From contig DATKSL010000033.1 in the NCBI GenBank assembly GCA_035531675.1, positions 160,260 through 224,259 on the forward strand: 64,000 nucleotides of DNA, given 5' to 3'. The DNA is from Candidatus Binataceae bacterium (GTDB lineage: Bacteria > Desulfobacterota > Binatia > Binatales > Binataceae). This document shows positions 1 to 64,000 of the stretch, piece by piece (positions within the stretch are counted from its first letter, which is position 1; the number at the start of each line of letters is the position of its first letter). The translations under genes were made by a program, and so were the position numbers. The notes under the pieces are model-generated. The model was not told the DNA's origin. It saw only the letters and a list, made by a program, of their open reading frames with translations, and made no database searches.

Positions 1-688
1 GGCTGCGGTGTTTCGATCGATCGACGGTGGCCGCAGTTGGGAGCAGCGGCCGGTGGCGTTTCCCGAGCGCTGCCCGATTCCGATCGGTCCGCCGCGCGTG
101 ACCGCGCTGGTGGTCGACCCGGCCAATCATCGCAGCATCTGGGCCGGCGCCGAGGTCGGCGGCGTTTTCCATAGCGTCGATGGTGGCGATAGCTGGCAGG
201 CGATGCCGCCGTTCGGCGACAGCGAGAACGCGCTCGACATCCACGGCGCGGCGATCAGCACTGGCCGCGAGAAGAAGGTTCTGATCACGACGCCCGACGG
301 TATCTGGAGCAGCCGCGACGAGGGGCAGAGCTGGTCGATGCACGGTTTCGAGTTTCCCAATCAGCCGCACAGCGCCTACACCCGCGCGGTGGCGGTGAGC
401 GCCGGCAATCCCGAGGTAATCTTCGTCGGCAACGGCAACATGGTGTTCGGCGACGGCGGCCTGGTGCAGCGCTCGCGCGACGGCGGCCAGAGCTGGGAGA
501 CGCTGGCGCTGCCGGTGGCGCCCAACTCCGCGGTCTACGGCTTCGCCACCAATCCCGCCGATCCCAACGTCGTGATCGCCAACACTTTCTATGGCTACAT
601 CTACCTGAGCGAGAACGGCGGCGATTCGTGGCGCAAGCTGCCGCGCGAGCTCACCGAAATCCGCTCGCAGGCCTGGCTGCCCAACTAG
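1..688 (+). CDS. BNR/Asp-box repeat beta-propeller protein (Ycf48-like/sialidase-like fold), C-terminal fragment; gene begins upstream of the window
   Basis: Five Asp-box repeats (SxDxGxSW: DGGRSW, DGGDSW, DEGQSW, DGGQSW, NGGDSW) at regular spacing. The reading frame is open from position 2 with no upstream stop. Confidence 0.65.
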   Translation, partial: AAVFRSIDGGRSWEQRPVAFPERCPIPIGPPRVTALVVDPANHRSIWAGAEVGGVFHSVDGGDSWQAMPPFGDSENALDIHGAAISTGREKKVLITTPDGIWSSRDEGQSWSMHGFEFPNQPHSAYTRAVAVSAGNPEVIFVGNGNMVFGDGGLVQRSRDGGQSWETLALPVAPNSAVYGFATNPADPNVVIANTFYGYIYLSENGGDSWRKLPRELTEIRSQAWLPN

Positions 689-1626
689 CGCGGCGTATCC
701 TGCGGGCGATGGCGCTTGACCGCCTCGGGATTGGTCGAATCGGCGCCCATGTAAACCCCGCGCTCCCAGGTGCGTTTGAGCGGATCGGCGACCTTGAGCG
801 CCATCCGCCCGATACCCGCGATTTCGATCTCGACGGTCTCGCCGTCCTGCAGCGCGCCCAGCCCCTCGTGGTTGGTGCCGCATGCGATCAGGTCGCCGGA
901 GCGCAGCGTCATGACGGTGCTGGCGAACTCGATCAGCTCGGGCACGCGATGCTCCATGTCGTCGGTGTTGTAATTGTGGCGCAGCTCGCCGTTGTTCCAG
1001 AAGCGCACGTGCAGATCGTTGGGCTCCGGAATTTCGTCGGCGGTGGCGATACAGGGACCGATCGGCGCGAAGGTATCGAACGACTTGCCGAGCCAGCTCC
1101 CGGCCTTCCAGGTCATGCGCCCCTCGCCGCGCGCCGAGACGTCGATCAGGCAGGTGTAGCCGAACACCGCGCTGCGCCAGTTCTCGCGGCTGACCCTCTT
1201 GGCCGGTCCCTTGATGACGATCGCCAGCTCGGCCTCGTGCATGAAAATCCACGGTTCGCGAAACTCGGGCAGCACGATGGTGTCGCCGGGGCCGACCACC
1301 GCTTCGGGATTTTTCAGGAACATGTTGAGCGGCCGCGCCTCGCGCTGCGCATGCTCCCAGTAGTTTGCGATGCAGCACAGAATCTTGCCCGGCCGCGGCA
1401 GCGGCGGCATCAGGCGCACCGAATCAAGCGGCGCCGCGTCGCCGCGCACGCGCGCCTGTTCGAGGCCCGGGCGCAGGCGTTCGAAGTCGTCGATGATGCC
1501 CTCCATCGTGAGCTCGGGCGTGTAGCCCGGCTTCACCATCGAGGCGATATTCACCACCCCGCGCTCGGTCATCAGGCCGGGGACAATCTCGCCGCCCGCG
1601 GCGGCCCGATACAGTACCAGCTTCAT
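685..1626 (-). CDS. fumarylacetoacetate hydrolase (FAH) family protein
   Basis: 313-aa ORF with the typical FAH-domain layout (MKLVLY N-terminus, conserved acidic metal-binding region, GTxxG-like core). Its ATG overlaps a divergent ATG at 1625. Confidence 0.75.
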   Translation of the reverse strand: MKLVLYRAAAGGEIVPGLMTERGVVNIASMVKPGYTPELTMEGIIDDFERLRPGLEQARVRGDAAPLDSVRLMPPLPRPGKILCCIANYWEHAQREARPLNMFLKNPEAVVGPGDTIVLPEFREPWIFMHEAELAIVIKGPAKRVSRENWRSAVFGYTCLIDVSARGEGRMTWKAGSWLGKSFDTFAPIGPCIATADEIPEPNDLHVRFWNNGELRHNYNTDDMEHRVPELIEFASTVMTLRSGDLIACGTNHEGLGALQDGETVEIEIAGIGRMALKVADPLKRTWERGVYMGADSTNPEAVKRHRPQDTPR

Positions 1627-1768
1627 GTGCTTTCTCTCCGGAGAAATGTTTGCAGGTAGCGCGCAAACCCGATGCTCGCACTCCTGCGATCGCTCTTACC
1701 GTGATAGTTCTACTGCGCCGGCGCGCCGATGCGAAAGCGGCGCAATCAGGCCGTGGGAGAAATCGATA

Positions 1769-2863
1769 GTGCTCTATTCCTGCCATCCCGATAGCTCTGG
1801 ACGCTCACGCTCGGCGGGCCGTGGATCCCGCAGCCGCCGCGCGCGAAAGTATCTCACGGTCGATATCCATTGCCACGTCTTCACGCCGCAGGCCGAAGCG
1901 CTGGTCAAGCCGCATTATCGGCCCGAGGACGACGCGATGGCCCGCTTTTCCAGCGAAGCAACGCGTGAAGTCAACCGCCGGCAGATGGAAACGATCGCGG
2001 TCAAGCTGACTTCGGTCGAAGCGCGATTAGCCGACATGGACGCGATGGGTATCGACGTGCAGGCGATTTCGCCGGCTCCGCCGCAGTATCATTACTGGAC
2101 CGAGCCGGAGCTGGGGCGCGAGATGACGCGGCTTATCAACCAGCGGCTGGCGGAAATCGTCGCGCAGCATCCCGATCGTTTCGTCGCGATCGGTGCGGTG
2201 CCGCTGCAGGCGCCGGAACTCGCGGTCGAGGAGCTCGAGCGGATCGTGAAGCGGCTCGGCTTCCGCGGCGTCGAGATCGCCCCGCACGTCGCCGGCATGG
2301 AATTGTCGGACCCGCGCCTGAGAAAGTTTTTCGCCAAGGCTGAGCAGCTCGGGGTGCTGATCTTCATCCATCCGCAGGGCTTCGCCGACGGCCAGCGGCT
2401 CAGCGATCACTACTTCATCAACGTGATCGGCAATCCGCTCGACTCGACCGTCGGCGTAAGCCATCTGATTTTCGGCGGCGTGCTCGAGCGCTGCCCGAAA
2501 CTCAAGATCTGCGTCGCTCACGGCGGCGGCTACCTGCCCGCCTACGCCGGGCGGATGGATCACGCGTGGGCGAATCGCCCGGACTGCCGCCTGCATATCA
2601 AGCGCAAGCCCACCAGCTACCTGAAGCGGCTCTACTTCGACACTATCGTCTACACGCCGCATCAGCTCGAGTACCTGGTCGAGCAGTATGGCAGCGATCA
2701 CATTCTGACCGGCACCGATTATCCGTACGACATGGGGATGAGCGACCCGCTGGGCTTCCTCGAAAGCGCTCCCCGCCTCGGACGCGACGCGCGCGAGGCG
2801 ATCGCCGGCGGCAACGCCGCGCGCCTGCTGAAGATCGCGCGCCGCCGCGCCGTCCGTCAGTGA
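1769..2863 (+). CDS. amidohydrolase-2 family protein (ACMSD/LigW-type metal-dependent decarboxylase/hydrolase)
   Basis: DIHCHVF metal-binding motif near the N-terminus and amidohydrolase-2 core (HxH...H...D). The ORF is open from an ATG at 1625, but the Arg-rich N-terminal extension looks non-native. A GTG at 1769 preceded by GGGAGAAA is proposed as the start; this is uncertain. Confidence 0.7.
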   Translation: MLYSCHPDSSGRSRSAGRGSRSRRARKYLTVDIHCHVFTPQAEALVKPHYRPEDDAMARFSSEATREVNRRQMETIAVKLTSVEARLADMDAMGIDVQAISPAPPQYHYWTEPELGREMTRLINQRLAEIVAQHPDRFVAIGAVPLQAPELAVEELERIVKRLGFRGVEIAPHVAGMELSDPRLRKFFAKAEQLGVLIFIHPQGFADGQRLSDHYFINVIGNPLDSTVGVSHLIFGGVLERCPKLKICVAHGGGYLPAYAGRMDHAWANRPDCRLHIKRKPTSYLKRLYFDTIVYTPHQLEYLVEQYGSDHILTGTDYPYDMGMSDPLGFLESAPRLGRDAREAIAGGNAARLLKIARRRAVRQ

Positions 2864-3612
2864 AGCGCGCCCCCGCCGTCGACGTTGAAGGCCTGGCCGG
2901 TAATGAAATCGCTGCCGTCGGAAGCCAGGAACACCACGGTCGGCGAGAGATCGGCGGGCTGCTCGCTGCGCTTGATTATCTGCGCGTTCAGGAGCTCGCG
3001 CTTGACCGTCTCGACGCTCTCGCGGTCGCCGAGACTGGTGGCCGCCTGAGTCATGGTGTAGCCCGGCGTCAGGGTGTTGACGTTGATACCGCTGCCGGAA
3101 AGCTCGCGCGCCAGTGAACGAGTGAGCGCGAACACGGCGCCCTTGGAGGCGACGTAATGCAGGTAGAGCGGGGGGCCCATCCAGATGGTGCCCGAGGACA
3201 CGTTGATTATCTTGCCCTTGCCCTGGCGTCTCATCGCCGGCACTGCCGCCTTGCAGCAGTTCCAGATGCCTTTGACGTTGACCGCCATCACGCGGTCCCA
3301 TTCTTCCTCAGTGATCTGATCGAAGGCGATCCAGCGGCCGAGGTCGGCGGCATTGTTGACCAGCACGTCGATACGCCCGAAACGGCGCACCGCCTCCTCG
3401 GCCATCGCACGCGTCTGCGGCTCCTTGGTGACGTCGACCTTGACCGCGATCGCCTCGCTGCCGGCCTCGACGACCTTGGCGACGGTCGCCTCGCACGGCA
3501 GGATGTCAGCCGCCACGATTTTTGCGCCATTGCGCGCCAGCGCGACGCTGTACTCCTGTCCGAGCCCGCGCGCCGCGCCGGTTACGATAGCCACCCGGCC
3601 GTCCAGCATCAT
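2857..3612 (-). CDS. SDR family short-chain dehydrogenase/reductase
   Basis: TGAARGLG Rossmann motif and YxxxK-type catalytic region. ATGATG start at 3612 with a GGGAGAG RBS; the longer ORF from 3684 adds a non-native leader. Confidence 0.8.
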   Translation of the reverse strand: MMLDGRVAIVTGAARGLGQEYSVALARNGAKIVAADILPCEATVAKVVEAGSEAIAVKVDVTKEPQTRAMAEEAVRRFGRIDVLVNNAADLGRWIAFDQITEEEWDRVMAVNVKGIWNCCKAAVPAMRRQGKGKIINVSSGTIWMGPPLYLHYVASKGAVFALTRSLARELSGSGINVNTLTPGYTMTQAATSLGDRESVETVKRELLNAQIIKRSEQPADLSPTVVFLASDGSDFITGQAFNVDGGGALH

Positions 3613-3641
3613 AGGTATCTCTCCCGCGCCGCGACGGCGCT

Positions 3642-4367
3642 CTAAACGAACACTTCCGAGAACAGGCCGCGCATCGCAGCCCACGAACGCCGGTCAGCCG
3701 CCGGCTGATAGCCAAACCCCGGCATCGGAATCTGATCGGCAGCCGTATTGGTGAAGGCATGCTTCGCGCCGCTGTAGATATTCACCTGCCAATCGACGCC
3801 TACCTTGGTCATCTCCTGCTCGAAGCCTGCCACCTGCGCGGCCGGTACCAGCGGATCTTCGGCGCCGGTGCAGACCAGGATCTTCGGCTTAACCTTGCCG
3901 GGAGCCGCCGGATTCTCGGTCGCCAGCAGGCCGTGGAAAGTGACGGCCCCGGCGAGCTGCGCGCCGCTGCGTGCCAGCTCCAGCACGCAATAGCCGCCGA
4001 AGCAGTAGCCGATCGCGGCGAGCTGCTGCGGATTCACGTTGGGCCGCGCAACCAGCGCATCGTAGCCGGCGCGGAGCCGGCCCTGGAACTTGGGCACGTC
4101 GCCCTTGACCTCGTTCATCATCGCGAGCGCCTCGGGTCCCGAGCCTGCCACCTTGCCCTCGCCATACATGTCGACCGCCAGCGCCACGTAGCCCAACTCG
4201 GCCAGCATCCCGGCCCGCCGCTTGACGTGATCGTCGCAGCCGGGGGCTTCGTGAAAGATCAGCACGCCCGGGCGGCGCTCTGAGCCGTCGGGCGAGGCGA
4301 GGTAGCCGCGCAAGGTGATGCCTTCGTATTTGTAATCCAGAGTTTGCGTCTTCATCCGAGCCTCCAA
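3642..4367 (-). CDS. dienelactone hydrolase family protein
   Basis: DLH-like layout (GYLASP, FHEAPG, nucleophile region CFGG, C-terminal His). A GGAGG RBS lies 5 nt upstream of the ATG at 4367. Confidence 0.8.
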   Translation of the reverse strand: MEARMKTQTLDYKYEGITLRGYLASPDGSERRPGVLIFHEAPGCDDHVKRRAGMLAELGYVALAVDMYGEGKVAGSGPEALAMMNEVKGDVPKFQGRLRAGYDALVARPNVNPQQLAAIGYCFGGYCVLELARSGAQLAGAVTFHGLLATENPAAPGKVKPKILVCTGAEDPLVPAAQVAGFEQEMTKVGVDWQVNIYSGAKHAFTNTAADQIPMPGFGYQPAADRRSWAAMRGLFSEVFV

Positions 4368-4514
4368 TTTTGGGGCCGCTCACCCTCCGCTGATCGGCGA
4401 CGGGTGCGGGCCGGGAACTTTGCGGTAAATCGAGCGCAATGACATCACGCTCTCAGCGCTTCGGCAAGCGAATTCGCAGGCCGAAGCCTGGAGGATCTCT
4501 GTACAAGTCCGGTC

Positions 4515-4577
4515 GTCATTCTGAACGGAGTCTGCGCAGTGAAGAATCCCGGGATTCTTCGCTGCGCTCAGAATGAC
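4515..4577. repeat. 63-bp imperfect palindrome (long hairpin) between the StyA-like and dienelactone-hydrolase genes
   Basis: GTCATTCTGA...GCGCAGTGAAGAATCCC|GGGATTCTTCGCTGCGCTCAGAATGAC. The arms are 27 nt with one mismatch and a 9-nt bulge. No U-tract follows on the transcribed (minus) strand. Confidence 0.5.
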
Positions 4578-4602
4578 AGAATGGGCCTCGTGCAGAAATT
4601 CC

Positions 4603-5847
4603 CTAGCTGGCCGGGGCGGCGCGCGAGGCGATTAACTTGTGTGCTTCGGCGAGCTCGCCAATCGCGGGCCAGAACTCCTGCGGCTCGTTGAAGTTGGCGA
4701 CGAACCATTCGGCGAGAGCGGGGTTTTGCGAGGCCGCGCCCAGGATTTCGCGCGCCGGCTCGGTAATCGGTTCCAGCAGCAGGTTGGAAAAATTCGTGAT
4801 GCCCTTCGATTCCTTCTCCCAGTACTCCTCGAACAGCGCTTCCATCCAATCCGCATCGAAAGGGCGTGAGCGACGCTCGACGATCCGCTCGATCGCCAGA
4901 TGGGTAGTCTTGGCGGCATGATTCGAGCCCTGCCCGGCGATCGGATCGTTGAGCACGACGGTGTCGCCCAACCCCATCACGACTCGCCCCGACTTGAGCC
5001 GCCCGACCGGCCGGCGGATGGTCGGCGTCAGCGCCCCCTTGGCCCACGCCATCGGATCGGTCAGGGCGACGTCGCGCACGGTCGCGGACTCCCACGGTGC
5101 GAACTCGGCGATTATCTCGCGCGCGATGCGGATCATCTCGTCGCCCGAAGCGGCCGCGCCGAAGCGATCCATCGGGCCGCCCCGATGCGCCTCGAATAGC
5201 AGGCTGTAGCAGTTGATCCCGCCGACGGCGTGAAACGGGATCCAGAAGATCTCGCCCGCGCCGGCGAAGAAGGTGAACTTGATTGGCACGTCGAGCGCGA
5301 TCTTCCACGGCTTTAGCCCGGCCAGCGTCAGCAGGCCGAGCTGGCGGCGCGGCGCGGTGTAGACGCTGCGCGTGTCGTCGCGCGGGAAGAGCCCGGCGAT
5401 TTCACCCTTGCCGGCGGCGACCACCACCAGGTCGTGGCTGGCGGCGAGCTGCTCCAAGTCGTCGAGGGTGGCGCCCTTGAAAATCAGCTGGCCGCCGCGC
5501 CGCTCGAACTCCTCCATCCAGCGCGCGAACTTGAGCCGTTGATCGATGGCCTGTCCGGGCCGCGGCAAAGCGGCCTCGACCTGGAGCGCGATCGCACCCG
5601 GCTGCAGGCAGAAATCGAGGTGGATGCCGGCGCCCCAATGAGTCTCGCGATCCCAGGCGTTGAGCCCCAGCTCGCGTTCGTAGCTGAGCGCGCGATCGAA
5701 CATGAAGGCGGTTGCGATCGCGCGCCCCTTGAGCAGCTCCTCGGGCCGCCGATCCGAAAACAGCGTGACCTGGTAGCCACGGCGCAACAGCCCGAAGCCG
5801 AGATGAAGTCCGGCCTGCCCGGCGCCGATTATCGCGATACGCCGCAT
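4603..5847 (-). CDS. StyA-like FAD-dependent monooxygenase (styrene monooxygenase large-component family)
   Basis: N-terminal MRRIAIIGAGQAGL dinucleotide-binding motif, internal GLGD motif and a C-terminal region resembling StyA-type epoxidases, 414 aa. The start lies 3 nt after the stop of the upstream cupin gene. Confidence 0.6.
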   Translation of the reverse strand: MRRIAIIGAGQAGLHLGFGLLRRGYQVTLFSDRRPEELLKGRAIATAFMFDRALSYERELGLNAWDRETHWGAGIHLDFCLQPGAIALQVEAALPRPGQAIDQRLKFARWMEEFERRGGQLIFKGATLDDLEQLAASHDLVVVAAGKGEIAGLFPRDDTRSVYTAPRRQLGLLTLAGLKPWKIALDVPIKFTFFAGAGEIFWIPFHAVGGINCYSLLFEAHRGGPMDRFGAAASGDEMIRIAREIIAEFAPWESATVRDVALTDPMAWAKGALTPTIRRPVGRLKSGRVVMGLGDTVVLNDPIAGQGSNHAAKTTHLAIERIVERRSRPFDADWMEALFEEYWEKESKGITNFSNLLLEPITEPAREILGAASQNPALAEWFVANFNEPQEFWPAIGELAEAHKLIASRAAPAS

Positions 5848-5850
5848 CGA

Positions 5851-6252
5851 TTACGGATGGCCCGCGGCGCCCTGCTTGACGTAGCCCTCCGGACCGTTGG
5901 TGGTGACCGCCAGGTACGACAGCCGCCCGCTGCCGGTGTTGCGGATACCATGGATCACGGTGCGCGGCACGATCACGCAATCACCCGCCTTGACCGGGAC
6001 CTCGGTGCCGTCGCCGTGCAGCAGTCGTCCCTGGCCTTCGAGGATCATGAAGGTATGCGCATTGGCGGGATGCATGTGAGGGGCGTTCTCCTGCCCGGCT
6101 TCGAGGTTCCACACCACCAGGGTCTGGTCGGCGTCCTCGTACATCACAACCACGTTGGCCTCTTCTTTGGAGAAGCGGCGAAATGGGGCGAGATCGTGTA
6201 CCCCGCTGCCAACCGTCTTCGGCTCCATCTTTTTGGTCAAATCCGCCGGCAT
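5851..6252 (-). CDS. cupin domain protein
   Basis: HMHPxxxHxFxILEG and VPxxxxHG cupin motifs. ATG at 6252 with a GGAGGAGA RBS; the longer 6519 ORF extension is rejected. Confidence 0.65.
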   Translation of the reverse strand: MPADLTKKMEPKTVGSGVHDLAPFRRFSKEEANVVVMYEDADQTLVVWNLEAGQENAPHMHPANAHTFMILEGQGRLLHGDGTEVPVKAGDCVIVPRTVIHGIRNTGSGRLSYLAVTTNGPEGYVKQGAAGHP

Positions 6253-6390
6253 CTTGGTCTCCTCCCGAGTCTTTCGATTATGGTTTGCGATCCGTCGCAG
6301 TTCGAGGTGATTGTCGCGCAGGTGCCTGCTAATGCATAGTGGAAAATCCGGCAAACGAGCAATGGCGCGCCGGCCGGTTACGGTAATCCG

Positions 6391-7236
6391 ATGAAATTCG
6401 GCATCCAGACCAAGGTGACCCTTTCCTCGATCGGCGTTGCCGAGCTGGCCCGGGCGATCGAGCAGCGCGGCCTCGAAGCGCTGTTCCTGGCCGAATATAC
6501 CCATATCCCCAAGCAGCATAAGTCGCCGTTCGGCGGACCGTTGCCAGAGCCGTTCTTCAACACCTTCGACCCGCTGATCGCGCTGGCGGCGGCGGCCCAG
6601 GCGACCGGGCGAATTACGCTGGGGACGTGTGTGATGGTGGTGGTGCAGCGCAATCCGATCGTGCTGGCGAAGGAAGTCGCGACGCTCGATCAGTTATCGG
6701 GCGGGCGCTTCGTGCTGGGGGTCGGCGCCGGCGGAATTCCCGAGGCCAACCTGAATCACGGCGTCACGAGTGGGCAACGATGGCAGGTGCTGCGCGAGAC
6801 GGTGCTGGCGCTCAAGCAGATCTGGAACTCCGCCGAGCCCGAATTTCACGGTGAAATCGTCAACTTCGATCCGATCATTTCCAATCCCAAGCCGAAGCGG
6901 CCCGGCGGCCCGCCAATCCTGCTCGGCGGCCACGCGCCGCGGACCATCGAGCGCGCCGCGCAGTACTGCGACGGATGGTTTCCCGGCTTCGGTTACGGGA
7001 GCTTCGATTTGGCGGCGGGAATCGAAGCGTTTCGGCGCGCGGCCGCGAGCGCCGGCCGCTCCGCCGATGCGCTGGCGGTGAACGTAGTCTCGGTGCCGAT
7101 CGACGAGGCGAAGTTGCGGCCGCTGCTGGCGCTGGGGATCGAGCGGATCGTCTTTCAGGTGCCGTCCGAGCCGCGCGACACGATGCTGCCGATACTCGAC
7201 CGCTGCGCCGAGGTCGCCGGTCGACTAAATGGCTGA
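6391..7236 (+). CDS. LLM class (luciferase-like) flavin/F420-dependent oxidoreductase
   Basis: TIM-barrel LLM signature regions (LGxGxG, FHGE...F) across a 281-aa ORF. Confidence 0.8.
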   Translation: MKFGIQTKVTLSSIGVAELARAIEQRGLEALFLAEYTHIPKQHKSPFGGPLPEPFFNTFDPLIALAAAAQATGRITLGTCVMVVVQRNPIVLAKEVATLDQLSGGRFVLGVGAGGIPEANLNHGVTSGQRWQVLRETVLALKQIWNSAEPEFHGEIVNFDPIISNPKPKRPGGPPILLGGHAPRTIERAAQYCDGWFPGFGYGSFDLAAGIEAFRRAAASAGRSADALAVNVVSVPIDEAKLRPLLALGIERIVFQVPSEPRDTMLPILDRCAEVAGRLNG

Positions 7237-7246
7237 GGGCTGAATC

Positions 7247-8224
7247 ATGATTCCACTTACTTTCGCCTGCGGGCTTTACGATCGGATGCTGCCGCTCTAC
7301 AGCGGCGAGGTGCGGCCGGAGGGGATCGATCTCAAGTTCCTCGCGATCGAGTCGCCGCGCGAAATTTTCGACCGCATGGCCGGCAAGATGGAATTCGACG
7401 CCTGCGAGATGTCGAGCTCCGAGCTGATCAGCCGGATGGGCGCCGGCCAATGTCCGTTCGTCGCTATCCCGGTCTTCCCGTCGCGCGTCTTCCGCCACGG
7501 TTTTATCTGCATCAACCGTAACAAGGGCATCAAAACCCCGAAGGACCTGGAGGGCAAACGGGTCGGCGTGCCGCTCTACACGATGTCCGCGGCGCTCTGG
7601 ATTCGCGGCCATCTCCAGCACGAATACGGCGTCGACCTGTCGACGATCCATTGGGTGCAGGGGGCGACCAATGCGCCCGGGGCGCACGGCAGTCCGACCG
7701 TGCTGCCGCTGCTGAAGCCGGTCTCGATCGAGAACAACCACAGCGACCGATCGCTGAGCCAGCTGCTCGAAGCGGGCGCGATCGACGCGATTGCGGGCGC
7801 CGAGATGCCGGCGGCGCTCGGCAAGAGCGCCAACGTCGAGCGGCTGTTTCCGAACTTTCGCGAGGTCGAAAAGGATTTTTACCGGCGCACGCGGATCTTC
7901 CCGATCATGCATCTGGTGGTAATCCGGCGCGAGCTTTACGAGCGTCATCCGTCGGTGGCGGCGAGCCTCTACGATGCGCTCTTGCGCTCGAAGAACATCG
8001 CGCTGGCCCGGATGCGTTACCTCGGGGCGCTGCGCTACATGCTGCCGTGGCTGCCCGCCGACCTCGACGAGCTTGATGAGACCTTCGGCGCCGATCCGTG
8101 GCCGTACGGTATCGAAGCCAACCGGCCGACGCTCGAGGCGCTGGTCAGCTACATGGTCGAGCAATCGTTCATCGCGCGGCCGATTCCAATCGAGGAGCTG
8201 TTCGTCCCGACTGCCGTCCAATGA
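7247..8224 (+). CDS. NMT1/THI5-like periplasmic-binding-fold protein, 4,5-dihydroxyphthalate decarboxylase (Pht5)-like family
   Basis: Motifs recalled for the Pht5 family (IPVFPSRVFRH, GVPxYTMSAAxWxRG, FYRRTRIFPIMH, WPYGIEANRxTLEA). The GAGGG RBS is followed by ATG, and the stop overlaps the next gene start (ATGA). Confidence 0.55.
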   Translation: MIPLTFACGLYDRMLPLYSGEVRPEGIDLKFLAIESPREIFDRMAGKMEFDACEMSSSELISRMGAGQCPFVAIPVFPSRVFRHGFICINRNKGIKTPKDLEGKRVGVPLYTMSAALWIRGHLQHEYGVDLSTIHWVQGATNAPGAHGSPTVLPLLKPVSIENNHSDRSLSQLLEAGAIDAIAGAEMPAALGKSANVERLFPNFREVEKDFYRRTRIFPIMHLVVIRRELYERHPSVAASLYDALLRSKNIALARMRYLGALRYMLPWLPADLDELDETFGADPWPYGIEANRPTLEALVSYMVEQSFIARPIPIEELFVPTAVQ

Positions 8225-9363
8225 GCCGACCACCGTTTCGTGCCGATATCGTCGGGAGCTTTCTGCGCCCGCAAGCGCTCAAGCAGGCGCGCGAAGCGCT
8301 GCTCGGGCCGCAAAGCGCGGATCAGAATCTCGGCCCGCACGACCACCACGAGTTGCGCGCGATCGAGGACGGTTGCATACGCGAGGTGATCGCGATGCAG
8401 CAGCGCGCGGGCCTCAAGTCGGCGACCGACGGCGAATTCCGCCGCCGTAGCTGGTGGCTCGAACTAATCCTCGGCTGGGAGGGGTTTGCCGCCAACCGCA
8501 CCGCGAACTCCGAAGTCACGTGGCGCAACCAGGCCGGTGCCCAGCAGGGATTCTCGCGCCTGTGGCTGACCGGGCGCATCGGATGGCGCCCGAGTGCCGT
8601 GGTGCGCGCCTTCGAATTCCTGAAGGCCAACACCCGGGCCACGCCGAAGGTCACGATGCCGAGTCCCAACCAGGTGCATTTCTTTTTGCGCGGCGACGAC
8701 GGTATCCGCAATTCTTCGGTCTATCGCGAGGTCGATGCGTTCTGGTCGGATCTGGTGGCCGTCTACCGGCGCGAGATTTCCGCGCTGGTGGCCGCCGGGG
8801 CGCGTTATATCCAGCTCGACGACACCAGCATCGTGTTCCTGTGCGATCCCGCGCAGCGCGACGTGATGGCCGGGTGGGGCAAGACGCCCGAAGCGCTGCT
8901 CAATGAGTACGCGGAGCGGATTAACCAGGTGATCGCGGGGTTTCCCGAGGACGTCACCTTCACGTTGCATCAGTGCCGCGGTAATCGCGAAGGTAACTGG
9001 GTCGCCGAAGGCGCCTACGATCCGGTGGCCGAGGTGTTGTTCAACAAGATCAACGTGCAGGGATTTTTTCTCGAGTATGATTCGCCGCGCGCCGGCTCGT
9101 TCGCGCCGTTGCGTTTCCTGCCCAAGGGCAAGACGGTGGTGCTGGGGCTGGTGTCGACCAAGGGTCCGGCCCTGGAAAGCAAGGACGATCTCAAGCGCCG
9201 TATCGACGAAGCGACTCGGGTGGCGCCGCTGGAGCAACTTGCGCTCAGCCCGCAGTGCGGATTCGCCAGCTCGATCAAGGGCAACCCGCTCACCGAGCAG
9301 GACCAACTGGCGAAGCTCACGCGCGTCGTCGAAGTCGCGCGCGAAGTCTGGGGCGACGCCTGA
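8221..9363 (+). CDS. MetE-like (cobalamin-independent methionine synthase II family) Zn-dependent methyltransferase-fold protein
   Basis: N-terminal PPFRADIVGSFLRP motif. Zn-ligand-like HxC (HQC) and a late conserved Cys (SPQCGF). Start coupled to the upstream gene (ATGA). About 380 aa. Confidence 0.7.
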   Translation: MSRPPFRADIVGSFLRPQALKQAREALLGPQSADQNLGPHDHHELRAIEDGCIREVIAMQQRAGLKSATDGEFRRRSWWLELILGWEGFAANRTANSEVTWRNQAGAQQGFSRLWLTGRIGWRPSAVVRAFEFLKANTRATPKVTMPSPNQVHFFLRGDDGIRNSSVYREVDAFWSDLVAVYRREISALVAAGARYIQLDDTSIVFLCDPAQRDVMAGWGKTPEALLNEYAERINQVIAGFPEDVTFTLHQCRGNREGNWVAEGAYDPVAEVLFNKINVQGFFLEYDSPRAGSFAPLRFLPKGKTVVLGLVSTKGPALESKDDLKRRIDEATRVAPLEQLALSPQCGFASSIKGNPLTEQDQLAKLTRVVEVAREVWGDA

Positions 9364-9389
9364 AAGCTTCGCCGGGGAAGTTCAACCGA

Positions 9390-10787
9390 TCAGATTACCG
9401 GCCATTTCGATTTGTCGGGCAGGCCGGTGCGCCGGCAGATCGCTTCGGCGGCCTGCTGGACCTCACGATAGAGCCGATCTTCGTCGATCATCGTGAGCCG
9501 ATAGTTATCGACCACCTTGCGGCCATCGACGAATACCGTATGGACGCTGCGGCCGTCGGCCGAATAGACCAGCTGATTCGCCACGTTCAGCAGCGGCGTC
9601 CATTCCGGCCGTTGCCGATCGTGCAGCACCAGGTCGGCCCGCTTGCCGGCCTCGATCGAGCCGATCTGATCCTCGCATAGCAGCGCGCGCGCCCCGCCCA
9701 GCGTCGCCATCTCGTAGGCCTTCTCAGCCGGAAACATCGTCGGGTCGCGCCGCGCATCCTTGAACAGTCCGGCCACCAGGTAGGTCGCACGCATCAGGTC
9801 GGAATAGTTCGAGGCGTTGTTGCCGTCGGTGCCGATTACCAGGTTGACGCCGGCCGCGGCCATCTCGGGCATCTTGCCGATCTGGGTGACGCCGTAGGCG
9901 ACCTTCAGCGCGGTGGTCGGGCAATGCGCCACGCTGACGCCATGCTCGGCCAGCAACTGGACCTCATGGTCGTCGAGATGAACGCAGTGAACGATGACCA
10001 CGTTGCGATCCAGGACTCCTATCTTGGCGAGGAATTCGATCGGTCGCAGGCCGTACTCCTTGAGAAAGCCCGCCGGATCCATCGCCGCCGGCGACATGTG
10101 GAAGTTCAGCCCCACCCGATGCTCATCCGCGATTCGCTTGGCGGCCTTCCAGAGCTCGGGCGTGCAGGTGGTATGGCCGACGATCATCGGCCACGCCATC
10201 AGCCGGCCATCGGCGTCCTCCCGATGAGTCGCCATCAGCCGCTCGAGGCTCGCGATCGCCTCGGCCGTCGTACGCCGATAGACCGCGGGCTCCGCCGGCC
10301 GGTCCCAGGTCCACTCGCCGATGCGACCCCTGATCCCGGTCGCCGCCAGCCCTTCGACCACCGCGTCGACGAAGCGGACCGTGCCGGCCTCGAGAAAGGT
10401 GGTGGTGCCCGATTTCAGCAGCTCCGCCGCCGCCAGTTGCGCCGAAAGCTGCTCCTCGCGCTCGTTGGCCGCGGAATACAGCGGGCACAGCCAATCGAAG
10501 ACATTGGCTTCGAAGTTGATGTCATCGGGTACGAAGCCGCGCGTGATGGGCTCGCCGGTGATGTGGATGTGGCAGTTGACCATGCCCGGGCAGGTGACGA
10601 ATCGCGAGCCATCCAGCTCTTCGCGGCTGGCGAAGCGCGCCTGGAGGTCCGCGGTCTTGCCGACCGCCACGATCTCCCGGCCGTGGATTGCGACCGCGCC
10701 GTCGGCGATAACCTCGCGGCGCGGGTTCATGGTCACCACCAGCGTGTGGGTGATCAACGTATCAAGGGACTGCTTCGGGCTCGTCAT
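9390..10787 (-). CDS. amidohydrolase family protein (TRZ/ATZ chlorohydrolase / nucleobase or MTA deaminase type)
   Basis: NCHIH metal-binding HxH motif, HxxH and a C-terminal Asp region, 465 aa. AGGTG-type RBS before the ATG at 10787. Confidence 0.75.
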   Translation of the reverse strand: MTSPKQSLDTLITHTLVVTMNPRREVIADGAVAIHGREIVAVGKTADLQARFASREELDGSRFVTCPGMVNCHIHITGEPITRGFVPDDINFEANVFDWLCPLYSAANEREEQLSAQLAAAELLKSGTTTFLEAGTVRFVDAVVEGLAATGIRGRIGEWTWDRPAEPAVYRRTTAEAIASLERLMATHREDADGRLMAWPMIVGHTTCTPELWKAAKRIADEHRVGLNFHMSPAAMDPAGFLKEYGLRPIEFLAKIGVLDRNVVIVHCVHLDDHEVQLLAEHGVSVAHCPTTALKVAYGVTQIGKMPEMAAAGVNLVIGTDGNNASNYSDLMRATYLVAGLFKDARRDPTMFPAEKAYEMATLGGARALLCEDQIGSIEAGKRADLVLHDRQRPEWTPLLNVANQLVYSADGRSVHTVFVDGRKVVDNYRLTMIDEDRLYREVQQAAEAICRRTGLPDKSKWPVI

Positions 10788-11095
10788 GGTTGCACCTGCG
10801 CTTTGCGATCTCTGTTCGAGCGGGAAGTTTCGCCACCCGCATCAGATACCGCAAGCGCGGTAGGCCGTTCGGAGTCATCAAAGGGCTAGCCTAAAGGCTA
10901 GGCAATTCAGGCGGTTAACGAATGGAATCGATCGCGATAGATTAGAGAAACTGAACTGTCGTTGAGATGATTCTGATAGCGAGCCGAGTGGAATCGCCGC
11001 CCTAGTTGACTTTTCCCATTCCTCAACATAAGCAATTATGAGAAATCCTTACGGAACGGGAATGTCTCCCGCCGAGTAACGCGGAGGTTAACCTT

Positions 11096-12397
11096 ATGCG
11101 AAACGCGCTGGTAAGGGCGCTAAGCGTCCTGTTAGGAGCAGTGCTGTTGATGGCGCTGGCTCTGGGCGGAGATGCGCGCGCCGCTGGCGAGGAGGGCCTA
11201 GCGCCTCCTGGCACCGTCATCACGACGAAGAACTGGAAGCAGTACAAGGGCGTGATGGAGCAGGGTCTGCAGGGGCTGTTCTCGGGCGACTATTTCTGGA
11301 AGTTCCCGGCCGACTTTCGCATCGAGATCGGACCGACCCACAATTATCCGCTGCCCAAGCTCTACCAAGAATACACCGAGAAATACAGCAAAGATGTGAA
11401 GATCGTCGACCTTCCTGACGGCGGCCACAGCATCAAGGGATACGTCGGCGGGTTGGCGTTCGCTCATCCGTCGGGGCCGCTCAAGGGTTGGGAGATACTG
11501 GTCAATACCTGGTTCGAGTATGTCCCGCACATCACCTGCGCGCCCAACAACCACGTCTTCCTGCGCGATCGGTATGGGAACCTGACGACCGAAGTTACCA
11601 CCACCGTTTACCGGCAATTCAACTTCGTCAGCGATCCCGGCGTGCCCAATTCCGATCCCGACGGCAAGGGCCTTTACTACTCGGAGTACACCCGGGTTCT
11701 CGCGCCCGAGCAGTCGCGCTACACCACGCAACTTACGCTCTATTACACCGATCCCACCAAGAGCGAGGACCTGTTCCTCTTCATCCCGGCGCTCAGGCGT
11801 ACGCTGCGCCTGTCGGCGGCCTCGCGATGCTCGCCGTTCGTGGGTACCGACTGGACCCAGGACGACGTCAAGCAGTTGTTCAATGGCGGGATCGTGCGTT
11901 TCGACGCCACCCTGGTCGGCGAACCCAAGATTCTCGCCCTGACGGTCGCCAACGAGTCGGCGGTCAGCAACATGAACAATTACTCGATCTTTTTCCCCGG
12001 TCCGAACATCGGCAAATGGGAAGTGCGCGATTCATACCTGCTTGACGTGCGGCGCATCCCCTCGCAGCGCTCCGGCTATTGTTTCGGTAAGCGGATGCTG
12101 TACGTCGACCAGCAGCAGTGGACCCAGTTCTGGGCCGACCTCTACGACGGGAACATGAAATACTGGAAGTCGACCTCTTTCCAGCAGATCGCCCACCAGG
12201 TTCCTGGCGTGGGCCCGGTGATGTATACCGGCGAGTACCTGGTTTCGCTCTGGGATCAGCAGAACAGCCATGCCAGCGCATGGATCGCGAATCCGCCCTA
12301 TGGCACCAACCAGCAGTGCGCGAACCTGGGCGGCATCAACTACACCGACGCCAAGCTCTACTCGAGTGTCGGTGGCTTGAGTTCGATCATGCAGTAA
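11096..12397 (+). CDS. DUF1329 family secreted protein (paralog 1)
   Basis: Signal peptide, about 430 aa, composition and motif pattern of DUF1329. About 45 % identical to a second copy at 54114-55433 (for example LRRTLRLSxAxRCSP, IGKWEVR, GYCxGKRxxY). Confidence 0.55.
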   Translation: MRNALVRALSVLLGAVLLMALALGGDARAAGEEGLAPPGTVITTKNWKQYKGVMEQGLQGLFSGDYFWKFPADFRIEIGPTHNYPLPKLYQEYTEKYSKDVKIVDLPDGGHSIKGYVGGLAFAHPSGPLKGWEILVNTWFEYVPHITCAPNNHVFLRDRYGNLTTEVTTTVYRQFNFVSDPGVPNSDPDGKGLYYSEYTRVLAPEQSRYTTQLTLYYTDPTKSEDLFLFIPALRRTLRLSAASRCSPFVGTDWTQDDVKQLFNGGIVRFDATLVGEPKILALTVANESAVSNMNNYSIFFPGPNIGKWEVRDSYLLDVRRIPSQRSGYCFGKRMLYVDQQQWTQFWADLYDGNMKYWKSTSFQQIAHQVPGVGPVMYTGEYLVSLWDQQNSHASAWIANPPYGTNQQCANLGGINYTDAKLYSSVGGLSSIMQ

Positions 12398-12421
12398 TCG
12401 TTACGGATTGCTGGTTTTCGG

Positions 12422-12461
12422 CGAAGGCTCGGTCGCGGACAGCGGTCGAGCCTTCGCGCTT
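12422..12461 (+). terminator. putative intrinsic terminator after DUF1329 gene
   Basis: Perfect 10-bp stem (CGAAGGCTCG / CGAGCCTTCG) with a 14-nt loop at 12422-12455, followed by CGCTTTC. Only a weak U-tract. Confidence 0.35.
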
Positions 12462-12565
12462 TCAGGGCCGGGATCCGCCGCGGGAGCCGGCGCCCGCCGA
12501 TCGCGATACGGCTCGACCGCCTCCGCCAGGTTGCTCAGGTTGCTAAAACCGGCTGCCCGACTATT

Positions 12566-13876
12566 GTGCAGCAGTTGGACCAGCAGATGGCGATTTCGTC
12601 GATCAACATCGAAGCGCCGCACGACCAGGGATGGCCGCGCCGCTATACCGTCATCGTGCTGTTCGCGCTCGGCACCGCGCTCTGCTACATCGACCGCGTC
12701 AATATCTCGATCGCGATCATTCCGCTGGCCGCGGACAAGGGCTACGACGCGGCCGCCCAGGGACTGGTCCTGTCGTCGTTCTTCTGGGGCTATATATGGC
12801 TGCAGATGCTCGGCGGATGGCTGGCCGATCGTTTCGGCGGCAAGCGCGTGCTGATGGCGGGTGTGGCGATTTGGTCGCTGGCGACCGCGCTCACGCCGCC
12901 GGCCGCCTCGATTTCGTTCGGCGCCCTGCTCGTGACCCGCGCCCTGCTGGGCGCCGGCGAGGGGCTCAACTTTCCGGCCGTGCACAGCGTTGCGGCGCGC
13001 TGGACGCTGGTGACCGAGCGGGCGCGCGCCATCGCGTTTCACTTCAGCGGCCTGACCTTCGGCACTATCGTCGCGCTGCTGGTGAGTCCGGCGATCGTGA
13101 TCGACTTGGGATGGCCGTCGGTGTTCTACATTTCCGGCGCGCTGGGCCTGGTATGGCTTGCCGCCTGGTATATAAAGGCCGCCGACGCGCCCGAGGATTG
13201 TCCCGGCGTCAGCGCGCACGAGCTGGCCACCATCGCGGCCGGGCGGCCCGAGATGCCGCTGGCGGGGTCCATTCCGTGGGCTGCGATCCTGCACGAGCCG
13301 GCGGTGTGGGCTATCGTCATCGCCCATCTGTGCAACAATTTCGGCTTCTATATCATCCTGCTATGGCTGCCGAGCTATCTCTCGCACACCTTCCAGGTGC
13401 CGATGGCGCGGCTGGGCGAGCTTTCGGTCATCCCGTACGCGGTCGCCTTCGTGATGCAGAACGCCAGCGGATGGTTCGCCGACACGTTGCAGAAACGCGG
13501 CATGAGTCTGACCGCGGTGCGCAAATCGATGCAGACGGCGGCCTTCGCGGCGGGCGCGATACCGCTTATCGCACTGCCGGCGGCGACCTCGGCGGGCGTC
13601 GCGGTCACCCTGGTGACACTGTCGATCGGCGGTTCGTCGCTGGGCGTTGCCGCCTTCGCCGTCAATCACCTTGACGTCGCGCCGCGCTACGCGGGCATCC
13701 TGATGGGGCTGTCGAACACCTTCGCCACCATCCCCGGCATCGTCGGCGTCGCCGCCACCGGCTTCATCCTCCAAAAGACCAATTCGTTCGCCGCGGCCTT
13801 CTACCTGACCGCCGTCGTCTACGCGATCGGGATGGTCTGCTACCTCGCCATCGGCAGCGGCGACCGCAAGATCTGA
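12566..13876 (+). CDS. MFS transporter (anion:cation symporter-like)
   Basis: 12 predicted hydrophobic segments. MFS motifs DRxGxKR (DRFGGKRVL) and a PESP-like loop. Confidence 0.8.
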   Translation: MQQLDQQMAISSINIEAPHDQGWPRRYTVIVLFALGTALCYIDRVNISIAIIPLAADKGYDAAAQGLVLSSFFWGYIWLQMLGGWLADRFGGKRVLMAGVAIWSLATALTPPAASISFGALLVTRALLGAGEGLNFPAVHSVAARWTLVTERARAIAFHFSGLTFGTIVALLVSPAIVIDLGWPSVFYISGALGLVWLAAWYIKAADAPEDCPGVSAHELATIAAGRPEMPLAGSIPWAAILHEPAVWAIVIAHLCNNFGFYIILLWLPSYLSHTFQVPMARLGELSVIPYAVAFVMQNASGWFADTLQKRGMSLTAVRKSMQTAAFAAGAIPLIALPAATSAGVAVTLVTLSIGGSSLGVAAFAVNHLDVAPRYAGILMGLSNTFATIPGIVGVAATGFILQKTNSFAAAFYLTAVVYAIGMVCYLAIGSGDRKI

Positions 13877-14016
13877 CCGGGGCGTGCGGGTTGACGGCCG
13901 GGCCTCGATCGCGGAGATTTGGGGGAAGGAACCGGGTTGCCAGCGCAATCGCCCACTGCGTAGCGTACTGGCGACGCCTTACCATGAGGGCGGCCCTCGC
14001 TGGCCGTTAAAAAACT

Positions 14017-15036
14017 ATGGCAATCGATCTGCACGCGCACTGGATTCCCAAGTCACTCTCCGACGTGCTGAGGAAGCGCACCGAGCGGCCCAAGATCGGG
14101 CTCACCGCCGACGGCCAGGAATTCATCGATTGCGAGCTGCCCTCGCTGCGCGTCCCCAAGGGCTTCGACGATCTGGCGACGCGCATCGCCGACATGGATC
14201 GCAACGGCATCACGCACGGCGTCCTGTCGCTCTCCACCGTGTACGGCGTCGAGTGCCTGCCGCTGGCCGAGTCGATCGAGCTGTGCCGGACCTACAATGA
14301 CGCGATTTCGGCCGCCTGCGCCGCCTATCCCGAGCGCTTCTCGGGCCTGGCCGCGCTCCCCGGCGCCGAGGTCGGTGCGATGCTGGCCGAGTTCGAGCGC
14401 GCCAGCGACTTGCCAGGGATGGTCGGCGCGCTGGTGCCGGGCGACGGATTTCTTACGGTGCAGCGGGCTGAGAAATTCCGTCCGATCTTCGAGGCGGCGC
14501 AGCGGCGTCGATCGATCCTGCTGGTGCATTACGGCCGGCTGTTCGACGATCCCGGCGCCCCGCACGCCGACACTTCGGATAACGCTCACGCCCGCATCGG
14601 CACGCTCGACATGCAGGCGCGGCTGTCCTCGAACATGATCACCTTTTGCCTGAGCGACTTCCTGGCCGCTTATCCCAACGTCACGGTGGTGAGCCATAAC
14701 CTCGGCGGCAACCTGCCGTTCGAGGTCGAGCGCCTCGACCATCGCATCCTGGTCGATCGGCCCGGCGACGAGCTGCCCTCCAGGCGCATCCGCGCGGCGC
14801 ACGTGCTGGTGGATTGCAACTCCTTCGGCGCGCGCTCGATCGAGCGGGCGGTGGAAGTCTATGGTGCGCACCGGATCGTACTGGGCTCGGACGGCACCGA
14901 TTTCGGGATGAAATGGTCGCGCGACGCGATCACCGCCGCGCATATCAGCGACGCCGACAAGCAGGCGATTCTCGAGGGCAACGCCGCCGCGGCATTGGCT
15001 CGCGTCAGGCACGTCAGCGCTGCCGCGGCTGCCTAG
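14017..15036 (+). CDS. amidohydrolase-2 family protein (ACMSD/LigW-type)
   Basis: N-terminal IDLHAHW metal motif and conserved His/Asp core. 339 aa. Confidence 0.75.
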   Translation: MAIDLHAHWIPKSLSDVLRKRTERPKIGLTADGQEFIDCELPSLRVPKGFDDLATRIADMDRNGITHGVLSLSTVYGVECLPLAESIELCRTYNDAISAACAAYPERFSGLAALPGAEVGAMLAEFERASDLPGMVGALVPGDGFLTVQRAEKFRPIFEAAQRRRSILLVHYGRLFDDPGAPHADTSDNAHARIGTLDMQARLSSNMITFCLSDFLAAYPNVTVVSHNLGGNLPFEVERLDHRILVDRPGDELPSRRIRAAHVLVDCNSFGARSIERAVEVYGAHRIVLGSDGTDFGMKWSRDAITAAHISDADKQAILEGNAAAALARVRHVSAAAAA

Positions 15037-15120
15037 TCGGTTGCGGTCACCACGACCGCGGCGGTTTTACGCAGCGCGCTTCCTCTCCATCGTGTGGCAC
15101 TCGGCGGGTCGAGTAGAGAG

Positions 15121-17133
15121 ATGACGCAGACCCACCGCACGATGTGTCCGATGAATTGCCTGCCGACGGTCTGCGGCATGCAAGTCGAAGTCGCCGACGG
15201 GCAGGTGGCCGGCGTCCACGGCGACCCGAGCAATCCCGAAAGCCAGGGCTTCCTCTGTATTCGCGGGCGCGCGGCGGGCGAGATTATCGACAGCCCCAGC
15301 CGCATCCTGCGACCCCGCGTTCGCGATCGCAGAAATTCCGATAACTGGCGCGATACGACCTGGGACGCTGCGCTCGACGACCTCGCCGGGGCGATCCGCG
15401 CTGCCGGCGCGGATCGCACTGCCGTCTGGTGCGGGCACGGTGCGATCGTCAACACCGTCGGGCTGATGCTGTCGTGGCGGTTCGCCCATATGCTGGGCGC
15501 GCAATGGTGGGTGCCGTCGATTGTATGCTGGGGGCTCGGCGGTTTCGGGGTCTGGCTGACCGGCTTGCCGGCCGTGAACTCCGCCGATGATCTCGCTGAG
15601 AACGCGGAGCTGGTGATGTTATGGGGCGCCAACCTCGCCAGCCAGCCGACCACCGCGCCGCGTATCAGCGCCGCGAGACGGCGCGGCGCGCGGGTAATTG
15701 CGATCGATGTGCGTCGCAGCGAGGCCTGCGATCACGCCGACCAGTATCTGCTGGTGCGCCCCGGTACCGACGCGGCGTTGGCGCTGGCGATGATGCAAGT
15801 GATCGTCGACGAGGGGCTGCACGATCGCGAGTTCATCGAGCGTCACACGGTCGGCTTCGAGGCGCTGTCGGCGCACATCGCCGGCTGCACGCCCGAGTGG
15901 GCTGCGGCCGAGACCGGCGTGCCGGCGGAACAGATACGGGCGCTGGCCCGCGAGTATGCCGCCTCCCGGCGCGCCACGATCCTGCTCGGCGGGAGCTCGA
16001 TGAACAAGACCGCCAATCGATGGTATGCGGCGCGAGCCATCTTGTGCCTGCCGGCGTTGACCGGCAACCTTGGCCGCCCCGGCGCGGGGATGGGGCCGCG
16101 CCACGGCGCCGGCGTCTGGTACAACGCCTTCAGCAGCATCGTTCCGCCCGATCGAAAAGCGCCCGAGACGGTCATCCTCGGCGAGATGGATACCATCCTG
16201 GACCGCATCGAGTCCGGGGCTATCGAGGTTCTAATCCTGCCGGGCACCAACATGCTCTCGTCGTTCGCCGACACCGCACGCCTGGAGCGGGCGATCGCGC
16301 ACGTCAGGCGCGTGGTCTGCATCGATCTCTTCATGAGCGACACCGCGCGTGCGGTCGCCGATATCGTCTTGCCCGGCACCGCCTGGCTCGAAGAGAGCGG
16401 GCTGAAATTCGGCCCTACGCATGTTCATCTGATGGACCGCGTACTCGAGCCGCGCGGCGAGACTCGTCCAATCTGGCGCATCTTCGCGGAGCTTGCCGAG
16501 CGCCTCAAGCTCGACGGTTACTTTCCCTGGCGCTCGGTCGACGAACTGCTCGACGCGATGCTCGACAATGATCAGACCGGCCACGCCACGGTCGCGGAGA
16601 TGAGAACGTCGGAGCCGAGCCGGCGCGCCAACATTCCGAGCTATGCCTATGCGGGGCTCCAGTTTCCGACCCCGTCGGGCAAGGTCGAGTTCTTTTCCGA
16701 ACGGGCGCGGGTGATGGGCCTGCCGCCGTTGCCGGTTTACGAACCTCCGGCCCACGGCGCCGCCTATCCGCTCGCATTCGTCCAGGGCCGCACGCTTACC
16801 CATTTCCACGCCTTCTATGACCATGGTCGCGCGCTGCCTTCGCTGGCCAAGGCCGATCGCGAGCCGGTGTTGTGGATCAGTTCCGCCGACGCCCTGAGCC
16901 GCAGTATCGACGACGGTGCGATGGTGCGGCTCTACAACGAGGGCGGCGAGATGCGGGCTCGCGCGCGAGTGACGGAGCGGATGCCGCCCGGGACGGTATG
17001 GATGCGCGACGGATGGCTGGGGATCAACCGCTTGACCAGTTCGGTACGCACGGTGCCGGACGCGGCGGTGGCAGCGTTCCCGCAGAGCGGCTCCGCCCGC
17101 TACGACTCCTTTGTCGAGGTATCAGCCGACTAG
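15121..17133 (+). CDS. molybdopterin-dependent oxidoreductase (DMSO reductase/formate dehydrogenase superfamily catalytic subunit)
   Basis: N-terminal Cys cluster (CPMNCLPTVCG) for a 4Fe-4S site, MopB-type core and a C-terminal molybdopterin dinucleotide-binding region. Start taken at MTQTH (15121); the ORF is open from 15094. Confidence 0.7.
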   Translation: MTQTHRTMCPMNCLPTVCGMQVEVADGQVAGVHGDPSNPESQGFLCIRGRAAGEIIDSPSRILRPRVRDRRNSDNWRDTTWDAALDDLAGAIRAAGADRTAVWCGHGAIVNTVGLMLSWRFAHMLGAQWWVPSIVCWGLGGFGVWLTGLPAVNSADDLAENAELVMLWGANLASQPTTAPRISAARRRGARVIAIDVRRSEACDHADQYLLVRPGTDAALALAMMQVIVDEGLHDREFIERHTVGFEALSAHIAGCTPEWAAAETGVPAEQIRALAREYAASRRATILLGGSSMNKTANRWYAARAILCLPALTGNLGRPGAGMGPRHGAGVWYNAFSSIVPPDRKAPETVILGEMDTILDRIESGAIEVLILPGTNMLSSFADTARLERAIAHVRRVVCIDLFMSDTARAVADIVLPGTAWLEESGLKFGPTHVHLMDRVLEPRGETRPIWRIFAELAERLKLDGYFPWRSVDELLDAMLDNDQTGHATVAEMRTSEPSRRANIPSYAYAGLQFPTPSGKVEFFSERARVMGLPPLPVYEPPAHGAAYPLAFVQGRTLTHFHAFYDHGRALPSLAKADREPVLWISSADALSRSIDDGAMVRLYNEGGEMRARARVTERMPPGTVWMRDGWLGINRLTSSVRTVPDAAVAAFPQSGSARYDSFVEVSAD

Positions 17134-17828
17134 CTGCCGGATTTCTGCGCGGTGCCCTGCCCGACGGTGACGCCCGCCGGCGATGAACGGTACAGGTTCG
17201 GCATTTTTTCGCGCAGCTCGGCGAGCTTCGGCATATCGTTCACCACGATATACGGATAGTCAGGATGCCGCTCGAGGAAGTTCTGATGATAGCCTTCGGC
17301 CGGGTAGAAGGCCTTCAACGGCGCCACCTGCGTAACGATCGGCTCCGGAAAGGCCTTGCTCTTGTCGAGCTGCGCGATATACGCGTCGGCGATCTTCTTC
17401 TGTTGCTCGTTTGAGTAGAAGATCGCCGAGCGATACTGAGTTCCGGTATCCGGCCCCTGCCGATCCAGCTCGGTCGGATTGTGGGCCACCATGAAAAATA
17501 CCTTCAGCAGATCGTGGTACGAAACCTTGGACGGATCGTAAGTGATTTCGACCGACTCCGCGTGCCCGGTCGTCCCGCTGCTGACCTGCTCGTAATCGGG
17601 ATTCGCGACCGTACCGCCCGCATAGCCGGAGACCACGTTGGTTACGCCCTTGACGTGCTTGAAGACCGCGTCGACACCCCAAAAGCATCCGCCGGCGAGT
17701 ACCGCGGTGGCCTGGGTCGCAGCCGGCCGGGGCGACTCGGCTGTCAGTCCGGGCAGCGCCGTTGCCGTCACCATGAGAAACGTCATCAGGACCGACCAGG
17801 AAAGGATGCGATACGACCGATTCGGCAT
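17130..17828 (-). CDS. msrA: peptide-methionine (S)-S-oxide reductase MsrA, with signal peptide (periplasmic)
   Basis: GGCFWG active-site signature, full MsrA domain and an N-terminal hydrophobic signal. Convergent 4-nt overlap with the Mo-oxidoreductase gene. Confidence 0.85.
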   Translation of the reverse strand: MPNRSYRILSWSVLMTFLMVTATALPGLTAESPRPAATQATAVLAGGCFWGVDAVFKHVKGVTNVVSGYAGGTVANPDYEQVSSGTTGHAESVEITYDPSKVSYHDLLKVFFMVAHNPTELDRQGPDTGTQYRSAIFYSNEQQKKIADAYIAQLDKSKAFPEPIVTQVAPLKAFYPAEGYHQNFLERHPDYPYIVVNDMPKLAELREKMPNLYRSSPAGVTVGQGTAQKSGS

Positions 17829-17869
17829 ATGAGATCAACCGCGAGCGTGGCCGCCCGGTTCCATCGATC

Positions 17870-18295
17870 TTAGGCTAGCACGACCCCGATGACGAGGTGA
17901 ATTATCAGGGCCAACATCGTCAGCGCGCCGACGGTGAAAGAGATCGTCCGCAGCGGCTGGACCGAGTTCAGGTAGAAAATCGTGTGCAGGATGCGGCAGG
18001 CCATGAAAATCACACAATAGAGCACGAAGGCGCCAAGCGACAGCCCGGCCGCTACGTAGATCCACGCCAGGATGAGAAAGATCGGAATGTTCTCGAGATC
18101 GTTGCGCCAGGCCCGCGCCGCGCGCTGTACCGCCGGCGCTTCCTCGGCGGCCGTCGTGCCGCTGAAGGTGGTGGCGTCTTCGGGGTTGACGAAAATCCCG
18201 GTGGCGACGCGGGCGCGCCCCTGCGCCAGCGAAATCGCTACCATCTTGAAGGTCAGAACGATCGCGGTAATCGCGTACATCTTGAGCAGCGTCAC
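17870..18295 (-). CDS. MAPEG family membrane protein (microsomal GST-like)
   Basis: 141 aa, four hydrophobic helices, and RNDLENIP motif typical of MAPEG. Confidence 0.7.
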   Translation of the reverse strand: MTLLKMYAITAIVLTFKMVAISLAQGRARVATGIFVNPEDATTFSGTTAAEEAPAVQRAARAWRNDLENIPIFLILAWIYVAAGLSLGAFVLYCVIFMACRILHTIFYLNSVQPLRTISFTVGALTMLALIIHLVIGVVLA

Positions 18296-18583
18296 GATGT
18301 CACCTCCACGTCTGAGGGGATGGGCTTAGATTTTCCTTACCGCGTCAGCACTCATCCCGGTTTTAGTAGACCGAATATATCCGCATCCAAGCATAGAACG
18401 ATTCAAGATGCATTAGCCGCTGCGATCTTCTTATAGATAGATAGGGAGCCCGTCGGCGGCTTCCATCGAGCCCCGCGAGCCTGGAGACCTGGCCGCCCGG
18501 CGCCTGGAAATAGAAACGATTGGCGGCGTCCGGTGGTTGCCGATCGTCACGATGCTGCCGCTCCGGCGATCCGTGCTTCGCTC

Positions 18584-19804
18584 TCAGGCCGGTGGAGCAA
18601 AGACCTCTTGAGGATCGCTCACGCCGCGTAGTTTATGGAAGCCGAGACTCTCCAGCGGTGCTTTCGCCGCCGCCCTGAAACTCGCGGAGGTTACCATCGG
18701 CCGGCCGAGTTCCGAGGCGAGCTTCTCGAGCCGGGTGGCGTGATTCACCGCCGGCCCGATGACCGTGAAATCGAGCCGGTCGGGCGCGCCGATATTGCCG
18801 TAGCTGACCTCGCCGAGATGGAGCGCGAGACCGAAATTGATTCGCGGCTCACCGGCCGCGTGACGCTGGCGATTGCGCTCCGCGATCTCGCCGTGGACCT
18901 TATGCGCCGCGCGCAAAGCCGCCGCGCACTGTGCGGCGGTATCGGCGCCGCTACCGCATTCGAAGATCGCCAGCATCGCGTCGCCGATAAACTTCAAGAC
19001 CTCGCCGCCTTCGCTGGCGACCGTGTTCGCCATGATTTCGAAGTAGTCGTTGAGCAACGCCAGCAGGCGATCGCGCTCGATGGTATCGGCCAGGGTCGTG
19101 AAGCCGCGCAGGTCGCAGAACCAGATGACCGCCGAAATCGCTTCGACGCTGCCGCGCGCGATCGACCCGGCCAACACCCGATCTCCGGTGCGGCGGCCGA
19201 CGTAAGTATTGAGCAGGCTGCGCGCGATGCGATGGGCGGACTGCAGCTCGACGATCACGCTCAGCGCCGCCGCGATATCGGTCAGACCGGCGACCTCCGC
19301 GTCGCTGAATCCGCCCGGACGATCGGTCGCCCAGGTGATGGCGTTGATCATGCGGTTCGAGCAGATCATCGGCATCGCGACGTAGTCGGTGCATCCTTCC
19401 TGCTTGATTTCGGCCAGCGCCGGAAAGTCGATCGGACAGTCGGGCTGCTCCAGGCGCCTGCGCAACGGGCGCGAGGTTTTGCGGATCTCGTTTATCGGAC
19501 TGTTGGCGAACACCGGTTTTTCGCGCAGCCCACGCCCCGCGCTGCGGCGCATCGCACCCTGCTGATCGCGCTGCCATACGTAAGCGGCGCCATAGAGTTG
19601 CGGATGCAGGGTCTCGACCGCGCAGAAGCCCCGATACAGCGGGATGCCCGCGGTGACGATGCGCCGGCACATCTCGTCGCCGAACTCGCGCATCCGCGGA
19701 TTGAAACGCCCCTCATAGAGCATCCATCGGACGACCTCGGCCGCGCCCGGATGGCCCGGCGGGGTGGCGAATTTTTCCTTGCGCTTCGATCCGGGTTTCG
19801 GCAC
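18584..19804 (-). CDS. class III adenylate/guanylate cyclase with uncharacterised N-terminal domain
   Basis: C-terminal cyclase homology domain (FCDLRGFTTLA, GDAMLAIF, VNHATRLE) preceded by about 180 aa without a recognisable domain. Confidence 0.75.
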   Translation of the reverse strand: MPKPGSKRKEKFATPPGHPGAAEVVRWMLYEGRFNPRMREFGDEMCRRIVTAGIPLYRGFCAVETLHPQLYGAAYVWQRDQQGAMRRSAGRGLREKPVFANSPINEIRKTSRPLRRRLEQPDCPIDFPALAEIKQEGCTDYVAMPMICSNRMINAITWATDRPGGFSDAEVAGLTDIAAALSVIVELQSAHRIARSLLNTYVGRRTGDRVLAGSIARGSVEAISAVIWFCDLRGFTTLADTIERDRLLALLNDYFEIMANTVASEGGEVLKFIGDAMLAIFECGSGADTAAQCAAALRAAHKVHGEIAERNRQRHAAGEPRINFGLALHLGEVSYGNIGAPDRLDFTVIGPAVNHATRLEKLASELGRPMVTSASFRAAAKAPLESLGFHKLRGVSDPQEVFAPPA

Positions 19805-20143
19805 TTACACCTCCCGACCCGTGGTCCGCTCCGGCTTGCCGTCGGTGCCCTTGGGGAAGATGTACTTCAGTACGTAGCGGATCGCCATCGCGTCGTAAAA
19901 GTAGCAGTTGAGCGCGCTTATCCACTGCTCGGCGCGAGCCCGGTCAGCGGGCGACTCCGGCATCAGGCGCGGTCCGGGGAAAGCTTCGTCGACGTAGCGC
20001 AAGATCGCGCTGGTTTCGAACAGGGTCAGCTCGCCGATACGCAGCGCCGGCACCTTGCCGAACGGATGGATGGCGTTGAGCGCCGGGCTGTGCAGCGGCT
20101 GCGGGTCGAGTGTGTAGGAGATCCCTTTCTCATGGAACGCCAT
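19805..20143 (-). pseudogene. glutathione S-transferase N-terminal (thioredoxin-like) domain fragment; C-terminal helical domain truncated
   Basis: GST N-domain motifs (HEKGISY, FGKVPAL with cis-Pro, ETSAILRY) are present. The frame stops about 50 aa into the C-domain, 1 nt before the cyclase start. No convincing RBS or beta-1 strand is visible. Confidence 0.3.
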
Positions 20144-20232
20144 CCGCGCGCTGCGGGTGTAGGTGCTGCGCGCGTCGTCTTGACACCCGGGCGTCGCTAT
20201 AAGAGACCATCCGAAGAAGCCGGAGGTGCCTG

Positions 20233-21294
20233 ATGACGGATCGCACAAACGCTAAGCTGGAATTCGGACTGTTCAACCATATCGAGAAAAGCAGCGGCAG
20301 CCCGGCGCTCGACGTACTTTACGACGAGCATATCGGGTTCATTCAGCAAGCCGAACAGGCGGGCTTCTGGGGCTATCACCTGGCGGAGCATCACGCCACG
20401 CCGCTGTCGATGGTGCCGTCGCCGGGCTTGTTCCTGGCGGCGCTGGCCCGCCAGACCAAGCGGATTCGATTGGGCCCGCTGGTCTACCTGCTGCCGTTCT
20501 ACAACCCGCTCCGGCTGATCTACGAAATCTGCATGCTGGATAACCTCTCGGGCGGACGGCTCGAGATTGGAGTCGGGCGCGGCATCAACGTTTACGAGCA
20601 TCAGTTCTACCGCATCAATACGCTGGAGGCGCGCGAAATTTTCGAAGAGGCGCTCGAAGTACTCATCAAGGGGCTGACCCACGATCGGCTGAAGCATCGT
20701 GGAATCCATTTTCGCTTCGACGACGTGCCGCTGATGGATCTGCGGCCGTTGCAGCAGCCCTATCCGGGCCTGTGGTACGGGGCATTGAACGACAATTCGA
20801 TCGTTTTCGCCGCCCGCCGCGGGATGAACGTCGGCACCGGCGGACCGCTGCCGGCGCTCAAGCGCGCGGTCGAGCTTTACTGGGAGACGCGCAAACAATA
20901 CGCGAACTCGCCGGACAATCTGCAGCCGCACGTGACCGATCCTAAAATCGGACCGCTGCGCTTTTTGTATGTCGACGATGACGAACGCCGGGGCGAGGCG
21001 GTCGCCCGCGTCGCCTATGACGTTTACGAGCGCAACATCAACAAGCTGGTGAATGACTACGGGCTGAACGACAATCGGGTGACTATTCCGTACGACGTGA
21101 TGCGCGCAGGCGGCGCGATGATCGTCGGTTCGCCGAGCCGCGTCCACGACGAGATCGCGCACCAGCTCGCAGAGGCCCGCTTCAACTACATCATGCTGAA
21201 TATGAAATTCGGCAGCCTGCAGGCCGCCGAGTCGCTGCGATCACTGGAACTGTTCGCCGCTAAGGTGATGCCGGAACTGATTAAACGCGGCTGA
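20233..21294 (+). CDS. LLM class flavin-dependent oxidoreductase
   Basis: 353-aa luciferase-like TIM-barrel protein with LSGGRLExGxGxG region. Confidence 0.8.
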   Translation: MTDRTNAKLEFGLFNHIEKSSGSPALDVLYDEHIGFIQQAEQAGFWGYHLAEHHATPLSMVPSPGLFLAALARQTKRIRLGPLVYLLPFYNPLRLIYEICMLDNLSGGRLEIGVGRGINVYEHQFYRINTLEAREIFEEALEVLIKGLTHDRLKHRGIHFRFDDVPLMDLRPLQQPYPGLWYGALNDNSIVFAARRGMNVGTGGPLPALKRAVELYWETRKQYANSPDNLQPHVTDPKIGPLRFLYVDDDERRGEAVARVAYDVYERNINKLVNDYGLNDNRVTIPYDVMRAGGAMIVGSPSRVHDEIAHQLAEARFNYIMLNMKFGSLQAAESLRSLELFAAKVMPELIKRG

Positions 21295-21412
21295 GCCCGG
21301 CCGGCGCGGCTTGTGAAAAGAGCGGCTTTGGTATTTATAGAGAGCAGTTGCGTCCCGGCCCGGTTCCGATCGATCGGCGGCCGGCCACGGCGAGAGCGGC
21401 GGAGGTCGAAAT

Positions 21413-22594
21413 ATGACGACCGAGATCACCAACCAGCGCTGGACGCGGAAGTTCCCCGAGCTGGGAACGGCGCCGGTGGCGGCCGAGTCGTGCGTTTCGC
21501 CGGAGTTCTTCGAGCGTGAACGCGAGCGCATCTTCAGGCATTCGTGGCTGTGCGTCGGCAACGTTTGCGAGTTGCCCGAGCGCGGCGACTACATCGTCAG
21601 GGAGGTCGCGATCTGCGACGCCCAGCTGCTGCTGATTCGCGGGCAGGACGGCGTGGTGCGCGGCTTTCACAACGTCTGCTCGCATCGCGGCAACACCCTG
21701 GCCTGGGACCGAGCGGGAAAATGCCGCGGCTATCTGACCTGCAATTTCCACTCCTGGGGCTATGATTCGAGCGGCCAGCTCAAGTGGATTCCTGACGCCG
21801 AAAACTTCTTCGATCTCGACCGCAGCAAGCTCGGCCTGACTCCGGTCGCCACCGAGATTTTCAACGGCTTCATCTTCATCAATCTCGATCCGCAACAGAC
21901 CCTGACCGAGTACCTCGAGGGCGTGACCGAGCGGCTGACGCCGGTGGGCTTCGATCAGCTGCGATTGCAACGCATGTATCGGGTCAACGAGCGGGCCAAC
22001 TGGAAGGTCGCGATGGACGCCCAGAACGAGGGCTACCACGTCTTTTCGCAACATCGTTACCTGATGCCGAACCTGTTCATCACGACCAAGGAAGGCTGCA
22101 TGCGCTCAGCGGAGATGGCGTTCTTCGGCCGTCACAGTGTTTCCGGCAGCAATCTCAACCCCGCCTACCAGCCGTTCCCGCTGGAGGGGTTGATGTTCCA
22201 GATCGACAAGGGGCCTTCGCGATGTCGGCTGCCGATGCGCAACCAGTTCGAGTTCCACATGATTTTTCCGAACTTCGCGATGCTGTTCTTTCGGTTTCCG
22301 GCCAATGACTATTGCATCACGCACAATTTCTGGCCGATCGCGGTCGATCGCACGCTGTGGGAGATAAGATTTTACGCGCCCGCGCCGCTCAACGCCGCCG
22401 AGCGCCTCAGCCAGGACTTCATGCAGGTCTTCAACCGCGTGGTGTTCGACGAGGATGCGACCGCGCACGAGACTGTCCATGCGGGCCTCGCCTCGCGCGC
22501 GAAAAAGTATCTGCTATTGCAGGACGAGGAGATCGCGATTCGGCATTTCCACAAGGTCCTCGACGATCAGCTCGCGATCCGCAACGGAGCCTGA
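21413..22594 (+). CDS. Rieske non-heme iron aromatic-ring-hydroxylating oxygenase, alpha subunit
   Basis: Rieske CxH...CxxH (CSHRG...CNFHSWG) and a catalytic domain with a His/Asp mononuclear iron region. 393 aa. Confidence 0.8.
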   Translation: MTTEITNQRWTRKFPELGTAPVAAESCVSPEFFERERERIFRHSWLCVGNVCELPERGDYIVREVAICDAQLLLIRGQDGVVRGFHNVCSHRGNTLAWDRAGKCRGYLTCNFHSWGYDSSGQLKWIPDAENFFDLDRSKLGLTPVATEIFNGFIFINLDPQQTLTEYLEGVTERLTPVGFDQLRLQRMYRVNERANWKVAMDAQNEGYHVFSQHRYLMPNLFITTKEGCMRSAEMAFFGRHSVSGSNLNPAYQPFPLEGLMFQIDKGPSRCRLPMRNQFEFHMIFPNFAMLFFRFPANDYCITHNFWPIAVDRTLWEIRFYAPAPLNAAERLSQDFMQVFNRVVFDEDATAHETVHAGLASRAKKYLLLQDEEIAIRHFHKVLDDQLAIRNGA

Positions 22595-22598
22595 GACC

Positions 22599-22949
22599 AT
22601 GCGCGGACAGGATGCGATCGCGAAGCCGGACGGCGGTGCGCTGCCTGAATCCTTTCAGGATCTCGAGCCGTTCGGCGACTGGGCGCTCAGCACCGAAGTC
22701 GAGCGGATGGCGGCGCGCGAAAACAGCACCATCGAGGAGCTGCAGGTCTTTTACGACGCGATGCTGCGCCGGCTGCCGGCGGTGGTCGAATATCTCAATC
22801 AGTTTCCTCTCGATCGGATGCCCGAGCAGGCCCAGCGGCTTTTGCACATGGCGCTGTCGCTCAACGAGGTCAGCATCGCGGTCGAGCGCTATCGGCAGCC
22901 GCGCGTAATCAACGGCCGCGAGCGCGCCCGATTTTTTCCCGGGCAATAA
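22599..22949 (+). CDS. hypothetical protein (116 aa) immediately downstream of Rieske oxygenase
   Basis: ATG 5 nt after the Rieske stop, coding-like composition, no recognisable domain. Not an NTF2-type beta subunit. Confidence 0.4.
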   Translation: MRGQDAIAKPDGGALPESFQDLEPFGDWALSTEVERMAARENSTIEELQVFYDAMLRRLPAVVEYLNQFPLDRMPEQAQRLLHMALSLNEVSIAVERYRQPRVINGRERARFFPGQ

Positions 22950-22994
22950 TCAGTCGGCAGCAAGGGCGCGCGCGTCGCGCCCGGGAGGTGACGC

Positions 22995-23789
22995 TTGGCC
23001 GCACACATTTCGGGCAAGCTGCACTACGAGCAGCATGGCAAGCATGGCCCGGTCATGCTCTTCATCCATGGCAACCCGTACGATCATCGCCTGTGGATGT
23101 ATCAGACCGCGCACTTTTCGAGCTGGTTCCGGACCATCGCGGTCGATGTCCCGCCATACGGGCGCAGCCCTTCGCCGACGCCGGGCCTGACGCTGACCGA
23201 TCTGGCCGCGGCCTGCTGGGAGGTGATCGACGAGATCACGCGCGACCCGGTAATCCTGGTCGGCAACTCGGTCGGCGCGACCACCGTCATCTACATGACC
23301 GGCTTGCGCCCGCAGCAGGCGCGCGCGCTGATCGTTACGGGCTGCGCTTACTGGCCGAATCGCGATTTCGCGCGCCAGGGCGGCGCGCAATGGGACAAGC
23401 TCGGCATCGAAGCACGGCGCGCGACCTTTGACGCCTTTGTCAGTTCAGCGCTGCGCGCGGATCCCCACGCGCAATATCTGCAGCGGATGTTTCTCGAAAC
23501 CAACGATCGCATGGACGTGCCCGGGATCCGCGAGATCTTTCGCGCGCTCGAAGAGCCCGAGCCCGAAGCGGTTTACGATCGCATCGACCAGCCCTGCCTG
23601 ATCATCACCGGCACTGAGGACCCGGCCCATCAGGGTGGGCTCGATATGCAGCGCCGCATCAAGGGTGCGGAACTCGCGATCATCGAAGGCGCCGGGCACG
23701 TCTGCAATCTTGACAATCCCGTCGAATGGGATCGCCACGCGGTCGATTTCCTGCGGCGTCACCGGCTGTTCGACGCGTCGTCGAAATAG
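22995..23789 (+). CDS. alpha/beta hydrolase fold protein
   Basis: HGNP oxyanion-type motif, GNSVG nucleophile elbow and a C-terminal His region. 264 aa. Confidence 0.75.
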   Translation: MAAHISGKLHYEQHGKHGPVMLFIHGNPYDHRLWMYQTAHFSSWFRTIAVDVPPYGRSPSPTPGLTLTDLAAACWEVIDEITRDPVILVGNSVGATTVIYMTGLRPQQARALIVTGCAYWPNRDFARQGGAQWDKLGIEARRATFDAFVSSALRADPHAQYLQRMFLETNDRMDVPGIREIFRALEEPEPEAVYDRIDQPCLIITGTEDPAHQGGLDMQRRIKGAELAIIEGAGHVCNLDNPVEWDRHAVDFLRRHRLFDASSK

Positions 23790-23804
23790 CCGCCGACGCG
23801 CCGC

Positions 23805-24320
23805 TCAGCGCGCGGGGAGCTGCCAGGTGGTATAGCGCAGCGCGTCGATATCGACGGTGCGGCCGTGACCGCGCGGCGGACCGTGCGGCAGCTCCGCGGC
23901 GTCCTTGAAACCGTGCTCGCAGTACAGCTCGATCAGGTTGCCCGAGGGATCGCGGAAAAACATCAGCGCCTCGACGCCGCCGCGGGTCCAGAAATTCGAG
24001 GTCGGGATGCCGCACGCGGTCAGCCACTGCTTCATCCGCACCAGCTCGTCCGCCCCGACGAAGAAGGCGAAGTGCGGATATTCCGCGCCGGGCGGAATCC
24101 ACGAGCAGCCTTCGGTGCCGATGCCGACATCGACGCCGCCAATCCGGACCGAGGCAAAGGTGGGAGGCGCCGATACCTGGAGTTCGCCGCCGAGCACGTC
24201 GATATAAAAGCGCTTGCCTTCTTCGAGATCGCGGCAGGGCACGCTGACATGCGAGAACGACATCAGTGGGGGAGGGCCCTGCAGCTCGCTGCGGGCTTTC
24301 GATTTTACTGAGTGTGCCAT
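23805..24320 (-). CDS. VOC family protein (glyoxalase/bleomycin-resistance/extradiol-dioxygenase fold)
   Basis: Paired beta-alpha-beta-beta-beta module pattern with His/Glu positions. Start taken at MAHSV (24320) with a GGAGG RBS; the ORF is open to 24356. Confidence 0.55.
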   Translation of the reverse strand: MAHSVKSKARSELQGPPPLMSFSHVSVPCRDLEEGKRFYIDVLGGELQVSAPPTFASVRIGGVDVGIGTEGCSWIPPGAEYPHFAFFVGADELVRMKQWLTACGIPTSNFWTRGGVEALMFFRDPSGNLIELYCEHGFKDAAELPHGPPRGHGRTVDIDALRYTTWQLPAR

Positions 24321-24518
24321 AAGCTCCTGCCTCCGCGCGGTGCGGTCCGCCGTCAATTGCGACGTCCAGGAAAGGACAACCCTAGAGTGCCTGATAGGCC
24401 AACCGCCGGTCGCAATGCAAGCCTTTCGAGGCCGGGCGATTGGCGGCTATCGCGCTCGCGAACGGCCGGCACAACCCGATATGCTTTCGCATCGTCGTTA
24501 CGTGCGGGAGGAAAACCG

Positions 24519-25064
24519 ATGGCGCGGATACCTGAAATTCCAGTTGCGCAGCTTACCGACGCGCAGCGGCTCGTCCACGATCAGATCGCGGGCGCCCGCG
24601 CCGGCGCGGTGGCGGGGCCGTTCGCGATCTGGCTGCACGTGCCGCAGATCGCGGATCGGGCCAACCAGTTCGGCAACACCATCCGGCTCCAGGGCGCACT
24701 CGAGAAGCGTCTGTTTGAATTGATCGTATTGATCACCGCGCGCCACTGGTCTTCGCAGTACGAATGGTTCGCGCACCAGGATGCGGCGCTCAAGGCAGGG
24801 TTATCGCCCGAGATCGTGGAGGCAATCCGCGCGCGGCGCGCGCCGGATTTCACGCATGACGACGAGCGCCTGATCTTCGAGATCGTCACGGAGCTCTATG
24901 AGACCAGGACCGTGAGTCAAGGCACCTACGATCGAGCGCTCAAACAGTTTGGCCCGGAGCTTCTGATCGAAGCGATCACGACGGCGGGCTTCTACACGAT
25001 GGCCGCGATGGTCATAAACAGCTTCGATGCGCCGGTCCCCGGCGGCGGCCGCCCGCTCCCATAG
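24519..25064 (+). CDS. carboxymuconolactone decarboxylase (CMD/AhpD-like) family protein
   Basis: CMD-domain helical repeat pattern. ATG at 24519 preceded by a GGGAGGAAAA RBS; the upstream ORF extension is rejected. Confidence 0.65.
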   Translation: MARIPEIPVAQLTDAQRLVHDQIAGARAGAVAGPFAIWLHVPQIADRANQFGNTIRLQGALEKRLFELIVLITARHWSSQYEWFAHQDAALKAGLSPEIVEAIRARRAPDFTHDDERLIFEIVTELYETRTVSQGTYDRALKQFGPELLIEAITTAGFYTMAAMVINSFDAPVPGGGRPLP

Positions 25065-25084
25065 CCGGCGCGCGACGCTCGGGA

Positions 25085-25957
25085 TCAACTCGCGCTCAGA
25101 AACTCGATCACCATCCGGTTTACCACTTCAGGATTGTCAGTCTGCGCCTGATGGCCGGCGTCGATGAAATCAAACGTGATATTGGGCAGCAGCTCGGCCA
25201 GCTTGTGCCCCATCGAGACCGGCGCGAAGCTGTCCTGCTTGCCCCAGATGAACTTGGTGGGGATGGCGAGCTTCGGCAGCGAATCCTGCAGGCTGTGGCG
25301 CGCCCACAGCCGTGGCTCGCGGCGCATCCGCGCCACGTAGGACTCGAAGGCCTTGCGCGCTTCCTTGATGCCGGGGCGCTGACTGAGCTCGGTGCGATTG
25401 CGCACCAGCTCGTCGGTTACGGTGGCGGGGTCGTTGACGATCGCGAGCAGAAACCTGCGCATCCCCTGTTCGGTGTAATCGTAGTCGCGGATCGCGAGCA
25501 AGCCCGGGTTGGTCTCCATCCCCGGCCATTGGACCTTCATTGCGCCCGCGATGGTGCCGCTGCCGATCAGGAAGATGCGTCGCACTTTCTCAGGATGATC
25601 GAGGGAGTACTTCGCCGCCACGTAGGCGCCCTGCGAATTGCCGACCACGCAGACCTCGTCGAGGCACAGGGCGTCGACGAAATCCGCCACGTGATCGACC
25701 AAACTCTGATGGCCGAGCACCGGCCAGGCATGCGGGCGGGCGTCGGTCGCGCCGAAAGAAAGTTGATCGGGCGCCAGCGCCCGGAAGCCGGCCTTCGCCA
25801 GCGCCGGCAACATGAAGCGCCATCCGGCCGCACCCGACGATCCGGGTCCGCCGCCGTGCAACAGGATAACCACCGGGCCCTCGGTACCGGCCCACGAATA
25901 ATGCGTGCGCACCCCGTTGGCCAGAACCCAGTTGCTGTAGTAGCCGAGCTTATCCAT
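25085..25957 (-). CDS. alpha/beta hydrolase, meta-cleavage-product (C-C bond) hydrolase-like (BphD/MhpC type)
   Basis: HGGGPG, GNSQG nucleophile elbow, catalytic Asp and His near the C-terminus. 290 aa. Confidence 0.75.
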   Translation of the reverse strand: MDKLGYYSNWVLANGVRTHYSWAGTEGPVVILLHGGGPGSSGAAGWRFMLPALAKAGFRALAPDQLSFGATDARPHAWPVLGHQSLVDHVADFVDALCLDEVCVVGNSQGAYVAAKYSLDHPEKVRRIFLIGSGTIAGAMKVQWPGMETNPGLLAIRDYDYTEQGMRRFLLAIVNDPATVTDELVRNRTELSQRPGIKEARKAFESYVARMRREPRLWARHSLQDSLPKLAIPTKFIWGKQDSFAPVSMGHKLAELLPNITFDFIDAGHQAQTDNPEVVNRMVIEFLSAS

Positions 25958-26232
25958 TTCCTGTTCGACCTCCTTCGCAAAGCGGAAAACCGCCGCGCCT
26001 GACGCTCATCGCGACGGGCAGCATCGGCTGCGGAGTTCGCGGCGACGGCGTCAAGGCTCGGTTGCCCGCCGCGATCCCGCCTGATGATTTGGTGTGTTTT
26101 GACAGCGATCGGGTTTGAACGCAAATCCGCCGCGACCCGTGCGCGATCGCAGGCCGTTCGACTATCGACAGCTGGGGAGGGTATCAGGAACCGCCTCGAT
26201 AGTCCGGATTGGGGAGCATCGAGACGGACCGT

Positions 26233-27561
26233 TCATACACCCGGCAGCGGAAAGAACCGCACCCCGTTGTGATTATCGCAACCCATGGTGGTGGTGGTAC
26301 CCGCGCAGTTGCCGGCGGGGAGCGCCGTATTGATAGCGCCCGGATCTTTCCGCAACTTTTCAAGATCGACCTCGGCCACAAAGGTTTCGTCGCTATTCAC
26401 GATGTAGGCGCGGTTGTGGCAGGTGTCGATCGTATCGCTATACGGAAGTATGGCAGCCTCGAACTGTGCGCCATCCGGCTGAAGCGGCAGGGCTGCGCTC
26501 ACAGCGTCCAAATCGTATGGGCTGATGTACTTCATGGGAGCTTTTGGCAGGCTCAGAAGCACGACTTCATTGTCGAGCAGTCCGGTCAGGAACGCCTCAT
26601 GAGTCATCGGATTGATCGTCACGCCGGGCAGAAGGTCGTTGGCGCCGGTGTCGAAGTTGAGCGAATTGGGCGGCGGTGTTTCGGCCTCATCCAGCGTGCA
26701 CGACGGGGGCATCCCGTTAAAGGTTGCGCCCGAAAGATTAAGCACCGAGGTAAGAACGTCACCGAAGTTGCCAATTACCCAGATGCCCGTAGTCGGGTCC
26801 GCCGCCGCGCCTTCCGCGTCGCCGTTGAGGTCGACCACGTTGCCATCGGTAAGCGTGCAGGCTGCGTTGGCCGCAACGTTAGTTGCGTACATGGTAGGGT
26901 CGATAAAATCCGAAGGACCCAGTGCGGTCCGTGCCCGCGGGTCGAGGCCGAAATTGTTGACCGGGCTGTCGAACTGCATCAGCGGGCCAAAGGTATTCGA
27001 AGCCAGGTCGAAGGTTGCCATCCCGGTGCAGTCGGTGAAGCTTCCGCCCGGGCAGGTAATCGGCGTCGAGGTCATCGAAACCAGCGCGCTGTTGTGAATC
27101 GAATCGAACACGATCCCGTCCGTGAAGCCCGGTCGGCTGCCGACTGGAAACGAGAACGGTGAGCCGGCTACGAGCGTATTGTCGCTTTCGTTGATTTCGT
27201 CGAGATAGCCCGTGGTCAGGATCGATCCGCTGACCACCAGCACCAGCCCCTGCTTCGCCGCGATCGCAGTCCCAATGGCGATGCCGCCGTGACCCAGATC
27301 GACGGTGGTCACGGTCGGGTCGGTGGTGTCGGGGTCGACGCTCAGATCGAGCACCGCGACTTTGGCGTCAGTTCCGCTGGTGGTTGGGAGCGGGACATAG
27401 GCGCGCTGGTGCTTGCAGTCGACCGCCTCCAGGCTGGCGTTGGTCGCATTTCTAATGGCCGCCGAAGGCGTCGGCGGCAGTGGTGAGCTGCCGTTGCTGC
27501 CGCCGCATCCGGCCCACAGCAGCGCCATCGACACGATCCCCACTAGCCAGGCCCGCTTCAT
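26233..27561 (-). CDS. secreted lipoprotein-like protein (443 aa), possible beta-propeller
   Basis: MKRAWLVGIVSMALLWAGCGG signal with a lipobox-like LWAG|C. Gly/Thr/Asp-rich repeats. Its ATG overlaps the stop of the upstream giant gene (ATGA at 27558-27561). Confidence 0.55.
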   Translation of the reverse strand: MKRAWLVGIVSMALLWAGCGGSNGSSPLPPTPSAAIRNATNASLEAVDCKHQRAYVPLPTTSGTDAKVAVLDLSVDPDTTDPTVTTVDLGHGGIAIGTAIAAKQGLVLVVSGSILTTGYLDEINESDNTLVAGSPFSFPVGSRPGFTDGIVFDSIHNSALVSMTSTPITCPGGSFTDCTGMATFDLASNTFGPLMQFDSPVNNFGLDPRARTALGPSDFIDPTMYATNVAANAACTLTDGNVVDLNGDAEGAAADPTTGIWVIGNFGDVLTSVLNLSGATFNGMPPSCTLDEAETPPPNSLNFDTGANDLLPGVTINPMTHEAFLTGLLDNEVVLLSLPKAPMKYISPYDLDAVSAALPLQPDGAQFEAAILPYSDTIDTCHNRAYIVNSDETFVAEVDLEKLRKDPGAINTALPAGNCAGTTTTMGCDNHNGVRFFPLPGV

Positions 27562-30500
27562 TTTCGCACCCCCATTCCCTGCGTATCGCTGCACACCGGT
27601 GCGGTCGCCGTGGTGGCGGCGTAATGCGGAAAGTCCCCCGGGACTGGAGTCGGCATCACCGTGGTGGGCGGCATCGTTCCCACCAGTGCCAGATGATAGG
27701 CCGGGGTCGGCTCGGGAGCCAACATCGCGGTCGGAAGGGTGCAGGTCGACGGGCCGGGCACATAGTTGGGGTCGGTAACCGTGATTACGTAATCCTTGCA
27801 ACCCTCTGCCGGACAGACGTAATAGGTCTCGCCATTCGCGTTTTTGGGACATGAGGGATCCGCCGGCGACTTATCCTTGCAATTGGCCAGCGGTGACGGA
27901 CCATCGGGATTGTGATCCTCCTGGGCCACGTAGAGGAACAGCCAGCCGGTTGAGGAATCGTAATAGTATTTGTCGAGACCGTTATGACCACTCATGTCCA
28001 TGGTACTAACGTAGGTCCCGTCCGAGTTGGTGATGTCACTCAGATTTGCAGCCGGGCTCAGGGTGTCCGTCGGCCATAGGCAAGCCGGTTGGCCGCGGTT
28101 GTCTGTAACCTTGGTGGTACCGTCGGGGCATCCCGCCGAGGCCAGCGTGATCCCGTCGGCCGGGCATCCGATGTAAGGATCTTGCGGCCCGGAGGTGGGA
28201 GTATAAGGACACCCGGCGAGGAGGGGATTCGACGGGCATTGCAGGTTGATTGGCACGGGCTTGTTGGGCAACCCCGGCAACAGGGTATTGCCGACCAGAT
28301 TGTCGCAAATCTCGTGATTACCGTTCTTGTCGACGTACAGATTATTCAGCTTGTTATAGTAGGCGCGTAATTCGAGGTCGTCGGGGCCAGCGCCGATCGT
28401 GCCGCCGCCGTAGGAGTGGTAGCCGCGTGCGATCGTGAACGACGACGCATCCGCGGGCTTGCCGTTCTTGTTCTGGTAGCAGATACCGATTCGCACGTAG
28501 AACGGGTTGGTGGCGCTGATACTGGGCTTGTAAGCATCCACAATGCCCAGCTCAAGGATCTTGGCGATCCCCGCGTCCGTGCCCTTGTCCTGCGCATCAA
28601 CCGCGGCTGTTACCGTGTAGCTCAGCCCGCTGGTTACCTTGGGCTCCCAAACTCCCAGCGCATTGCGGCTGGTGAGGGTCATCGCGCCATGCCCCCCGAA
28701 ATCGACCGCGTCCTTGGTGAAGGTGATCGCCTGCTTCTGCAGAAACGGCGGCTTCGTGCTGTCGGCATCGGGCGGATAGAGCATCTGGAGTTCCAGCGTC
28801 GCCATGCTCGACGGCGACATCAGCGCGGTCGGCCGGTTCTCGAGCACCGCATCCTGTGCACCCTCCGCCAGGCACTCGTCCACCGAGTTGCTCGAGGCGT
28901 TGATCACCAGGCCGTTGAGCGAGATCGGATGGGGTCCGTCGAAGCGCGTGCTGACCGTGTTTTTAGAGTCAGCGGCCACGAACCCGGACAGCGTGCCGTC
29001 GAGATCGACTACCGCGGTGTTCTGATCTCCGTCGCCGAAGCCCGAGCTCGGATTTAAGGGATCTTTGCCGAGGTTGACGTATTGCGTGTAGATCTGATGG
29101 CGCAGATCGGTATTGACGAAGCTCAACTCCGAGGTGTTCGCCAGCGTCGGATAGCTGCTCTGGTTTGACTGGAACCAGCCAAAAGCGGCATCACCCTCGT
29201 AGACCCAGTTCTTCTCTACGCCGTCCTTACCAGTCAGTTTACGAGCGTCGCCCCAGGCTTTGAGCGCCGCGGCGTCGTCACCCGTGAGCGCCGGACTCTG
29301 TTTGAAATCTACAAAACGATCGTGGATCAGACGGGCCGGGCCGTCGTAGATCATGTAGCCGAACATGTTCCAGTTGGGGTCGGGATAGCCTTTGCCGATC
29401 TCATCCGCGCTGTGCGGCTGGTCGCCCGTCTGGACCGGCGTCTGATCGATACAACCCGCCAGCGGCGCCTGACCGGCGAAAGAGGTGTCCGGCCGGGGGC
29501 ACGGACCGAAGCGATCGACATTGTTCTGACTGATTCCCTCGAACACCGAGTTCTCGGTCAGCATCCAGTCGCCCGGGGTGGCGCCGTCGACCCCGCCGGC
29601 GGTCAGCAGCGAGGCGCTGTCGCGGCTGGTCGCGAAGCGGCCGTGGTCGAGCACGAACCACTGATCTCTCAGCCAGACCCCGCGATCGCGGATGCGGAGC
29701 GCGGTCAGGCCGTCGAATTCGGCCAGCAGGTTGCGACTGTTAGGCGTGCCATCGACCGTCGGATGGAGCAGTGAGGCGTTGGATACGCTGTAAGCTCCCT
29801 CGCCGAAGAGGCCGTCGAAGCAGGCGCTGACGCGGTTGTCGCGGAAGGTTCCTACCGGCAGGTATTGGTTAAAATGGACCGCCGTGGGCGCGTTGATCGG
29901 GGGCGGAACGTACCAGTAGCCGACCCCTACGCCCTGGCATCCGTCGATTATATTGCCGGTCAACTGCGTGCCCGGATTGGTGATCCAGAAACCGCTGGCC
30001 GGTTCGATGTAAACCGGATTGTTAGCCGGACATCCTCCGCCCGCCAGCGGCGGGACATAGCCGCCGAGTTGGCCGTTGTATCCGAAGGTCGTACACGAGC
30101 CGTGGGTCGGGTTGGCGGTGTTGTCCATGTCGGGGATGTTGAAGCCGTTGTAGCCGATATTGTCGCCACCCGGCTTTCCATTGGTCAGGTAATCCCCTTT
30201 CCACCAATACTTGTCGATCAGCTCGTCCCGGGAGAATTTGTTGGTCTTGTAGATATCGAACGAGTTGCTCATCGCGCCGATGCCGAGATTGTCCCGGAAG
30301 GTGATGTTCTTCTCGTCGCCGATCTCTTCGTAAAAGAGATGGCCGACAGCACGGACGCATACCGTGTTCGAAATGGTCAGATTGTCGGTCGAGTGCACCG
30401 TTACGCACTTGTTGTAGCTGTGGTCGATGCTGTTGGAATCAACCAGCGCCGTCCCGCCGGCAAGTGGGCCGTCCATGTGAAAATGGATCGGATAGCTGCC

Positions 30501-31718
30501 GAGCTGATCCTTGCCGAACTTCTGCATCTCCACGCCCTGGATCGAGACCTCCTTGAAACCCATCAGGTACCTGGTCTCGCCGCCCCAATGGATATCGGCC
30601 TTATCCTTGCCATCGATGCTCGCGGTCAGCTTGATATTGCGGCTTAGCAATGCGACCGGGGCGCGCTCGTCAACGCCGTAGTTCTGCGCCGCCGGGTCAC
30701 TGTAGTTGAGCGGACTCGGCTGCGAGGTGCAGGCGCTGGTGCATCCCATGGGCGCCATGCCGCAGGCGAAGTAGGTCGGCACGTTGTTGACCATGCAGAA
30801 CTGGCTTGGCGTCGGCGCCGCGCTGCCGAAGTGGTAGTGAACCAGCGGTGTCGAAAGGAAAACGTCGCTGCCGGTCGGATTGTCAGCCGGCTTGCTCTTG
30901 ATGCTCGCAATCTTCACGATCTCGGTGTCGAACGGGCTGAAGCTGGTGCCGCCCACCGCAATCCAGTCATCGTCCTGCCAGCGACCGGTACCCTGGGTTA
31001 CGTCGTCGGCCAGCCGCAGCGCATCCGCGCCGTCGGTCCCAACCGGCACCGTGACTCCGCTGCCCTTGCCATAATGCTTGGGCGGCCCGGCGGGCTGCGA
31101 AAGGTAGCTCCAGTTAAGGCCGTTGGGCGGGACTCCCTTCTGCCCATACATCTCCAACGAGCCGCCGCTTTGAACCTGGATCCCCTTGCTGAAGTCCGGG
31201 CAGTTGGTCCCCGCCGCGCACGGACGTTTGCCGTTGAAGTCGAGTGTGACCAGCGTCATCGGATCCGTCATCCCGATCGGATGGGCCTTCTGGCCGATCT
31301 GGAGCAGGCCGTTGACCAGGATGGTGCCGACCTCCATCTTCACGGTCTTGTCTGGAAAGCAGAGCGTGGCGCCGGAATCGATGGTGATGGTGTTGAAGCG
31401 CTCCTCGCCCATGTAGCTCTTATCGACGTATACGCTCGGGCCGCATCCGTTGGCGCCGATCTCAAGGTCTTTGTTGGCGCCTTTTTTACAGCTCGAATTC
31501 GACAGCGGGATCGCCGATGCGCCGCAGATACCCGGATCCGCTTGGACCATGTTCCTGAAGTTTCCCGGGAGCGTCCTGGCGCCGCTGCCGCCGCTATACG
31601 CACTGACTATCAGCATCGTGGCTGCCGCGAATGCCCAACGGACGACCGTGAAGCTGCGCCGCCTGGGTCCGGAAGTCTGCGAACTGCCAGTGATTTCCGA
31701 AAAGATTTTCCTAAACAT
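27558..31718 (-). CDS. giant secreted G8-domain / right-handed parallel beta-helix protein (CEMIP/TMEM2-like), 1386 aa, Cys-rich C-terminal region
   Basis: N-terminal region with Tat-like RRRSF plus a hydrophobic signal. A G8-like Gly-spaced domain (res ~90-210). A central YPIHFHM...CVTVH...GHLFYEE block reminiscent of the CEMIP/TMEM2 beta-helix. Multiple CPxxGC-type Cys pairs near the C-terminus. Uninterrupted 4.16-kb frame. Confidence 0.6.
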   Translation of the reverse strand: MFRKIFSEITGSSQTSGPRRRSFTVVRWAFAAATMLIVSAYSGGSGARTLPGNFRNMVQADPGICGASAIPLSNSSCKKGANKDLEIGANGCGPSVYVDKSYMGEERFNTITIDSGATLCFPDKTVKMEVGTILVNGLLQIGQKAHPIGMTDPMTLVTLDFNGKRPCAAGTNCPDFSKGIQVQSGGSLEMYGQKGVPPNGLNWSYLSQPAGPPKHYGKGSGVTVPVGTDGADALRLADDVTQGTGRWQDDDWIAVGGTSFSPFDTEIVKIASIKSKPADNPTGSDVFLSTPLVHYHFGSAAPTPSQFCMVNNVPTYFACGMAPMGCTSACTSQPSPLNYSDPAAQNYGVDERAPVALLSRNIKLTASIDGKDKADIHWGGETRYLMGFKEVSIQGVEMQKFGKDQLGSYPIHFHMDGPLAGGTALVDSNSIDHSYNKCVTVHSTDNLTISNTVCVRAVGHLFYEEIGDEKNITFRDNLGIGAMSNSFDIYKTNKFSRDELIDKYWWKGDYLTNGKPGGDNIGYNGFNIPDMDNTANPTHGSCTTFGYNGQLGGYVPPLAGGGCPANNPVYIEPASGFWITNPGTQLTGNIIDGCQGVGVGYWYVPPPINAPTAVHFNQYLPVGTFRDNRVSACFDGLFGEGAYSVSNASLLHPTVDGTPNSRNLLAEFDGLTALRIRDRGVWLRDQWFVLDHGRFATSRDSASLLTAGGVDGATPGDWMLTENSVFEGISQNNVDRFGPCPRPDTSFAGQAPLAGCIDQTPVQTGDQPHSADEIGKGYPDPNWNMFGYMIYDGPARLIHDRFVDFKQSPALTGDDAAALKAWGDARKLTGKDGVEKNWVYEGDAAFGWFQSNQSSYPTLANTSELSFVNTDLRHQIYTQYVNLGKDPLNPSSGFGDGDQNTAVVDLDGTLSGFVAADSKNTVSTRFDGPHPISLNGLVINASSNSVDECLAEGAQDAVLENRPTALMSPSSMATLELQMLYPPDADSTKPPFLQKQAITFTKDAVDFGGHGAMTLTSRNALGVWEPKVTSGLSYTVTAAVDAQDKGTDAGIAKILELGIVDAYKPSISATNPFYVRIGICYQNKNGKPADASSFTIARGYHSYGGGTIGAGPDDLELRAYYNKLNNLYVDKNGNHEICDNLVGNTLLPGLPNKPVPINLQCPSNPLLAGCPYTPTSGPQDPYIGCPADGITLASAGCPDGTTKVTDNRGQPACLWPTDTLSPAANLSDITNSDGTYVSTMDMSGHNGLDKYYYDSSTGWLFLYVAQEDHNPDGPSPLANCKDKSPADPSCPKNANGETYYVCPAEGCKDYVITVTDPNYVPGPSTCTLPTAMLAPEPTPAYHLALVGTMPPTTVMPTPVPGDFPHYAATTATAPVCSDTQGMGVRK

Positions 31719-32097
31719 ACACCCCTCAAACGACGAATGAACTTCTGCCTTGGTCCAAAAAAAAGCTCAGCCTCCAGCAGGTAACCGGACTACTGCCTGG
31801 GGCAGCTGGCTGCTCAATTCTGACTTCGCGTTGCCGAAGCTGTTGTCGCGTGGGTTTACCGTGATCAGGCCCCTGGATACCGGGCTGGATTCACCCACAC
31901 TAGAGCTCCCCTTGTCCGCCACGCAGGGCCTTGCCGGTTTCGACGCCGACTGGTCTGCTCAGCAGGCTCAAAGGCTATATCACGACTAGATTGAACAGGA
32001 AAAGACTAGGCGACACCCACTTGCCAATTCTTGAGCCTACCAAAATAGCCTTACATGCTGCATCACTTCGGATTTTCATCTGAAAATTAACAAAAGG

Positions 32098-32823
32098 TCA
32101 CTGTGCGCCAAACGTAGCAGCGCTAAAGACCGGTACCCTCACCGGTATCTGCATCCGCTTGCCGTTGCGCGACACGCTGAGATAGACCAGCTCGCCGGCG
32201 CGCGCCAGGTTCATCCGCCGCGAGAAATCTAGATAATTCGTAATCCGTTCGCCGTCCAGACCGATAATAAGATCGTACGACTCTCCCACGCGCGAGCCGC
32301 TGACCGCCGCCGCCGCCAACATCGCCGGCGGAAAAAACAGCGATACGGCAAACGCTACCCCCGAGAGCGCGGAATTGATGCCCACCCGCTCGCCCCGCAG
32401 CCCGGCGTAGGCGGCTGGGGTGCCCGGAAGCACCTCGACGACCAGCAGCCCGGCCACTTCGCCGCTACCGTCGACGCCGCGGTGATCTTCCCGAATCACC
32501 ATCCCGAGCGACGAGGAGTCGTCTCCGTCCGCCATGAAATCGCTCAGGCTTCGCAGCTCCCGGCGCAGCTCGGCCGGCGGGGCCTGCACAACGGGGGGAC
32601 TGCTGCCGCCCGCGGAATTGTAGATATCCGGCGGAGCGCCGAAGGGAGCCGCAGCGTTCTGCGATTGAGGTAGAACCGCGGGCGGGATCTCAGTGGTGCT
32701 GGGCGGCAGGACCGAAGGGGGCGAACCCTCCTGGGCGCTTATCGGCAGAGGGCGCAGCGCTAAAGGCGTCAGGCATAGCGCAATCAACGCCCATCGCGGG
32801 ATATGGCTTCCCCCGGCGCGCAT
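32098..32823 (-). CDS. secreted PDZ domain-containing protein
   Basis: Signal peptide, Pro/Ser-rich linker, then a PDZ-like segment (LLVVEVLPGTPAAYAGLRGERV...DLIIGLDGERI). Confidence 0.5.
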   Translation of the reverse strand: MRAGGSHIPRWALIALCLTPLALRPLPISAQEGSPPSVLPPSTTEIPPAVLPQSQNAAAPFGAPPDIYNSAGGSSPPVVQAPPAELRRELRSLSDFMADGDDSSSLGMVIREDHRGVDGSGEVAGLLVVEVLPGTPAAYAGLRGERVGINSALSGVAFAVSLFFPPAMLAAAAVSGSRVGESYDLIIGLDGERITNYLDFSRRMNLARAGELVYLSVSRNGKRMQIPVRVPVFSAATFGAQ

Positions 32824-32903
32824 ACTTAATCAGTGTGCCACAATCTACTCCGCGAGACATCCTGCGCCGCCCCCGCGCTAAGGTTAGGCGAACCCTGATG
32901 AGG

Positions 32904-33308
32904 TCAGCGCGGTCTTACGGTGACGACCGGACACGAGGCCAGTCGTATTACCTGCTCGGCGACACTGCCGAGCCGACTATGGTCGGCGCCGGTGCGGCCG
33001 TGCGTTGCCATCACCACCAAATCGACGTTGAGGGTCTGTTGCGCGCTGACAATTCCGGTGGCGGGTTTGCCGGAACTCACGACGATTTCATGGGCAATCT
33101 TCTCGGCCAGCCACTTCTGCGCAATCCCTCGCAGGTTGTCCCTGGCGACCTGCTCAAGATCGGTCGGAAGCGACGAGCCGGGGACGACATACAGCAGGTA
33201 AACCGTGGCCTCGTTTTGGAGCGCGAGCTTCTGAACCATCTCGAGCGCCGGCACCGAGACACGATCAAAATCCACCGGACAAAGAATCTTTTTGAACAGC
33301 GCCGTCAT
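32904..33308 (-). CDS. universal stress protein (UspA family)
   Basis: 134 aa with the USP fold pattern and C-terminal ATHGRTG ATP-binding-like motif. Confidence 0.8.
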   Translation of the reverse strand: MTALFKKILCPVDFDRVSVPALEMVQKLALQNEATVYLLYVVPGSSLPTDLEQVARDNLRGIAQKWLAEKIAHEIVVSSGKPATGIVSAQQTLNVDLVVMATHGRTGADHSRLGSVAEQVIRLASCPVVTVRPR

Positions 33309-33470
33309 TCTGGCCTCTCATACAAGCAAATAGCAGATTGAAGGAAATTCTTCATCCTTGCATGGCCGGGTTGCGGAGCGAGCGCAGGACGAAGCGTGAT
33401 CGATAACGCCATAGCGGCGCGTGATTGTTTTATTCGCTTAGCGAGATTCTCGCATCCCGGCTCGCGACTC

Positions 33471-34421
33471 TCATCGGGGCGCTGCGCGTTCGAGGCTGCC
33501 ACGGTCCCAATGTCCCAGCTCGGCGGCCGCCTGATAGGTGCTTTGCAGGAAATCGAGCAGCACCGCGTCCGGTGCATCCGCCCTGCGGACATCGTCATAG
33601 GGCAGGATGAACTCGCCCAATTCCCGACGATAGCCGGCGCTATTCGACTTCACGCGCGCCTCGGCAAAGCCCGGCGGCTGCGGATACGCATAAGAGTAGA
33701 ATATCGGCCCATCGATCGGTCCGCCGCCGGGCCAGAAGCCGCAACTGCTGACCTCGTGCGAATAGGCCTCGCGGGTGACCCGATCGGCCACGTTGGGCGC
33801 GCCGGGATGGACCGGCGCCAGCCGCCCGGAAAATCGCGTGACCGCCAAATCAAAGCTGCCCCAGAAAAAATGGACCGGGCTTACTTTGCCGATAAAGCCG
33901 GCCCTGAATGAAGTAAGAATCCGGTCCGCCTGCACCAGGATGCGCCAGAAGCGATGCGCGTATTCCGCGTCGTAGGCGCCGTGCTCGTGGTCCGCTTCGA
34001 ACCGCGTCGGCCGTTCGATCTCGACCGGCATGCTCCAGATGCGGACCGCCAGTCCCAGCGACCGCATGCGATCCATAATCTCGCGGTAGAAGTCGGCCAC
34101 GCTTTGCGGTTGCAAAGCCATCGACGCGGCCGCGCCGTCGCTGGTCTGGATCGTCAGGCGATGGTCGATGAAATCGAAATCGATCTGAAAGGTGCGCGCG
34201 CCATACGGGATCGGCGAGGTCGTCAATCCTCGACAGGTCACGTAAAGCGCGACCTGCCACCAATGATTGATCGGCGGCGCCTGCGCTAACCTGATTTTGC
34301 CCACCACCTGCGTCCAAAGCTGCAGCGTGGCGTACGTCTCCTGCCACGCCTTAAGGGGCAAGCTCGGCCACGCCTCGTCGCCAGCCGCGCGCTTTACGTC
34401 CCTGGTGGTTGTCATCGCCAT
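33471..34421 (-). CDS. DUF5996-like conserved hypothetical protein
   Basis: 316-aa protein with a WPxLPxxxWxxTxxTLxLWTQxVGKIRLA N-terminal pattern that I associate with DUF5996. Family assignment from memory only. Confidence 0.45.
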   Translation of the reverse strand: MAMTTTRDVKRAAGDEAWPSLPLKAWQETYATLQLWTQVVGKIRLAQAPPINHWWQVALYVTCRGLTTSPIPYGARTFQIDFDFIDHRLTIQTSDGAAASMALQPQSVADFYREIMDRMRSLGLAVRIWSMPVEIERPTRFEADHEHGAYDAEYAHRFWRILVQADRILTSFRAGFIGKVSPVHFFWGSFDLAVTRFSGRLAPVHPGAPNVADRVTREAYSHEVSSCGFWPGGGPIDGPIFYSYAYPQPPGFAEARVKSNSAGYRRELGEFILPYDDVRRADAPDAVLLDFLQSTYQAAAELGHWDRGSLERAAPR

Positions 34422-34541
34422 GTACCCCGCAACCCGAATCGATAGTGCGTTTTCCGGCAGGCCCGCGTAGCGATCTATGTTAGCGTCGGTCCGCTCGCGT
34501 TCCTAACGTCGCGTCGGGAGCGCCAATCAGGGAGGTTCCAG

Positions 34542-35351
34542 ATGAACCCGAAACTCCGGGTATTTTTCGGTCTATTGCTCCTGATCGCGATCGCCGGCGC
34601 CGCTTCCGCTGCGTCGGCCCAGGATCGATCGCTGGCCGAGGCCTACCGGATTATCGCCTCGAAGCAGTTCGTCGATCTGACGCACTCTTTCGGCCCGCTG
34701 ACCCCGGTATGGAAGGGGTTTGGTCAGGCGACCTTCTCGCGCGCTGCCAATCCTGAAACCGGCCGTCCCTACACTATCGAGAAGGATCATTTCCGCGCCT
34801 TCTTCTATTCGATGGTGGGGCAGTACGGCACTCATATCGATCCGCCGGCCCATTTCGACCCGCACGGCCTGACGATGGACCAGCTGCCGCTCAAACAGAT
34901 GATCCTGCCGCTGGTGGTTTTCGATATGACGCCGATTCTCAAGCACGATCCGAATCATGCGTTGACCGTCGATGACATCAAGGCCTGGGAGCGGGTGCAC
35001 GGCCGGGTTCCCGCCGGATCGTTCGCCGCGTTGCGCACCGATATGTACAAGGACTGGGCGACCAATCCCGCGCGCTTCAAGCGCTCGCCGTTCCCGGCCT
35101 GGTCGCTGGCGGCGATCGAATTCCTCTACCAGCAACGCGGAATCGTGGCGAATGGCCACGAATCGATGGATACCGACACCACCGACGACATGAAATCCGA
35201 GACCTGGCTGCTCACGCACGGCCACTGGCAGATCGAGGTGATGACCCATCTCGACCGGGTGCCCGCCACCGGCGCGCTAATCGTGGTGAGCTGGCCGAAG
35301 GTCAAGCACGGGCTCGGCTTCCCGGCGCGCGCCTTCGCGATTTTGCCGTGA
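34542..35351 (+). CDS. putative cyclase family protein (kynurenine formamidase KynB-like), with signal peptide
   Basis: HxGTHxDxPxH motif (QYGTHIDPPAHF) of PF04199-type cyclases and an N-terminal secretion signal. Confidence 0.7.
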   Translation: MNPKLRVFFGLLLLIAIAGAASAASAQDRSLAEAYRIIASKQFVDLTHSFGPLTPVWKGFGQATFSRAANPETGRPYTIEKDHFRAFFYSMVGQYGTHIDPPAHFDPHGLTMDQLPLKQMILPLVVFDMTPILKHDPNHALTVDDIKAWERVHGRVPAGSFAALRTDMYKDWATNPARFKRSPFPAWSLAAIEFLYQQRGIVANGHESMDTDTTDDMKSETWLLTHGHWQIEVMTHLDRVPATGALIVVSWPKVKHGLGFPARAFAILP

Positions 35352-35368
35352 ACCCGGTGCGGCGAATC

Positions 35369-36082
35369 CTATCGATCGAGCTCAGGGTAGTAGCGAAAGA
35401 TGCCCTGCTGATTGAATGGAATCCGGCGCTCCGAGGCGAGGTAGGCGGCGATCCGCGGACGCTCTACGACGCGATCGTGCAACGCGATCGTATGGGGATA
35501 GCGGCGGGCGACGCGTTTCATCGCGCGCGGAAACGCATACCTGAGCCCGGCCACGATCTCGAACAATGACAGATCGGCATACGTCAGCCGCGGCCCGGAC
35601 AGATAGCGGCCCTTGCCGTTGCCGGCCAGCACGCGCTCGAAGTAGCCGAGAAATTTCGGCAGGCGGTTCTTGAGAAAGTCCGCGGCGCGCAGGCGCGCTT
35701 CGCGCTTCTGCTGCTCGTAGTAGAGGCTGCCGGCGATCGGATGATGGGTGGCGTGGATTTCCTCCAGGAAGTCGGCCATCGTCAATTGCAGTTGATGGGT
35801 CCACAACCGGCCACCCTCATCGGCGGGCGCGAGCCGATGGCGCGAGCCGAGAAACAGCAGGATGTTCGCGGTTTGACTGATCAGCATCCGGCCGGCCTTC
35901 AGAAACGGCGGCGCGAAGGGCGGATGCGTGACGCCGCGCCCTTCGAGCATCCGCATCATCGCCAGCATCCCGCGTTTTCCCCGTGCCAGGTCAAGGTAAT
36001 CGGCGCCCGCCTCTTCGAGCGCCAGGCGCACGAACTCGCCACGCCCCTGGATGGTCGGCCAATAATAGAGTTCATATTGCAT
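35369..36082 (-). CDS. glutathione S-transferase family protein
   Basis: Full-length two-domain GST layout, 237 aa. Confidence 0.7.
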   Translation of the reverse strand: MQYELYYWPTIQGRGEFVRLALEEAGADYLDLARGKRGMLAMMRMLEGRGVTHPPFAPPFLKAGRMLISQTANILLFLGSRHRLAPADEGGRLWTHQLQLTMADFLEEIHATHHPIAGSLYYEQQKREARLRAADFLKNRLPKFLGYFERVLAGNGKGRYLSGPRLTYADLSLFEIVAGLRYAFPRAMKRVARRYPHTIALHDRVVERPRIAAYLASERRIPFNQQGIFRYYPELDR

Positions 36083-36160
36083 CGGCTTGGAATCTCCTCA
36101 CTTAGTCCGGCCCGGCCCCCGTAGGATAGGCCAACCGGCGGCGATTGCGAATTGCTGAAA

Positions 36161-37234
36161 TCAAGCCGTCGCTTCGCGGCACGCGAGTATCGGCATGATC
36201 TTCTCGCCGAAGTTCCGGATCCCGCCGACGAAATCCGGGAAGCTCAGCAGTAGTCCGTCGACGCCGGTGTCGCGTGCGAGCTCGTCTATCTGCTGCGCGC
36301 AGCTCTCGTACGATCCCAGGATCACCGGCGTGCCCATGAAAACGATATTGCCCAGCTCGACCGGCCGCGCCATCCCGGTGCGCAGCGCCTCGCTGGTGCC
36401 GCCGGGATTGGTATCGAGCGAGGCGCTGCTCAGCACGTTGCGAATCGCGTCCAGGTCGGCACCGGCAATGATGTCGTCGGCCTGCCGCCGCGCCTGCGCG
36501 TCGCTCTCGGCCGCGATCAGCACGAATTGCGCGTAGGTGCCGACCGAGCGTCCGAACTCGATCGCGTGCGTGCCCAGTTGCGTGCCGATAGTTTTCAGCC
36601 GCTGCCGGTCCGCCGTCACGAAATTGTGATCGCCGAGCTCGGCGGTGAAGCGCATGCCGCGCGGCGAGCTGCCCGCGCATACGATTGCGATCTCGCGCCG
36701 CGGCGTGGGCAGGCATCGGCAATCCGGCAAATCGAAGAAAGCGCCGTGGTGGGAAACGCGTCCGTCACGCCACAAGGCCTTCATGATCTGCAGATACTCG
36801 GTCGCGTATTCGTAACGCTGGTCGTAGTATTGGTCGCCCGGCCACAGCCCCATCTGCTGGTATTCGGGGCGGTTCCATCCGGTGACGATATTGAGGCCGC
36901 AACGGCCGCCGCTTATGTCGTCGATAGTCGCAACCATCCGCGCCGCGACCGCAGGATGCATGCTGAGGATGCCGACGCTCGGAAACAGGTAGATGCTGGA
37001 GGTGTCGCGGGCCAGCGCGGCCATCAGCGTGAACGACTCCAGGCAGGCGTCCCAGTAACCGCCTTCGCCGCCGAAGCCGCGGAACTTGATCATCGAGAGC
37101 GCGAATTCCAGGCCCTGCCGCTCGGCTTCGACGGTGATGGCGCGGTTATGCTCATAGGTCGGCGGATATTGCGGGCTGCGCGTCGACAGGATGTAGCCGT
37201 TGGTGCCGTTGGGCAGAAACACGCCGAATTTCAT
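36161..37234 (-). CDS. LLM class flavin-dependent monooxygenase, RutA-like (pyrimidine-monooxygenase family)
   Basis: Close resemblance to RutA throughout (MKFGVFLP, LSMIKFRGFGG, NIVTGWNRPEYQQMGLWPGD, CAGSS). Paralog of the 50329 gene. Confidence 0.8.
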   Translation of the reverse strand: MKFGVFLPNGTNGYILSTRSPQYPPTYEHNRAITVEAERQGLEFALSMIKFRGFGGEGGYWDACLESFTLMAALARDTSSIYLFPSVGILSMHPAVAARMVATIDDISGGRCGLNIVTGWNRPEYQQMGLWPGDQYYDQRYEYATEYLQIMKALWRDGRVSHHGAFFDLPDCRCLPTPRREIAIVCAGSSPRGMRFTAELGDHNFVTADRQRLKTIGTQLGTHAIEFGRSVGTYAQFVLIAAESDAQARRQADDIIAGADLDAIRNVLSSASLDTNPGGTSEALRTGMARPVELGNIVFMGTPVILGSYESCAQQIDELARDTGVDGLLLSFPDFVGGIRNFGEKIMPILACREATA

Positions 37235-37359
37235 GGGTTGAAATTAGCCCGCTCTTCAAGGAGATAGCAATTCGCAAATCCGCGCCGGCTGGTTCGATTC
37301 GGGACGGATCGCTATGCTTACCAGCGTTGGGGTTTCGGCTTTTGGGGGAGGAACAAACT

Positions 37360-37767
37360 ATGATCAAAGAGACTAATCCAGGGCTGAGTATTCGCCGGAT
37401 ACTGCTGGCGAGCGCACTGATGGCGCTGACAGTGATCGCCTGCAACGGATCGTCAGCGTCGGCGCAGAGCGAAGCCAAGGTCAAGCGCCGCGTCATTCCA
37501 TTAACGCTCAGCAAGGGCCAGAATTACACCATCAGCGGCGTCGAGGAAGGCACCGGGCCAAACCCAAAGGTGGTCAGTAACCCCAACGCGCTGGTAATAC
37601 AGAACGCGCCGGGCCGGATCGAACTGGTGGGCGCCGACAGCGGCACCTGGAAGATCAACGTGCAGCTCGACAGCGGGGAAAAGGTAACCTACGAGGTGAC
37701 CGTGAAGGCCGATGCGCCGCCGCAGGGCTCTCTGGCTCCGGGCGCTGCACCGACCGTCATGCCTTGA
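37360..37767 (+). CDS. small secreted protein with pilus-assembly/secretin N-terminal-like (PF13629-type) domain
   Basis: GGAGGA RBS and ATG at 37360. Signal peptide. Pattern IPLTLSKGQ...V..NP.A.VIQ....I.L.G...G.W.I.V.L.SG....YEV.V matches the pilus-formation N-terminal domain consensus. Confidence 0.45.
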   Translation: MIKETNPGLSIRRILLASALMALTVIACNGSSASAQSEAKVKRRVIPLTLSKGQNYTISGVEEGTGPNPKVVSNPNALVIQNAPGRIELVGADSGTWKINVQLDSGEKVTYEVTVKADAPPQGSLAPGAAPTVMP

Positions 37768-37842
37768 CGGGAACTTTCGCCGACCCGCTCGCAGCGCGTT
37801 GGCGCCGGCCGCGAGTCGCTGCAATCAAACTGGAGGAAAATC

Positions 37843-38367
37843 ATGGCCAGACAAGTGCGACGGATCGTCACCGGTCATAACGCACAGGGGCGCTCGATAA
37901 TCGTCGCGGATGAAAAACTCCCCGCGCATCCCGCCGCTGACGCTCCGCTGCGGGTCGGGCTATGGCTGACCGACCGCGCCCCGGCCTCGAACCGCGGCAA
38001 CGAAAATCCCGTGCCGGACGGCGTGATCGATAAGACTCCGCCGCAGCATCGCGGCGGCAGTGTCTTCCGTATCGTCGAATTTCCTCCCGACAAGGGGCGC
38101 CGCCCGCAAAGCCCTGAAGAGATGATGAAGCGCGATATGGAGGTCACGCCGGAGCGGACCGCGCGTCATCCCGGGTTCCATCGCACCAATACGGTCGATT
38201 ACGCGCTCTGTCTCGAGGGTGAAATCTGGGCGCTGCTCGATGAGGGTGAGACGCTGATGTGCGCGGGCGACGTCATGATTCAGCGCGGCACCTACCATGC
38301 CTGGTCGAATCGCAGTGAGCGGCCGGCGGTGGTGGCCTTCGTTCTGATCGATGCCGACCCGGCATGA
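37843..38367 (+). CDS. cupin domain protein
   Basis: GGAGGAAAA RBS. C-terminal cupin beta-barrel motifs (GExxxxxxG, H..S). 174 aa. Confidence 0.7.
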   Translation: MARQVRRIVTGHNAQGRSIIVADEKLPAHPAADAPLRVGLWLTDRAPASNRGNENPVPDGVIDKTPPQHRGGSVFRIVEFPPDKGRRPQSPEEMMKRDMEVTPERTARHPGFHRTNTVDYALCLEGEIWALLDEGETLMCAGDVMIQRGTYHAWSNRSERPAVVAFVLIDADPA

Positions 38368-38488
38368 TCGGCAGAGCGGCGCGCAGGTCGATTATCTACC
38401 AGTCTCGCGACGGTGATGAGCCGGCCCGGCGCCGCAGGATAGCCTCATCGCTCGCCGGTCGACTTTCAGGAAGCTGACGCTCGCCGCG

Positions 38489-39547
38489 TTGGCGATCGTC
38501 GTTGCGCTCGCCGGCGGCGGTATCGCAGCGGCCGCGCAAGTTCAGGCTTGCGGCCCGTTTGGAGATCCTCCCGCCGGGCTGATCGGCGCGGTCAAGCCGG
38601 ATTGCGGGAGCGGCGAGTTGCTGGGGCCGTGGCAGGACGGCGACGGCACCGATCGCTACGCCTGTCTCTACGCTTCGCCATCGGCCGGCGCACATCGCAA
38701 GCTGCCCCTGCTGGTCTACCTCCATCCTTCTCTATTCGGGGCCAAAACGATTACGCGGACCGGGCTTTTGGACTTTCAGGAAAGCTATGAGCTGAGCAGC
38801 GATCCGCAGCGGCCCGGATTCATCGTGCTCGCGCCGCAAGGCCGCGAGATCGTCCACCATTACCCGCTGACCGACCGCACCGGTATCGGATGGGACAACT
38901 GGTATCGACAACTGAACCCGGCCGGCGCGGTCACGATTGGCGACCGCGTCTATACGGAAAACGTCGATGCGGCGACGATCGATCATTTCATCGCGCAGCA
39001 GGTGGCGAGCGGCCGGGTCGACACCGATCGCATCTACCTGACCGGCTGGTCCAACGGCGCGGCGATGGCGGTGCTCTATGCGCTCAATCGGCCCACGGTC
39101 GCGGCGGTCGCGGTCTACTCGGCGCCGGACCCGTTCGGCGCCTTCGACGATCCATGTCCGCAGCAACCGGTTGCGACCGCCCCGGCGGGCATCGCGGAGC
39201 TTCGACTCCTCAACCCCGAGGTTCCGATCATGCACATGCACAACGCCTGCGACGTGGCCAGCCTGTGTCCCAACGGTGAGAAGCTGGCGAGCGAGCTCCG
39301 CGCCGCGAGCGTCAGCCTGCGCGATGTGATGATCGACGCATCGGGCCGGCGCGTTCACGCCTGCGTGGCATATTGCGGCGCCAATCCCGCCGCCGGTCTC
39401 AGCTTCTTACGCCATCCGTTGGGCTATTATCTTGGCCTGCGCCATCACGTGCGATGGCCCGCGCAATGGAATCGCTACCTGCTCGATTTTCTGCGCCGCT
39501 ATTCGCGGCATAGTCGTTCGCGGCCGGTTACGGCTTCACCCCGGTAA
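38489..39547 (+). CDS. secreted esterase, PHB-depolymerase-like alpha/beta hydrolase
   Basis: Signal-like N-terminus (TTG start in the ORF track; the true start may be a few codons upstream). GWSNGA nucleophile elbow and LVYLHP oxyanion region. Confidence 0.55.
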   Translation: MAIVVALAGGGIAAAAQVQACGPFGDPPAGLIGAVKPDCGSGELLGPWQDGDGTDRYACLYASPSAGAHRKLPLLVYLHPSLFGAKTITRTGLLDFQESYELSSDPQRPGFIVLAPQGREIVHHYPLTDRTGIGWDNWYRQLNPAGAVTIGDRVYTENVDAATIDHFIAQQVASGRVDTDRIYLTGWSNGAAMAVLYALNRPTVAAVAVYSAPDPFGAFDDPCPQQPVATAPAGIAELRLLNPEVPIMHMHNACDVASLCPNGEKLASELRAASVSLRDVMIDASGRRVHACVAYCGANPAAGLSFLRHPLGYYLGLRHHVRWPAQWNRYLLDFLRRYSRHSRSRPVTASPR

Positions 39548-40574
39548 CGATGCTCCAGTAGCCGAAGGACGGAATCACCTCGATAGCGCCGAAGCCGGCC
39601 CCCTCGAGCATCTCGCGGATCTGACGGCCGCTCAGCTGCTCGGCTCCCGGCGGCGCCGCTATCAGCATCGTGACGTTCAGCGCTGCCGCCGCGAACGGGC
39701 CGCTGAGGTCGTCATTCAAGAGCACTTCATGCACGATAATTCGGCCACCGGCCGGCAGATTCTCGAAGCTCTTGCGGGCCAGAAATCGACACCTGTCGGC
39801 CGGCCAATCGTGGAAGATCTGCGAGTAAAAGTGCAGGTCGGCGGCCGGAAAGGGATCCTCGAAAAAATTACCCGCCTGAGTCGCGATGCGATCGGCGACG
39901 CCCTGCTGCGCCGCAAAGTGACGAGCCAACTCGCAGACCGCCGGCTGATCCATGATGGTCGCCTTGAGATTCGGCCACACCGTCAGTGCGCCGATCGAAT
40001 GCACCGCTGAACCGCCGCCGACGTCGAGCAGCATCCGATTGCGCGACAGGTCGACGCGCCGCGGCCATTCCAGCGACGGTCCGACGCTGACGCTGTGCAT
40101 CGCGCGGATGAAGTTGGTCGCCTGTTCGACGTACCATTCACCGAAGGCGCCGACCGGATCGGCGAACGGCCCCTGCGGCCGGTCGGTGGTTACGGCCTTG
40201 AGCAGCGTTTCAGGGGTGAAGACTCCGACCAGCGGTGTCCATACGTCGTACAGCCATCCAAAGTAGGTCGGACTTGAGGGCAGCAGGTAATCCTCGGCAA
40301 CCTCAGTCAGCGCATAGCGCCCGTCGCGCAGGGCAATCAGGCCGAGTGAGGCGCAGATCGCAAGCACGGCCAGGGCAGGCCGCCGCGCGATGTGCTTGGT
40401 GGCGCAGACCTCGTCGAGCGTGAGCGGCTTCTCCCCGAGCAGTTCGAACAGCTTCATCTGCCGGGCGGCCAGGACCATCGGATAGCCGGCGACGGCCATC
40501 ACCACGTCCCACAGTTTGCGATCGTCGACGCGAGGTCTGGAGCCTGGCGCCGGTTCTTGCTTCGCCATCTTCAA
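39528..40574 (-). CDS. class I SAM-dependent O-methyltransferase (COMT-like, with N-terminal dimerisation domain)
   Basis: LLDVGGGSA SAM-binding motif I and downstream motifs. 348 aa. Convergent 20-nt overlap with the esterase gene. Confidence 0.75.
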   Translation of the reverse strand: MKMAKQEPAPGSRPRVDDRKLWDVVMAVAGYPMVLAARQMKLFELLGEKPLTLDEVCATKHIARRPALAVLAICASLGLIALRDGRYALTEVAEDYLLPSSPTYFGWLYDVWTPLVGVFTPETLLKAVTTDRPQGPFADPVGAFGEWYVEQATNFIRAMHSVSVGPSLEWPRRVDLSRNRMLLDVGGGSAVHSIGALTVWPNLKATIMDQPAVCELARHFAAQQGVADRIATQAGNFFEDPFPAADLHFYSQIFHDWPADRCRFLARKSFENLPAGGRIIVHEVLLNDDLSGPFAAAALNVTMLIAAPPGAEQLSGRQIREMLEGAGFGAIEVIPSFGYWSIVTGVKP

Positions 40575-40759
40575 CTCCTGTTCGATGCCTGCGATCAGCT
40601 AAGCTGCCGGCCTTCGATTTTGTCAAACGCGAAGCGCTGGCAGCCGCGCGCCAGCCCAAGTTTCAGCCTGCGGGCGAGAGTGCTTTTTGCGGGAGACCGT
40701 TGCCTTGCGTCGATGGCCGAAAAGTTTCCGGACAGATTGGTTCTCTCCGGACCCAAACC

Positions 40760-42025
40760 CTAGGATGCCGAACCCGGCGCCGTGAGCGGCGATCCTGACG
40801 CCGTCCGCCGCTGAAATCGGCCCTGTTCAATAGTCAGCGGCAGACATCCGAGGGATATCGCCGCGGCCACGATCAGCAAAACGATGAAAAGCAAAAAAGC
40901 ATCTTGATAACTGTGAGTAACATCGAAAATCCGGCCGGTCACTAACGGTCCGATCGAAGCGCCGCTGGTAACGAAGAAAAATAAGATGCCCGAGATCGAC
41001 CCGTAACGCTTGAGGCCCAGCGATTCGGCGGTCACCAGCGGACACAGCGCGAGCTGGGCTTCGAAGGTAAGCCCGAACAGTACCGCGAACAACACCAACA
41101 GGGCGGGGCTTTGCGCGCCCAGCACCAAGGCGATTCCAAGCGCCTCGATGACAAAATCGATTAGCAGGGCAGTCCGGCTGCCGACGCGATCGGCCAGGAC
41201 TCCGAAAGCAATCTTGCCGAGCGAAGCGCAGAGAAAAATCGCGCTCATCGTCAGCGCGGCAGTAGTGGGTTTGTAACCGAGCCCGATCAGATTTACGATT
41301 ACATGTACCACCATCGCGCCAGCGACGAAGGCATAAATGAAATAGGCAATTGCAATCAGCCAGAAGGAGCGCGTCTTCAGGGCCTCACTTAGCTCGAGAC
41401 CTTCGACCGGCGCCGCTGCCTGAGCGCCGCCGTGTTGCGTTTCGGCCCGCGGCTTGCCGCGCACGACGAAAATCAACAGCGGAAGTAGAATCAGGAAAAT
41501 GGGCGCCGCTACCACTTCGTAACCAAAGCGCCAGCCGCCCGCTCTGATCGCGCGATCGACGACCGGCACCAGGATCATGCCGCCAAACGAGGTCCCCATC
41601 ATGGTGATTCCCATCGCCAGGCCGCGCCGCCGCTCGGCGAACCAGTTCGCCACCACCACCGAGCACGGCATCATCGTGCAGCCGCCGACGCCGATACCGA
41701 GCACCAGGTAGCAAAGAATGAAAACCGGGTATGAATTAGCCTGGCTGGCGCCGATAAATGCCAATCCGGCCAAGGCCGCGGAGACCGAAAGTACGATCGC
41801 CGGCTCGATTCGGTCGAGCAGCCAACCGGCGAACAGTCCAGAGAAGCCGGCGGCCGATGCGGTGGCGGTGAAGGCCAGCGACAACGCAGTGCGGCTCCAT
41901 CCGAAATGGTGCAAGAGGTAGGGTACGAAGATCCCGAAGCTTTCGACCGAAGCGCCGAAAACCAGGAACAACGAGATGAACAGGCTCGCAACGACGAGCC
42001 ATCCGTGCAATTCCCGTCTTGTCAT
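40760..42025 (-). CDS. MFS transporter (oxalate/formate antiporter-like subfamily)
   Basis: 12 hydrophobic helices and MFS signature loops. 421 aa. Confidence 0.8.
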   Translation of the reverse strand: MTRRELHGWLVVASLFISLFLVFGASVESFGIFVPYLLHHFGWSRTALSLAFTATASAAGFSGLFAGWLLDRIEPAIVLSVSAALAGLAFIGASQANSYPVFILCYLVLGIGVGGCTMMPCSVVVANWFAERRRGLAMGITMMGTSFGGMILVPVVDRAIRAGGWRFGYEVVAAPIFLILLPLLIFVVRGKPRAETQHGGAQAAAPVEGLELSEALKTRSFWLIAIAYFIYAFVAGAMVVHVIVNLIGLGYKPTTAALTMSAIFLCASLGKIAFGVLADRVGSRTALLIDFVIEALGIALVLGAQSPALLVLFAVLFGLTFEAQLALCPLVTAESLGLKRYGSISGILFFFVTSGASIGPLVTGRIFDVTHSYQDAFLLFIVLLIVAAAISLGCLPLTIEQGRFQRRTASGSPLTAPGSAS

Positions 42026-42274
42026 ATCCGCCCCAATCGCTCGCCGCGCGAGGTGATACTCGCGATCGCGAGCGGCTCCGAGGTCTCGCTGTTAAACCTG
42101 GTACGCGGAATTGGCGAGACGTTTCCAAGAGCCCACGTAACGCCTTAGAACGGCGGCGTCAAGCGCGGCCGAAATCATACTGTCAGAAGCGGAAGACGCG
42201 GTCCGTCGCCTGGCGGGATTGGGCCGCAAACCGCCGGCGATCCAGGTCGCGATCAAGCCAGGGAGCTGACGTCG

Positions 42275-42751
42275 CTAGATCAATGGCAATTGACTCAGCG
42301 GCTGGTTGTTGGAAATCAGGTAAACCTTCTTGAAGGCTATCCGCCAGCCATCGCCGGTCGAACGTAGACGGTATTCGCAGGAAATGGGATGAGCCTCGAG
42401 CCGGGAGTCCTTCAAAACGTAAAGCAGGACGCTGGCGCGGACCTGCAGCAGCCCTTCGGACTCATCGGCGATGGTCACGTTGCTGACGAAATATTTGGTT
42501 CGCGGCGGAGGCATCTGGCTGGGATTCGACGGATCGAGGCTGCGGGCCGCACGGGCCCTTAGCGCACCGAAGTTTTCATAGACGATCACCGCATCGTCGC
42601 TGATGTCGCCGTCTTCAGCGGCGTTTGGAATCCAGTAGGCGACGTCTTCGGTCAACAGCTTCAGCCATTCGTTGAAGCGCCGCCGCTCGAGCAGCCAGGC
42701 TTCATGATACAGAAACTGCTCGATCTCATGTTGCCGCTCAAGGGTTGCCAT
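42275..42751 (-). CDS. aromatic-ring-hydroxylating dioxygenase beta subunit (NTF2-like)
   Basis: 158 aa with beta-subunit motifs (EQFLYHEAWLLE, YWIP). Lies immediately downstream of the alpha subunit gene. Confidence 0.75.
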   Translation of the reverse strand: MATLERQHEIEQFLYHEAWLLERRRFNEWLKLLTEDVAYWIPNAAEDGDISDDAVIVYENFGALRARAARSLDPSNPSQMPPPRTKYFVSNVTIADESEGLLQVRASVLLYVLKDSRLEAHPISCEYRLRSTGDGWRIAFKKVYLISNNQPLSQLPLI

Positions 42752-42759
42752 CGTCTGCG

Positions 42760-44061
42760 CTACCGATAACTCGCGCTATGGTCAGATGCGTGAGCGGCGT
42801 TAGTCGCCGGCGCGGTCATCCATCGGGCCCATTCGCGGTACTGGCCCCGGATGGCGGCCTCGCTGGTGCCATAGGATACATTCTCGCCCTGAACGTCGAC
42901 GTGCTCTTCCTCCCCGTACAGCTTGAAGGGTATCCACTCGATCGCACCGGAGCCGAGACCTTCCTGGACCCAGTTGAAGGCCTGCAGGTCGTCGACCTGC
43001 ACCTCCCCGGCGGCCGACACGTGATGCGAGGTGTTATATATCAACGCGTCGTTGACGCTCTTTGAAGCGCCGACGAGTTTGCACGGGTAAGTATTGACTA
43101 TAGTATGATCGACGCTCACCGGCTTTATTACCCGGTAGTGGTTCATCCGCACATGAATCAGCAGGTTCGGATAGATTATCAAGTGTATATCGGCGTCGCG
43201 TAGTTCCTGGGCGCGCTCCGTCCCGGCACGCTTCGCCAAGGTCCGCAGGTATTCGTCGTCATAGGCGTTCATCCAGAGCGCTCCGCGTCCGCCCTGGTAA
43301 TCCGCCATGCTATGCCCGTGGCCCAGAACGCGCTCGACGTAGCGCCCACCCGATCGGGCATTCAGCGGCTGATCGCCGAACTTCTCCTTCAGCATCTGCA
43401 CGCCGATAGAAAGTACGCTGTGATGGAGCACGGCCGGATGATAATTGTCGGAGTAGTTCTCCACCTGCAATTTCCAGTTACCGCGATAATGGTACTGAAC
43501 CGGCTTAACCGCAGCGATGGCCTGGTCCGGCGCGCGCGCGACCATCAGGTCCAGGTATCGTTTGGCGCCACCCAAATATTCTTCGAGCGACTCCCCCTCC
43601 GGAGCCAGCGAAGCGAAGATGAAGCCCTGATAGCTTTGCACCCTGGGGATCGGAACCAGGCCATGCGCCGGTAAGTCGAGGCCGCGCATATGCTCGCGCA
43701 TCGGCACCCCGCGCAAGGCGCCGTCATTAGCGAAAGTCCAGCCATGGTACATGCATTTGAAGGCTTGCGTATTGCCGTAAGATTCGTGGCAGAGCAGGGC
43801 GCCGCGATGGCGGCAGACGTTATGAAAGAGACCGATGCTGCCGTCCTGCTGGCGCACCAGGAGCAGGCGCCAGCGGCTGAGCTGATCGGTCTTGAAGTCG
43901 CCGGGCCGGGGTATCTCGCTGTCATGGGCGACGAAGATCCAGCTGCGGCCGAACAGCCGTTCGAGTTCATGGGCGAAGATTGCGGGGTCGGTGTAAACGC
44001 TCTGATGAACCTCGTCATCTTTGACCAGCGTGGCCAGGTCCGTCGGAGATTCGATGCTCAT
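42760..44061 (-). CDS. Rieske non-heme iron aromatic-ring-hydroxylating dioxygenase alpha subunit
   Basis: Rieske CRHRG...CMYHGW and a catalytic domain with a conserved His/Asp region (NYHPAVLHH). 433 aa. Confidence 0.8.
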   Translation of the reverse strand: MSIESPTDLATLVKDDEVHQSVYTDPAIFAHELERLFGRSWIFVAHDSEIPRPGDFKTDQLSRWRLLLVRQQDGSIGLFHNVCRHRGALLCHESYGNTQAFKCMYHGWTFANDGALRGVPMREHMRGLDLPAHGLVPIPRVQSYQGFIFASLAPEGESLEEYLGGAKRYLDLMVARAPDQAIAAVKPVQYHYRGNWKLQVENYSDNYHPAVLHHSVLSIGVQMLKEKFGDQPLNARSGGRYVERVLGHGHSMADYQGGRGALWMNAYDDEYLRTLAKRAGTERAQELRDADIHLIIYPNLLIHVRMNHYRVIKPVSVDHTIVNTYPCKLVGASKSVNDALIYNTSHHVSAAGEVQVDDLQAFNWVQEGLGSGAIEWIPFKLYGEEEHVDVQGENVSYGTSEAAIRGQYREWARWMTAPATNAAHASDHSASYR

Positions 44062-44098
44062 CCGTGTGCCTCCGTGCGATCCGTCTCAGCCGGCGAGG

Positions 44099-45148
44099 TT
44101 AGAGGCGATAAAGGCGCCGTGCATTGTCGCCGAGAATGCGGGCTTTGCTGGAAGCGGCGAGGTCTTCGCGCGCCTGAAACTTTCGCAGCCGACTTGCTAC
44201 TTCATCCGGAGCGATGTGTGGGTAATCGGATGCGTATAGCAACTGCGCGTCGCCGAGCGCCTCGATCGCATACGGCAGGATCATTTCGTCGGTCTCACAA
44301 TGAAAAAACAACTGGCCCCCGGTCAGATACTCGCGCGGCGAGCGGGTGAGTTCCGGGGTTTCGTACGACCACTGCTCGTAGGCCTCTTCCATACGATCCA
44401 GGTTGAACAGCAGCCAGCCGATACCGGCCTCCATGAACGCGAAGCGAACCTCGGAAAAGCGTTCGAACACGCCGCTGAACATCATGTGCGTCATCTGGAT
44501 CATCTGGCTGGTCGGATGGCCGAGGCAGCGCGCCATGATCGCGCGGTCCATCATGTCGAGGCGATGGCCGGGGCCGCCGGCATGCACCGCGATCATCATG
44601 TTCAACTCACGAGCGGTTGCGTAAATCGGATCGTAAAAGCGATCGCCGAGCGGCCGCTGCACGCCGGCGGAGATGAAGAAGCCGACCATGCCCTTGAGTT
44701 CGGCCGCGACCCGGCGCATCTCCTGCGCGGCCTGGCGCGGATTGATGGTGGGGATGATCGCCATGCCTTTGAGCCGCGGATTTTCGGACAGGAACTTGTG
44801 ATGGAGCCAATTGTTGTAGGCTGTGGAAACGGCCGCAGCCCAGTCCTGCTCTTTGACCTGACCGATGGTCATGGCCGCGGTGGGGTAGAGCACCGTGCCT
44901 TCCATGCCGAGCTCATCGAGCACCTGGAGCCATTGCTCCGGCTTGCCCTCTTCACCCCGGCTCGAGTTGCTACCCTCCGGATAGTTTCCGGCTATCGACA
45001 GCGCGGTTCGATTCCAGTCGTCGAAGGCCGGGAAGAAAGGCGTGTGCAGCAAGTTGGTTTTGCCGCGGAACGGATCTTCAAGGAATTTGAAGATCTCGGT
45101 CTGGCTCTCGAAGATATGGCCGTCCGCGTCAAACATCGGCTTCCCCAT
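44099..45148 (-). CDS. amidohydrolase-2 family protein (LigW/LigY/ACMSD-like)
   Basis: N-terminal FDADGHIFE metal motif and conserved His/Asp core. Start at 45148 (or at the ATG at 45136 preceded by GGGGAAG); the ORF is open to 45193. Confidence 0.75.
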   Translation of the reverse strand: MGKPMFDADGHIFESQTEIFKFLEDPFRGKTNLLHTPFFPAFDDWNRTALSIAGNYPEGSNSSRGEEGKPEQWLQVLDELGMEGTVLYPTAAMTIGQVKEQDWAAAVSTAYNNWLHHKFLSENPRLKGMAIIPTINPRQAAQEMRRVAAELKGMVGFFISAGVQRPLGDRFYDPIYATARELNMMIAVHAGGPGHRLDMMDRAIMARCLGHPTSQMIQMTHMMFSGVFERFSEVRFAFMEAGIGWLLFNLDRMEEAYEQWSYETPELTRSPREYLTGGQLFFHCETDEMILPYAIEALGDAQLLYASDYPHIAPDEVASRLRKFQAREDLAASSKARILGDNARRLYRL

Positions 45149-45288
45149 TGACGATGCTGCCTGATGCCTCGAATACGCTTTCCGACTCATCACTTCAAGC
45201 TGAAGCCATCATCAGCCTGGCCGGCTGCGTCATCGAAGTAATCGCGGCCGTGAGTGAGCTGCAATCGGCATGCCGTTCGCGTTGCGTT

Positions 45289-46131
45289 TCAGGACGGGAG
45301 AAATTCGCGCAGCGCGGCCAGCACTTCAGGTTCGACCAGGGAAGGAAGATGGCCGATGCCGGGGACTTCGACGAGTCGCGCATTCTTCGCCACGCTGCAC
45401 ATCCGCTGAGCCGTCGCGAGCGGCAGCACCTCGCTGTCGCCGCCGCGCACGATCAGGACCGGTATGGTCAGTTGCTCGAATTGCGGCCATAGATCGAGCT
45501 GACGAATCGGCGTCTTGCCGGGGGCGGTCCCGCGCAAAGCCGGATCGATTTTCCACGTCAGCCGCCCCGACGGTGTTGGTTTGACGCTCCAGCGCGCGGC
45601 CTCGGCCAGGATTTCGCCTCTATAGCCTGCGAGCCCGGTCATCGACGGGTTATCTCGATAGTAGCGAACCACGGCATCGAGATTTTCGAAGTCGGCAGGG
45701 GTGTCGGCGACGTTGCGGTTGATGCGCGCGGTAACCGCGGCGTCGAGACTCGGCGCGATGTCGTTCAGCACCAGCCGATCCAGCCGCTCCGGATGGTTCG
45801 CGGCATAGAGCATCGCCAGCCGCCCGCCCATCGAGTTGCCGACCAGGCTCACCCGGCGAATCGAGAGAGCGTCGAGCAACGCCGCCAAATCTTCGACGTA
45901 GGTCGGGATGTTGTAGTCCTGCGCCGGTCCCCATTGGCTATCGCCGCGCCCTCTGACGTCAAGCGCGATAACTCGATGGCGCGGCGCGAGTTGGTGGGCC
46001 AGCGGGTCGAAGTCGTGCGCGTTGTTGGTGAGCCCGTGGAGACAGACAACGACCGGCGCCGCCGCCTCGCCGAACTCGAGATAATGAAGACGCAGTCCTC
46101 GGATCGCAATGAACTTGTCGGTGGATGTCAT
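45289..46131 (-). CDS. alpha/beta hydrolase fold protein
   Basis: CLHGL, GNSMGG nucleophile elbow and a C-terminal GHLP His region. Start chosen at MTSTD (46131). Confidence 0.7.
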   Translation of the reverse strand: MTSTDKFIAIRGLRLHYLEFGEAAAPVVVCLHGLTNNAHDFDPLAHQLAPRHRVIALDVRGRGDSQWGPAQDYNIPTYVEDLAALLDALSIRRVSLVGNSMGGRLAMLYAANHPERLDRLVLNDIAPSLDAAVTARINRNVADTPADFENLDAVVRYYRDNPSMTGLAGYRGEILAEAARWSVKPTPSGRLTWKIDPALRGTAPGKTPIRQLDLWPQFEQLTIPVLIVRGGDSEVLPLATAQRMCSVAKNARLVEVPGIGHLPSLVEPEVLAALREFLPS

Positions 46132-46169
46132 ATCGTTCGAATCGTCTCTCGATTTCGCGCGCAAATTCG

Positions 46170-47378
46170 CTATGAGCCGGCCGCTTGCAGGCGATTGGCG
46201 GCGTTCCCACTTTGATGACGCGGCTCGCGCGCGGACCTGCCGTTTTCAAGATCGCGGGCGTTGCGCAGAACGTAATCGCGCCATGCGATCTGGAACAGGT
46301 CGGGTTCGAAGAGGCGCGTCGGTCCATTCCATTGGCCCTGATGGCGCTTGGCGAAGTCCTCGGAGTTGCCGACCATCGAAATATCCTGCCGATTGAAACG
46401 AATCATCCCGGCCGGGCGTCCCCAAGTGTAGTAGCGCCACAGAAACCAGGCGCGTTCGAGAGCGGTTTTGGGGAAGCCGCACGCGATCTGAAAGTAGTTG
46501 TAATGGTCGGCGTCGATCTGCACGAACCATTCGTAGTAGAGCGCGCCGTTGAGCGGGAAATGCGTCACCCGCGTGATCCCGGGCAGCCGCATCGAGACCT
46601 TGGCGGCGATGCCGAGCTGCGGCGACATCTCCTCGCGCACCAGGCCCCAGGCCGAACCCGGTTGCGGCCAGGTCCCCAGCCCCGGATACTCGGCCGACAT
46701 CTGGATTTCGTTGCAATACTCGCACAGCCACGGGCCGCAGTCGGCCTCCTCGAGCCGCGCTTCGATACCCTTGGCGATTCCCGGGTAACTGCGCATCCGC
46801 ATATACATCGAGCTGCGATGCAGCATCAGCGCATGGCCGAGCCCCGGGTTTTCGACGTGCCATCGCCAGTTGCCATAGGTATGGCGTCGCACGACTTTGA
46901 TCACGGTCGCCTGCCGCAATAGCTCCGGGATATCCGCTTCCGGCGCGACCGGCGCCTGCTTGCCCATCCAGATCCACAGGATCCCCTGGCACTCGGTCAC
47001 CGGATAGGTGCGGACCGCGACCTTGTTGGCGATGGCGCTGCCCGGCCCGGCGGTCAGCGCGCCGACGCATCTCCCGCTCGGCACGTCGAAGGTCCAGCCA
47101 TGATAGGCGCAACTGATCGTGTTGGTGCCGGGGAACTGGCAACTGCCGAGCGAAAGCCGGGTCCCGCGATGAGGGCACTCGTCGGCCAGCGCGTAGATTT
47201 TGCCGGCGCGGCGCATGAAAGCGATGGGCTCGCCCATGATGGTCAGGGCCAATGGTTTCTCGCCGACTTCGCGCGTCAGGCAGGCCGGATACCAGTATTC
47301 GCGAAAGCCCATCACCGGCACGACCTCATCGTAACTGCGGACAACTTCGGCGGCCCTGTCATCTGGTGTGTTCATCAC
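46170..47378 (-). CDS. Rieske (2Fe-2S) non-heme iron oxygenase, alpha-only type (KshA/VanA/LigXa-like monooxygenase or O-demethylase)
   Basis: Rieske CPHRG...CAYHGW followed by a catalytic domain. No beta subunit is adjacent. 402 aa. Confidence 0.7.
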   Translation of the reverse strand: MMNTPDDRAAEVVRSYDEVVPVMGFREYWYPACLTREVGEKPLALTIMGEPIAFMRRAGKIYALADECPHRGTRLSLGSCQFPGTNTISCAYHGWTFDVPSGRCVGALTAGPGSAIANKVAVRTYPVTECQGILWIWMGKQAPVAPEADIPELLRQATVIKVVRRHTYGNWRWHVENPGLGHALMLHRSSMYMRMRSYPGIAKGIEARLEEADCGPWLCEYCNEIQMSAEYPGLGTWPQPGSAWGLVREEMSPQLGIAAKVSMRLPGITRVTHFPLNGALYYEWFVQIDADHYNYFQIACGFPKTALERAWFLWRYYTWGRPAGMIRFNRQDISMVGNSEDFAKRHQGQWNGPTRLFEPDLFQIAWRDYVLRNARDLENGRSAREPRHQSGNAANRLQAAGS

Positions 47379-47432
47379 GATTACTCCCGTTGTAAATCCC
47401 GGTTCGACTTCCTGGCGTCAGCAGTTGAATGG

Positions 47433-48371
47433 CTAGTCCTTGCGGTTTCCGCCGCGCGGCTTGCGCTCTTCCAGTTCATCGACAGGGACGCCGTAGCGGC
47501 GCTGCTTCATCTGCGCGAGGTGTTGTTCGGTGGTTATACCGCTCCATTTGCCCGGCGACCACGGCCAATATTTGGCGCGCGCGCCGCCATCGAGCGGCAT
47601 GTCGACGCCGGTCAGGAACGAGGATGCGTCGGAGGCGAGGAACACCACCGCGTTGGCGATATCGCTGGCGGTACAGAAGCGTCCCAGCGGGATGCCCTGG
47701 AGAAAGTCGTCGGCGGTAAGATTATAAGGTCCGTGAATCCGCGGGTTCAGCCACTCGATCGGATAGGTCCACAGCAGATGTTCGTTGAAGGTCGGGCTGA
47801 TGGTGTTGACCCGGATTCGGTGGCGCGCCAACTCCATCGCCGCCGCCCGCGCGTAGTTGAGCAAGCCGGCCTTGGCTGCGCTGTAGCCCGAGTTGCCGGC
47901 CTCGCCCTGATGGCCGGCGTCCGAGATGATGTGAATCAGCGAACCCTCGACGCCGCGCTCCTGCATCGCGCGCGCCACGTGCTTGGTGGTCAGCATCCCG
48001 CCGGTCAGGTAGCCCTTGAGCTGCCGTTCCCAGTCGTGGAGATTGAAGTCCAGGACTTCATCCCGATACTGATTGCCGACCAGGTTGAGCATGATATCGA
48101 TCCTGCCGTAATGCTTGACGGCCTGAGTCACCAGCTCGGCGACCTCGCCCTCGAGTGATGAATCGCCCACCAGCGAGATGGCCTCGTAGCCCCGCCCGCT
48201 CAGAAATTCCCGGGCATCTTCCGCCGCCGACTGGCGAATATCGCACAGCGCCAGGCGCGCTCCCTGGCGCGCGAGAAAATGAGCGCAGGTGCCCCCGATA
48301 TTCGGACTGACGCCGAACACCATCGCGACTTTTCCATCGAGCCGCGCGTAACCGCTGTCGTTCGCCGCCAT
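47433..48371 (-). CDS. SDR family oxidoreductase with C-terminal extension
   Basis: Gly-rich Rossmann N-terminus (VFGVSPNIGG), NSGYSAAK catalytic YxxxK region and a ~60-aa C-terminal tail. Confidence 0.75.
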   Translation of the reverse strand: MAANDSGYARLDGKVAMVFGVSPNIGGTCAHFLARQGARLALCDIRQSAAEDAREFLSGRGYEAISLVGDSSLEGEVAELVTQAVKHYGRIDIMLNLVGNQYRDEVLDFNLHDWERQLKGYLTGGMLTTKHVARAMQERGVEGSLIHIISDAGHQGEAGNSGYSAAKAGLLNYARAAAMELARHRIRVNTISPTFNEHLLWTYPIEWLNPRIHGPYNLTADDFLQGIPLGRFCTASDIANAVVFLASDASSFLTGVDMPLDGGARAKYWPWSPGKWSGITTEQHLAQMKQRRYGVPVDELEERKPRGGNRKD

Positions 48372-48375
48372 CGCC

Positions 48376-49437
48376 TTAGCGCACCTCGAAAATCGTCGTC
48401 ACGAAATTGTCATTGCATACCCAGGTCGGACAGAAATCCGCATGCCGGACCGCGGCCTGCAGTTCCGTCATCGCGCCGGCCATCACGATCGTTACCAGCA
48501 TCTCCCATTGGGCATGCCGCTCCATCTCGTCGAAGCTCCAGTGCTCGCCCCAGTTATCGAATTTGCCGCGGCGCCATTGCTCGAACCGCGCGCGATCGGC
48601 CTCGACGTCGGGATGTACCCGCTCGAGCTCCCAGGCCGAGTCGTTGGCGTGCGACCAGTCGACGCCGGCCACCAGCGCGACGCGCCACGGACTGCGCCGC
48701 ATACTGACGGCGATCTGCCGGCCGAGCCGAAACGCCTCCGCCGCAGTAAGCGGCGGGTTGCGATTGCTCTGGTCCCACGGCGAGAGGCCTTCGTTGTTGC
48801 GCTCTCGGCCAAAACGGAACGGATCGATTCCGATTGGAACGATCGGAGTCGCGAATTTGCGCTGATCGAAATCGAGATGTACTGCGGTGGCGAGCGCGTT
48901 GTGCCCGAGACCATTGGCGTGCAGCGGCTCATCCACGACGCGAGCCTTGATGTCCGCGCCCTCCAAATCGCGGGCCAGCTGCAGCGCGGCAGGCCGATGA
49001 CCCGCCAGGACGTCGACCCGGTCGGGATCTTCTTCAAAATAGTTGCCGCGGAAGAAGCCCCACAGGCAGTAGAGTTGCGTGCGCACCTGCTCATGCGCGG
49101 AAATCCAGAACTGGGGCCGATCCGCGTCGGCGAAGGTCTCGCCGCTGTCGCGGTAGAGGACCATGATCAGATCCGGCGCGAAGCGATCCAGCTCCGCGCG
49201 CAACAGCCGGAATTGTTCGATTTCGTGCTGCTGGGCGATCTTGCCGGCGGTGAATCCCTGGTCCGAATCGCTGCCCCATTCGCGGCGCATCGCTTCGGGC
49301 CAGTTCCGCGGATCGCGAAGATGAGGCCGCGTCGCCCATCCAGCGCCAAGATTCGCCTGCAGAACCCACGGCATGTAGCGCGGCTTCATGCGCAGGAAGG
49401 GAAAGTCCGAGACTGTCAGTCCGAGGATTTCTGCCAT
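48376..49437 (-). CDS. LigB-like (class III extradiol ring-cleavage dioxygenase family) protein, possibly a degenerate non-catalytic type
   Basis: N-terminus MAEILGLTVSDFPFL parallels the LigB family start (GITSSHIPAL), but the first His ligand appears replaced by Asp. A second His position (NDH) aligns with RDS. A later SH motif is retained. Start at 49437; the ORF is open to 49503. Confidence 0.4.
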   Translation of the reverse strand: MAEILGLTVSDFPFLRMKPRYMPWVLQANLGAGWATRPHLRDPRNWPEAMRREWGSDSDQGFTAGKIAQQHEIEQFRLLRAELDRFAPDLIMVLYRDSGETFADADRPQFWISAHEQVRTQLYCLWGFFRGNYFEEDPDRVDVLAGHRPAALQLARDLEGADIKARVVDEPLHANGLGHNALATAVHLDFDQRKFATPIVPIGIDPFRFGRERNNEGLSPWDQSNRNPPLTAAEAFRLGRQIAVSMRRSPWRVALVAGVDWSHANDSAWELERVHPDVEADRARFEQWRRGKFDNWGEHWSFDEMERHAQWEMLVTIVMAGAMTELQAAVRHADFCPTWVCNDNFVTTIFEVR

Positions 49438-49480
49438 CGCTTTGCCGCCGTCGCTGGCGGTTGCCCGACACTTACGGCGG

Positions 49481-49498
49481 CTTGACAAGGAAGTCAAG
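49481..49498. promoter_or_regulatory. 18-bp perfect inverted repeat CTTGAC-AAGGAA-GTCAAG in the TetR/LigB-like divergent intergenic region; candidate TetR operator overlapping a TTGACA -35-like hexamer
   Basis: Read directly from the sequence. It lies in the 110-bp gap between divergent genes at 49437 (-) and 49548 (+). A second palindrome, ACAGCTGT, lies about 30 bp downstream. Confidence 0.45.
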
Positions 49499-49547
49499 CG
49501 CATGTTTCAAGGAGATGTTCTAAACAGCTGTCTGAACCGGGAGCTCG

Positions 49548-50258
49548 ATGATAGAAAAACCAGCCGCGGAAGACACCAGCGCGCGATTGCTGCAGGCCGC
49601 CGGCGAAGTATTCGCCGAGTACGGCTTCCGCGCGGCGACGGTGCGCGAAATCTGCGAGCGCGCCGGCGCCAACGTGGCCGCCGTCAACTACCATTTTCGC
49701 GACAAGGAGACGCTCTACGGGGAAGTGATTCGCTACGCCAGCCAGCGCGTGGCCGAGACCTACCCGTTCGATCCCGGGCCGAAAGGCGCCAGCGCCGAAT
49801 TTCGCCTGCGCGCGCTGGTGCGAACCTACCTGATGCGGTTTTTCGATCAGAATCTCGCCTGGTACGGTAAGCTTATTTGCCGGGAGCTGGCTGAGCCGAG
49901 CAGTTTCTTCGAACGGATCGTGGAGAGCGACGTTCGCCATTACGCGCAACAATTGACCGACACCGTAAGGGAATTCGTCGGCCCCGGCATAAGTGACGAG
50001 CAGCTCAGGATGTGCAGCAACAGCGTGGCCGGGCAGTGCCTGTTGTATCCCTACACGCGGCTGATACTGGCGCGCCTCTATCCCGACGATGTCATCAGCG
50101 CGGATTTCATCGATCGGCTGATCGATCACATCACCGGCTTTTCAATCGCCGGACTGCGAAATACGCGCCGGCGAGACGCCGGCCGCAGAAAACGGAATCA
50201 CAAGGTGGCGACCAGGGCGGCCGCCCGTCGGACCGGCGACGGCAATCTCAGGCCTTGA
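49548..50258 (+). CDS. TetR/AcrR family transcriptional regulator
   Basis: N-terminal HTH (FRAATVREICERAGANVAAVNYHFRDKETLY) typical of TetR. 236 aa. Confidence 0.8.
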   Translation: MIEKPAAEDTSARLLQAAGEVFAEYGFRAATVREICERAGANVAAVNYHFRDKETLYGEVIRYASQRVAETYPFDPGPKGASAEFRLRALVRTYLMRFFDQNLAWYGKLICRELAEPSSFFERIVESDVRHYAQQLTDTVREFVGPGISDEQLRMCSNSVAGQCLLYPYTRLILARLYPDDVISADFIDRLIDHITGFSIAGLRNTRRRDAGRRKRNHKVATRAAARRTGDGNLRP

Positions 50259-50328
50259 GATAGACGGCACGGCCCGGCAGGGCCAGCAACTCGACCCCGG
50301 TCATCACTACTTCCACCGCGAGAGCTAA

Positions 50329-51387
50329 ATGACCAAGCGTTTGGAACTGGGCGTTTTCATACCGATCGCGAACAACGGCTGGATCGTGTCGCGTACCGCA
50401 CCCCAGTACATGCCGACCTTCGATCTCAACCGGCGGATTTGTCAGCTCGCCGAACAGATCGGACTGGATTTCGTTTTCAGTATGTCGAAATGGCGCGGCT
50501 ACGGCGGCGAGACCCGGTTCTGGGACTATTCGCTGGAATCCTTGACGCTGATGGCGGCGCTGGCCGCGGTCACTCGAAAGGTCAGAATCTACGCTTCGGT
50601 GCAGCCCTTGCTGGTGCCGCCGGCGGTGGCGGCAAAGATGGCCGCGACCATCGACGACATCAGCGCCGGCCGCGCCGGAATCAACATCGTCACCGGCGCC
50701 TACCCGGATGAAACCGCGCAGATGGGCCTGTTGCCGGCCGACTACAATTCGCACCGGTACGACTACGCGGCGGAATGGATCGAGCTGGTCAGGCGGCTGT
50801 GGACCGAAGAGCGCGTCACCTATCGAGGGAAATATTTTCAACTGGAGGATTGCCGATCCAATCCGAAGCCGCTGCAGAAACCGCATCCCGACATCGTATG
50901 CGCCGGGATCTCCGAGGCCGGCATGGGTTTCACCTCGCGCCACGGCACTCATTCGTTCCTCGGCGGCCGCACCCTCGAAGAAGTCATCGTGCTGGGCCGG
51001 CGCATGAAGGAGCTGGCGCGCGCCGCCGGGCGCCCCGTCAAGACCTACACCGTGGTCACGCTGATTCAGGGCGACAGCGACGCGCACGCCAAAGAATTGT
51101 TCGATCTCTACTGTTCGGGCGCCGATACCGAGGCGCTGCAAAATGTCGTCGCGATGATGAAGGGGCCGTCCGGCGAGCTGGTGCAGGATATCGCGAAGAA
51201 ATTCGTCTTCTTCGGATGTCAACCGCTGGTCGGCGGCCCGGAGACTATCGCCTCGACGCTGAACTGGTTCGCCCGGGACGGAGGCCTCGACGGGGTGATG
51301 TTCTGCTTCCCCGACTTCATCAAGGGCCTCAATGATTTGCAGCAACGGGTTGTGCCCGTGCTCAGCGAAAAATATCGACTGCGTTAG
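50329..51387 (+). CDS. LLM class flavin-dependent monooxygenase, RutA-like
   Basis: MTKRLELGVFIPIANNGWIVSRTAPQYMPTF... is near-colinear with RutA-type sequences. Paralog of 36161-37234. Confidence 0.8.
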   Translation: MTKRLELGVFIPIANNGWIVSRTAPQYMPTFDLNRRICQLAEQIGLDFVFSMSKWRGYGGETRFWDYSLESLTLMAALAAVTRKVRIYASVQPLLVPPAVAAKMAATIDDISAGRAGINIVTGAYPDETAQMGLLPADYNSHRYDYAAEWIELVRRLWTEERVTYRGKYFQLEDCRSNPKPLQKPHPDIVCAGISEAGMGFTSRHGTHSFLGGRTLEEVIVLGRRMKELARAAGRPVKTYTVVTLIQGDSDAHAKELFDLYCSGADTEALQNVVAMMKGPSGELVQDIAKKFVFFGCQPLVGGPETIASTLNWFARDGGLDGVMFCFPDFIKGLNDLQQRVVPVLSEKYRLR

Positions 51388-51396
51388 ACTCCGCGA

Positions 51397-52419
51397 TTAA
51401 TTTTTCGCGACGATATTGGCGCGCAGCGATCCGACTGCCGGCGAGCGGACTTCCACCTTGTCGCCGGCCTTCAGGAACAGCTCGGGTGGGAAAGTTCGGT
51501 CCGGCAGCGGCTTGCTCGAATCGGCCGCGGTGCCGGCCGCAGTGCCCGCGCTGATGATGTCGCCGGCGCGCAGCGTGAAATCGCGCGACAGATACTCGAT
51601 CAACTCGCCGAACGGAAAGATCATCGCGCTGGTGTTGTAGTTCTGGCGCCGCTCGCCGTTCACATAAGTCTCGACGTCGATATTGCCTGGGTCCGCTTCG
51701 CCGACCGCGATACACGGGCCCAGCGAATGGGAGGTGTCGAAGTTCTTCGCCATCGCGAACTTGAACGGCGCCTCAGCCTCGCGGAGATCGCGGATGCTCC
51801 AGTCGCAGAGCAGCGTTACGCCCCATACGTATTCGAGGAGGTTGGCCGCCTTGATGTCCTTGCCGTCCTTGCCGAGCACTATCGCCAGCTCGCCCTCGTA
51901 GTCGAGGCGCCGGGTCACCGCGGGATAGACCACGTCGCCGTCGGGGCCCACCGCGTCGCGTCCGACCTTCCAGAATCCCCAGATGCCGTTGCGTCGAATC
52001 ACGGCGGCGATGTCGCCGGTCGTGTCGCCCGCGACCTTCGGCTGCAGACCAAGATTGGCCGCCATCCGGGCGGCGTGATCGGCGTAGTTGCTTCCGGCGC
52101 AGGCGATGCGGGCGCCCAGCGGCTTGGGTGCATGCAGCCGCGCCTCGCCCGGCGCATAGACCAGCTTCTCGCCGCGCGGTCCGAGTCGATCGTGCGCCTT
52201 ACCCAGGAATTCGAGCGCCGTCTGGGCGTATTCGAGAACGCGCGGGCCGCCTTCGATAAAACGCGCCAGGTCGGGCGGCACCAGCGCCGCCGCCATCGTG
52301 ATGGGGTGGCGCTCGCCGCGATCGCGAAGGTAACTGGCATAGGCGTAAGAGAGATCGACGATGGCTCCATCGCGGAGCGCACCGGTGCGTTTTTCCGGGC
52401 CAAATACCACTATTTTCAC
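51397..52419 (-). CDS. fumarylacetoacetate hydrolase (FAH) family protein
   Basis: FAH domain motifs. GTG start at 52419 preceded by a GGAGG RBS (MKIVVFG); the ORF is open to 52461. Confidence 0.7.
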   Translation of the reverse strand: MKIVVFGPEKRTGALRDGAIVDLSYAYASYLRDRGERHPITMAAALVPPDLARFIEGGPRVLEYAQTALEFLGKAHDRLGPRGEKLVYAPGEARLHAPKPLGARIACAGSNYADHAARMAANLGLQPKVAGDTTGDIAAVIRRNGIWGFWKVGRDAVGPDGDVVYPAVTRRLDYEGELAIVLGKDGKDIKAANLLEYVWGVTLLCDWSIRDLREAEAPFKFAMAKNFDTSHSLGPCIAVGEADPGNIDVETYVNGERRQNYNTSAMIFPFGELIEYLSRDFTLRAGDIISAGTAAGTAADSSKPLPDRTFPPELFLKAGDKVEVRSPAVGSLRANIVAKN

Positions 52420-52619
52420 GATCGCCTCCGTAGACTTCTGGGAACCGCGAGACCTGGTCATCTACTGGCACAGTGCGAGAAAAACCGCAATTTCGATCGT
52501 ATTGGGCGGCTGGGACTTTACCCCGCAAGCAGGAAAACGTGGCATATTGGCCGCGACCGCACTGCGCCAACGATGCGCACTGTCGCGCGGCGCGCGATCC
52601 TCATGAGAGGAAACAAATC

Positions 52620-53816
52620 ATGGATAGTTCCGAGCGAGTGTTGGCGAGAATCCCGCGCAGCGAACTGGAACGGCGCTGGCAAATGGTTCGCGATCATATG
52701 CGCCGAAAGAACCTCGACGTGCTGATCTTCCAGGCCAACGGCGACAGCATCCTGGGCGGTCCGGTCAGATGGATCACGGGATTTCCGGTGGGCGCCTACA
52801 TGGAGGTGGTGCTGTTCCCCGTCGATGACCTGATGACGCTGATTCAACACGGCTCAATCGGCGAGCGGCGGCGGTATCAAGGCGATGAGCCCGACCATCC
52901 CGGGGTCGGTGAGGTAATCAGCACCGCGACCTTTTTCTCGGCGCAATTCACTCACGACTACGAAGCCCGGATCGTGTTGACCGAGGTGGAGCGCAGGGGC
53001 TGGCGAAGAATCGGCCTGGTTCGAGCGGGTCAATGGCCGCACGGCTTTGCGAGATCATTGATCGAAGGAGTTTCAGGGGCTGCGGAACTCATCGACGAGA
53101 GCGAGTTCATCGAGCGTTGCAAAGCGATCAAGAGCGCGGAAGAGCGCGCGATGCTCAGAAGGACCTGCGCGATGCAGGACGAGGTCTTCGCCCGGATAAT
53201 CCGTCAGATCAAACCCGGGATGCGCGATGTCGAAGTCGCATCGCTGGCGCGGCACGAAGGCAACCGGATTGGCAGCGACGGCGAAGGCGTGTTCCTGACG
53301 GCATCCGCCCGCCTCGGCGAGCCCGCGTTCCACGGTCCCCATCACCTGCAGGGCAGAACCATCGCGCAGGGCGACCATCTGAACATCTTGATCGAGAATA
53401 ATTCGGACCAGGGCTACTACGCGGAAATCTCACGCAACATCGTGTTCGGCAAAGCCTCATCGGAGTTGCTCGAAGGATTCGAGATTGCGAAAGCGGCTCA
53501 GGAAAATACGCTGCGCCGTTTGAAGCCCGGCGCATCGTGCAAGGAAATCTACGCCGCCCACGCCGAGTTTCTGAAAGCGAAGCAGCTGCCCCCGGAGCTG
53601 AGGCTGTACTGTCACGGCCAGGGCTACGATCTCGTCGAACGTCCGCTGATCAGAGACGACGAGACGATGACGCTCGAGCCGCACATGTTTCTCGCCTGTC
53701 ATCCGCCGTATGTTTCAGCGACCACGGTCGCGGTTATCTGCGACAACTATTTCGTTGATCAGGACGGCGCGAGCGAATGTGTTCACCAGACGCCGAAGAA
53801 AGTCTTCGAGCTGTAG
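52620..53816 (+). CDS. M24 family metallopeptidase (creatinase/Xaa-Pro aminopeptidase/ectoine-hydrolase-like)
   Basis: Creatinase_N-like N-domain plus pita-bread C-domain with conserved His/Asp/Glu metal-ligand pattern. GAGAGGAAA RBS before the ATG at 52620. Confidence 0.7.
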   Translation: MDSSERVLARIPRSELERRWQMVRDHMRRKNLDVLIFQANGDSILGGPVRWITGFPVGAYMEVVLFPVDDLMTLIQHGSIGERRRYQGDEPDHPGVGEVISTATFFSAQFTHDYEARIVLTEVERRGWRRIGLVRAGQWPHGFARSLIEGVSGAAELIDESEFIERCKAIKSAEERAMLRRTCAMQDEVFARIIRQIKPGMRDVEVASLARHEGNRIGSDGEGVFLTASARLGEPAFHGPHHLQGRTIAQGDHLNILIENNSDQGYYAEISRNIVFGKASSELLEGFEIAKAAQENTLRRLKPGASCKEIYAAHAEFLKAKQLPPELRLYCHGQGYDLVERPLIRDDETMTLEPHMFLACHPPYVSATTVAVICDNYFVDQDGASECVHQTPKKVFEL

Positions 53817-53965
53817 CCAAGCGGTCGCTTAATTCAGCAGGCTTTGAGTGCAGAAAGATATATGTATCAATTTAAAGCATCCGGGATGGTGATCGGCATA
53901 GCTGAGCTTAGTCTACGTTTCGCTCGGTATGGCAGGCAAAAATCTACCCTGCGAATTAGGCGGGT

Positions 53966-53994
53966 TTGACAAACAAATAAGCCATTGTTATGGA
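53966..53994 (+). promoter_or_regulatory. candidate sigma70-like promoter (TTGACA-17 nt-TATGGA) upstream of DUF1329 paralog 2
   Basis: Hexamers and 17-nt spacing were read from the sequence. It is located in a 300-bp AT-rich leader. The -10 element is weak. Confidence 0.3.
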
Positions 53995-54113
53995 GCGGAC
54001 TGCGCGTACCGCTGTTTCGGGACTTTGAGCGTCGCTTGGGACCGACGCTGTTACAACGTGCTCGCGCGTCAATCTTGGACAAGGTTGCCGCGGCGGCCGA
54101 AAGGAAGGGGCAG

Positions 54114-55433
54114 ATGGTTACGAGTCGAACTGTTGGACGGGTTCTGGCGCTGTTCGTGGCCTTGGTTCTGATCGGCGCGTCGATGGCGCCGCCCGCGCGC
54201 GGTGCCGGGCCGGAAGCATCGCTTCCGGTCGGCACCGTCATTACCGAGAAGAACTGGGAGCAGTACAAGGCCTTCATGAACCCCGGTTTGCAGGCGCTTT
54301 GGGCCGGCACCTATCAGTGGAAGCTAGGGCCTCAGTTCTCGATGGAAATCGGGCCAACGCATCATTACGAATGGCCGCCGACCTATAAGAAGCTGACCGA
54401 GGAATACGCCGGCAAGGTTCAGATCAAGACCCTGCCTGACGGCCGCCACATCCTGGAAAACTACGTCGCCGGAATGCCGTTCCCGAACCCGCAGGAGCCG
54501 ATGAAGGGTTGGAAGATACTGGCCAACGACTGGTTCGCCTACGTTCCCTACCTGATCTGCAACGATTCAGTGGGCCAGGTGTTCCGCGATCGGATGGGCA
54601 ACGTCAGCCAGAACGAAAGCATCATCGTGCTGCGCATCTACGACCATATCGCCGATCCAAACCGGCCGGTTACGGATCCCAAGGCGTCCGGCATCTATTA
54701 CACGGAATACTTTGAACTGACCAAGCCCGAGCAGGCGCGCTATACCGCGATTCTGACGGTCTTCTACCAGGATCAGACCAAGAACGAAGATACCTTCCTG
54801 TTCGTGCCGGCGCTGCGGCGGACGCTGCGCCTGTCGTCGGCGGCGCGATGCAGCCCGGTGTTCGGCTCCGACGCCACCAACGACGACACTCGTCATGGCG
54901 CTTTCAACGGCAACATCACCAAGTTCGACGCGGCGTTCCTCGGCGATGCGCGGGTGATCGAGCAGACCAACCCGGATGTCGTCAAGTCGGGCTTCCTTGA
55001 GAATTTCATTCCGCCGCTCTATTTTCCCAAGCCCTTCATCGGCAAATGGGAAGTGCGCAACGTATACGTGATCGACGCGCGCCATATTCCTGCGCTGCGC
55101 CCCGGCTACTGCTACGGCAAGCGGATCATGTACTGCGACAAGGAGACCGGCAACGCGAAGTGGGCCGAGCTCTACGACGAGAACCTGAAGCTGTGGAAGA
55201 TCTTTTACGATCCGCAGGGGATGGTGAAGGTACCGGGCGAGGGCGAGTATTGGACCAATGCCGCCTGGGGCACGATTATCGACGTCCAGAACATCCACGA
55301 GACCTGGGTCCATCTGTCCGGCCCTACCGGTCCGGTCCGGGCAGACGCTGACTGCGGGCACGTCAATGGCGTGAATCTGACCGACGCCGGTCGCTATGGC
55401 AGCGTCCGCGGCTTGTCGGAAATCATGCGCTGA
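54114..55433 (+). CDS. DUF1329 family secreted protein (paralog 2)
   Basis: AAGGAAGGGG RBS and ATG at 54114. Signal peptide. Colinear with the 11096 gene. Confidence 0.55.
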   Translation: MVTSRTVGRVLALFVALVLIGASMAPPARGAGPEASLPVGTVITEKNWEQYKAFMNPGLQALWAGTYQWKLGPQFSMEIGPTHHYEWPPTYKKLTEEYAGKVQIKTLPDGRHILENYVAGMPFPNPQEPMKGWKILANDWFAYVPYLICNDSVGQVFRDRMGNVSQNESIIVLRIYDHIADPNRPVTDPKASGIYYTEYFELTKPEQARYTAILTVFYQDQTKNEDTFLFVPALRRTLRLSSAARCSPVFGSDATNDDTRHGAFNGNITKFDAAFLGDARVIEQTNPDVVKSGFLENFIPPLYFPKPFIGKWEVRNVYVIDARHIPALRPGYCYGKRIMYCDKETGNAKWAELYDENLKLWKIFYDPQGMVKVPGEGEYWTNAAWGTIIDVQNIHETWVHLSGPTGPVRADADCGHVNGVNLTDAGRYGSVRGLSEIMR

Positions 55434-55546
55434 CGTCTTGCCGAATCAACGGCGCATCGTGCCCTGACGCGAATTGGGGTGCGATGCGCCGTTTTCCGAT
55501 CCACATACAGCGTGACAAATCGATCCCGCGGCTTGCGGTTGATGAA

Positions 55547-57172
55547 TCAATGCATCGGCAGCGCGCCCGGCGCCGGCTTCCTGGCGAGAAACAGCAGCAG
55601 CGGTAAGGCTGCCGACATGATCGCCAGTACATAGAACACGTCGATGTAGGCGAGGGCCTGAGCCTGGCCCTGCACCGCGACATAGATCTGGGCGCGTGCA
55701 TGGGCAGTGGCATCGGCGCTGCTGATCCCGGCATGAGTAAGTTGACGGGCGAGATTGCGGATAGCGCTGCGCATCCCGGGATCGTAATTGGTGACCGATG
55801 AAACCAGCCGGGCCTGATGAAGCTGCGCGCGCTCGATTACCATCGCGGCCCCGAGCGAGATTCCGACGCTGCCGCCGACATTGCGCATCAGGTTGACCAG
55901 CCCCGAAATCTGATTGTTATCCTCCTGCGCCGAATCCGTGTAAGCCAGCGTGTTGAGCGGGATGAACAGGAAGGCGAGGCCGATGCACTGGTAAACCCGC
56001 AACATCACGCCGTGCCAGAAATCGATCTGCAGGTCGATACCGGTGAGGATGTAGAGCGAAATCGCCATCGCGATGAAGCCCACCGCCACCAGCCAGCGTG
56101 CGTCGACACGCGCCGAGAGCGCCCCGACCAGCGGCATCAGCACCAGTATCGCGATACCGCCGGGCGAAATCATCAGACCGGCAAGCTCCGCCGTGTAACC
56201 CATCAGCATCTGCACGAAGACCGGCAGCATAAAGGTCGTGCTGTAGAGCATTACCCCGAGCGCGAACATCAGGGCCGCAGCGACCGCGAAGCTGCGATTC
56301 TTGAATAGCCTGAGGTCGACGATTGGATGGTCGTGGCGCAATTCCCAGACCACCCCCACTATCAGCGCGAGCAGGCTGACGACGCCAAAGATCACGATGA
56401 AGTGCGACTGGAACCAACCGGCCTCTTCGCCCTTGTCGAGCATCACCTGCAGCGGGCCGAAGGTCAGCGCCAGCAGCGCGAGGCCGACGTAATCGACGCG
56501 AAAACCGCGGGCGAAGGCTGCCTGGCGCTCGGTTTCGAGATAAGGCGGGTCCTCCACCACTTCGTAGCTCAGCAGCAGCGAGAGGATTCCGATCGGGATG
56601 TTGATGAAGAAGATCCAGCGCCAGTTGAAGTTGTCGGTTATCCAGCCGCCGAGTGTCGGACCGATGATCGGCGCCAGCACGATCGCCATCCCGTAGACCG
56701 CGAAGCCCATTCCGAGATCGCCGCCCACAAACGTATCGGCGAGAATCCCCTGCTCGACCGGCGCCAGTCCGCCGCCCCCGGCCCCCTGCATGCATCGGAA
56801 CGCGATCAGCAGCCCCAGCGAAGGGGCAATTCCGCATAGCAAAGAACTGATCGTAAAGATTGCGACGCAACTCATGTAGAAACGCTTGCGGCCCATGAAG
56901 GTGGAGGCCCAGGCGCTGGCCGGCAGCACGATCGCGTTGGCCACCAGGTACGAGGTCAGCACCCAGGTGCTTTCGTCGACCGTCGCCGACAGTCCGCCCG
57001 CGATATGCGGCAGTGCGACGTTGGCGACACTGGTATCGAGAATTTCCATGAAAGTCGCGAGCGTCACCGTCAGCGCTACGACCCAGCGGTTATGGTGCGG
57101 CTTCCACGGCGCGGCGTCGGACCGCGGCGGATTCGGCGCGGAAGGTGATTGCGATTGGGCCGCGCTGCTCAT
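55547..57172 (-). CDS. MFS DHA2-family (EmrB/QacA-type, 14-TMS) multidrug efflux permease
   Basis: 14 hydrophobic segments. Motifs LDxSVANVALP and GxRRxxxxS typical of EmrB. 541 aa. Confidence 0.8.
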   Translation of the reverse strand: MSSAAQSQSPSAPNPPRSDAAPWKPHHNRWVVALTVTLATFMEILDTSVANVALPHIAGGLSATVDESTWVLTSYLVANAIVLPASAWASTFMGRKRFYMSCVAIFTISSLLCGIAPSLGLLIAFRCMQGAGGGGLAPVEQGILADTFVGGDLGMGFAVYGMAIVLAPIIGPTLGGWITDNFNWRWIFFINIPIGILSLLLSYEVVEDPPYLETERQAAFARGFRVDYVGLALLALTFGPLQVMLDKGEEAGWFQSHFIVIFGVVSLLALIVGVVWELRHDHPIVDLRLFKNRSFAVAAALMFALGVMLYSTTFMLPVFVQMLMGYTAELAGLMISPGGIAILVLMPLVGALSARVDARWLVAVGFIAMAISLYILTGIDLQIDFWHGVMLRVYQCIGLAFLFIPLNTLAYTDSAQEDNNQISGLVNLMRNVGGSVGISLGAAMVIERAQLHQARLVSSVTNYDPGMRSAIRNLARQLTHAGISSADATAHARAQIYVAVQGQAQALAYIDVFYVLAIMSAALPLLLFLARKPAPGALPMH

Positions 57173-57185
57173 CGGGCCGGGCGCG

Positions 57186-58295
57186 TTAGCGAATCCAGAC
57201 GGTCGGCTCCACCGACATCCCGGGGCGCAGCCGCTCGATTCCCGGCTGGCCGGTATCGAAAATGATTCGGACCGGCAGCCGCTGCACGATCTTCACGTAG
57301 TTGCCGGTCGCGTTCTCCGGTGGCAGCAGGCTGTACTTGTCGCCCGAAGCTCCGGGCAGGCTTTCGACCCGCCCTCTGAAGCTGTGGCCGAAGGCGTCGA
57401 CATAAATCGTGACCGGCTGCCCCGGCCGGATCATTGCGAGCTGAGTTTCCTTGAAATTCGCGGTTACCCAGACGCGGTCGGTCTGGGTCAGGGCCAGCAA
57501 TTGTTGACCCGGTTCGACCCGCTGTCCCAGTTGGACCGTGCGCTTGCCCACGATACCGTCGGCGGGTGCCTTGATATTTGTATAACTCAGATTGAGCAGG
57601 GCCTGGTCGAGCGCCGAGCGCGACGCCAGCACGTCGGCCTGTTTGGAGGCAATCATGCGCTGGGCTCCGGCCGCCGCGGCCCGCTGTGCCTCGACCGTCG
57701 CCGCGCTGACGTTGGCGGTTGCGACATACTGATCGTACTGCGCCTGTGAAGCGACCTTCTGGTCGAGCAGCGCGCGGTAGCGCTGCGCGTCATGCTGGGC
57801 GCGGACGTCGGCCGCCTGGGCCTCGCGCAGTTGCGCTTGCGCCGCCGCATAGCCCTGTCGCGCGACATTCACTTCGGCTTCGGCCTGCGCGAGGTTCGCG
57901 CGCGCCTGCTCGACCGCGACCTGGTAATCGCTGGGATCGAGCTGGACCAGGATTTCACCGACCTTCGCGTGCTGATTGTCCTCCACCGCGACCCGGATCG
58001 CGGTGCCGTTGATGCGCGAGCTGATCGGATCGATATAACCCTCGATCTGGGCGTCATCGGTTGACTCAAAGGAGGTCAGGTATCGCCACAACTCGTTTGC
58101 GCCGGCTGCCAGAGCCACTGCGGCCAACACCGTCAGTATCGCAATCAGCGGCCAGCGCAACCTCGAGGTCGCCCGCTCCGCGCGCGTGCCGTCGGCCGGT
58201 GGTTCGACGCCCGCAGGCTGCCGGCGATTCTCGTCGGATAAAGCGTCAGGCGCGCTGTCGGCTTGCGGCTGTTCGTACGTAGATCGCCTCTTCAT
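57186..58295 (-). CDS. HlyD/EmrA family membrane-fusion (periplasmic adaptor) protein
   Basis: Single N-terminal TM helix, long Ala/Gln-rich coiled-coil and a C-terminal beta-barrel/lipoyl region. Lies immediately upstream of the EmrB-like gene. Confidence 0.75.
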   Translation of the reverse strand: MKRRSTYEQPQADSAPDALSDENRRQPAGVEPPADGTRAERATSRLRWPLIAILTVLAAVALAAGANELWRYLTSFESTDDAQIEGYIDPISSRINGTAIRVAVEDNQHAKVGEILVQLDPSDYQVAVEQARANLAQAEAEVNVARQGYAAAQAQLREAQAADVRAQHDAQRYRALLDQKVASQAQYDQYVATANVSAATVEAQRAAAAGAQRMIASKQADVLASRSALDQALLNLSYTNIKAPADGIVGKRTVQLGQRVEPGQQLLALTQTDRVWVTANFKETQLAMIRPGQPVTIYVDAFGHSFRGRVESLPGASGDKYSLLPPENATGNYVKIVQRLPVRIIFDTGQPGIERLRPGMSVEPTVWIR

Positions 58296-58491
58296 AGTTC
58301 GTGTCTGACATGCCGGGAGCGGAGATTACGCCTGGCCAATTGCGAAATACTATATCCCGAGCTCACCTTTCTGATAGCGATTGTGCCGGCTATCTCCCGG
58401 TGCTAGTGATGCCCGGAAGAAAGCTCTCAGGCTCTTAAGCTTCCCCGTCGCTGCCGCTGAGGCTGGCGGGGAGAAACATCGAGGTAATCCT

Positions 58492-58896
58492 ATGCTTAGC
58501 AAACAGGCTCTCGGGCTCGACGACGCCAAGCGTATTGCCGCGGCCGCAGCCGCCGAAGCTCGCAAGAACGAGTGGAACGTTACGATCGCGGTGGTTGACG
58601 ACGGCGGCCACCTGCTCTACCTGGAGCGAATGGATGGTGCGCCGAAGCCGACCGCCACCGTCGCCACCGAGAAAGCGCGCACCGCGGCGTTGTTCAAGCG
58701 TCCGACGCTCAGTTTCGAGGAGATGCTTAAGGGTGGACGATTCGGCGTGCTGTCATTGCCGGGCGTGACGCCGATCGAAGGCGGCGTGCCGCTTATTGTT
58801 CAGAATGAATGCCTCGGCGCGGTTGGAGTGTCAGGCGTTCAATCGCCGCAGGATGCTCAGTGTGCACGCGCCGGTGCGGCCGTGATCGGAGCATAA
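58492..58896 (+). CDS. GlcG/HbpS-like (DUF336) heme-binding family protein
   Basis: 134 aa. GAGGT RBS. Pattern GLDDAKRI...VVDDGGHLL...GGVPL of the GlcG family. Confidence 0.6.
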   Translation: MLSKQALGLDDAKRIAAAAAAEARKNEWNVTIAVVDDGGHLLYLERMDGAPKPTATVATEKARTAALFKRPTLSFEEMLKGGRFGVLSLPGVTPIEGGVPLIVQNECLGAVGVSGVQSPQDAQCARAGAAVIGA

Positions 58897-58939
58897 GCGA
58901 TCCCGCAAAAGCGATTGGGCCGACTGGCGGCCGTGCGAC

Positions 58940-60094
58940 TCATCGCCAGAGTTGTGCGGTCGCCAGTTGAGCGCCCTCGGCCATCGCTTCGAACTTGGCC
59001 CACACGACCGTGGGGTGAACCTCCGTCTTATAGGTCGCCTGCGAGGAGAAGCCGCAGTCGGTTCCTGCGATCACATTTTCCCGCCCCACCAGCTTCGCGT
59101 ACCTGCTGAGACGCTCGGCGATCAGTTCGGGATGCTCGACGATGTTGCTGGCGTGGGTGACCACCCCGGGGATCAACAGCTTGCCGGCCGGCAGCTTCAC
59201 GTCTTCCCAGACGTGGTACTCGTGTTCGTGCCGCGCGTTGGCCGCTTCGAACGAATAGGCGGCGGCGTTTATCTTGAGCATCGCCGGCGCGATGTCTCTT
59301 AACTGTGCGTCATGAACGCGCGGTCCTTCGTTGATTCCGTAGCAGGTATGGAAGCGCACCTTTTCCGCGGGGATGCCGCGCAACCCGTGGTTGATCGCCT
59401 CGACGTAGAGCCCGGCTCGCTGGTCTCGCTGGGCGGCGTTCAACGATGAGTCGCTATAAATGTCCGACAGGAAGGGATCATCGATCTGGAGCAGGAAGCC
59501 GGCGTCGACGATCATCTGATACTCAGTTCGCAGGGCGTCGGCGACCGCGCCGAGGAAGGCCTCTTCGGTCGGATAGTACTCGTTCCTGCCCACGCCGCTC
59601 GGCGCCACCGCGGGCATGAAGACTTCCTCGGCGTTCACTCCCTTGATCGCCGCCTTCAGATTGTCGATATCCTTGCGCAGAGCTTCCTGCCCCCGGTAGC
59701 TGACCGGCCCGGTGCAGACCATCGGCACGATCGGTGCGACTGCGCCGCCAAGCATCGCCTGTCCGAAGTATTGTTCGTAGTACTCGGGAAAGGCCGCCCG
59801 TTCGTCGGCAAACAGCGTCAGCGCCGCGCCGGCCCTCGCCTCGAAACCGGTGAGCCGCTCGCCGACATACGAAAAAAATCCGGGCTTCCCCTGCTCGCCG
59901 TCGGTCAAGATGTCAATCCCGGTGGCCGCCTGCTTGCGGACAATCTCGGCGACCGCGCTCCGCACCCGGCGCGCGTAAACTTGCTCGTCACAGGGCTCGC
60001 CCTTTATCCGGGCCTTCATCAGATCGAGCAGATCCTTGGGGCGCGGCAGGCTTCCGCAGTGAGTGGTCAGAATGCGATCGGTGCTGTGCTTCAT
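58940..60094 (-). CDS. MetE-like (cobalamin-independent methionine synthase II family) Zn-enzyme paralog
   Basis: 384 aa. HxC (HTCYG), conserved Glu and DCGF Cys motif resembling the MetE C-terminal Zn site. Confidence 0.7.
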   Translation of the reverse strand: MKHSTDRILTTHCGSLPRPKDLLDLMKARIKGEPCDEQVYARRVRSAVAEIVRKQAATGIDILTDGEQGKPGFFSYVGERLTGFEARAGAALTLFADERAAFPEYYEQYFGQAMLGGAVAPIVPMVCTGPVSYRGQEALRKDIDNLKAAIKGVNAEEVFMPAVAPSGVGRNEYYPTEEAFLGAVADALRTEYQMIVDAGFLLQIDDPFLSDIYSDSSLNAAQRDQRAGLYVEAINHGLRGIPAEKVRFHTCYGINEGPRVHDAQLRDIAPAMLKINAAAYSFEAANARHEHEYHVWEDVKLPAGKLLIPGVVTHASNIVEHPELIAERLSRYAKLVGRENVIAGTDCGFSSQATYKTEVHPTVVWAKFEAMAEGAQLATAQLWR

Positions 60095-60199
60095 GTCAAT
60101 GCACTCCGTGGTTTGGCTCTGCGAGCCGACAACCTGGCCGCCAGGCGGGAGACTCTCACGGCGGCGAAATTCCGCAGCGGGCGGTAAGGACTATACTCG

Positions 60200-61306
60200 T
60201 CAGCTCCAGACTTCGCTTGCGACATCCACCACTAATCTCAGCTTGGCCCATTGTTCATCCTCGCTGAGCAGATTTCCTTCCTCGGTGGAGGCGAAACCGC
60301 ATTGCGGGCTCAGGCAGAGTTGAGCCACGTCCGCGTACTTCGCCGCTTCGTCTATCCTGCGCTTGATAGCGTCGCGCGGCTCGAGCGCGCCGCTCTTCGA
60401 CGTCACCAGTCCCAGCACGACCAGCTTGTTGCCCCGGGGCAGGAAGCGCAGCGGCTCGAAACCGCCCGCGCGTTCGGTGTCGAATTCCAGAAAGTAGCCG
60501 TCGTAGTCGACGCCGCCCAGCAGCAGCTCCGCAACCGGCTCGTAACTGCCCTCCGAGATCCACGATGATCGGAAATTGCCGCGGCAGACGTGCCCCGTGA
60601 TCACCATATCCGCCGGCTTGCCCGCGACCGCGTAGTTGACCACGCGGGCGTAGGTCGCGCCGAGTTGATCGAGACTCTCACCGCGCGCGCTCGCCTTCTC
60701 TCGCTGCTCGCGCGAGCACAGAAAGGCCCAGGCCGTGTCGTCGAACTGCAGATAACGGCAGCCGGCCCGATAAAACGCCTGCACCGCTTTGCGATAGGTC
60801 TTGGCCAGGTCGTCGAAGAAGCCGTCGAGTTCGGGATAAGCGGCCGGATCGATCAGATCGCGACCAGTGCGTACGTAGAGCATCGCGGGCGAAGGAATCG
60901 TCATCTTCGGCACTCGCCGGGTGTGCGAGCGCAGGAATTTGAAATGCGCGAGCATCGCGTGATCGTCGGGAAAATCAAGTTTGCCCGCGACCCGGATTCC
61001 TGCGGCCTTGGTCGCGGCGCCACGAAAGCTGATACCGCTTTCGTCAACCGTGCGCTCGCAACCGTTGAGTCCCCACAGGAAATCGAAGTGCCACCAGGAG
61101 CGGCGAAACTCGCCGTCGGTGATGGCTTGCAAGCCGCTCTCTTCCTGTCGGGTGATGATCGTCTCGATCTCCCGATCCTCAACCTCCCGGAGGCTTTCGA
61201 TGGCGAGACTGCCGGCCTGATATTGCGCGCGCGCCTGCTTGAGGCGCTCGGACCGCAGGAGGCTGCCGACCTGATCGGCGCGAAACGGTGGCGTACTTCG
61301 AGGCAT
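60200..61306 (-). CDS. MetE-like (cobalamin-independent methionine synthase II family) Zn-enzyme paralog
   Basis: N-terminal PPFRADQVGSLLRS nearly identical in pattern to the 8221 gene. HVCRGN and SPQCGF motifs. Start at 61306. Confidence 0.7.
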   Translation of the reverse strand: MPRSTPPFRADQVGSLLRSERLKQARAQYQAGSLAIESLREVEDREIETIITRQEESGLQAITDGEFRRSWWHFDFLWGLNGCERTVDESGISFRGAATKAAGIRVAGKLDFPDDHAMLAHFKFLRSHTRRVPKMTIPSPAMLYVRTGRDLIDPAAYPELDGFFDDLAKTYRKAVQAFYRAGCRYLQFDDTAWAFLCSREQREKASARGESLDQLGATYARVVNYAVAGKPADMVITGHVCRGNFRSSWISEGSYEPVAELLLGGVDYDGYFLEFDTERAGGFEPLRFLPRGNKLVVLGLVTSKSGALEPRDAIKRRIDEAAKYADVAQLCLSPQCGFASTEEGNLLSEDEQWAKLRLVVDVASEVWS

Positions 61307-61484
61307 AGACTTATTCCCAATCCTTTGTGCGGGAAACATAAGATCATCAGCGCTCCGAACGCAATCTGCGCGCCTCACAAGTGTCTGAAGTCCACCGAAC
61401 TTGACAGCGGTTAGCAGGATCGACGAGATATGGCGCAGCGCAAGCCGCAGTCTCGATGATGAATACTCAACTCAGGAGCGAGCC

Positions 61485-62762
61485 GTGCCCATAGGACCAC
61501 TCATAAGATATCCATCGTTTGGTTTATCGCTACTGTCGTTCGATACGCTCGCGCCCGGCATCAACTCCGAAGTTGTAGCGCTAACGGCCGAAGATGGCGG
61601 CGAATCCAAGGGCGTGCTCTACAGCAAGGGCGGCGAAAAGACCGTCGTCTGCATGATGCATCCGCGTGCGGACATGAGCCGCCATTATGTGATCCCGTAT
61701 CTGCTCGAGGCCGGCTTCGCCGCTTTTGGCCAGGAGGGACGTTGGCCGGGCAACGACATCGCCTGCATCCACGAGCTGCTGCTGATGGATATTGCGGCCT
61801 CGGTCAAGCTTCTCCAGGCGCGCGGTTTTCAGAAGATCGTGCTGCTCGGCAACAGCGGCGGCGGGTCGCTCTACACCTTCTACCAGGCGCAAGCGGTCAC
61901 GGCGGTACCCAACCGTTTGACGGATACGCCGGCCGGCGACCCATACGATCTCAACCGCTTCCAGATGCCGCCGGCGGACGGGATGGTGATCATCGCCGCG
62001 CATCTGGGCGAAGGCAAAGTGCTGCAGGCTGCGATCGATCCGTCGGTGACCGACGAGGCCGATCCGCTGTCAAGCGATCCGAGCCTCGATATGTACAATC
62101 CGGCCAACGGTTTCCGCGAGCCGCCGGAATCGAGCAAGTACACCAACGAATTTCTGCAGCGTTATCGCGCGGCGCAGACCATGCGAGTGGCGCGTATCGA
62201 CGCGATCGCGCGCCGCTATATCGAAGAGCAGCGCTACTTTGCCGAGCTTACGCGCGAGCCGGCCTTCGACACCCAACCTCCCGCCCGGCGCAGCTTTGTG
62301 AGCCGGCGAGCGGTGAGCGGGCGCTACCTGCTGATAAATCGAACCGAAGCGAATCCGGCCTTCGCGGATCTTTCGATCGATCCTTCGCTGCGCACTTACG
62401 GGTCGCTCTTCTCGCCGCGCCCCGACCTGTTCAACTACACCGAAGCCGGCTTTGGAAGGTACCAGACGCCGCGCGCATGGTTGAGCACCTGGTCGGGACT
62501 GTCATCGCGCGCCGCGGTGCTCGACAATATCACCCGCATCAAGGCCCCGACCCTGGTGATCAACTACACCGGCGATCACGCTATCTATCCGTCGAATTCG
62601 GCAGCGATTTACCGCCAGTCGGCCGCCGCTGACAAACAATTGGAGCAGGTCGACGGCGATCACTTCGGCAATCCACTGCCGTCCAGGCCTGACCGCGGCG
62701 GACGACCGGAAGCGGCGAAAGTGATCGTGCGATGGCTGCGGGAAAGATTCCCGGCGCGCTAG
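61485..62762 (+). CDS. alpha/beta hydrolase-fold protein (425 aa)
   Basis: GTG start with an AGGAG RBS. GNSGGG nucleophile elbow and a C-terminal GDH region. The ORF is open from 61401. Confidence 0.55.
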   Translation: MPIGPLIRYPSFGLSLLSFDTLAPGINSEVVALTAEDGGESKGVLYSKGGEKTVVCMMHPRADMSRHYVIPYLLEAGFAAFGQEGRWPGNDIACIHELLLMDIAASVKLLQARGFQKIVLLGNSGGGSLYTFYQAQAVTAVPNRLTDTPAGDPYDLNRFQMPPADGMVIIAAHLGEGKVLQAAIDPSVTDEADPLSSDPSLDMYNPANGFREPPESSKYTNEFLQRYRAAQTMRVARIDAIARRYIEEQRYFAELTREPAFDTQPPARRSFVSRRAVSGRYLLINRTEANPAFADLSIDPSLRTYGSLFSPRPDLFNYTEAGFGRYQTPRAWLSTWSGLSSRAAVLDNITRIKAPTLVINYTGDHAIYPSNSAAIYRQSAAADKQLEQVDGDHFGNPLPSRPDRGGRPEAAKVIVRWLRERFPAR

Positions 62763-62801
62763 GCCGCGGATGCTGCGGCGCTTGAACGATCGGTTCGCGC
62801 C

Positions 62802-63491
62802 TCATACGTTCAGCCGAGGCGGAAGCGCGGCCGCAACCTTCTCGATCGAGCCTTCGAGCCCCGCGTTCATCGCTTCGCCGCCCGGAATCCGCATCGAGAA
62901 GATACTTTCGATCGAGGTGTAGTCGTGATACCCCAGCCGCGCGATCGGCCGCAGCCTCAGGATATCGATACAGCCGTCGGCGCGCAGCGCGTCGTCCGCG
63001 ATGTGGATCGCGATGACCTGGCCGAACACCACACTGGCTGAGCCCATCACGCCGTTGCCGGGCAGGCGCACGGTCTGCAGATAGCGGCACTCGAAATGAA
63101 TCGGTGATTCGGCGACCATCGCCGGGCGGACCAGGCGCCCGGGCGCCTTGGTGAGGCCCGCGATCTCGAATTCGTCCACCTCCGGCGGCAGTTCCTGCGC
63201 CGTCAGATTGACCGCTTCGCGCAGCGCGTAAGTCGCCATGTTCCATACGAACTCGCCGGTCGCCTCGGCATTCGCAACGCTGTCCTTGAATTTACCCTGC
63301 GTGTTCTGGTTGGCGCAGAACAGCACGATCGGCGGATCGAAGGTGACATTCTGAAACTGGCTGAACGGGGCGAGATTATGACGGCCGGTCGCATCGATCG
63401 TCGAGATCCAGCCGATCGGTCTCGGCACCACGCAGGACTTGAAGGGATCGTGCGGCAGATTATGCGGCGTGCGGCCCGGTTCGTAATACAT
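62802..63491 (-). CDS. flavin reductase-like (NAD(P)H:flavin oxidoreductase, PF01613-type) protein
   Basis: PxxxFxSxxxxPRPIGWISTxD...NLAPFS motif set. GGAGG RBS 5 nt before the ATG at 63491. Confidence 0.7.
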   Translation of the reverse strand: MYYEPGRTPHNLPHDPFKSCVVPRPIGWISTIDATGRHNLAPFSQFQNVTFDPPIVLFCANQNTQGKFKDSVANAEATGEFVWNMATYALREAVNLTAQELPPEVDEFEIAGLTKAPGRLVRPAMVAESPIHFECRYLQTVRLPGNGVMGSASVVFGQVIAIHIADDALRADGCIDILRLRPIARLGYHDYTSIESIFSMRIPGGEAMNAGLEGSIEKVAAALPPRLNV

Positions 63492-63632
63492 AGTCGCCTC
63501 CGGCGCCAAAGGTTATGACACTCCATCGCTCATCGCAAATTCTTCGCGATGACGACTAAGGCGTACGAGAACCGGCGCTCGCTGATCACGGCCGGAGGTC
63601 ATCCCGCCGCTGAAGGCGGCGGCACGGCCGGC

Positions 63633-64000
63633 CTAATGGGTAATCGATAATTCAAGCCGGCTGATATGCCACTGGCCGCCGTCTTTAGTCACTCGTGCCT
63701 GCAATCCGGCATAGGCGATGATCGTGATCGGTGTCGGCTCGAGCTTGAGCTTGGTGACGTAGCCGCGAATTACAGTGGCGCCTTCGACCTCGCGCACGTC
63801 GAAGTTGGTCAGCAGATGGCGCGCGTGATCTTCGTTGCCCTTGCGGATGTGCTCGGTGATAAAGCCGGCGATCGCTTCGCGTCCCTTGAACTCGCCGTAA
63901 GCGTGGAAGACGCCGTCGGCGGTGAAGAACGAAGCAAAGCCGTCGGGACGATGGCCGTCCAGTTCTAGGTAGAGCTGAATCAGGGTTTCGTGAATCGCGA
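63633..64000 (-). CDS. NTF2-like/SnoaL-like (ketosteroid-isomerase-fold) protein, C-terminal 121 codons; N-terminus lies beyond the window end
   Basis: Manual minus-strand translation gives AIHETLIQLYLELDGHRPDGF...TKDGGQWHISRLELSITH* with stop TAG at 63633-63635. Not in the supplied ORF track because no start codon falls inside the window. Confidence 0.5.
   Translation of the reverse strand, partial: AIHETLIQLYLELDGHRPDGFASFFTADGVFHAYGEFKGREAIAGFITEHIRKGNEDHARHLLTNFDVREVEGATVIRGYVTKLKLEPTPITIIAYAGLQARVTKDGGQWHISRLELSITH

Follow-up and report, generated by a model that had tools for sequence, protein, structure and literature searches.

Three co-directional genes on the + strand, encoding an LLM-class oxidoreductase, a Pht5-like protein and a MetE-like protein, form an operon in the MAG of an uncultured soil bacterium, a Candidatus Binataceae (Binatota), where they lie within a large island of genes for aromatic and organic-acid catabolism. 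The whole stretch of DNA that was analysed, 64 kb in length, is referred to here as the window; it is rich in Rieske oxygenase, LLM, Amidohydro_2, FAA hydrolase, DLH and SDR genes. The features considered are as follows.

4603..5847, - strand: StyA-like flavin monooxygenase, 414 aa (Smoa_sbd, E 8e-24)
5851..6252, - strand: small cupin, 133 aa (Cupin_2, E 6e-17)
6253..6390, no strand: divergent intergenic region, 138 nt, between the cupin and LLM genes
6391..7236, + strand: LLM-class oxidoreductase, 281 aa, operon gene 1 (PF00296, TIGR03619)
7247..8224, + strand: Pht5-like protein, 325 aa (9jp7 homologue)
8221..8224, + strand: ATGA stop/start overlap of the Pht5-like and MetE-like genes, read directly from the sequence
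8221..9363, + strand: predicted single-domain MetE-like zinc enzyme, 380 aa (PF01717, PRK06520, 1ypx)
9390..10787, - strand: TRZ/ATZ-type amidohydrolase, 465 aa (Amidohydro_1, E 8.5e-51)
58940..60094, - strand: third MetE-like paralog, 384 aa (PF01717, E 5e-15)
60200..61306, - strand: second MetE-like paralog, 368 aa (tblastn; PRK06520, 592 bits)

The LLM and Pht5-like genes are separated by 10 nt, with a GAGGG upstream of the Pht5-like ATG, and in the following overlap the TGA stop of the Pht5-like gene occupies 8222-8224 and the ATG of the MetE-like gene 8221-8223. This ATG is the real start of the MetE-like gene, giving 380 aa up to the stop at 9363. The gene order and the ATGA described in the earlier note were confirmed, with the ORFs at the coordinates above, and the same three genes are found in independent gene calls on identical metagenome contigs. 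GC3 is 0.83-0.85 for the LLM and Pht5-like frames and 0.78 for the MetE-like ORF (called from an upstream GTG), resembling the neighbouring genes in each case.

The cupin gene is transcribed divergently from the operon, and the 138-nt region between them is presumed to be the promoter region for both. Scanning for promoters and terminators gave nothing above background, and no sigma-70 consensus was found in this region, an absence that is uninformative for this phylum. The StyA-like gene lies downstream of the cupin gene, and its product scores 225 bits against the StyA model, the cutoff of which is 550. The amidohydrolase gene converges on the operon, with its stop 26 nt from that of the MetE-like gene, and every NCBIfam match of its product falls under the respective cutoff.

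The LLM oxidoreductase and the Pht5-like protein

The assignment of the first protein as an LLM flavoenzyme holds, with a PF00296 match at E 8e-51 and a TIGR03619 score of 217.1 bits against a curated cutoff of 166.9. The latter match covers model positions 2-247 of 247, so that the likeness to the Rv2161c-type proteins of TIGR03619, which NCBIfam names F420-dependent, extends over the whole model. No member of this family has a defined substrate, and no F420 biosynthesis genes were found within the 64 kb plus the visible MAG flanks.

The Pht5-like protein matches the solved 4,5-dihydroxyphthalate decarboxylase (EC 4.1.1.55) of Comamonas testosteroni KF-1, Pht5/PhtD (9jp7), over residues 3-323 (phmmer, E 1.6e-65). 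Foldseek comparison of its AF2 model, which is of medium confidence (pLDDT 67), with 9jp7 gave a TM of 0.82 at 38% identity, followed by matches to ThiY, TauA, Thi5 and SsuA. The homology claimed in the earlier note is thus real, although, for want of a dedicated HMM, Pfam and NCBIfam return nothing beyond weak NMT1/SsuA matches. No signal peptide was found at the N-terminus. As modelled, the protein is a cytoplasmic enzyme with a periplasmic-binding-protein type II fold, and it has end-to-end homology, fold type and cytoplasmic location in common with Pht5/PhtD. Names for this family disagree between databases: NCBI lists a transporter-binding protein and IMG a phthalate-pathway enzyme.

The genomic setting differs from that of a phthalate pathway. 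Neither a phthalate 4,5-dioxygenase gene nor a (cis-)dihydrodiol dehydrogenase gene stands beside the Pht5-like gene, the neighbours of which are the cupin, LLM, MetE-like and amidohydrolase genes; the nearest phthalate-type Rieske oxygenase gene (PF11723) is 38 kb away at 46170-47378. Among the commonest neighbour families of 80 Pht5-like-related loci there are no Rieske oxygenases, and members of the subfamily (61-96% identity) are usually accompanied by class II aldolase, PEP-mutase/ICL-family, bicupin, FAA-hydrolase and TctC genes. The substrate of the Pht5-like protein is therefore probably not 4,5-dihydroxyphthalate.

Family, fold and residues of the MetE-like protein

PF01717 is the only Pfam match of the MetE-like protein. 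The protein scores 356 bits against PRK06520 (cutoff 313) and matches 1ypx over residues 4-379 (E 4e-80), which places it in this family. Since its score is far under the 592 bits of the paralog at 60200-61306, it is, by these profile scores, a member of a divergent PRK06520 subclade. The multiple alignment puts the zinc ligands at H250, C252, E285 and C346, where the equivalence of Glu285 to the MetE ligand comes from that alignment and not from a superposition, and the homocysteine residues at S13, E72 and D200. These seven residues, the roles of which in MetE have been described (PMC7857596), align with the GSF, GE, IQxDE, HxC and PxCG motifs of MetE. They are invariant in 15 close relatives and 11 divergent paralogs, and at least 98% conserved in 189 sequences.

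An authentic two-domain MetE, which comprises ∼750 aa with Meth_synt_1 and Meth_synt_2 barrels, was ruled out for this protein of 380 aa. The true MetE models TIGR01371 and PRK05222 give only 18.3 and 17.7 bits, against cutoffs of 541 and 930, in agreement with the expectation of the earlier note.

Foldseek gave TM values of 0.87 to 1ypx (1ypx-normalised), ∼0.70 to the MetE C-terminal barrel and ∼0.5 to UroD and MtaA (4ay7). In fold the protein therefore resembles the MetE C-terminal barrel and MesD more closely than MtaA or UroD, and membership of the latter group (URO-D_CIMS-like clan) was rejected. These values bear on an alternative proposal, in which the protein acts on an aromatic acid, either as a metal-independent decarboxylase like UroD or as a corrinoid methyltransferase like MtaA. 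The common superfold and the adjoining decarboxylase homologue are in its favour, but the complete zinc and homocysteine constellation of MetE is conserved and no corrinoid protein is encoded nearby, and we regard this proposal as scarcely credible. The decarboxylation role that the earlier note had offered for the MetE-like protein is likewise unlikely, because the zinc ligands and homocysteine-binding residues are all invariant.

Conservation of the operon and contexts of the MetE-like family

LLM and Pht5-like genes occur in this order in all four syntenic Binataceae loci, as does the cupin gene, and the amidohydrolase gene is kept in three. The MetE-like gene is precisely missing from one of the four (L181/L182), in which the LLM and Pht5-like genes are retained; in two orthologous loci it overlaps the Pht5-like gene by 4 nt (L165) and 14 nt (L166). 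Outside this lineage the association is not seen: none of 80 genomic MetE-like loci has an adjacent Pht5-like or LLM gene, a distant Pht5-like gene (27% identity) lies 1.4-3.5 kb from the MetE-like gene in two of them, and a MetE-like gene occurs near the Pht5-like gene in two of 80 Pht5-like loci, directly downstream in neither. The three-gene operon is thus genuine but lineage-specific and confined to close relatives, with the LLM and Pht5-like genes as the stable core and the MetE-like gene as an optional third cistron that, as the overlaps indicate, is translationally coupled wherever it is present in the operon. Common descent, and not selection, may account for the Binataceae synteny itself. 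On these comparisons, the decarboxylase-like and MetE-like proteins do not appear to constitute a functional unit.

The same counts weigh on a possible role of the Pht5-like protein as a cytoplasmic ligand-binding partner, presenting the alkyl donor to the MetE-like barrel in place of the MetE N-terminal domain or MesX. Translational coupling, the periplasmic-binding-protein fold and the NCBI name of the homologues ('ABC transporter substrate-binding protein') are consistent with such a role; MetE-like genes elsewhere also often adjoin genes for binding proteins (NMT1, TctC, LIV/Urt types), in two cases with a stop/start overlap. However, those binding proteins have signal peptides and are unrelated in sequence, while the Pht5-like protein is 38% identical to a solved enzyme, and its gene is retained without a MetE-like gene in L181 and at 78 of 80 related loci. 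A binding partner is accordingly judged to be very unlikely.

Synteny also bears on whether the MetE-like protein could be an epoxide:thiol alkyltransferase resembling epoxyalkane:CoM transferase (EaCoMT), opening an epoxide formed by the StyA-like monooxygenase. EaCoMT is itself a zinc enzyme of the MetE family, with one domain and a similar size, and the gene for the StyA-like epoxidase lies 2.4 kb upstream on the opposite strand. It is, however, present in only two of the four syntenic loci, being absent from L181 and also from L166, where the MetE-like gene is retained. The residues for the amino-acid end of homocysteine, which CoM would not require, are invariant; CoM and alkene monooxygenase genes were not seen in the window, and EaCoMT was not among the matches listed in a plasmid search. 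This reading appears highly improbable.

The window holds three MetE-like paralogs. That at 60200-61306 is a core PRK06520 member with the motif 'HVCRGNFRSS' and shares 44% identity with the focal protein in tblastn (45% when computed over alignment columns). The tandemly placed one at 58940-60094 is very divergent (∼22% identity) and under all NCBIfam cutoffs, and retains the zinc and homocysteine residues. The family is large, with 899 clusters at 50% identity (E up to 1e-30) and more than 8000 at 90%, and tandem arrays of three to four copies occur in other genomes. Neighbours in the focal subclade include GntR/FCD regulators, NMT1- or LIV-type ABC systems, TctC, FAD_binding_3 hydroxylases, VOC dioxygenase-like proteins and Amidohydro_2. 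Contexts within the focal clade are heterogeneous, one locus (P0060) looking housekeeping-neutral and another (P0006) lying near the sulfur-assimilation genes for sulfite reductase and cysG. Distant MetE-like homologues are found inside pcaHG/pobA operons at 13 of 80 loci, against none of 80 control loci, and such protocatechuate/4-hydroxybenzoate operons with a family member occur in four phyla. It is the 'HxCRGNFRS' clade (45-50% identity) that shows this association, not the focal 'HQCRGNREG' clade, and neither pcaHG nor pobA is present in the window. Overall, the family looks like a group of enzymes tied to the breakdown of small organic acids and not to routine methionine synthesis.

PGAP and IMG name the MetE-like gene a cobalamin-independent methionine synthase, and an alternative biosynthetic enzyme of this type may have been parked by chance behind the catabolic gene pair. 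The above-cutoff PRK06520 score, the full set of catalytic and homocysteine residues, the failure to see metE or metH in the window and the contexts of P0060 and P0006 agree with this. So does the Firmicute relative YxjH, a member of the methionine regulon that is under Met-specific T-box control together with luxS (PMC6004538), a form of control that fits homocysteine as a substrate. Conversely, the MetE-like protein has no folate-binding domain, and no MesX/DUF1852 or corrinoid protein partner is encoded nearby. Neither the window nor 19 homologue loci gave a match to any Rfam family, SAM and B12 riboswitches included, at or above the gathering score, so that the S-box or T-box control of Firmicute yxjH/yxjG was not found. 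Together with the multiplicity of paralogs, the precise absence from a syntenic relative and neighbours that are not met genes but code for regulators, transporters and catabolic enzymes, this makes a biosynthetic methionine synthase unlikely. The suggestion in the earlier note of a role distinct from methionine synthesis stands as regards the methionine regulon, to which the missing riboswitches and the three paralogs indicate no link; it does not stand as regards chemistry, which is probably still homocysteine alkylation. The departure from methionine synthesis probably lies in the donor and the physiological setting.

Proposed function and relation to known systems

The MetE-like protein is most likely a zinc-dependent homocysteine alkyl/methyl-transferase with a non-folate donor, as its conserved residues suggest. 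The zinc would activate the thiol of homocysteine, which would then accept methyl (or another small alkyl group) from this donor, the most plausible candidate being a methylated small molecule, either imported or made in the pathway. The protein would thus serve as a demethylase or methyl scavenger yielding methionine, and not as a housekeeping methionine synthase, given the three paralogs in 64 kb, the lack of a riboswitch and the absence from L181/L182. The Pht5-like protein, folded like a periplasmic binding protein, may be a non-oxidative decarboxylase of the cytoplasm; its substrate would probably be some hydroxylated aromatic carboxylate, and not 4,5-dihydroxyphthalate itself. The LLM protein, as an F420-type (or flavin) oxidoreductase, may act on the same series of substrates. 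Taken jointly, a lineage-specific catabolic operon with an LLM and Pht5-like core and an accessory folate-independent homocysteine alkyl/methyltransferase is proposed tentatively, at slightly less than even confidence. Stoichiometric use of homocysteine, which would be costly for a high-flux catabolic step, speaks against it.

A broader and speculative generalization, which we consider rather unlikely, is that the PRK06520/1ypx single-domain proteins are an unrecognised class of aerobic demethylases, free of folate and corrinoid. A zinc-activated homocysteine thiolate would strip the methyl group directly from methylated catabolic substrates, releasing methionine; candidates are aryl methyl ethers such as vanillate, 4-methoxybenzoate and methoxylated phthalate-type acids. 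Many paralogs would be substrate-specific, one having been recruited behind the LLM/Pht5-like pair in Binataceae.

Pipelines label thousands of such proteins '5-methyltetrahydropteroyltriglutamate--homocysteine S-methyltransferase' although the half that binds folate is missing from them and each genome may hold several copies, placed in operons for catabolism or transport. Should they prove to be homocysteine-dependent demethylases, they would provide a new O-demethylation route for lignin-derived aromatics in abundant, mostly uncultured soil lineages, and would connect the catabolism of aromatics with the supply of methionine. Even otherwise, the family is systematically mis-annotated, and the same caution applies to the disparate NCBI and IMG names of the Pht5-like family.

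Among known systems, the 1ypx or YxjH-YxjG type (PRK06520, PRK06233) has in common with the MetE-like protein a single (beta/alpha)8 barrel of ∼370-380 aa and the zinc and homocysteine residues, whereas the focal protein falls into 'HQCRGNREG', a distinct subclade marked by an insertion of 8 residues and by seven substitutions specific to it. No biochemical characterisation of any 1ypx/PRK06520 family member was found in the literature. Membership of the MesD/MesX system was rejected: the MesD structure 3rpd (ACIAD3523) is remote (profile E 4.6e-10; no phmmer match), and DUF1852 (MesX) is not found among the called neighbours. MetE (TIGR01371/PRK05222) has the catalytic barrel fold, the H/C/E/C zinc ligands and the homocysteine Ser/Glu/Asp in common with the MetE-like protein, which differs in having no N-terminal Meth_synt_1 barrel and therefore no folate-polyglutamate binding half. 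MesD is likewise a single-domain 'core' MetE homologue of aerobic bacteria (PMC7857596), and both it and the MetE-like protein would therefore need a non-folate source of methyl groups.

Structure and setting of the operon

An LLM oxidoreductase gene, a gene of the 4,5-dihydroxyphthalate-decarboxylase family (Pht5-like) and a MetE-like gene with an overlapping stop and start had been described as an operon in an earlier note, and the ORF calls place three co-directional genes at the positions that it gave.

6391-7236, (+): LLM oxidoreductase, 281 aa
7247-8224, (+): Pht5-like protein, 325 aa
8221-9363, (+): focal MetE-like protein, 380 aa from the ATG at 8221, the biologically sensible start

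The first two genes are separated by 10 nt, with GAGGG preceding the Pht5-like ATG, and the overlap is read directly in the sequence as ATGA at 8221-8224, where the Pht5-like TGA (8222-8224) overlaps the MetE-like ATG (8221-8223). The same three genes were called on metagenome contigs of identical sequence, one of them a 178-kb ENA contig, and the labels of close homologs read Candidatus Binataceae (phylum Binatota). The G+C content of the window is ~65%. A promoter and terminator scan gave signal at background level. By its structure, the trio is an operon.

The setting of the trio is catabolic. The window contains at least four LLM genes, three Amidohydro_2 genes, two FAA hydrolases, DLH, SDRs and GST, as well as the following genes, with no rRNA, tRNA or riboswitch in positions 1-64000.

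21413-22594: Rieske oxygenase
39528-40574: O-methyltransferase
42760-44061: Rieske oxygenase
46170-47378: Rieske oxygenase, PF11723 homotrimeric type

Two DUF1329/LolA-like proteins (45% mutually identical), each adjoining an MFS transporter (11096-13876 and 53985-57172), may represent a repeated uptake module. The middle of the island (27558-31718, minus strand) encodes a protein of 1386 aa that combines G8 and CEMIP beta-helix domains and, after it, one of 442 aa without a Pfam match.

The LLM protein matches PF00296 (E 8e-51) and the TIGR03619 model of the Rv2161c-type F420-dependent LLM class (217 bits, curated cutoff 167). Only weak NMT1/SsuA-type matches were obtained for the Pht5-like protein in Pfam and NCBIfam, because neither library models its family. 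Over its full length it aligns with an enzyme of solved structure, the 4,5-dihydroxyphthalate decarboxylase from Comamonas testosteroni KF-1 (PDB entry 9jp7; E 1.6e-65), which is also matched by its AF2 model of moderate quality (pLDDT 67; TM 0.82), followed by type II periplasmic-binding proteins such as ThiY, TauA, Thi5 and SsuA. A signal peptide is absent, the N-terminus forming the first beta-strand at once. The description of this protein as decarboxylase-like with a periplasmic-binding fold is therefore correct. Its homologs (proteins P0121-P0240) are named 'ABC transporter substrate-binding protein' by NCBI and '4,5-dihydroxyphthalate decarboxylase' by IMG. Neighbours at 77 loci of the subfamily include Aldolase_II (22 loci), TctC (12), the PEP-mutase/ICL family (11), two bicupin families (nine each), ABC permeases (eight) and FAA hydrolases (seven), and no phthalate dioxygenase is among the usual neighbour families. 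The Pht5-like protein would decarboxylate a hydroxy-aromatic carboxylate other than 4,5-dihydroxyphthalate, and the LLM protein would perform an F420- or flavin-dependent redox step in the same compound series.

Family, fold and active site of the MetE-like protein

The MetE-like protein, for which a role distinct from methionine synthesis had been suggested, fits neither MetE nor the MtaA/UroD families, as judged from model scores and Foldseek. It consists of the PF01717 catalytic barrel only and scores 356 bits on PRK06520, the NCBIfam single-domain model (cutoff 313), and 18 bits on authentic MetE models with cutoffs of 541 and 930. The sole phmmer match was PDB entry 1ypx, a Listeria YxjH-type protein (E 4e-80), while a family profile also reached MesD (3rpd; E 4.6e-10) and two-domain MetE (E ~1e-3). 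Since 3rpd was reached by the profile only, a MesD/MesX identity was rejected. The AF2 model (pLDDT 77.5, pTM 0.84) was matched in Foldseek by 1ypx (target-normalised TM 0.87), then by MetE C-terminal barrels (0.70) and MesD (0.68/0.74), with MtaA and UroD far lower at ~0.5. A UroD-like decarboxylase is the least probable of four alternative readings. The fusion proteins P0242, P0275 and P0316, tried as Rosetta-stone clues, are apparent gene-call fusions with LysR or AMP-binding fragments and were uninformative.

In MetE, zinc is bound by His641, Cys643, Glu665 and Cys726 and homocysteine by Ser433, Glu484 and Asp599 (Price et al., PMC7857596). In a profile alignment, the motifs GS(F/L), (D/H)GE, IQxD(D/E), HxC and PxCG coincide with Candida MetE. 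Ser13, Glu72, Asp200, His250, Cys252, Glu285 and Cys346 of the focal protein are invariant in 15 close relatives and in an 11-sequence alignment that covers the two remaining paralogs of the window and four copies standing in tandem in one Rhizobium MAG, and are at least 98% conserved among 189 family members; Glu285 is equated with MetE Glu665 by multiple alignment rather than superposition. Furthermore, the Firmicute gene yxjH is under Met-specific T-box control and co-transcribed with luxS (PMC6004538), which fits homocysteine as the substrate. The simplest reading is that of a putative zinc-dependent homocysteine S-alkyl(methyl)transferase that uses a donor other than folate; homocysteine would receive a methyl or alkyl group supplied by a compound of the pathway. 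A plain alternative methionine synthase, with which the methionine control of yxjH would also agree, is the foremost of the four alternatives. Neither metE nor metH was seen in the gene content of the 64-kb window. A search for a methionine riboswitch upstream of MetE-like genes found no Rfam riboswitch in the window or at 19 homolog loci.

A literature search found no characterised MetE-like O-demethylase or decarboxylase partner. DmtS of Novosphingobium was rejected as a MetE-like O-demethylase, having been picked as a homolog of the vanillate O-demethylase VanAB, and a Phaeobacter 'Mes-like' mutant lacked a clear phenotype.

Genomic associations of the MetE-like genes

Alignment scans yielded 80 MetE-like loci in species-representative genomes (45-66% identity) and 80 Pht5-like loci in metagenomes (61-84% identity). 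None of the former had an adjoining Pht5-like or LLM gene, a distant Pht5-like gene (27% identity) lying 1.4-3.5 kb away in two; a MetE-like gene was within the flank of two of the latter, directly downstream in neither, and an LLM gene was present at none. A conserved Pht5-like/MetE-like pairing was therefore rejected. The four syntenic Binataceae loci, including the window, are 80-92% identical in protein sequence.

Genes at the four syntenic Binataceae loci
Cupin, divergent from LLM and Pht5-like: 4/4
FAA hydrolase, Amidohydro_2, SDR and DLH on the left: 4/4
TRZ/ATZ amidohydrolase: 3/4
MetE-like: 3/4
StyA-like: 2/4

At one of them (L181/L182, GCA_021324855.1, 7975-8003), the MetE-like gene is precisely missing: 27 nt separate the stop of the Pht5-like gene from that of the convergent amidohydrolase, the corresponding distance from the MetE-like stop in the window being 26 nt, which points to the clean gain or loss of a single cistron. 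From the scans and this absence, it follows that the operon is lineage-specific and that the MetE-like gene, its third cistron, is accessory. The gene is not an obligate partner of the decarboxylase homolog, and the interpretation offered in the earlier note holds in part. The second-ranked alternative, in which the Pht5-like protein presents the donor to the MetE-like protein, would suit the overlapping genes of the window and has these scans against it. EaCoMT-like epoxide opening together with the StyA-like enzyme, ranked third, has that enzyme at half of the syntenic loci; EaCoMT itself was not seen among the matches listed in a plasmid search.

The window encodes three MetE-like paralogs, the other two forming a tandem pair.

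58940-60094, (-): third paralog, very divergent (~22% identity), below all cutoffs, zinc and homocysteine residues kept
60200-61306, (-): second paralog, tblastn identity with the focal protein 44% (45% over alignment columns), PRK06520 592 bits

This pair is flanked by a divergent gene for a 425-aa protein without a Pfam match (within ORF 61401-62762), a flavin reductase, SnoaL_4, an HbpS-like protein and an MFP/MFS efflux pair.

The focal protein falls into the metagenome-rich 'HQCRGNREG' subclade, which is distinct and is marked by an insertion of 8 residues and by seven substitutions that are specific to the clade and lie near conserved motifs. Its contexts include GntR/FCD regulators (3/7), NMT1-type or LIV-type ABC systems, FAD_binding_3 hydroxylases, TctC (once with overlapping stop/start), VOC proteins and Zn-ADH with overlapping stop/start, and Amidohydro_2 (locus L005), one context being neutral. 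The NMT1-type neighbours were rejected as Pht5 relatives, being secreted binding proteins without sequence similarity. At L169 (1-15182), the gene for P0006 (71% identical) has a GntR regulator on one side and a secreted NMT1-type binding protein on the other. Sulfite reductase, cysG, an Xsc-like TPP enzyme and a TauBC-like ABC system are close by, so that this setting has an organosulfur character and differs from the aromatic contexts at other loci.

Members of the 'HxCRGNFRS' clade, which includes 1ypx and the second window paralog, are co-directional and lie inside or at the end of beta-ketoadipate-pathway operons, such as pcaQ-pcaH-pcaG-pobA-METE at L022 (4237-9104) of Salinisphaera sp. 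SPP-AMP-43, a complete genome (NZ_CP145335.1), where the pcaH, pcaG and pobA products exceed equivalog cutoffs and the pcaQ-like regulator falls just under (287 versus 304 bits). In tblastn searches, PobA, PcaH or PcaG was found in 13 of the 80 MetE-like loci (1.14 Mb; L022, L015, L017, L021, L030, L037, L052, L060, L061, L064, L084, L025 and L074) and in none of the Pht5-like loci that served as controls (80 loci, 0.48 Mb). At these 13 loci, from Actinomycetota, Acidobacteriota, Gamma- and Alphaproteobacteria, the PRK06520 gene is embedded in an operon for protocatechuate/4-hydroxybenzoate (genes of the set pcaHG, pobA and pcaB/D/IJ/F), and no LigM/GcvT-type gene was seen in the operons. This embedding suggests a funnelling role, and O-demethylation of methoxy-aromatics would be an attractive possibility for these members; no paper describing it for MetE-like proteins was found in the literature search.

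Rhizobium, Xanthobacteraceae, Pseudolabrys and other alphaproteobacterial MAGs carry arrays in which two to four paralogs, each sharing 42-50% identity with the focal protein, stand in tandem.

L025 5433-10338: three or four copies
L074 4069-10344: three or four copies
L055 5195-8759: three or four copies
L082 6777-10350: three or four copies
L068 280-2477: tandem array

The L025 and L074 arrays directly follow pcaHG and precede acyl-CoA dehydrogenase and CoA-transferase genes. On Klebsiella pneumoniae plasmid NZ_CP084844.1 (L183 7983-14742), a urtABCDE-type ABC transporter is directly preceded by a MetE-like gene (43% identical) that carries the name 'cobalamin-independent methionine synthase II family protein'. 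IS5 and IS110 elements flank this module, which is present on many Klebsiella plasmids. Together, the paralogy, subclade contexts, pca/pob operons and urt module point to a diversified family that would act on imported small molecules.

Significance of the locus and its family

Several points count against the proposed roles: no characterised enzyme of the MetE-like family was found, stoichiometric use of homocysteine is costly, the pca/pob link belongs to the sister clade rather than the focal one, and the focal-clade contexts are mixed. The trio locus is a catabolic operon of ordinary appearance that is restricted to its lineage and draws its genes from large families with little characterisation, and the main interest is family-wide, lying in the annotation of single-domain MetE-like proteins more than in the locus itself. 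Their annotation as folate-dependent methionine synthases is very probably wrong, and they may be catabolic or scavenging homocysteine methyltransferases; the folate-binding N-terminal barrel of MetE is absent from the focal protein.

Follow-up and report, generated by a model that had tools for sequence, protein, structure and literature searches.

Two DUF1329 genes of a Binataceae genome belong to an expanded, mostly stand-alone subfamily of putative periplasmic carriers

The window, by which we mean the whole stretch of 64,000 nucleotides analysed here, comes from a metagenome-derived genome of the Binataceae, phylum Binatota, and not from a proteobacterium, the lineage against which the initial annotation had read it. 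It carries two genes of the DUF1329 family, hereafter paralog 1 and paralog 2, with the following features:

8-688, plus strand: 3' part of a BNR/Ycf48-like beta-propeller gene (full gene 334 aa)
10788-11095, plus strand: upstream non-coding region of paralog 1, 308 bp, 51.6% GC
11096-12397, plus strand: DUF1329 paralog 1, 433 aa, Pfam PF07044 and PF17131
12421-12462, plus strand: terminator-like hairpin after paralog 1, 16-bp stem (12421-12436/12442-12457), loop GGACA, then GCUUUC
12587-13876 (ORF from 12566), plus strand: MFS transporter, 429 aa, Pfam MFS_1, E 1.3e-51
14017-15036, plus strand: Amidohydro_2 enzyme, 339 aa, Pfam PF04909, E 1e-18
15121-17133 (ORF from 15094), plus strand: bis-MGD molybdopterin oxidoreductase, 670 aa, by Pfam
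53817-54113, plus strand: upstream non-coding region of paralog 2, 297 bp, 52.5% GC
54114-55433, plus strand: DUF1329 paralog 2, 439 aa, Pfam PF07044
55448-55495, plus strand: intrinsic-terminator-like hairpin after paralog 2, 20-bp stem ending UUUU
55547-57172, minus strand: EmrB-like DHA2 MFS efflux pump, NCBIfam TIGR00711, 441 bits, above cut-off
57186-58295, minus strand: EmrA-like periplasmic adaptor, convergent to paralog 2

The family assignment, initially made from the letters alone, holds for both genes. Paralog 1 matches PF07044 with E 8.5e-32 and 111.3 bits (cut-off 23.1) over model positions 1-332 of 368 and, in the Pfam scan, also LolA_like PF17131; paralog 2 matches PF07044 with E 4.2e-35 and 122.2 bits. 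The second copy had been described as a diverged paralog at 54 kb with about 45% identity, and the alignment gives 44% over 434 residues. The AT-rich leaders of about 300 bp are likewise real, with 51.6% and 52.5% GC against 63.1% for the window. The leader of paralog 1 contains a promoter-like TTGACT-N17-TAAGCA and a GGAGG ribosome-binding site, and that of paralog 2 TTGACA-N17-TATGGA; a consensus promoter scan called nothing in the paralog 1 leader, which has no Rfam match either. Paralog 2 most likely starts at ATG 54114, behind the ribosome-binding site AAGGAAGG, and not at 53985; a public collection records a product with exactly this start.

Both proteins were expected to be secreted, and both begin with what by eye is a Sec-type signal peptide of the AxA class (residues 1-29 in paralog 1, ending DARA/AG; PARG/AG in paralog 2) and lack a lipobox cysteine. 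AxA signal peptides recur across the paralogs described below, most of which also lack the lipobox cysteine as judged by eye. Paralog 1 consists of an N-terminal module (about residues 40-140) and a LolA-like barrel (about 146-400). The LolA-like fold suspected initially was recovered in an AF2 model (pLDDT 91, pTM 0.87), for which Foldseek returned as best matches, all to the C-terminal barrel, LolA3 of Porphyromonas gingivalis (9tp6), the DUF1329 protein DESPIG_00262 (4z48) and a Vibrio protein (3bk5), with E of about 1e-16 and target TM of 0.78-0.83. These three share weak sequence similarity with the window protein around the PALRR motif, but are single-domain proteins of about 240 aa without the N-terminal module and only 13-15% identical. 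RseB, LolA and LolB follow as much weaker matches with target TM of 0.27-0.5 (0.4-0.5 for LolA and LolB); LolA/LolB and RseB/MucB belong to the same fold superfamily, whose open beta-barrel keeps acyl chains shielded. Neither Pfam nor NCBIfam gave a LolA or LolB match for the window DUF1329 proteins, and no LolCDE genes lie near their genes.

The two genes are members of a Binataceae-specific, strongly expanded DUF1329 subfamily whose copies mostly stand alone. Named homologs come without exception from Candidatus Binataceae, and syntenic orthologs with 79-89% identity sit in Binataceae MAGs. The subfamily is narrow: of 1.84 billion representative clusters, 117 match at E<=1e-30. Scanning species-representative genomes yielded 94 distinct paralogs in 79 loci, a lower bound given that the scan used two peptide patterns present in only 65 of the 94. 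Single MAGs, themselves incomplete, hold at least 15, 14, 11, 10 and 7 copies. Such numbers, and such dispersal through the genome, contrast with LolA, which is essential and present once.

Across these paralogs the conservation profile singles out the N-terminal module (residues 40-140) and a PALRRxLRL motif, whereas the barrel strands 146-170, 281-300 and 361-420 vary. A conserved module with variable strands would fit diversification of ligands, as it would other explanations. C245 and C329 are invariant in the subfamily, consistent with their forming a disulfide after export.

Members of the subfamily look monocistronic, each predicted to form a separate unit with a long leader and a terminator-like hairpin. 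Intergenic gaps upstream of the paralogs are long, at a median of 316 bp where other genes have 137 bp (p 3e-14), and the first 80 nt after them fold more stably, with a median MFE of -32 kcal/mol compared with -24 (p 1e-11). The 1206 genes around the 94 paralogs, as delimited by a simple gene caller at loci picked by similarity, fall into 650 families, none of which recurs at any position from -3 to +3. The hairpin noted initially after paralog 1 is retained at the orthologous loci L007, L008 and L009, where compensatory changes have replaced both partners in 4 of its 17 pairs and a run of 4-5 T follows; in the window the T-run is only 3 long, and for that reason a simple consensus terminator scan did not report 12422-12461. 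The hairpin after paralog 2 has an MFE of -35.7 kcal/mol (z -3.98 against shuffles).

The family is best known from proteobacterial clusters in which DUF1302, DUF1329, a Ycf48/BNR protein and an MMPL (RND) pump are encoded together, for instance Shewanella Sama_1588-1591, Pseudomonas putida PP_0765/0766 and Azoarcus pAZKH. With these, and with AmeB of the AmeABCD system of Castellaniella defragrans, the window proteins share PF07044, the N-terminal module followed by a LolA-like barrel, the (I/L)PxxRR motif, export, and the proximity of genes that break down hydrophobic or aromatic compounds. They differ in sequence (20-25% identity, and 22-25% in the comparison with proteobacterial DUF1329 proteins), in lacking an N-terminal insert of about 45 residues that the proteobacterial proteins have and in having subfamily-specific cysteines. 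They also differ in organisation: the subfamily is not in a DUF1302/Ycf48/MMPL operon and reaches 10-15 or more copies per genome.

The canonical operon does occur in the Binataceae. DUF1302-DUF1329-MMPL operons were found at L024, L089 and L092, separate from the expanded subfamily; their DUF1329 proteins (at L024, 14855-16054) come from the same lineage and share PF07044 and PF17131 with the window, yet are only about 16-19% identical to the window protein, BLAST found no link, and the operon they keep is not kept by the subfamily. Locus L026 has the arrangement Ycf48-MMPL-DUF1329. The window contains no MMPL gene. Of the 80 subfamily loci, made up of the window and L007-L085, only 2 have a full MMPL gene close to DUF1329, and 2 more have one at the locus edge.

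DUF1302 itself is absent from the window by Pfam calls on all genes, extra scans and a profile search of the six-frame translation, as reported initially; it is also absent from the 10 kb beyond the left end of the window. No DUF1302 gene could be traced to the window's own genome; those that were found come from its sibling MAG SMAG_U14964 and from further samples. The initial annotation took this absence as atypical and argued from it for substrate capture tied to the neighbouring catabolic island. However, DUF1302 lies within 10 kb of only 3 of the 94 paralogs (it adjoins members of the subfamily at L029 and L067); because the other 91 lack it, its absence is ordinary for the lineage and says nothing about the island. 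Capture survives as the most plausible role, from the modelled fold and the published phenotypes of distant relatives, and not from the missing DUF1302.

Insertion of a transposon in ameB reduced growth of Castellaniella on monoterpenes (PMC6394551), a DUF1329 deletion impaired growth of Delftia on phenanthrene (as cited in PMC13101534), and DUF1302/DUF1329 mutants of Pseudomonas putida showed fitness effects on fatty esters (10.1101/2020.07.04.188060). On balance, and with moderate confidence, we favour the reading that the window genes encode independently transcribed, soluble periplasmic carriers of poorly soluble compounds, drawn from the expanded Binataceae subfamily. The barrel would shield a molecule of low water solubility in the periplasm, either a lipid or a growth substrate of hydrophobic or aromatic nature, and the protein would shuttle it between the outer membrane and inner-membrane transporters, with ligands that presumably differ from paralog to paralog. 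The few DUF1302 barrels and MMPL/RND pumps elsewhere in the genomes may, quite speculatively, act as shared docking partners.

Taken further, this gives a 'many carriers, few gates' arrangement for hydrophobic or aromatic compounds, a tentative proposal with roughly one chance in four of being right: dozens of independently regulated, soluble DUF1329 carriers, each with its own ligand, would dock through the conserved N-terminal module on a few shared DUF1302 barrels and MMPL pumps. The secreted Bug/TctC periplasmic binding proteins of Bordetella and Cupriavidus, which bind carboxylates for tripartite tricarboxylate transporters, offer a parallel to the subfamily, being mostly orphan, separately transcribed copies in large number with few cognate membrane components. 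The analogy is in organisation only, as fold and family are unrelated; moreover, Bug/TctC proteins have their tripartite transporters, whereas no membrane partner is established for the window subfamily.

A rather doubtful alternative is that paralog 1 is a dedicated capture protein for the adjacent genes, co-regulated with them and serving the same aromatic acid. The MFS, amidohydrolase-2 and molybdopterin oxidoreductase genes named initially were all recovered by Pfam, and the surroundings are catabolic. The MFS protein, whose start codon at 12587 is conserved in orthologs, is closest by sequence to the anion:cation symporter type, with TIGR00894 and TIGR00893 (galactonate / phosphate-cotransporter subfamily models) as best NCBIfam matches, both below cut-off; an organic-anion symporter would suit this reading. 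So would the Amidohydro_2 enzyme, which resembles aromatic-acid decarboxylases: its nearest solved relatives in a PDB sequence search are non-oxidative enzymes of this kind, the matches including gamma-resorcylate decarboxylase 2dvt, ACMSD and 5-carboxyvanillate decarboxylase. The Mo enzyme is cytoplasmic, with an N-terminal 4Fe-4S domain (Molybdop_Fe4S4), Molybdopterin and Molydop_binding domains and no visible twin-arginine signal; its NCBIfam matches all fall far below cut-off, and thiosulfate reductase, FdhF and acetylene hydratase are among its PDB relatives.

That paralog 1 heads a string of genes is true in that all four are co-oriented, with the others 3' of it. The gaps, however, measure 189, 140 and 84 bp, so this is no tightly packed operon, and the conserved hairpin with its T-run stands directly 3' of paralog 1, within the 189 bp that separate it from the MFS gene. 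In binding-protein operons a hairpin after the first gene can act as an attenuator that gives a high ratio of binding protein to transporter, and the present one could do the same. The order DUF1329-MFS-Amidohydro_2 is kept in the window and at L007-L009, even though the genes upstream of DUF1329 differ at L009. These loci are nevertheless close relatives (79-89% identity) in which unrelated genes, downstream ones included (MsrA, MAPEG, luciferase-like, Rieske), are collinear too, so that adjacency may be mere collinearity. The Mo enzyme gene is dispensable, being absent at L007; the neighbours differ at L011, where the protein is 60% identical to paralog 1; and no transporter or enzyme family recurs beside the 94 paralogs. 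MFS symporters are not known to work with periplasmic binding proteins. The three genes are probably a separate set for organic-acid uptake and catabolism, to which paralog 1 is at most loosely linked.

Less probable still is a role in envelope biogenesis, in which DUF1329 would act with MMPL/RND, Ycf48-like and DUF1302 proteins to export a lipid or other outer-membrane component, the paralogs handling different lipids or being redundant. Price et al. (10.1101/072470) found that DUF1302, DUF1329, the BNR protein and the RND exporter are cofit with pleiotropic phenotypes, and prefer export of envelope components over uptake. The fold is shared with the lipoprotein and lipid carriers LolA, LolB, LolA3 and RseB, and at L024 and L026 the lineage has copies linked to MMPL. 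Against this, at least 10-15 paralogs per genome amid diverse catabolic genes are hard to square with housekeeping, MMPL is as rare beside the subfamily as given above, and relatives are specifically required for growth on hydrophobic substrates.

A catalytic role, such as esterase activity on hydrophobic esters, we regard as very improbable. The idea goes back to fitness data for PP_0765/PP_0766 with butyl stearate and Tween 20, from authors who themselves regard it as tentative (10.1101/2020.07.04.188060). In its favour, the polar residues E205, S240, D387, H392 and R234/R235/R244 are invariant or nearly so in the subfamily. Against it, neither proteobacterial nor operon-type DUF1329 proteins conserve S240, D387 and H392, the searches detected no hydrolase, either by family or by fold, and all structural neighbours are non-catalytic carriers or sensors, except for the distant VioE.

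The subfamily matters beyond this locus. DUF1329 is widespread and without known biochemical function, but has repeatedly been linked to growth on hydrophobic substrates, among them monoterpenes, phenanthrene and fatty esters; here it has been freed from its usual operon and multiplied into separately transcribed copies, a natural experiment in which comparison of paralogs could reveal ligand-specificity residues and the partner-docking surface. Ligand screening and crystallography would be easy to attempt with any one soluble copy. Binatota are known from their genomes for methylotrophy and alkane degradation (PMC8262859), in an account that names no DUF families, LolA or MMPL; the DUF1329 expansion is an unreported trait of this uncultured phylum. 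If shared gates were true, they would extend periplasmic binding-protein logic to water-insoluble substrates, which has not been described for DUF1329. For the locus as first flagged the message is more modest: in Binataceae, absence of DUF1302 is ordinary.

Two other parts of the window deserve mention. The EmrB/EmrA-like pair beyond paralog 2 is probably unrelated to it; the ortholog of paralog 2 at L035 (91% identity) has different neighbours. The BNR/Ycf48-like fragment seen initially at the window start was confirmed by Pfam; it lies about 10 kb upstream of paralog 1 between unrelated genes, with no adjoining MMPL, DUF1329 or DUF1302, and shows weak similarity (E 6.7e-8) to the Ycf48-like protein that is linked to MMPL at L026.

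The genes of the window were mapped by a six-frame ORF listing with a GC3 filter followed by a Pfam scan, which bore out every gene assignment of the initial annotation, made from the sequence only. The features central to the analysis are:

8-688, BNR/Ycf48-like fragment at the window start (Pfam)
11096-12397, + strand, paralog 1, DUF1329 and LolA_like (Pfam PF07044, PF17131)
12566-13876 (ORF; gene start 12587), MFS_1 transporter (Pfam)
14017-15036, Amidohydro_2 (Pfam)
15094-17133 (ORF; gene start 15121), bis-MGD molybdopterin oxidoreductase, three domains (Pfam)
54114-55433, + strand, paralog 2, DUF1329 (Pfam, E 4.2e-35)

Both DUF1329 genes are bona fide members of this already known family: paralog 1 matches PF07044 with an E-value of 8.5e-32 and 111 bits (cut-off 23.1), and the two share 44% full-length identity, close to the 45% or so first estimated. 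Paralog 2 most likely starts at ATG 54114, 3' of AAGGAAGG; public assemblies hold a product starting exactly there, and none on record starts at 54093. Pseudogenes and artefacts were ruled out, as both ORFs are intact with a coding-type GC3 of about 0.8 and were found identical in several independent assemblies, for paralog 1 on an ENA contig of 178 kb and on several from JGI and Logan.

Judged by eye, both proteins have a basic and then hydrophobic N-terminus with AxA-type sites (ARA/AG and ARG/AG), and a lipobox is absent from both and from most paralogs, which points to soluble exported proteins, not lipoproteins. An AlphaFold2 model built on a 46-sequence alignment (pLDDT 91.0, pTM 0.87) predicts an N-terminal alpha/beta module (residues 40-140 or so) and, from about 146 to 400, a long region of antiparallel beta-barrel. 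Top Foldseek matches in the PDB were LolA3 of Porphyromonas gingivalis (9tp6), the DUF1329-family protein 4z48, and 3bk5, with E-values around 1e-16 and target TM scores of 0.78-0.83, followed by NE2245, RseB/MucB, LolA and LolB; the predicted fold is thus LolA-like, as had been expected. A sequence-only search of the PDB returned 9tp6, 4z48 and 3bk5 again, weakly, aligned on the PALRR motif. Conservation over 90 paralogs is uneven, highest in the N-terminal module and in FIPALRRxLRLSxAxRCSP and lowest in barrel strands 146-170, 281-300 and 361-420. Residues C245 and C329 are invariant in the 46 sequences and missing from proteobacterial and operon-type DUF1329 proteins, the latter being a separate, divergent form. 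Paralog 1 has C148, C245, C329 and C408, all invariant among close paralogs and none of them found in proteobacterial DUF1329; the pattern suggests two subfamily-specific disulfides. An N-terminal insert some 45 residues long is present in the proteobacterial and operon-type proteins and absent from the subfamily to which both window copies belong.

All closest homologs that bear names are labelled 'Candidatus Binataceae bacterium', a family within candidate phylum Binatota. An alignment of 20 closer homologs was used for a locus scan with one genome per species, which gave 79 loci among the best 80 matches, from MAGs labelled Binataceae or, under older names, Deltaproteobacteria or Proteobacteria. 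The proteobacterial frame of reference in which the genes were initially placed is therefore inapplicable. A codon-likelihood gene caller was run on the 79 loci and the window, and clustering of the 1206 resulting proteins yielded at least 94 distinct subfamily members. At least 15 copies occur in Centralia_MAG_294, at least 14 in clean291, at least 11 in SMAG_U14964, at least 10 in FK1.bin62 and at least seven in the next MAG, all lower bounds given incomplete MAGs, the restriction to the best 80 matches and a scan by two peptide patterns. These patterns are present in 65 of the 94 paralogs, and most second copies met by chance within loci carry neither. Among 1.84 billion representatives of a global library the subfamily accounts for 117 clusters at E<=1e-30, a small number that marks it as a lineage-specific expansion. 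Four consecutive DUF1329 genes stand in tandem in locus L085 (6306-12880, FK5.bin90), and two consecutive ones lie behind CtaA/CtaB-like heme A synthesis genes in L058 (9983-13164) and L059 (9794-13033), from two MAGs. One orthogroup occurs in seven MAGs with one locus per MAG. Six of its loci (L055, L060, L065, L070, L072 and L076, about 8.2-13.4 kb) share the stable order Mur-ligase-like, acetyl-CoA hydrolase/transferase, DUF1329, HbpS-like and aldehyde dehydrogenase, with an MMPL gene about 9 kb off at the locus edge in two of them; this orthogroup may be the ancestral copy.

The canonical system combines a DUF1302 barrel, DUF1329, a Ycf48/BNR propeller and MMPL/RND pump genes. A phmmer search with two plasmid-borne proteobacterial DUF1302 queries found nothing in the loci and was too insensitive, as it missed the true DUF1302 of L024. 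We therefore built a profile from 60 lineage homologs of that protein and two proteobacterial ones, which recovered DUF1302 in L024, L029 and L067, all confirmed by Pfam. In L024 (SMAG_U14964, which also holds an 86% ortholog of paralog 1) DUF1302 is the first gene of an operon that also encodes a highly divergent DUF1329 and an MMPL pump. This type of operon was found in two more assemblies, and the closest relatives of its DUF1302 come from samples other than the window's own. In L029 DUF1302 is followed by a subfamily DUF1329; on this short contig the pair (88-4589) adjoins a Mu-like prophage I protein gene (PF10123). The order is reversed in L067 (6893-12568), where a subfamily DUF1329 precedes DUF1302 and two NHL-repeat beta-propeller genes, which possibly replace the Ycf48/BNR propeller of canonical clusters. 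L026 holds consecutive Ycf48-like, MMPL and subfamily DUF1329 genes.

Pfam and the profile found no DUF1302 in the 64 kb, as noted initially, nor in the 10 kb beyond the left end. Neither DUF1302 nor MMPL lies beyond that end beside the BNR gene, which is flanked by one gene of the fumarylacetoacetate-hydrolase family and by genes for luciferase-like monooxygenases, not by MMPL. The view that this absence makes the locus atypical is not upheld: DUF1302 lies within 10 kb of only three of the 94 subfamily members, directly adjacent in two, and the other 91 are orphans. DUF1329 without adjoining DUF1302 also occurs in Proteobacteria, on Paraburkholderia plasmid p3, and Price et al. report additional DUF1329 paralogs (10.1101/072470). 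About 4.6 kb past the left end of the window, L005 (14290-15780) contains a 496-aa ORF with weak PQQ/BamB-like beta-propeller matches far under the Pfam cut-offs.

The DUF1329 genes of the subfamily share a distinctive layout. Their upstream gap has a median of 316 bp versus 137 bp for other genes of the same loci (Mann-Whitney p 3e-14) and measures at least 200 bp in 76% versus 36%. The first 80 nt past the stop fold with a median of -32 versus -24 kcal/mol (p 1e-11), reaching -35 kcal/mol or lower in 43% of DUF1329 genes versus 9% of others, and 49 of 90 downstream genes are encoded on the other strand. Both window copies match this pattern. The AT-rich leaders of about 300 bp measure 308 bp (51.6% GC) and 297 bp (52.5% GC) against 63.1% GC for the window. 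The hairpin 3' of paralog 1 was also recovered, with a 16-bp stem (12421-12436/12442-12457), a GGACA loop and then GCUUUC; it is kept in three orthologous loci, with four of 17 pairs altered on both sides and followed by a run of 4-5 T. Downstream of paralog 2, a stem of 20 bp ends in UUUU (MFE -35.7 kcal/mol, z -3.98). The other 1112 genes of the loci and window fall into 649 families, none of them recurrent at positions -3 to +3 of DUF1329. Gap, hairpin and neighbour pattern together argue for monocistronic units, and paralog 1, first described as heading a string of genes, would accordingly not head an operon. Each gene of that string may have its own terminator; between the Amidohydro_2 and molybdenum-enzyme genes, at 15037-15120, there is a short GC-rich hairpin with UUUU after it. 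No sigma-54 promoter signal was seen in the DUF1329 leaders, TTGACA and sigma-70-like spacing are each only mildly enriched with no common motif, and a search for known RNA elements found none, be it in the leaders or elsewhere in the window.

The fold of LolA, LolB and RseB shields acyl chains. Together with phenotypes of distant relatives, this leads us to infer that the subfamily proteins would be periplasmic carriers shielding poorly soluble molecules, that different paralogs would have different ligands, and that the lineage's few DUF1302/MMPL conduits may be shared among the carriers. Deletion of a Delftia DUF1329 gene is cited in PMC13101534 as giving poorer growth on phenanthrene, and Pseudomonas putida DUF1302/DUF1329 mutants are less fit on fatty esters (10.1101/2020.07.04.188060). 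An esterase role, tentatively raised in the same work, is one alternative to periplasmic carriers; an envelope-lipid export role (10.1101/072470) is another. The Binatota reference genomic study (PMC8262859) makes no mention of DUF families, LolA or MMPL, and none of the literature found to mention DUF1329 concerned Binatota; the Binataceae subfamily, its soluble cysteine-bearing form, its escape from the canonical operon and its copy number appear to be undescribed so far.

A last alternative is that paralog 1 is dedicated to the adjacent MFS set. The MFS protein is nearest to the anion:cation symporter models TIGR00894 and TIGR00893 (both under cut-off), the Amidohydro_2 protein to gamma-resorcylate decarboxylase, ACMSD and 5-carboxyvanillate decarboxylase, and the molybdenum enzyme, cytoplasmic and of a generic bis-MGD type, has a 4Fe-4S domain; it is reasonable to infer that the set takes up and decarboxylates an aromatic or heteroaromatic acid. 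L007, L008 and L009 preserve the order DUF1329-MFS-Amidohydro_2. However, orthologs of 79-89% identity sit in collinear neighbourhoods generally, MsrA, MAPEG and more genes included, while the molybdenum enzyme is absent from L007, L011 (60% identity) has Rieske oxygenases as neighbours instead, and for paralog 2 the M24 peptidase and EmrAB neighbours recur in an 89% ortholog (L038) and not in a 91% one (L035), so that adjacency says little about a functional tie.

By raw counts over the loci and the window, the commonest families within 10 kb of DUF1329 are catabolic: luciferase-like monooxygenases (41 genes, 23 loci), along with Amidohydro_2, short-chain dehydrogenases, alpha/beta hydrolases, Rieske oxygenases and enoyl-CoA hydratases; also common are hydantoinases, aldehyde dehydrogenases, sigma-54 activators, CoA ligases, amidases and UbiD decarboxylases. 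Further neighbours are heme A synthesis genes, HEAT-repeat proteins, chromate transporters and UvrA. The window itself is dense in paralogous catabolic families:

6391-7236, 20233-21294, 36161-37234 and 50329-51387, four luciferase-like monooxygenases
1769-2863, 14017-15036 and 44099-45148, three Amidohydro_2
8221-9363, 58940-60094 and 60200-61306, three MetE-C-terminal-like Meth_synt_2
21413-22594, 42760-44061 and 46170-47378, three Rieske oxygenases

A gene at 27558-31718 (- strand) encodes a protein of 1386 aa that carries G8 and CEMIP beta-helix domains; such a large secreted-type protein is unusual within a bacterial catabolic region. After it comes an ORF of 442 aa (26233-27561, - strand) that has no Pfam match.

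Follow-up and report, generated by a model that had tools for sequence, protein, structure and literature searches.

CEMIP (also KIAA1199 or HYBID) and TMEM2 (CEMIP2) are implicated in animal hyaluronan turnover. CEMIP is secreted and contains two GG domains (PMC12423501). The active site and mechanism of CEMIP and TMEM2 are unsettled and their activity is disputed (PMC10206443, PMC10474455, PMC13113925). In the hands of one group, TMEM2 lacked hyaluronidase activity and its active site could not be assigned (PMC10206443); another group reported intrinsic hyaluronidase activity of the purified protein (PMC10474455), and the catalytic role of CEMIP is itself unsettled (PMC13113925). Bacterial G8-domain proteins had been called essentially uncharacterized in an earlier sequence-only reading of the locus described here, and a literature search on bacterial G8/CEMIP homologues indeed retrieved no paper on bacterial members.

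The window analyzed in this study is a stretch of 64,000 nucleotides from Candidatus Binataceae, a soil bacterium. On its minus strand lies a gene pair, consisting of a large gene for a G8/CEMIP-type beta-helix protein (27558..31718, 1386 aa), homologous to TMEM2/CEMIP, and a lipoprotein gene (26233..27561, 442 aa). The pair is best explained overall as an exported beta-helix depolymerase with a translationally coupled beta-propeller lipoprotein partner, a reading to which we assign a probability of roughly 55%.

The open reading frame of the large protein is uninterrupted, as the sequence-only reading had stated, and the motifs RRRSF (residue 19), YPIHFH (409), CVTVH (438) and GHLFYEE (459) occur in the places indicated by that reading. 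The deposited NCBI model, labeled “G8 domain-containing protein,” is only 1330 aa long and starts at M57. Since the ATG at 31718 is conserved together with the sequence directly upstream (including a GAGG motif in locus L004) and since the N-termini of the homologues can be aligned from residue 1 onward, the gene probably begins 56 codons upstream of the deposited start. The late start probably conceals the signal peptide, which is of direct relevance for genome annotation.

Both Pfam families expected from the earlier call of a G8 domain and a CEMIP-type beta-helix score above their curated gathering thresholds. The G8 domain (PF10162; residues 106–194, 31137..31403, minus strand) is matched with 39.2 bits against a cut-off of 22.9 (E = 7.4e-10; E = 1e-10 in a fragment search), while CEMIP_beta-hel (PF24606) is matched with 132.2 bits against a cut-off of 27.3 (E = 3e-38). 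The latter family, together with the TMEM2 alignment, delineates a right-handed beta-helix core at residues ~250–805 (29304..30971, minus strand), which carries the motifs VDERA349, YPIHFH409, HSYNKCVTVH, GHLFYEE459, SGFWI and YDGP. Further downstream, an acidic DGDQN...DLDGT motif (residues 896–909, 28992..29033, minus strand) has DGDKN..DIDGS as its counterpart in TMEM2 and may represent a calcium site. The C-terminal region (residues 1130–1386, 27561..28331, minus strand) is rich in cysteines as had been claimed, with 12 of the 32 cysteines of the protein located within residues 1138–1376. Ten of these 12 show a conservation of 90% or more, and the YYYDSSTGWLFLY motif of the region matches TMEM2 in block 5 of the TMEM2 alignment.

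A search of the PDB with the family profile gave TMEM2 as the sole match (E = 5.5e-62). The alignment spans the G8 domain (TMEM2 chain residues 61–163), both halves of the helix (chain residues 328–541 and 580–807), the DGDKN motif and the C-terminal motif, with an identity of ~26% and many invariant polar residues in common. The AF2 model of the large protein has a pLDDT of 85 and a pTM of 0.87, and its Cys-rich C-terminal region is modeled at pLDDT values of mostly 82–97. The protein thus resembles a solved family member in sequence as well as in predicted fold, and on these grounds it is a homologue of the animal TMEM2/CEMIP ectodomain along its length. G8 and CEMIP_beta-hel are also the Pfam families of CEMIP, likewise a secreted protein. 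The Cys-rich C-terminal region in addition gives a weak match to CEMIP_X (PF24605), which remains sub-threshold (15.8 bits against a cut-off of 27.6) and covers only 27 residues; the motif concerned can be aligned with TMEM2.

The bacterial protein also differs from its animal relatives. The human/mouse TMEM2 ectodomain (PDB 8c6i) belongs to a protein with a type II membrane anchor, whereas its bacterial relative carries a signal region of the cleavable type and a Cys-rich C-terminus of its own. The first lectin-like domain of TMEM2, about 160 residues inserted in the helix (chain residues 164–327), has no counterpart in the bacterial profile. Typical of the CEMIP/TMEM2 family are two such GG domains, the first within the helix and the second C-terminal; the bacterial protein gives no Pfam match to GG/ILEI lectin domains, even at E ≤ 5 on fragments.

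The N-terminal signal region (residues 1–47, 31578..31718, minus strand) consists, as read directly from the sequence, of an RRR n-region, the hydrophobic stretch TVVRWAFAAATMLIVSAY and SGA followed by R. Together with the 22 of 32 cysteines that reach at least 90% conservation across the family, it identifies the large protein as exported by prediction. The RRRSF signal had been considered Tat-like, which we do not accept, as the motif is not conserved among orthologues, although Tat export may still apply to this one protein. We compared the site with the consensus (S/T)-R-R-x-F-L-K and its conservation in orthologues: RRRSFTV in the window protein is RRRQRGLTV in an orthologue of 86% identity, so that RRxF is missing even there, while other orthologues show RRRLGRA or RRRHGLA at the site or lack RR altogether. 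Ordinary or lipoprotein signal peptides are found in the more distant family members. Because of the 22 conserved cysteines, Sec export followed by periplasmic disulfide formation would fit better than Tat export.

The large protein is best pictured as a predicted exported, disulfide-rich right-handed beta-helix. Most likely it would be an endo-acting depolymerase whose substrate is an extracellular and probably anionic polysaccharide, and it would presumably work at the cell surface or in the periplasm. Hyaluronan would not be the expected substrate in a soil bacterium. The beta-helix polysaccharide lyases and hydrolases and the phage tailspike depolymerases share only 6–14% identity with the protein, and none of their Pfam families is matched; the structurally compared enzymes include PL6 alginate lyases, chondroitinase B, GH87, GH110 and Klebsiella capsule depolymerases. 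Such depolymerases make up most of the structural neighbors, which argues against the alternative of a non-enzymatic, glycan-binding or adhesive surface protein for which the propeller lipoprotein would serve as anchor. About 130 positions, many of them His, Asp, Glu and Arg, are invariant across phyla at 41–49% identity. Along the helix, many polar residues are strictly conserved between the bacterial and human proteins, as would rather be expected of a catalytic site. With the hyaluronidase activity reported for purified TMEM2 (PMC10474455) pointing in the same direction, we regard a non-enzymatic role as unlikely.

The partner begins with the signal MKRAWLVGIVSMALLWAG-C19, a hydrophobic region followed by a lipobox ending in Cys (L15-W-A-G-C19, 27505..27519, minus strand). 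Its earlier designation as a 443-aa lipoprotein can be kept for the lipoprotein part, while the length has to be corrected to 442 aa. Residues 1–34 are disordered in the predicted model and form a tether, after which the model shows a seven-bladed, YncE-like beta-propeller. The 39 homologues of the partner have the lipobox consensus AGCGG in common, and the family is further marked by six conserved cysteines and an invariant C-terminal FFPLP motif. Neither the partner nor any of its 39 homologues matches a family in Pfam or NCBIfam, and a PDB sequence search with the partner gave no match, so an assignment to a known sequence family was rejected. Compared to Escherichia coli YncE and other seven-bladed propellers of the YVTN type, the partner shows 12% identity and no sequence-family match, and it differs from YncE by its lipid anchor, its six conserved cysteines and the FFPLP motif.

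The stop codon of the large gene overlaps with the start codon of the lipoprotein gene (ATGA, 27558..27561, minus strand), exactly as had been noted from the sequence, and the lipoprotein gene is translationally coupled to the G8 gene by this overlap. The same 4-bp overlap is present in loci L004 and L005, while a gap of 19 nt separates the genes in L006. The proposal of a two-gene unit was sustained in that the pair recurs in other genomes, yet the unit is restricted to one clade: the propeller and G8 genes are neighbors at 13 of 78 species loci, which belong without exception to a single G8 clade. Two subclade members have the partner downstream of the G8 gene and twelve have it upstream, on the same strand, so that the gene order is inverted between subclades. 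It is absent within 10 kb in three relatives at 74–75% identity (L009, L010, L013) and in two further clade members (L022, L055). Because these five clade members do without it, the partner is dispensable. The same pairing was encountered in metagenome loci when the propeller was used as the query.

Adjacency could in principle reflect a lineage-specific operon arrangement of two exported proteins without a direct functional link. The loss of the partner in the five clade members would be in line with this, as would the lack of any G8-propeller fusion or partner-specific feature in the G8 protein. A “Rosetta stone” fusion was looked for, but the long propeller-bearing proteins have no G8 or CEMIP domain; they contain TIG or Kelch domains, a sub-threshold DUF7379 or no known domain. 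Similarly, no docking insertion specific to partner-linked G8 proteins was found, and these proteins show only three clade-specific substitutions. The distances within the G8 and propeller families are correlated (Mantel r = 0.89, p = 2e-4), a correlation that would also arise from simple vertical co-inheritance and can be explained by shared descent. Against a mere operon arrangement, the adjacency is kept through the inversion of gene order and through divergence to ~40% identity, the propeller also follows a G8-family paralogue of only 27% identity, and it is the only positionally fixed neighbor within its clade. We therefore consider the absence of a functional link very unlikely.

The preferred reading of the pair assumes a functional link: the propeller, carried on a flexible, lipid-anchored tether and inherited together with one clade of G8 genes, most likely would form a complex with the enzyme, either holding it at the outer membrane or presenting the substrate. 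Beta-propellers can also be tight enzyme inhibitors, as exemplified by BLIP-II. The partner might accordingly be an inhibitor or immunity protein that shields the envelope glycans of the producer from its own secreted depolymerase, and enzyme-inhibitor pairs typically show such tight translational coupling and a strict adjacency that holds in both gene orders. However, most members of the G8 family, including close relatives, have no propeller gene; an obligatory immunity function is disfavored because such a function would be hard to lose, yet the gene is absent in these relatives. In addition, distant propeller homologues are unpaired and lie between gcvP and mutS, a housekeeping setting. 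An inhibitor is thus quite unlikely in our estimation.

An extension of the depolymerase-propeller reading is a two-component envelope system in which the outer-membrane-tethered propeller would replace the built-in lectin domain of TMEM2/CEMIP by capturing polysaccharide and retaining the enzyme, while other clades would use a lipid anchor of their own or a BBP7 barrel. We put this forward tentatively, as a possible but doubtful scheme. If it were true, the catalytic site of CEMIP/TMEM2 would be marked by the residues that the bacterial and human proteins have kept in common. A lipobox of their own was found in none of 12 partner-linked G8 proteins versus 16 of 56 others (p = 0.055, with phylogeny ignored). 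A gene for a BBP7 outer-membrane barrel, the one other positionally fixed neighbor across the 78 loci, is situated 19–1565 nt upstream on the same strand in six Burkholderiales-type loci. The propeller lipoprotein and these alternative outer-membrane neighbors suggest how such enzymes may sit at the cell envelope.

The TMEM2-like family was sought by scanning 185,579 species, each represented by a single genome, and of the pattern matches obtained at least 121 loci could be confirmed. The family is present in cultured Variovorax and Xenophilus strains, which offer a tractable way of locating the conserved functional site and identifying the ancestral substrate.

The gene pair is flanked on one side by PDZ_2, Usp, DUF5996 and cyclase genes and on the other side by alpha/beta-hydrolase, CMD and glyoxalase genes. 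No glycan-utilization genes lie nearby, a point against the depolymerase reading, and the other neighbors were discarded as a clue to the substrate, since they amount to generic genes (CoA-transferase, SDR, luciferase-like and amidohydrolase) at variable distances. The intergenic region upstream of the G8 gene (379 bp, 31719..32097, minus strand) has a GC content of 53% compared to 63% for the whole window, and the low-GC leader described earlier was recovered (40.5% GC at 31975–32100). A regulatory RNA, promoter or terminator in this region was rejected, as nothing recognizable was found: there is no Rfam match (the best E-value, 0.45, is to an insect lncRNA), no sigma-70 promoter consensus and no terminator. 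Approximately 40 nt directly before the ATG of the G8 gene are conserved in relatives, and the rest of the region can be aligned with the closest relative only. Some G8 proteins in other clades carry a lipobox of their own.

The large protein is encoded by an uninterrupted ORF of 1386 aa (27558-31718, minus strand), as the sequence-only reading had it, and no interrupted ORF was found among its relatives. The G8 domain and CEMIP-type beta-helix proposed in that reading are both recovered by HMM search, with 39 bits for Pfam G8 (cut-off 22.9) and 132 bits for Pfam CEMIP_beta-hel (cut-off 27.3); NCBIfam has no model matching the protein. The motifs picked out by eye are present as well (RRRSF at residue 19, YPIHFH at 409, CVTVH at 438 and GHLFYEE at 459), as is the Cys-rich C-terminus, which holds 12 of the 32 cysteines within the last 250 residues. 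A family profile built from 46 members has a single match among PDB sequences, with E 5.5e-62 to the ectodomain of human TMEM2 (8c6i). The alignment takes in the G8 region and the two halves of the beta-helix, as well as a DGDKN..D.DG motif and a C-terminal Y(F/Y)DSSTG(L/W)LFLY motif, and the AlphaFold2 model of residues 187-1386 reaches a pLDDT of 85 and a pTM of 0.87. On this evidence the window protein is a bacterial homologue of TMEM2/CEMIP, animal proteins implicated in hyaluronan breakdown, along its whole length. It differs from them in having no detectable lectin domains: the bacterial profile has no counterpart of lectin-like domain 1 of TMEM2 (residues 164-327 of the chain), and no GG/ILEI domain was detected in the window protein. 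The C-terminal elaboration, which matches CEMIP_X only below threshold, is also its own.

The identical NCBI deposit (100%) is only 1330 aa long. This model is 56 codons shorter (31550-31718, minus strand) and begins at M57, so that the signal peptide is hidden. In the 86% orthologue the ATG at 31718 is kept, together with a GAGG a few bases upstream; both are partly kept in the 74-75% relatives, and alignment with the N-termini of homologues begins at residue 1. These features indicate that the true start is probably at 31718 and that the longer model with the signal region is the better one. The Tat-like RRxF motif seen at first is not kept in the closest orthologues, and distant family members carry ordinary signal peptides or lipoboxes instead. 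Sec export with periplasmic disulfide formation would be the simpler reading, since 22 cysteines are conserved; Tat export, which conservation does not support, may still apply to this one protein.

The intergenic region upstream of the gene measures 379 bp, with 53% GC against 63% for the window, and the low-GC leader was correctly noticed (40.5% GC at 31975-32100). It contains no Rfam match, sigma-70 consensus or terminator, and it aligns well with the closest relative only, except for some 40 nt directly ahead of the start codon, GGACCAAGGCA.AAGTTCATTCGTCGTTT.AGG (31719-31775, minus strand). This stretch is partly kept in four relatives (L004, L009, L010 and L013; 74-86% identity) whose upstream genes differ, and it matches no promoter consensus or RNA family. 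To us the region looks like an ordinary promoter and 5' region and no more. The gene pair is flanked by PDZ_2, Usp, DUF5996 and cyclase genes on one side, and by alpha/beta-hydrolase, CMD and glyoxalase genes on the other.

The second gene (26233-27561, minus strand) is translationally coupled to the first, whose stop codon overlaps its start in the predicted ATGA (27558-27561). Its product has 442 aa rather than 443 and is, as proposed, a lipoprotein, beginning with the lipobox MKRAWLVGIVSMALLWAG-C. It has no match in Pfam, NCBIfam or PDB sequences. The AlphaFold2 model (pLDDT 88) shows disorder over residues 1-34 and an all-beta domain, a beta-propeller, for the remainder; six cysteines are conserved and the C-terminal FFPLP motif is invariant. 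The lipoprotein belongs to a very small family: of 1.84 billion representatives, 50 match at E<=1e-30. Its last residues, G-V-R-F-F-P-L-P-G (26233-26262, minus strand), are invariant or nearly so in 39 homologues and could be a blade-closing or docking motif.

Conservation of the pair, which the first reading had left to be checked, holds in one G8 clade and fails at most loci, the partner being found at 13 of 78 species-representative G8 loci. The 86% orthologue has it downstream with the identical 4-bp overlap and a 71% relative downstream with a 19-nt gap, while in 12 more distant species loci (G8 40-44%, propeller 39-47% identical) it directly precedes the G8 gene, in the same orientation. 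Every partner-linked locus falls inside one clade of a neighbour-joining tree, within which the partner has been lost at L009, L010, L013, L022 and L055; one further locus is not assessable. In a search of metagenome loci starting from the propeller, homologues of 43-71% identity adjoin a G8 gene wherever the flank is long enough, and those of 36-42% stand alone where this can be judged. Two stand-alone copies (L087, 6001-7272; L089, 6001-7305; 38-40% identical) lie downstream of glycine-cleavage genes (gcvT/gcvP) and just upstream of mutS, adjoining an oppositely oriented NTP_transf_3 gene. Because they sit alone in this conserved position, they suggest that the ancestral function of the propeller was independent of G8. 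Another locus (L088, 1138-7227) encodes a divergent CEMIP_beta-hel protein of 1445 aa, which shares 27% identity with the window protein and has G8 below threshold, followed by a 90-aa ORF and a propeller lipoprotein homologue (44% identical).

Within-family distances of the G8 protein and of the propeller go together (Mantel r 0.89, p 2e-4), a correlation that shared descent alone would equally produce, and neither a G8-propeller fusion nor a partner-specific insertion in the G8 protein was found; adjacency without a functional link is a less probable rival reading. Many G8 members lacking the partner are themselves lipoproteins, as against 0 of 12 partner-linked ones (Fisher p 0.055). We propose that the propeller lipoprotein may bind the large protein, tethering it to the outer membrane or presenting substrate; alternatively, and less probably, it may be an inhibitor or immunity protein. 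The large protein itself would depolymerise an extracellular polysaccharide at the envelope, a non-enzymatic binding protein or adhesin being the rival explanation. The animal paradigm is itself unsettled, since soluble TMEM2 showed no hyaluronidase activity and no assignable active site in one study (PMC10206443), another reported intrinsic activity (PMC10474455), and in a 2026 review the mechanism still counts as undefined (PMC13113925). A dedicated propeller lipoprotein occurs in one bacterial clade. The bacterial proteins are of value chiefly in offering a tractable way towards the functional site that is conserved in the CEMIP/TMEM2 family.

Bacterial homologues of 1250-1530 aa, at 41-49% identity, are spread over Binataceae, Methylomirabilota, Alphaproteobacteria, Acidobacteriota, Actinomycetota, Dormibacteraeota, Burkholderiales (Variovorax, Xenophilus, Ramlibacter, Rubrivivax, Casimicrobiaceae) and Gammaproteobacteria (Methylobacter, Steroidobacteraceae), with about 130 invariant positions. 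The family is already catalogued by an NCBI protein name and Pfam domains; our literature search found no paper on bacterial members, in line with their description as essentially uncharacterised. Besides the propeller, the only positionally fixed neighbour is a BBP7 outer-membrane beta-barrel gene (Pfam E 3e-64), located 19-1565 nt upstream of G8 on the same strand at six loci of Casimicrobiaceae, Alcaligenaceae and Burkholderiales (L045, L069 at 3952-5100, L073, L075, L079, L084). Barrel and propeller are distinct envelope partners of G8 genes. Two or three G8 paralogues occur together in some genomes. Among four such Binataceae-type genomes, exactly one copy adjoins a propeller gene in three (L028+L061+L078, from one MAG; L042+L082; L044+L081) and neither copy does in the fourth (L015+L060). 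Two gammaproteobacterial loci contain tandem G8/CEMIP-like gene pairs (L037, 10001-18073; L051, 9946-18271).

Follow-up and report, generated by a model that had tools for sequence, protein, structure and literature searches.

Three single-barrel MetE-like proteins in a Binataceae contig: putative homocysteine methyltransferases of two subfamilies with a probably non-canonical methyl donor

The window, meaning the whole stretch of 64,000 nucleotides analysed here, encodes three MetE-like proteins of two ancient subfamilies, which probably act as "core" methionine synthases, i.e. as homocysteine S-methyltransferases that depend on zinc, and whose methyl donor is probably non-canonical. The first-pass annotation, made from the sequence alone, had named three MetE-like genes at the coordinates below, and all three are intact open reading frames there:

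8221-9363, forward strand: P1, 380 amino acids (AA); PF01717 at 49.8 bits, NF005085 at 356 bits
58940-60094, reverse strand: P2, 384 AA; PF01717 at 56.0 bits, no NCBIfam family at its cutoff
60200-61306, reverse strand: P3, 368 AA, upstream gene of the tandem pair; PF01717 at 54.7 bits, NF005085 at 592 bits

A tblastn search of the window with the three proteins returned exactly these MetE-like loci and no more. All three score above the gathering cutoff of 21 bits for PF01717 (Meth_synt_2), which is the sole Pfam family that they match, and their classification as MetE-like is therefore retained. The same holds for their description as single-domain proteins that consist of the C-terminal barrel only, given lengths of 368 to 384 AA and the absence of the N-terminal barrel from P1, P2 and P3. 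The start of P3 at 61306 agrees with its homologues and with public gene calls (368 AA), and gene-finder calls on public contigs carrying an identical P2 reproduce both tandem lengths of 368 and 384 AA. A GGAG lies about 10 nt ahead of the ATG of P2, and the homologues of P1 have lengths of 376 to 393 AA. Since the GC3 of the three genes (0.75-0.81) is the same as that of the neighbouring genes, they look native.

The family models separate P1 and P3 from P2. P3 and P1 pass the cutoff of 313 bits for the PRK06520 subfamily (NF005085), whereas P2 fails it with 52 bits. All three are below the cutoff of 576 bits for the PRK06233 equivalog, "vitamin B12 independent methionine synthase" (P3 411, P1 267 and P2 45 bits). 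P1 and P3 share 44 % identity and belong to the PRK06520/YxjH/1YPX subfamily, of which P1 is the more divergent member; P3 matches PDB 1YPX from Listeria monocytogenes over its full length with an E-value of 2.8e-121. P2 belongs to a separate, highly conserved clade, for which the only name in the databases is "cobalamin-independent methionine synthase II family protein", and it is 24 % identical to P3 over 249 AA. The term paralogs, used for all three genes in the first-pass annotation, thus applies to the tandem pair P2/P3 at the superfamily level only.

The same annotation had described an uncommon expansion of one family. The adjacent genes P2 and P3 come from different ancient subfamilies at 24 % identity, which contradicts an expansion by tandem duplication. 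Nor are such genes uncommon: homologues of P2 with 68-86 % identity occur across many soil phyla, the wider P2-like family, taken at E<=1e-30, falls into 988 clusters when grouped at 50 % identity, close relatives of P2 were found at 337 or more places in species-representative genomes, and extra copies in proximity to each other recur. A metagenome scan with P1 yielded five loci. Judged by these sequence comparisons, P1/P3 and P2 represent two ancient and widespread subfamilies and not a recent local expansion.

The assignment as homocysteine methyltransferases is based on the active site, which was examined with a MAFFT alignment of P1, P2 and P3 with the C-terminal domain of E. coli MetE. 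The HxC motif and the late DCGF/PQCGF cysteine motif are located where they had been reported from the sequence, as H250-Q-C252 and Q-C346-GF in P1, H249-T-C251 and D-C347-GF in P2, and H239-V-C241 and Q-C336-GF in P3. The zinc ligands H641, C643, E665 and C726 of E. coli MetE are invariant columns across the three proteins, so that each of the proposed His/Cys/Glu/Cys ligands aligns residue for residue, and the homocysteine-binding residues S433, E484 and D599 are likewise invariant (roles of the zinc and homocysteine residues from PMC7857596). In the same order of homocysteine and zinc residues, the seven positions are S13, E72, D200, H250, C252, E285 and C346 in P1, S15, E67, D205, H249, C251, E283 and C347 in P2, and S15, E66, D189, H239, C241, E274 and C336 in P3. 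Of 35 family members, 34 retain all seven, the lone exception having a Tyr in place of Cys643, and nine P2-like proteins of cultured organisms that are more distant show no substitution at any of these positions. The earlier view that the proteins are probably active is supported. [quoted passage not shown] This conserved pocket disfavours the alternative acceptors, thiols or phenols, that had been suggested before.

UroD and MetE are remote relatives, and the weak fold matches of P2 include chains of UroD. An assignment of the three proteins to UroD-type decarboxylases or to other TIM-barrel families that lack a zinc site is nevertheless extremely improbable, as only PF01717 and no URO-D Pfam family is matched and all zinc ligands are present. 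The AF2 model of P2 (pLDDT 84, pTM 0.88) also points to a MetE barrel. Its best fold matches in Foldseek are C-terminal barrels of MetE as well as the single-barrel protein MesD (3RPD), with a TM score of 0.75 to Thermotoga maritima MetE and an E-value of 6e-18 for 1XR2/1T7L, compared to TM scores of 0.35-0.48 for UroD; the E-values are about 1e-18 for MetE and about 1e-6 for UroD.

In the preferred reading as core methionine synthases, each protein is a free-standing version of the catalytic (beta/alpha)8 barrel of MetE, with the full set of zinc ligands (His, Cys, Glu and Cys). By analogy with MetE and MesD, the zinc would bind the thiol of homocysteine as a thiolate, the Glu ligand would give way upon this binding, and the thiolate would then attack a methyl group to yield methionine. 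The methyl group could be provided by a corrinoid protein, by a monoglutamyl methylfolate or methylpterin bound in a different way, by a sulfonium compound or by a molecule that a partner protein delivers.

The donor side of the active site differs from that of canonical MetE. The DMV motif (489-491 in E. coli), which in MetE links the binding sites for homocysteine and folate (PMC539065), is replaced by SWW in P1, WWH in P3 and GFF in P2. W561 is replaced by F, Y or a gap, and E605 is aligned with a Glu in P3 alone, in an uncertain part of the alignment that spans an insertion. N-terminal residues of MetE bind O4 and the glutamate tail of the folate (PMC539065), and these residues are absent because the N-terminal domain is missing. 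Due to the loss of this barrel and of the DMV motif, together with the changed or uncertainly aligned methylfolate contacts, the donor should not be methyl-tetrahydropteroyl-triglutamate bound in the canonical manner, and the methyl donor of P1, P2 and P3 is probably non-canonical.

The three proteins could instead be ordinary housekeeping isozymes of B12-independent methionine synthase that use 5-methyl-tetrahydrofolate directly, perhaps as the monoglutamate, and do not need the N-terminal barrel. This is consistent with the complete active site and homocysteine pocket and with the C-terminal barrel of T. maritima MetE, which supplies much of the pterin contact (PMC539065). Genomic context also provides links to methionine and folate metabolism: P2 relatives are located beside metF-purU-folD-folB in Croceicoccus, directly after a full-length metE in Rhodococcus, and, in locus L083, downstream of the co-directional genes metZ, apaG and folE, with a SAM-II riboswitch about 3 kb upstream of the P2-like gene. 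The links to methionine metabolism in Rhodococcus and L083 speak equally for the preferred reading, as does the regulation of yxjH described below. However, the altered donor-side residues and the lost contacts to folate O4 and the glutamate tail speak against this explanation, as does a 60 % identical copy on a Pantoea plasmid in a non-biosynthetic context. In addition, the characterised single-barrel relatives MesA, MesB and MesD do not use methylfolate (PMC7857596, PMC7005905). Direct use of methylfolate by housekeeping isozymes is therefore considered unlikely. As a point against the preferred reading, no riboswitch was detected before P1, P2 or P3 in an Rfam search of the whole window, and none lies directly upstream of a P2-like gene in 18 proteobacterial loci, in which the SAM-II element of L083, separated from the P2-like gene by three genes, was the only riboswitch. 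The folE, metZ, NTF2 and flavin-reductase neighbours of single loci did not recur in other loci in tblastn searches.

Among known systems, canonical MetE (TIGR01371/PRK05222) agrees with P1, P2 and P3 in its C-terminal catalytic barrel, in a zinc site of the type H-x-C...E...C and in the S/E/D residues of the homocysteine pocket, but has about 750 AA and two barrels, whereas P1, P2 and P3 are half this size, lack Meth_synt_1 and, at 17-38 bits, stay far below the cutoffs (541 and 930 bits), i.e. they are not members. The split form of MetE, encoded in archaea by two proteins of which one is the N-terminal Meth_synt_1 barrel and lacks a zinc site, was rejected for the tandem pair, since both genes match Meth_synt_2 only and each carries a full zinc site. 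For the archaeal-type NCBIfam families PRK04326, PRK00957 and PRK09121, which are related to MesA and MesB, 24-93 bits were obtained compared to cutoffs of 258-406 bits. The core-MetE proteins MesA and MesB from methanogens and Dehalococcoides, likened here by description, have a single barrel and a zinc site as well. They use corrinoid-dependent donors in place of methylfolate, with a donor other than methylfolate also proposed for P1, P2 and P3, and they occur in anaerobes with corrinoid proteins of the Wood-Ljungdahl pathway or methanogenesis (PMC7857596). MesD/MesX (ACIAD3523; 3RPD) is folate-independent, occurs in aerobes and combines a single barrel with identical zinc and homocysteine residues. 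The P2 model superimposes on 3RPD with TM scores of 0.72 and 0.80 on normalisation to P2 and to 3RPD, respectively. At the sequence level, P2 matches 3RPD at an E-value of 7.8e-6 (28 bits), and P3 gives no match at E<0.01. Membership in MesD corresponds to about >=55 % identity to ACIAD3523-type proteins (PMC7857596), and P2 and P3 fall outside this range. A MesX gene (PF08908/DUF1852) was found neither among the neighbours of P1, P2 and P3 nor among the other window genes scanned, and no corrinoid or folate C1 gene was seen among the window genes scanned, which counts against the preferred reading.

The closest counterparts of P1 and P3 are YxjG/YxjH (PRK06520/PRK06233; 1YPX), with the same size, single barrel and zinc and homocysteine residues. 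In Lactobacillus, yxjH is under Met T-box control, induced in the absence of methionine and co-transcribed with luxS (PMC6004538). In contrast, Met T-box or S-box control is absent from the window, and P1 shares an apparent operon with a homologue of a decarboxylase. The searched literature contained no assay of any member of either subfamily and, for YxjG/YxjH, regulation data and no biochemistry. The three proteins add clean examples and two recurring gene partnerships to what is known, and no new mechanism.

P1 is preceded by the following genes:

6391..7236, forward strand: F420-dependent luciferase-like oxidoreductase; TIGR03619 at 217 bits (cutoff 167)
7247..8224, forward strand: 4,5-dihydroxyphthalate decarboxylase homologue, cytoplasmic, with a solute-binding-protein fold; PDB 9JP7 at E 1.6e-65, with additional weak NMT1/SsuA matches

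The stop codon of the decarboxylase homologue overlaps the start of P1 by 4 bp, and the two genes are translationally coupled. The oxidoreductase is the apparent first gene of this LLM/PhtD-like/P1 operon. Locus L100 has the same arrangement of decarboxylase homologue and P1, with synteny that includes the oxidoreductase, and decarboxylase homologues with 36-38 % identity precede P2-type genes directly in loci L038 and L045. The decarboxylase homologue is thus a possible functional partner of P1.

This arrangement bears on the earlier suggestion of catabolic methyl or alkyl transferases. Such enzymes would either move the methyl group of a methoxylated aromatic (aryl methyl ether) directly to a thiol or, similar to epoxyalkane:coenzyme M transferase (EaCoMT), join a thiol to an electrophile produced by the neighbouring oxygenases. 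EaCoMT (XecA/EtnE) has about 370 AA and is likewise a zinc enzyme related to MetE, in which a thiol is activated for the transfer of an alkyl group in a catabolic pathway; its thiol is coenzyme M and not an amino acid, whereas P1, P2 and P3 retain the amino-acid-binding residues, a difference drawn from the general description of EaCoMT. Besides the operon of P1, a StyA-like monooxygenase 2.4 kb from P1 and the abundance of Rieske oxygenases, hydrolases and decarboxylases in the window fit a catabolic role. So do P2 relatives with about 40 % identity in sphingomonads, which form a MetE-like-NTF2-IclR module inside lignin-aromatic clusters, and a cupin-MetE-like-alpha/beta-hydrolase-RraA module in roseobacters. 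Gene context hence lends circumstantial support to aryl methyl ethers as the methyl source. On the other hand, even the copies in catabolic clusters keep the homocysteine-binding residues, the searched literature held no precedent for a corrinoid-free direct methyl transfer from ether to thiol, the close P2 clade has no conserved context, and the link to the decarboxylase is found in two or three lineages only. Catabolic transferases of this kind are accordingly a rather improbable explanation. DmtS, an O-demethylase from Novosphingobium, was considered as a MetE-like enzyme and rejected, as it is VanA-like (Rieske) and unrelated.

A very speculative further reading, with a still smaller chance of being correct, is that some single-barrel MetE-like enzymes (P1, possibly P2) are cofactor-free demethylases of aromatic catabolism, in which zinc-activated homocysteine would accept the methyl group directly from a methoxylated aromatic acid or from a small donor delivered by the coupled protein. 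In the window, this coupled protein would be the homologue of 4,5-dihydroxyphthalate decarboxylase, and in sphingomonads the NTF2-like protein. If this were true, methionine and a phenol would be formed, and the removal of methoxy groups from lignin or xenobiotics would be connected with the methionine pool independently of folate and B12.

Returning to core methionine synthases with a non-canonical donor, the identity of this donor is relevant beyond the window, since the single-barrel MetE relatives outside MesA-D are a very large set annotated as "methionine synthase". If genomes like this Binataceae MAG depend on them, requirements for B12 and folate derived from metE/metH counts in soil metagenomes would be wrong. 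If the donors are catabolic intermediates, the demethylation of carbon sources would be linked directly to methionine supply.

The tandem of P3 and P2 has the following surroundings:

58489..58896, forward strand: HbpS/GlcG-like protein, convergent with P2; PF03928 at E 2e-38
60095..60199, reverse strand: P3-P2 spacer of 105 bp, read from the sequence
61401..62762, forward strand: gene beside P3, divergent; no family match, marginal lipase/esterase similarity

No terminator- or promoter-like site was found in the spacer, and two terminator-like matches lie within P3, at chance level. The spacer has 33 bp in locus L049 and about 110 bp in L005. The tandem is retained in close relatives, with one independent recurrence. 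P3 and P2 are probably co-transcribed as a two-gene operon. For the close P2 clade, clustering of the neighbours of 73 loci revealed no conserved partner, as no gene occurs in more than 10 of them. The neighbours differ greatly between loci, and most have catabolic functions or no relation to methionine, which speaks against the preferred reading. The window's own neighbour genes are retained only in the close relatives L005, L049 and L100, and the HbpS/GlcG-like gene beside P2 only in L005 and L049. For the divergent gene beside P3, Pfam and NCBIfam gave no match and lipases/esterases in the PDB were matched at E 0.3-1 only. Its homologue adjoins the pair in L049 and on public contigs, where it was called with 425 AA.

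As a separate observation on gene number, three putative methionine synthases within 64 kb, in addition to any MetE or MetH of the genome, exceed the apparent need of biosynthesis alone, which counts against a reading as methionine synthases.

Three loci were found when the window was searched by tblastn with the proteins P1, P2 and P3, namely those encoding these single-barrel MetE-like proteins themselves:

8221-9363, + strand: P1, 380 aa
58940-60094, - strand: P2, 384 aa
60200-61306, - strand: P3, 368 aa

The window has a G+C content of 63%, real genes there have a GC3 of 0.72-0.9, and the coding signature of the three ORFs is as expected. Each protein matches one Pfam family alone, PF01717 (Meth_synt_2; cobalamin-independent methionine synthase, catalytic domain), scoring 50-56 bits where the gathering threshold is 21. 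A protein identical to P2 is recorded from a Candidatus Binataceae bacterium MAG. Seven public contigs encode this protein, and the gene-finder annotations there give the pair lengths of 368 and 384 aa.

P1 and P3 share 44% identity over their full length and exceed the NCBIfam PRK06520 cutoff of 313 bits (P1 356, P3 592), and P3 matches the Listeria structure 1YPX with an E-value of 2.8e-121. On these scores, both are assigned to the PRK06520 (YxjH/1YPX-like) family, which is methionine-regulated in Firmicutes (PMC6004538). P2 shares just 24% identity with P3 over 249 residues, stays under the cutoff of every NCBIfam model in the profile search and has marginal best sequence matches in the PDB; its clade carries only a generic name in the NCBI annotation. 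For these reasons, the tandem of P3 and P2, listed as paralogs in the first-pass annotation, is no duplication and brings together members of two old subfamilies. Canonical MetE, split MetE and MesD were considered, and none fits P1, P2 or P3, which are new members of known, so far uncharacterised subfamilies.

The three-gene observation is correct and of an ordinary kind; the unusual expansion also claimed did not hold, as neither of the two subfamilies is rare. P2 homologues with 68-86% identity occur in Binatia, Bryobacterales, Latescibacterota, Gemmatimonadota, Chloroflexota and Alpha-, Beta- and Gammaproteobacteria. At least 337 P2 relatives were confirmed in species-representative genomes, a yield of six peptide patterns alone, and an exhaustive HMMER search (E<=1e-30) gave 988 clusters at 50% identity for the P2-like family. 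Many P1-clade members, 65-72% identical, are found in Xanthobacteraceae and elsewhere, and replicons of Klebsiella, Priestia, Pediococcus and Listeria carry P3-like genes. Two Bryobacterales MAGs carry a second P2-like paralogue (L035 1985-3154 and L040 1973-3142; 45-46% identical) on the opposite strand, ~7 kb from the first.

Of 80 loci with P2 relatives, six carry a PRK06520-type gene no more than 4 kb upstream and in the same orientation. L005 and L049 come from close relatives of the window organism, with wider synteny common to all. L009 holds an independent adjacent pair with a gap of ~320 bp, its upstream gene being just 49% identical to P1/P3. At two Bryobacterales loci, both gene types are near each other with opposite-strand genes between. 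Since a rough estimate, given a few PRK06520 genes per genome, puts the chance expectation well under one such pairing in 80 loci, the proximity weakly suggests a functional link. The 105-bp P3-P2 spacer contains no terminator-like site, P2 has its own GGAG, and co-transcription is likely.

The C-terminal domain of the E. coli metE product was aligned with P1, P2, P3 and four P2 homologues. The zinc ligands H641, C643, E665 and C726 are invariant columns, confirming the Zn-ligand motifs noted in the first pass, as are S433, E484 and D599, which hold the homocysteine carboxyl and amino groups in MetE and MesD (Price et al., PMC7857596). A 35-sequence alignment spanning both subfamilies has the full set of seven in 34 sequences and Tyr at Cys643 in the remaining one. 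The set is also complete in nine P2-like proteins of greater divergence, taken from cultured bacteria and haloarchaea. The AlphaFold2 model of P2 (pLDDT 84, pTM 0.88) has MetE C-terminal barrels as its best fold matches (T. maritima MetE, TM 0.75, E 6e-18); MesD 3RPD gives TM 0.72. Neither misaligned ligands nor a UroD-type protein was found, since the ligands align and the MetE barrel fits best; a UroD-like role is excluded by the low UroD scores (TM 0.35-0.48) and the complete zinc ligands. In P0113, a close P2 homologue of the P2 family (74% identical), Tyr replaces the Cys643-equivalent zinc ligand.

T. maritima MetE binds the pterin through Glu583, Trp539 and Lys104 and the glutamate tail through Arg15, Lys18, Arg493 and Arg496, and an invariant Asp-Met-Val motif couples both substrate sites (PMC539065). 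P1, P2 and P3 have no N-terminal domain and hence none of its folate-binding residues. At the DMV position, five residues past the well-anchored E484, they carry SWW (P1), GFF (P2) and WWH (P3), and the W561 column holds Phe, Tyr or a gap. In the E605 column, Glu stands in P3 only, and the column is uncertain because the alignment crosses an insertion. The same pattern of missing folate-handling residues is seen in the folate-independent "core" synthases, single-barrel MetE relatives, and points to a non-canonical methyl donor. The three proteins would thus probably activate homocysteine as a zinc thiolate and then transfer to it a methyl group from such a donor. What the analysis shows beneath this mechanism is the fold, zinc and homocysteine sites with every residue in place, the missing folate-handling apparatus and the two-subfamily placement. 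A conventional methylfolate-dependent role, the main rival, is regarded as unlikely.

The most interesting lead is the pairing with a dihydroxyphthalate-decarboxylase-like protein. The stop of its gene (7247-8224, + strand) overlaps the P1 start by 4 bp, so that the two genes are translationally coupled, and the cytoplasmic product is a homologue of 4,5-dihydroxyphthalate decarboxylase (structure 9JP7, E 1.6e-65). An F420-dependent LLM gene precedes it, and the same three-gene arrangement occurs in L100. As family members with 36-38% identity also lie just upstream of P2-type genes in other MAGs (L038 8904-9908 and L045 8008-8973), the pair recurs across two MetE-like subfamilies. Other P1-clade genes adjoin genes for periplasmic solute-binding proteins.

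No conserved neighbour was found for the close P2 clade, and more distant P2-like genes (~40% identical) show recurring modules. In sphingomonads, a MetE-like-NTF2-IclR module lies inside lignin-aromatic clusters and adjoins either ligM, metF, purU, folD and folB or a hydroxycinnamoyl-CoA hydratase/lyase gene; no study of its MetE-like gene was found in the literature. Two plasmid examples are:

L087 5992-8262: sphingomonad plasmid module, MetE-like protein 41% identical to P2
L103 4995-7285: sphingomonad plasmid module, MetE-like protein 41% identical to P2

Roseobacters have a cupin-MetE-like-alpha/beta-hydrolase-RraA arrangement, and Rhodococcus and Dietzia pair the P2-like gene with a 2OG oxygenase. 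On a Rhodococcus sp. PD04 plasmid (L089 3677-7203), a P2-like single-barrel gene lies 30 bp downstream of a full-length metE. An alphaproteobacterial MAG (L083 6851-11164) carries on one strand a SAM-II riboswitch, the sole riboswitch seen near any P2-like gene, then metZ, apaG, folE and a P2-like gene (68% identical). The P2-like and P1 contexts point both toward methionine/folate metabolism and toward aromatic catabolism, which are linked in SYK-6-type sphingomonads by methyl-THF derived from O-demethylation (PMC11868366).

The window itself is rich in catabolic genes, with three Rieske oxygenase alpha subunits, five luciferase-like oxidoreductases, several alpha/beta hydrolases and Amidohydro_2 proteins, GSTs, an FAA hydrolase, a dienelactone hydrolase and a StyA-like monooxygenase; MsrA and an O-methyltransferase are likewise encoded. 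These surroundings would suit P1, P2 and P3 as catabolic transferases of methyl or alkyl groups, a role that we consider improbable and in which the acceptor would most likely still be homocysteine. No gene for LigM, MetF, FolD, DUF1852 or a corrinoid protein turned up among the window genes scanned. The abundance of LLM and Rieske genes looks like a general genome feature and not a discrete island. Further features are:

9390-10787, - strand: TRZ/ATZ-family amidohydrolase, convergent with P1; best models 5'-deoxyadenosine/MTA/SAH deaminases, below cutoffs
11096-12397 and 53985-55433, + strand: DUF1329/LolA-like genes, each adjoining an MFS transporter
27558-31718, - strand: protein of 1386 aa carrying G8 and CEMIP beta-helix domains, amid catabolic genes
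48376-49503, - strand: sizeable ORF with a good coding signature
61401-62762, + strand: ORF divergent from P3, with a good coding signature, conserved in relatives

The amidohydrolase beside P1 may reflect a SAM-cycle link or coincidence. The last two ORFs have no Pfam or NCBIfam match, and the one at 61401-62762 shows marginal similarity to lipase/esterase only. The closest P2 homologue from a cultured organism (60% identical) is that of a Pantoea sp. At-9b plasmid (L085 7212-10090). Its flanking genes encode a flavin reductase, an ABM monooxygenase and an NTF2-family protein, a setting echoed near P3-P2 by a flavin reductase gene (62802-63509) and a SnoaL-like gene (63633-63998).
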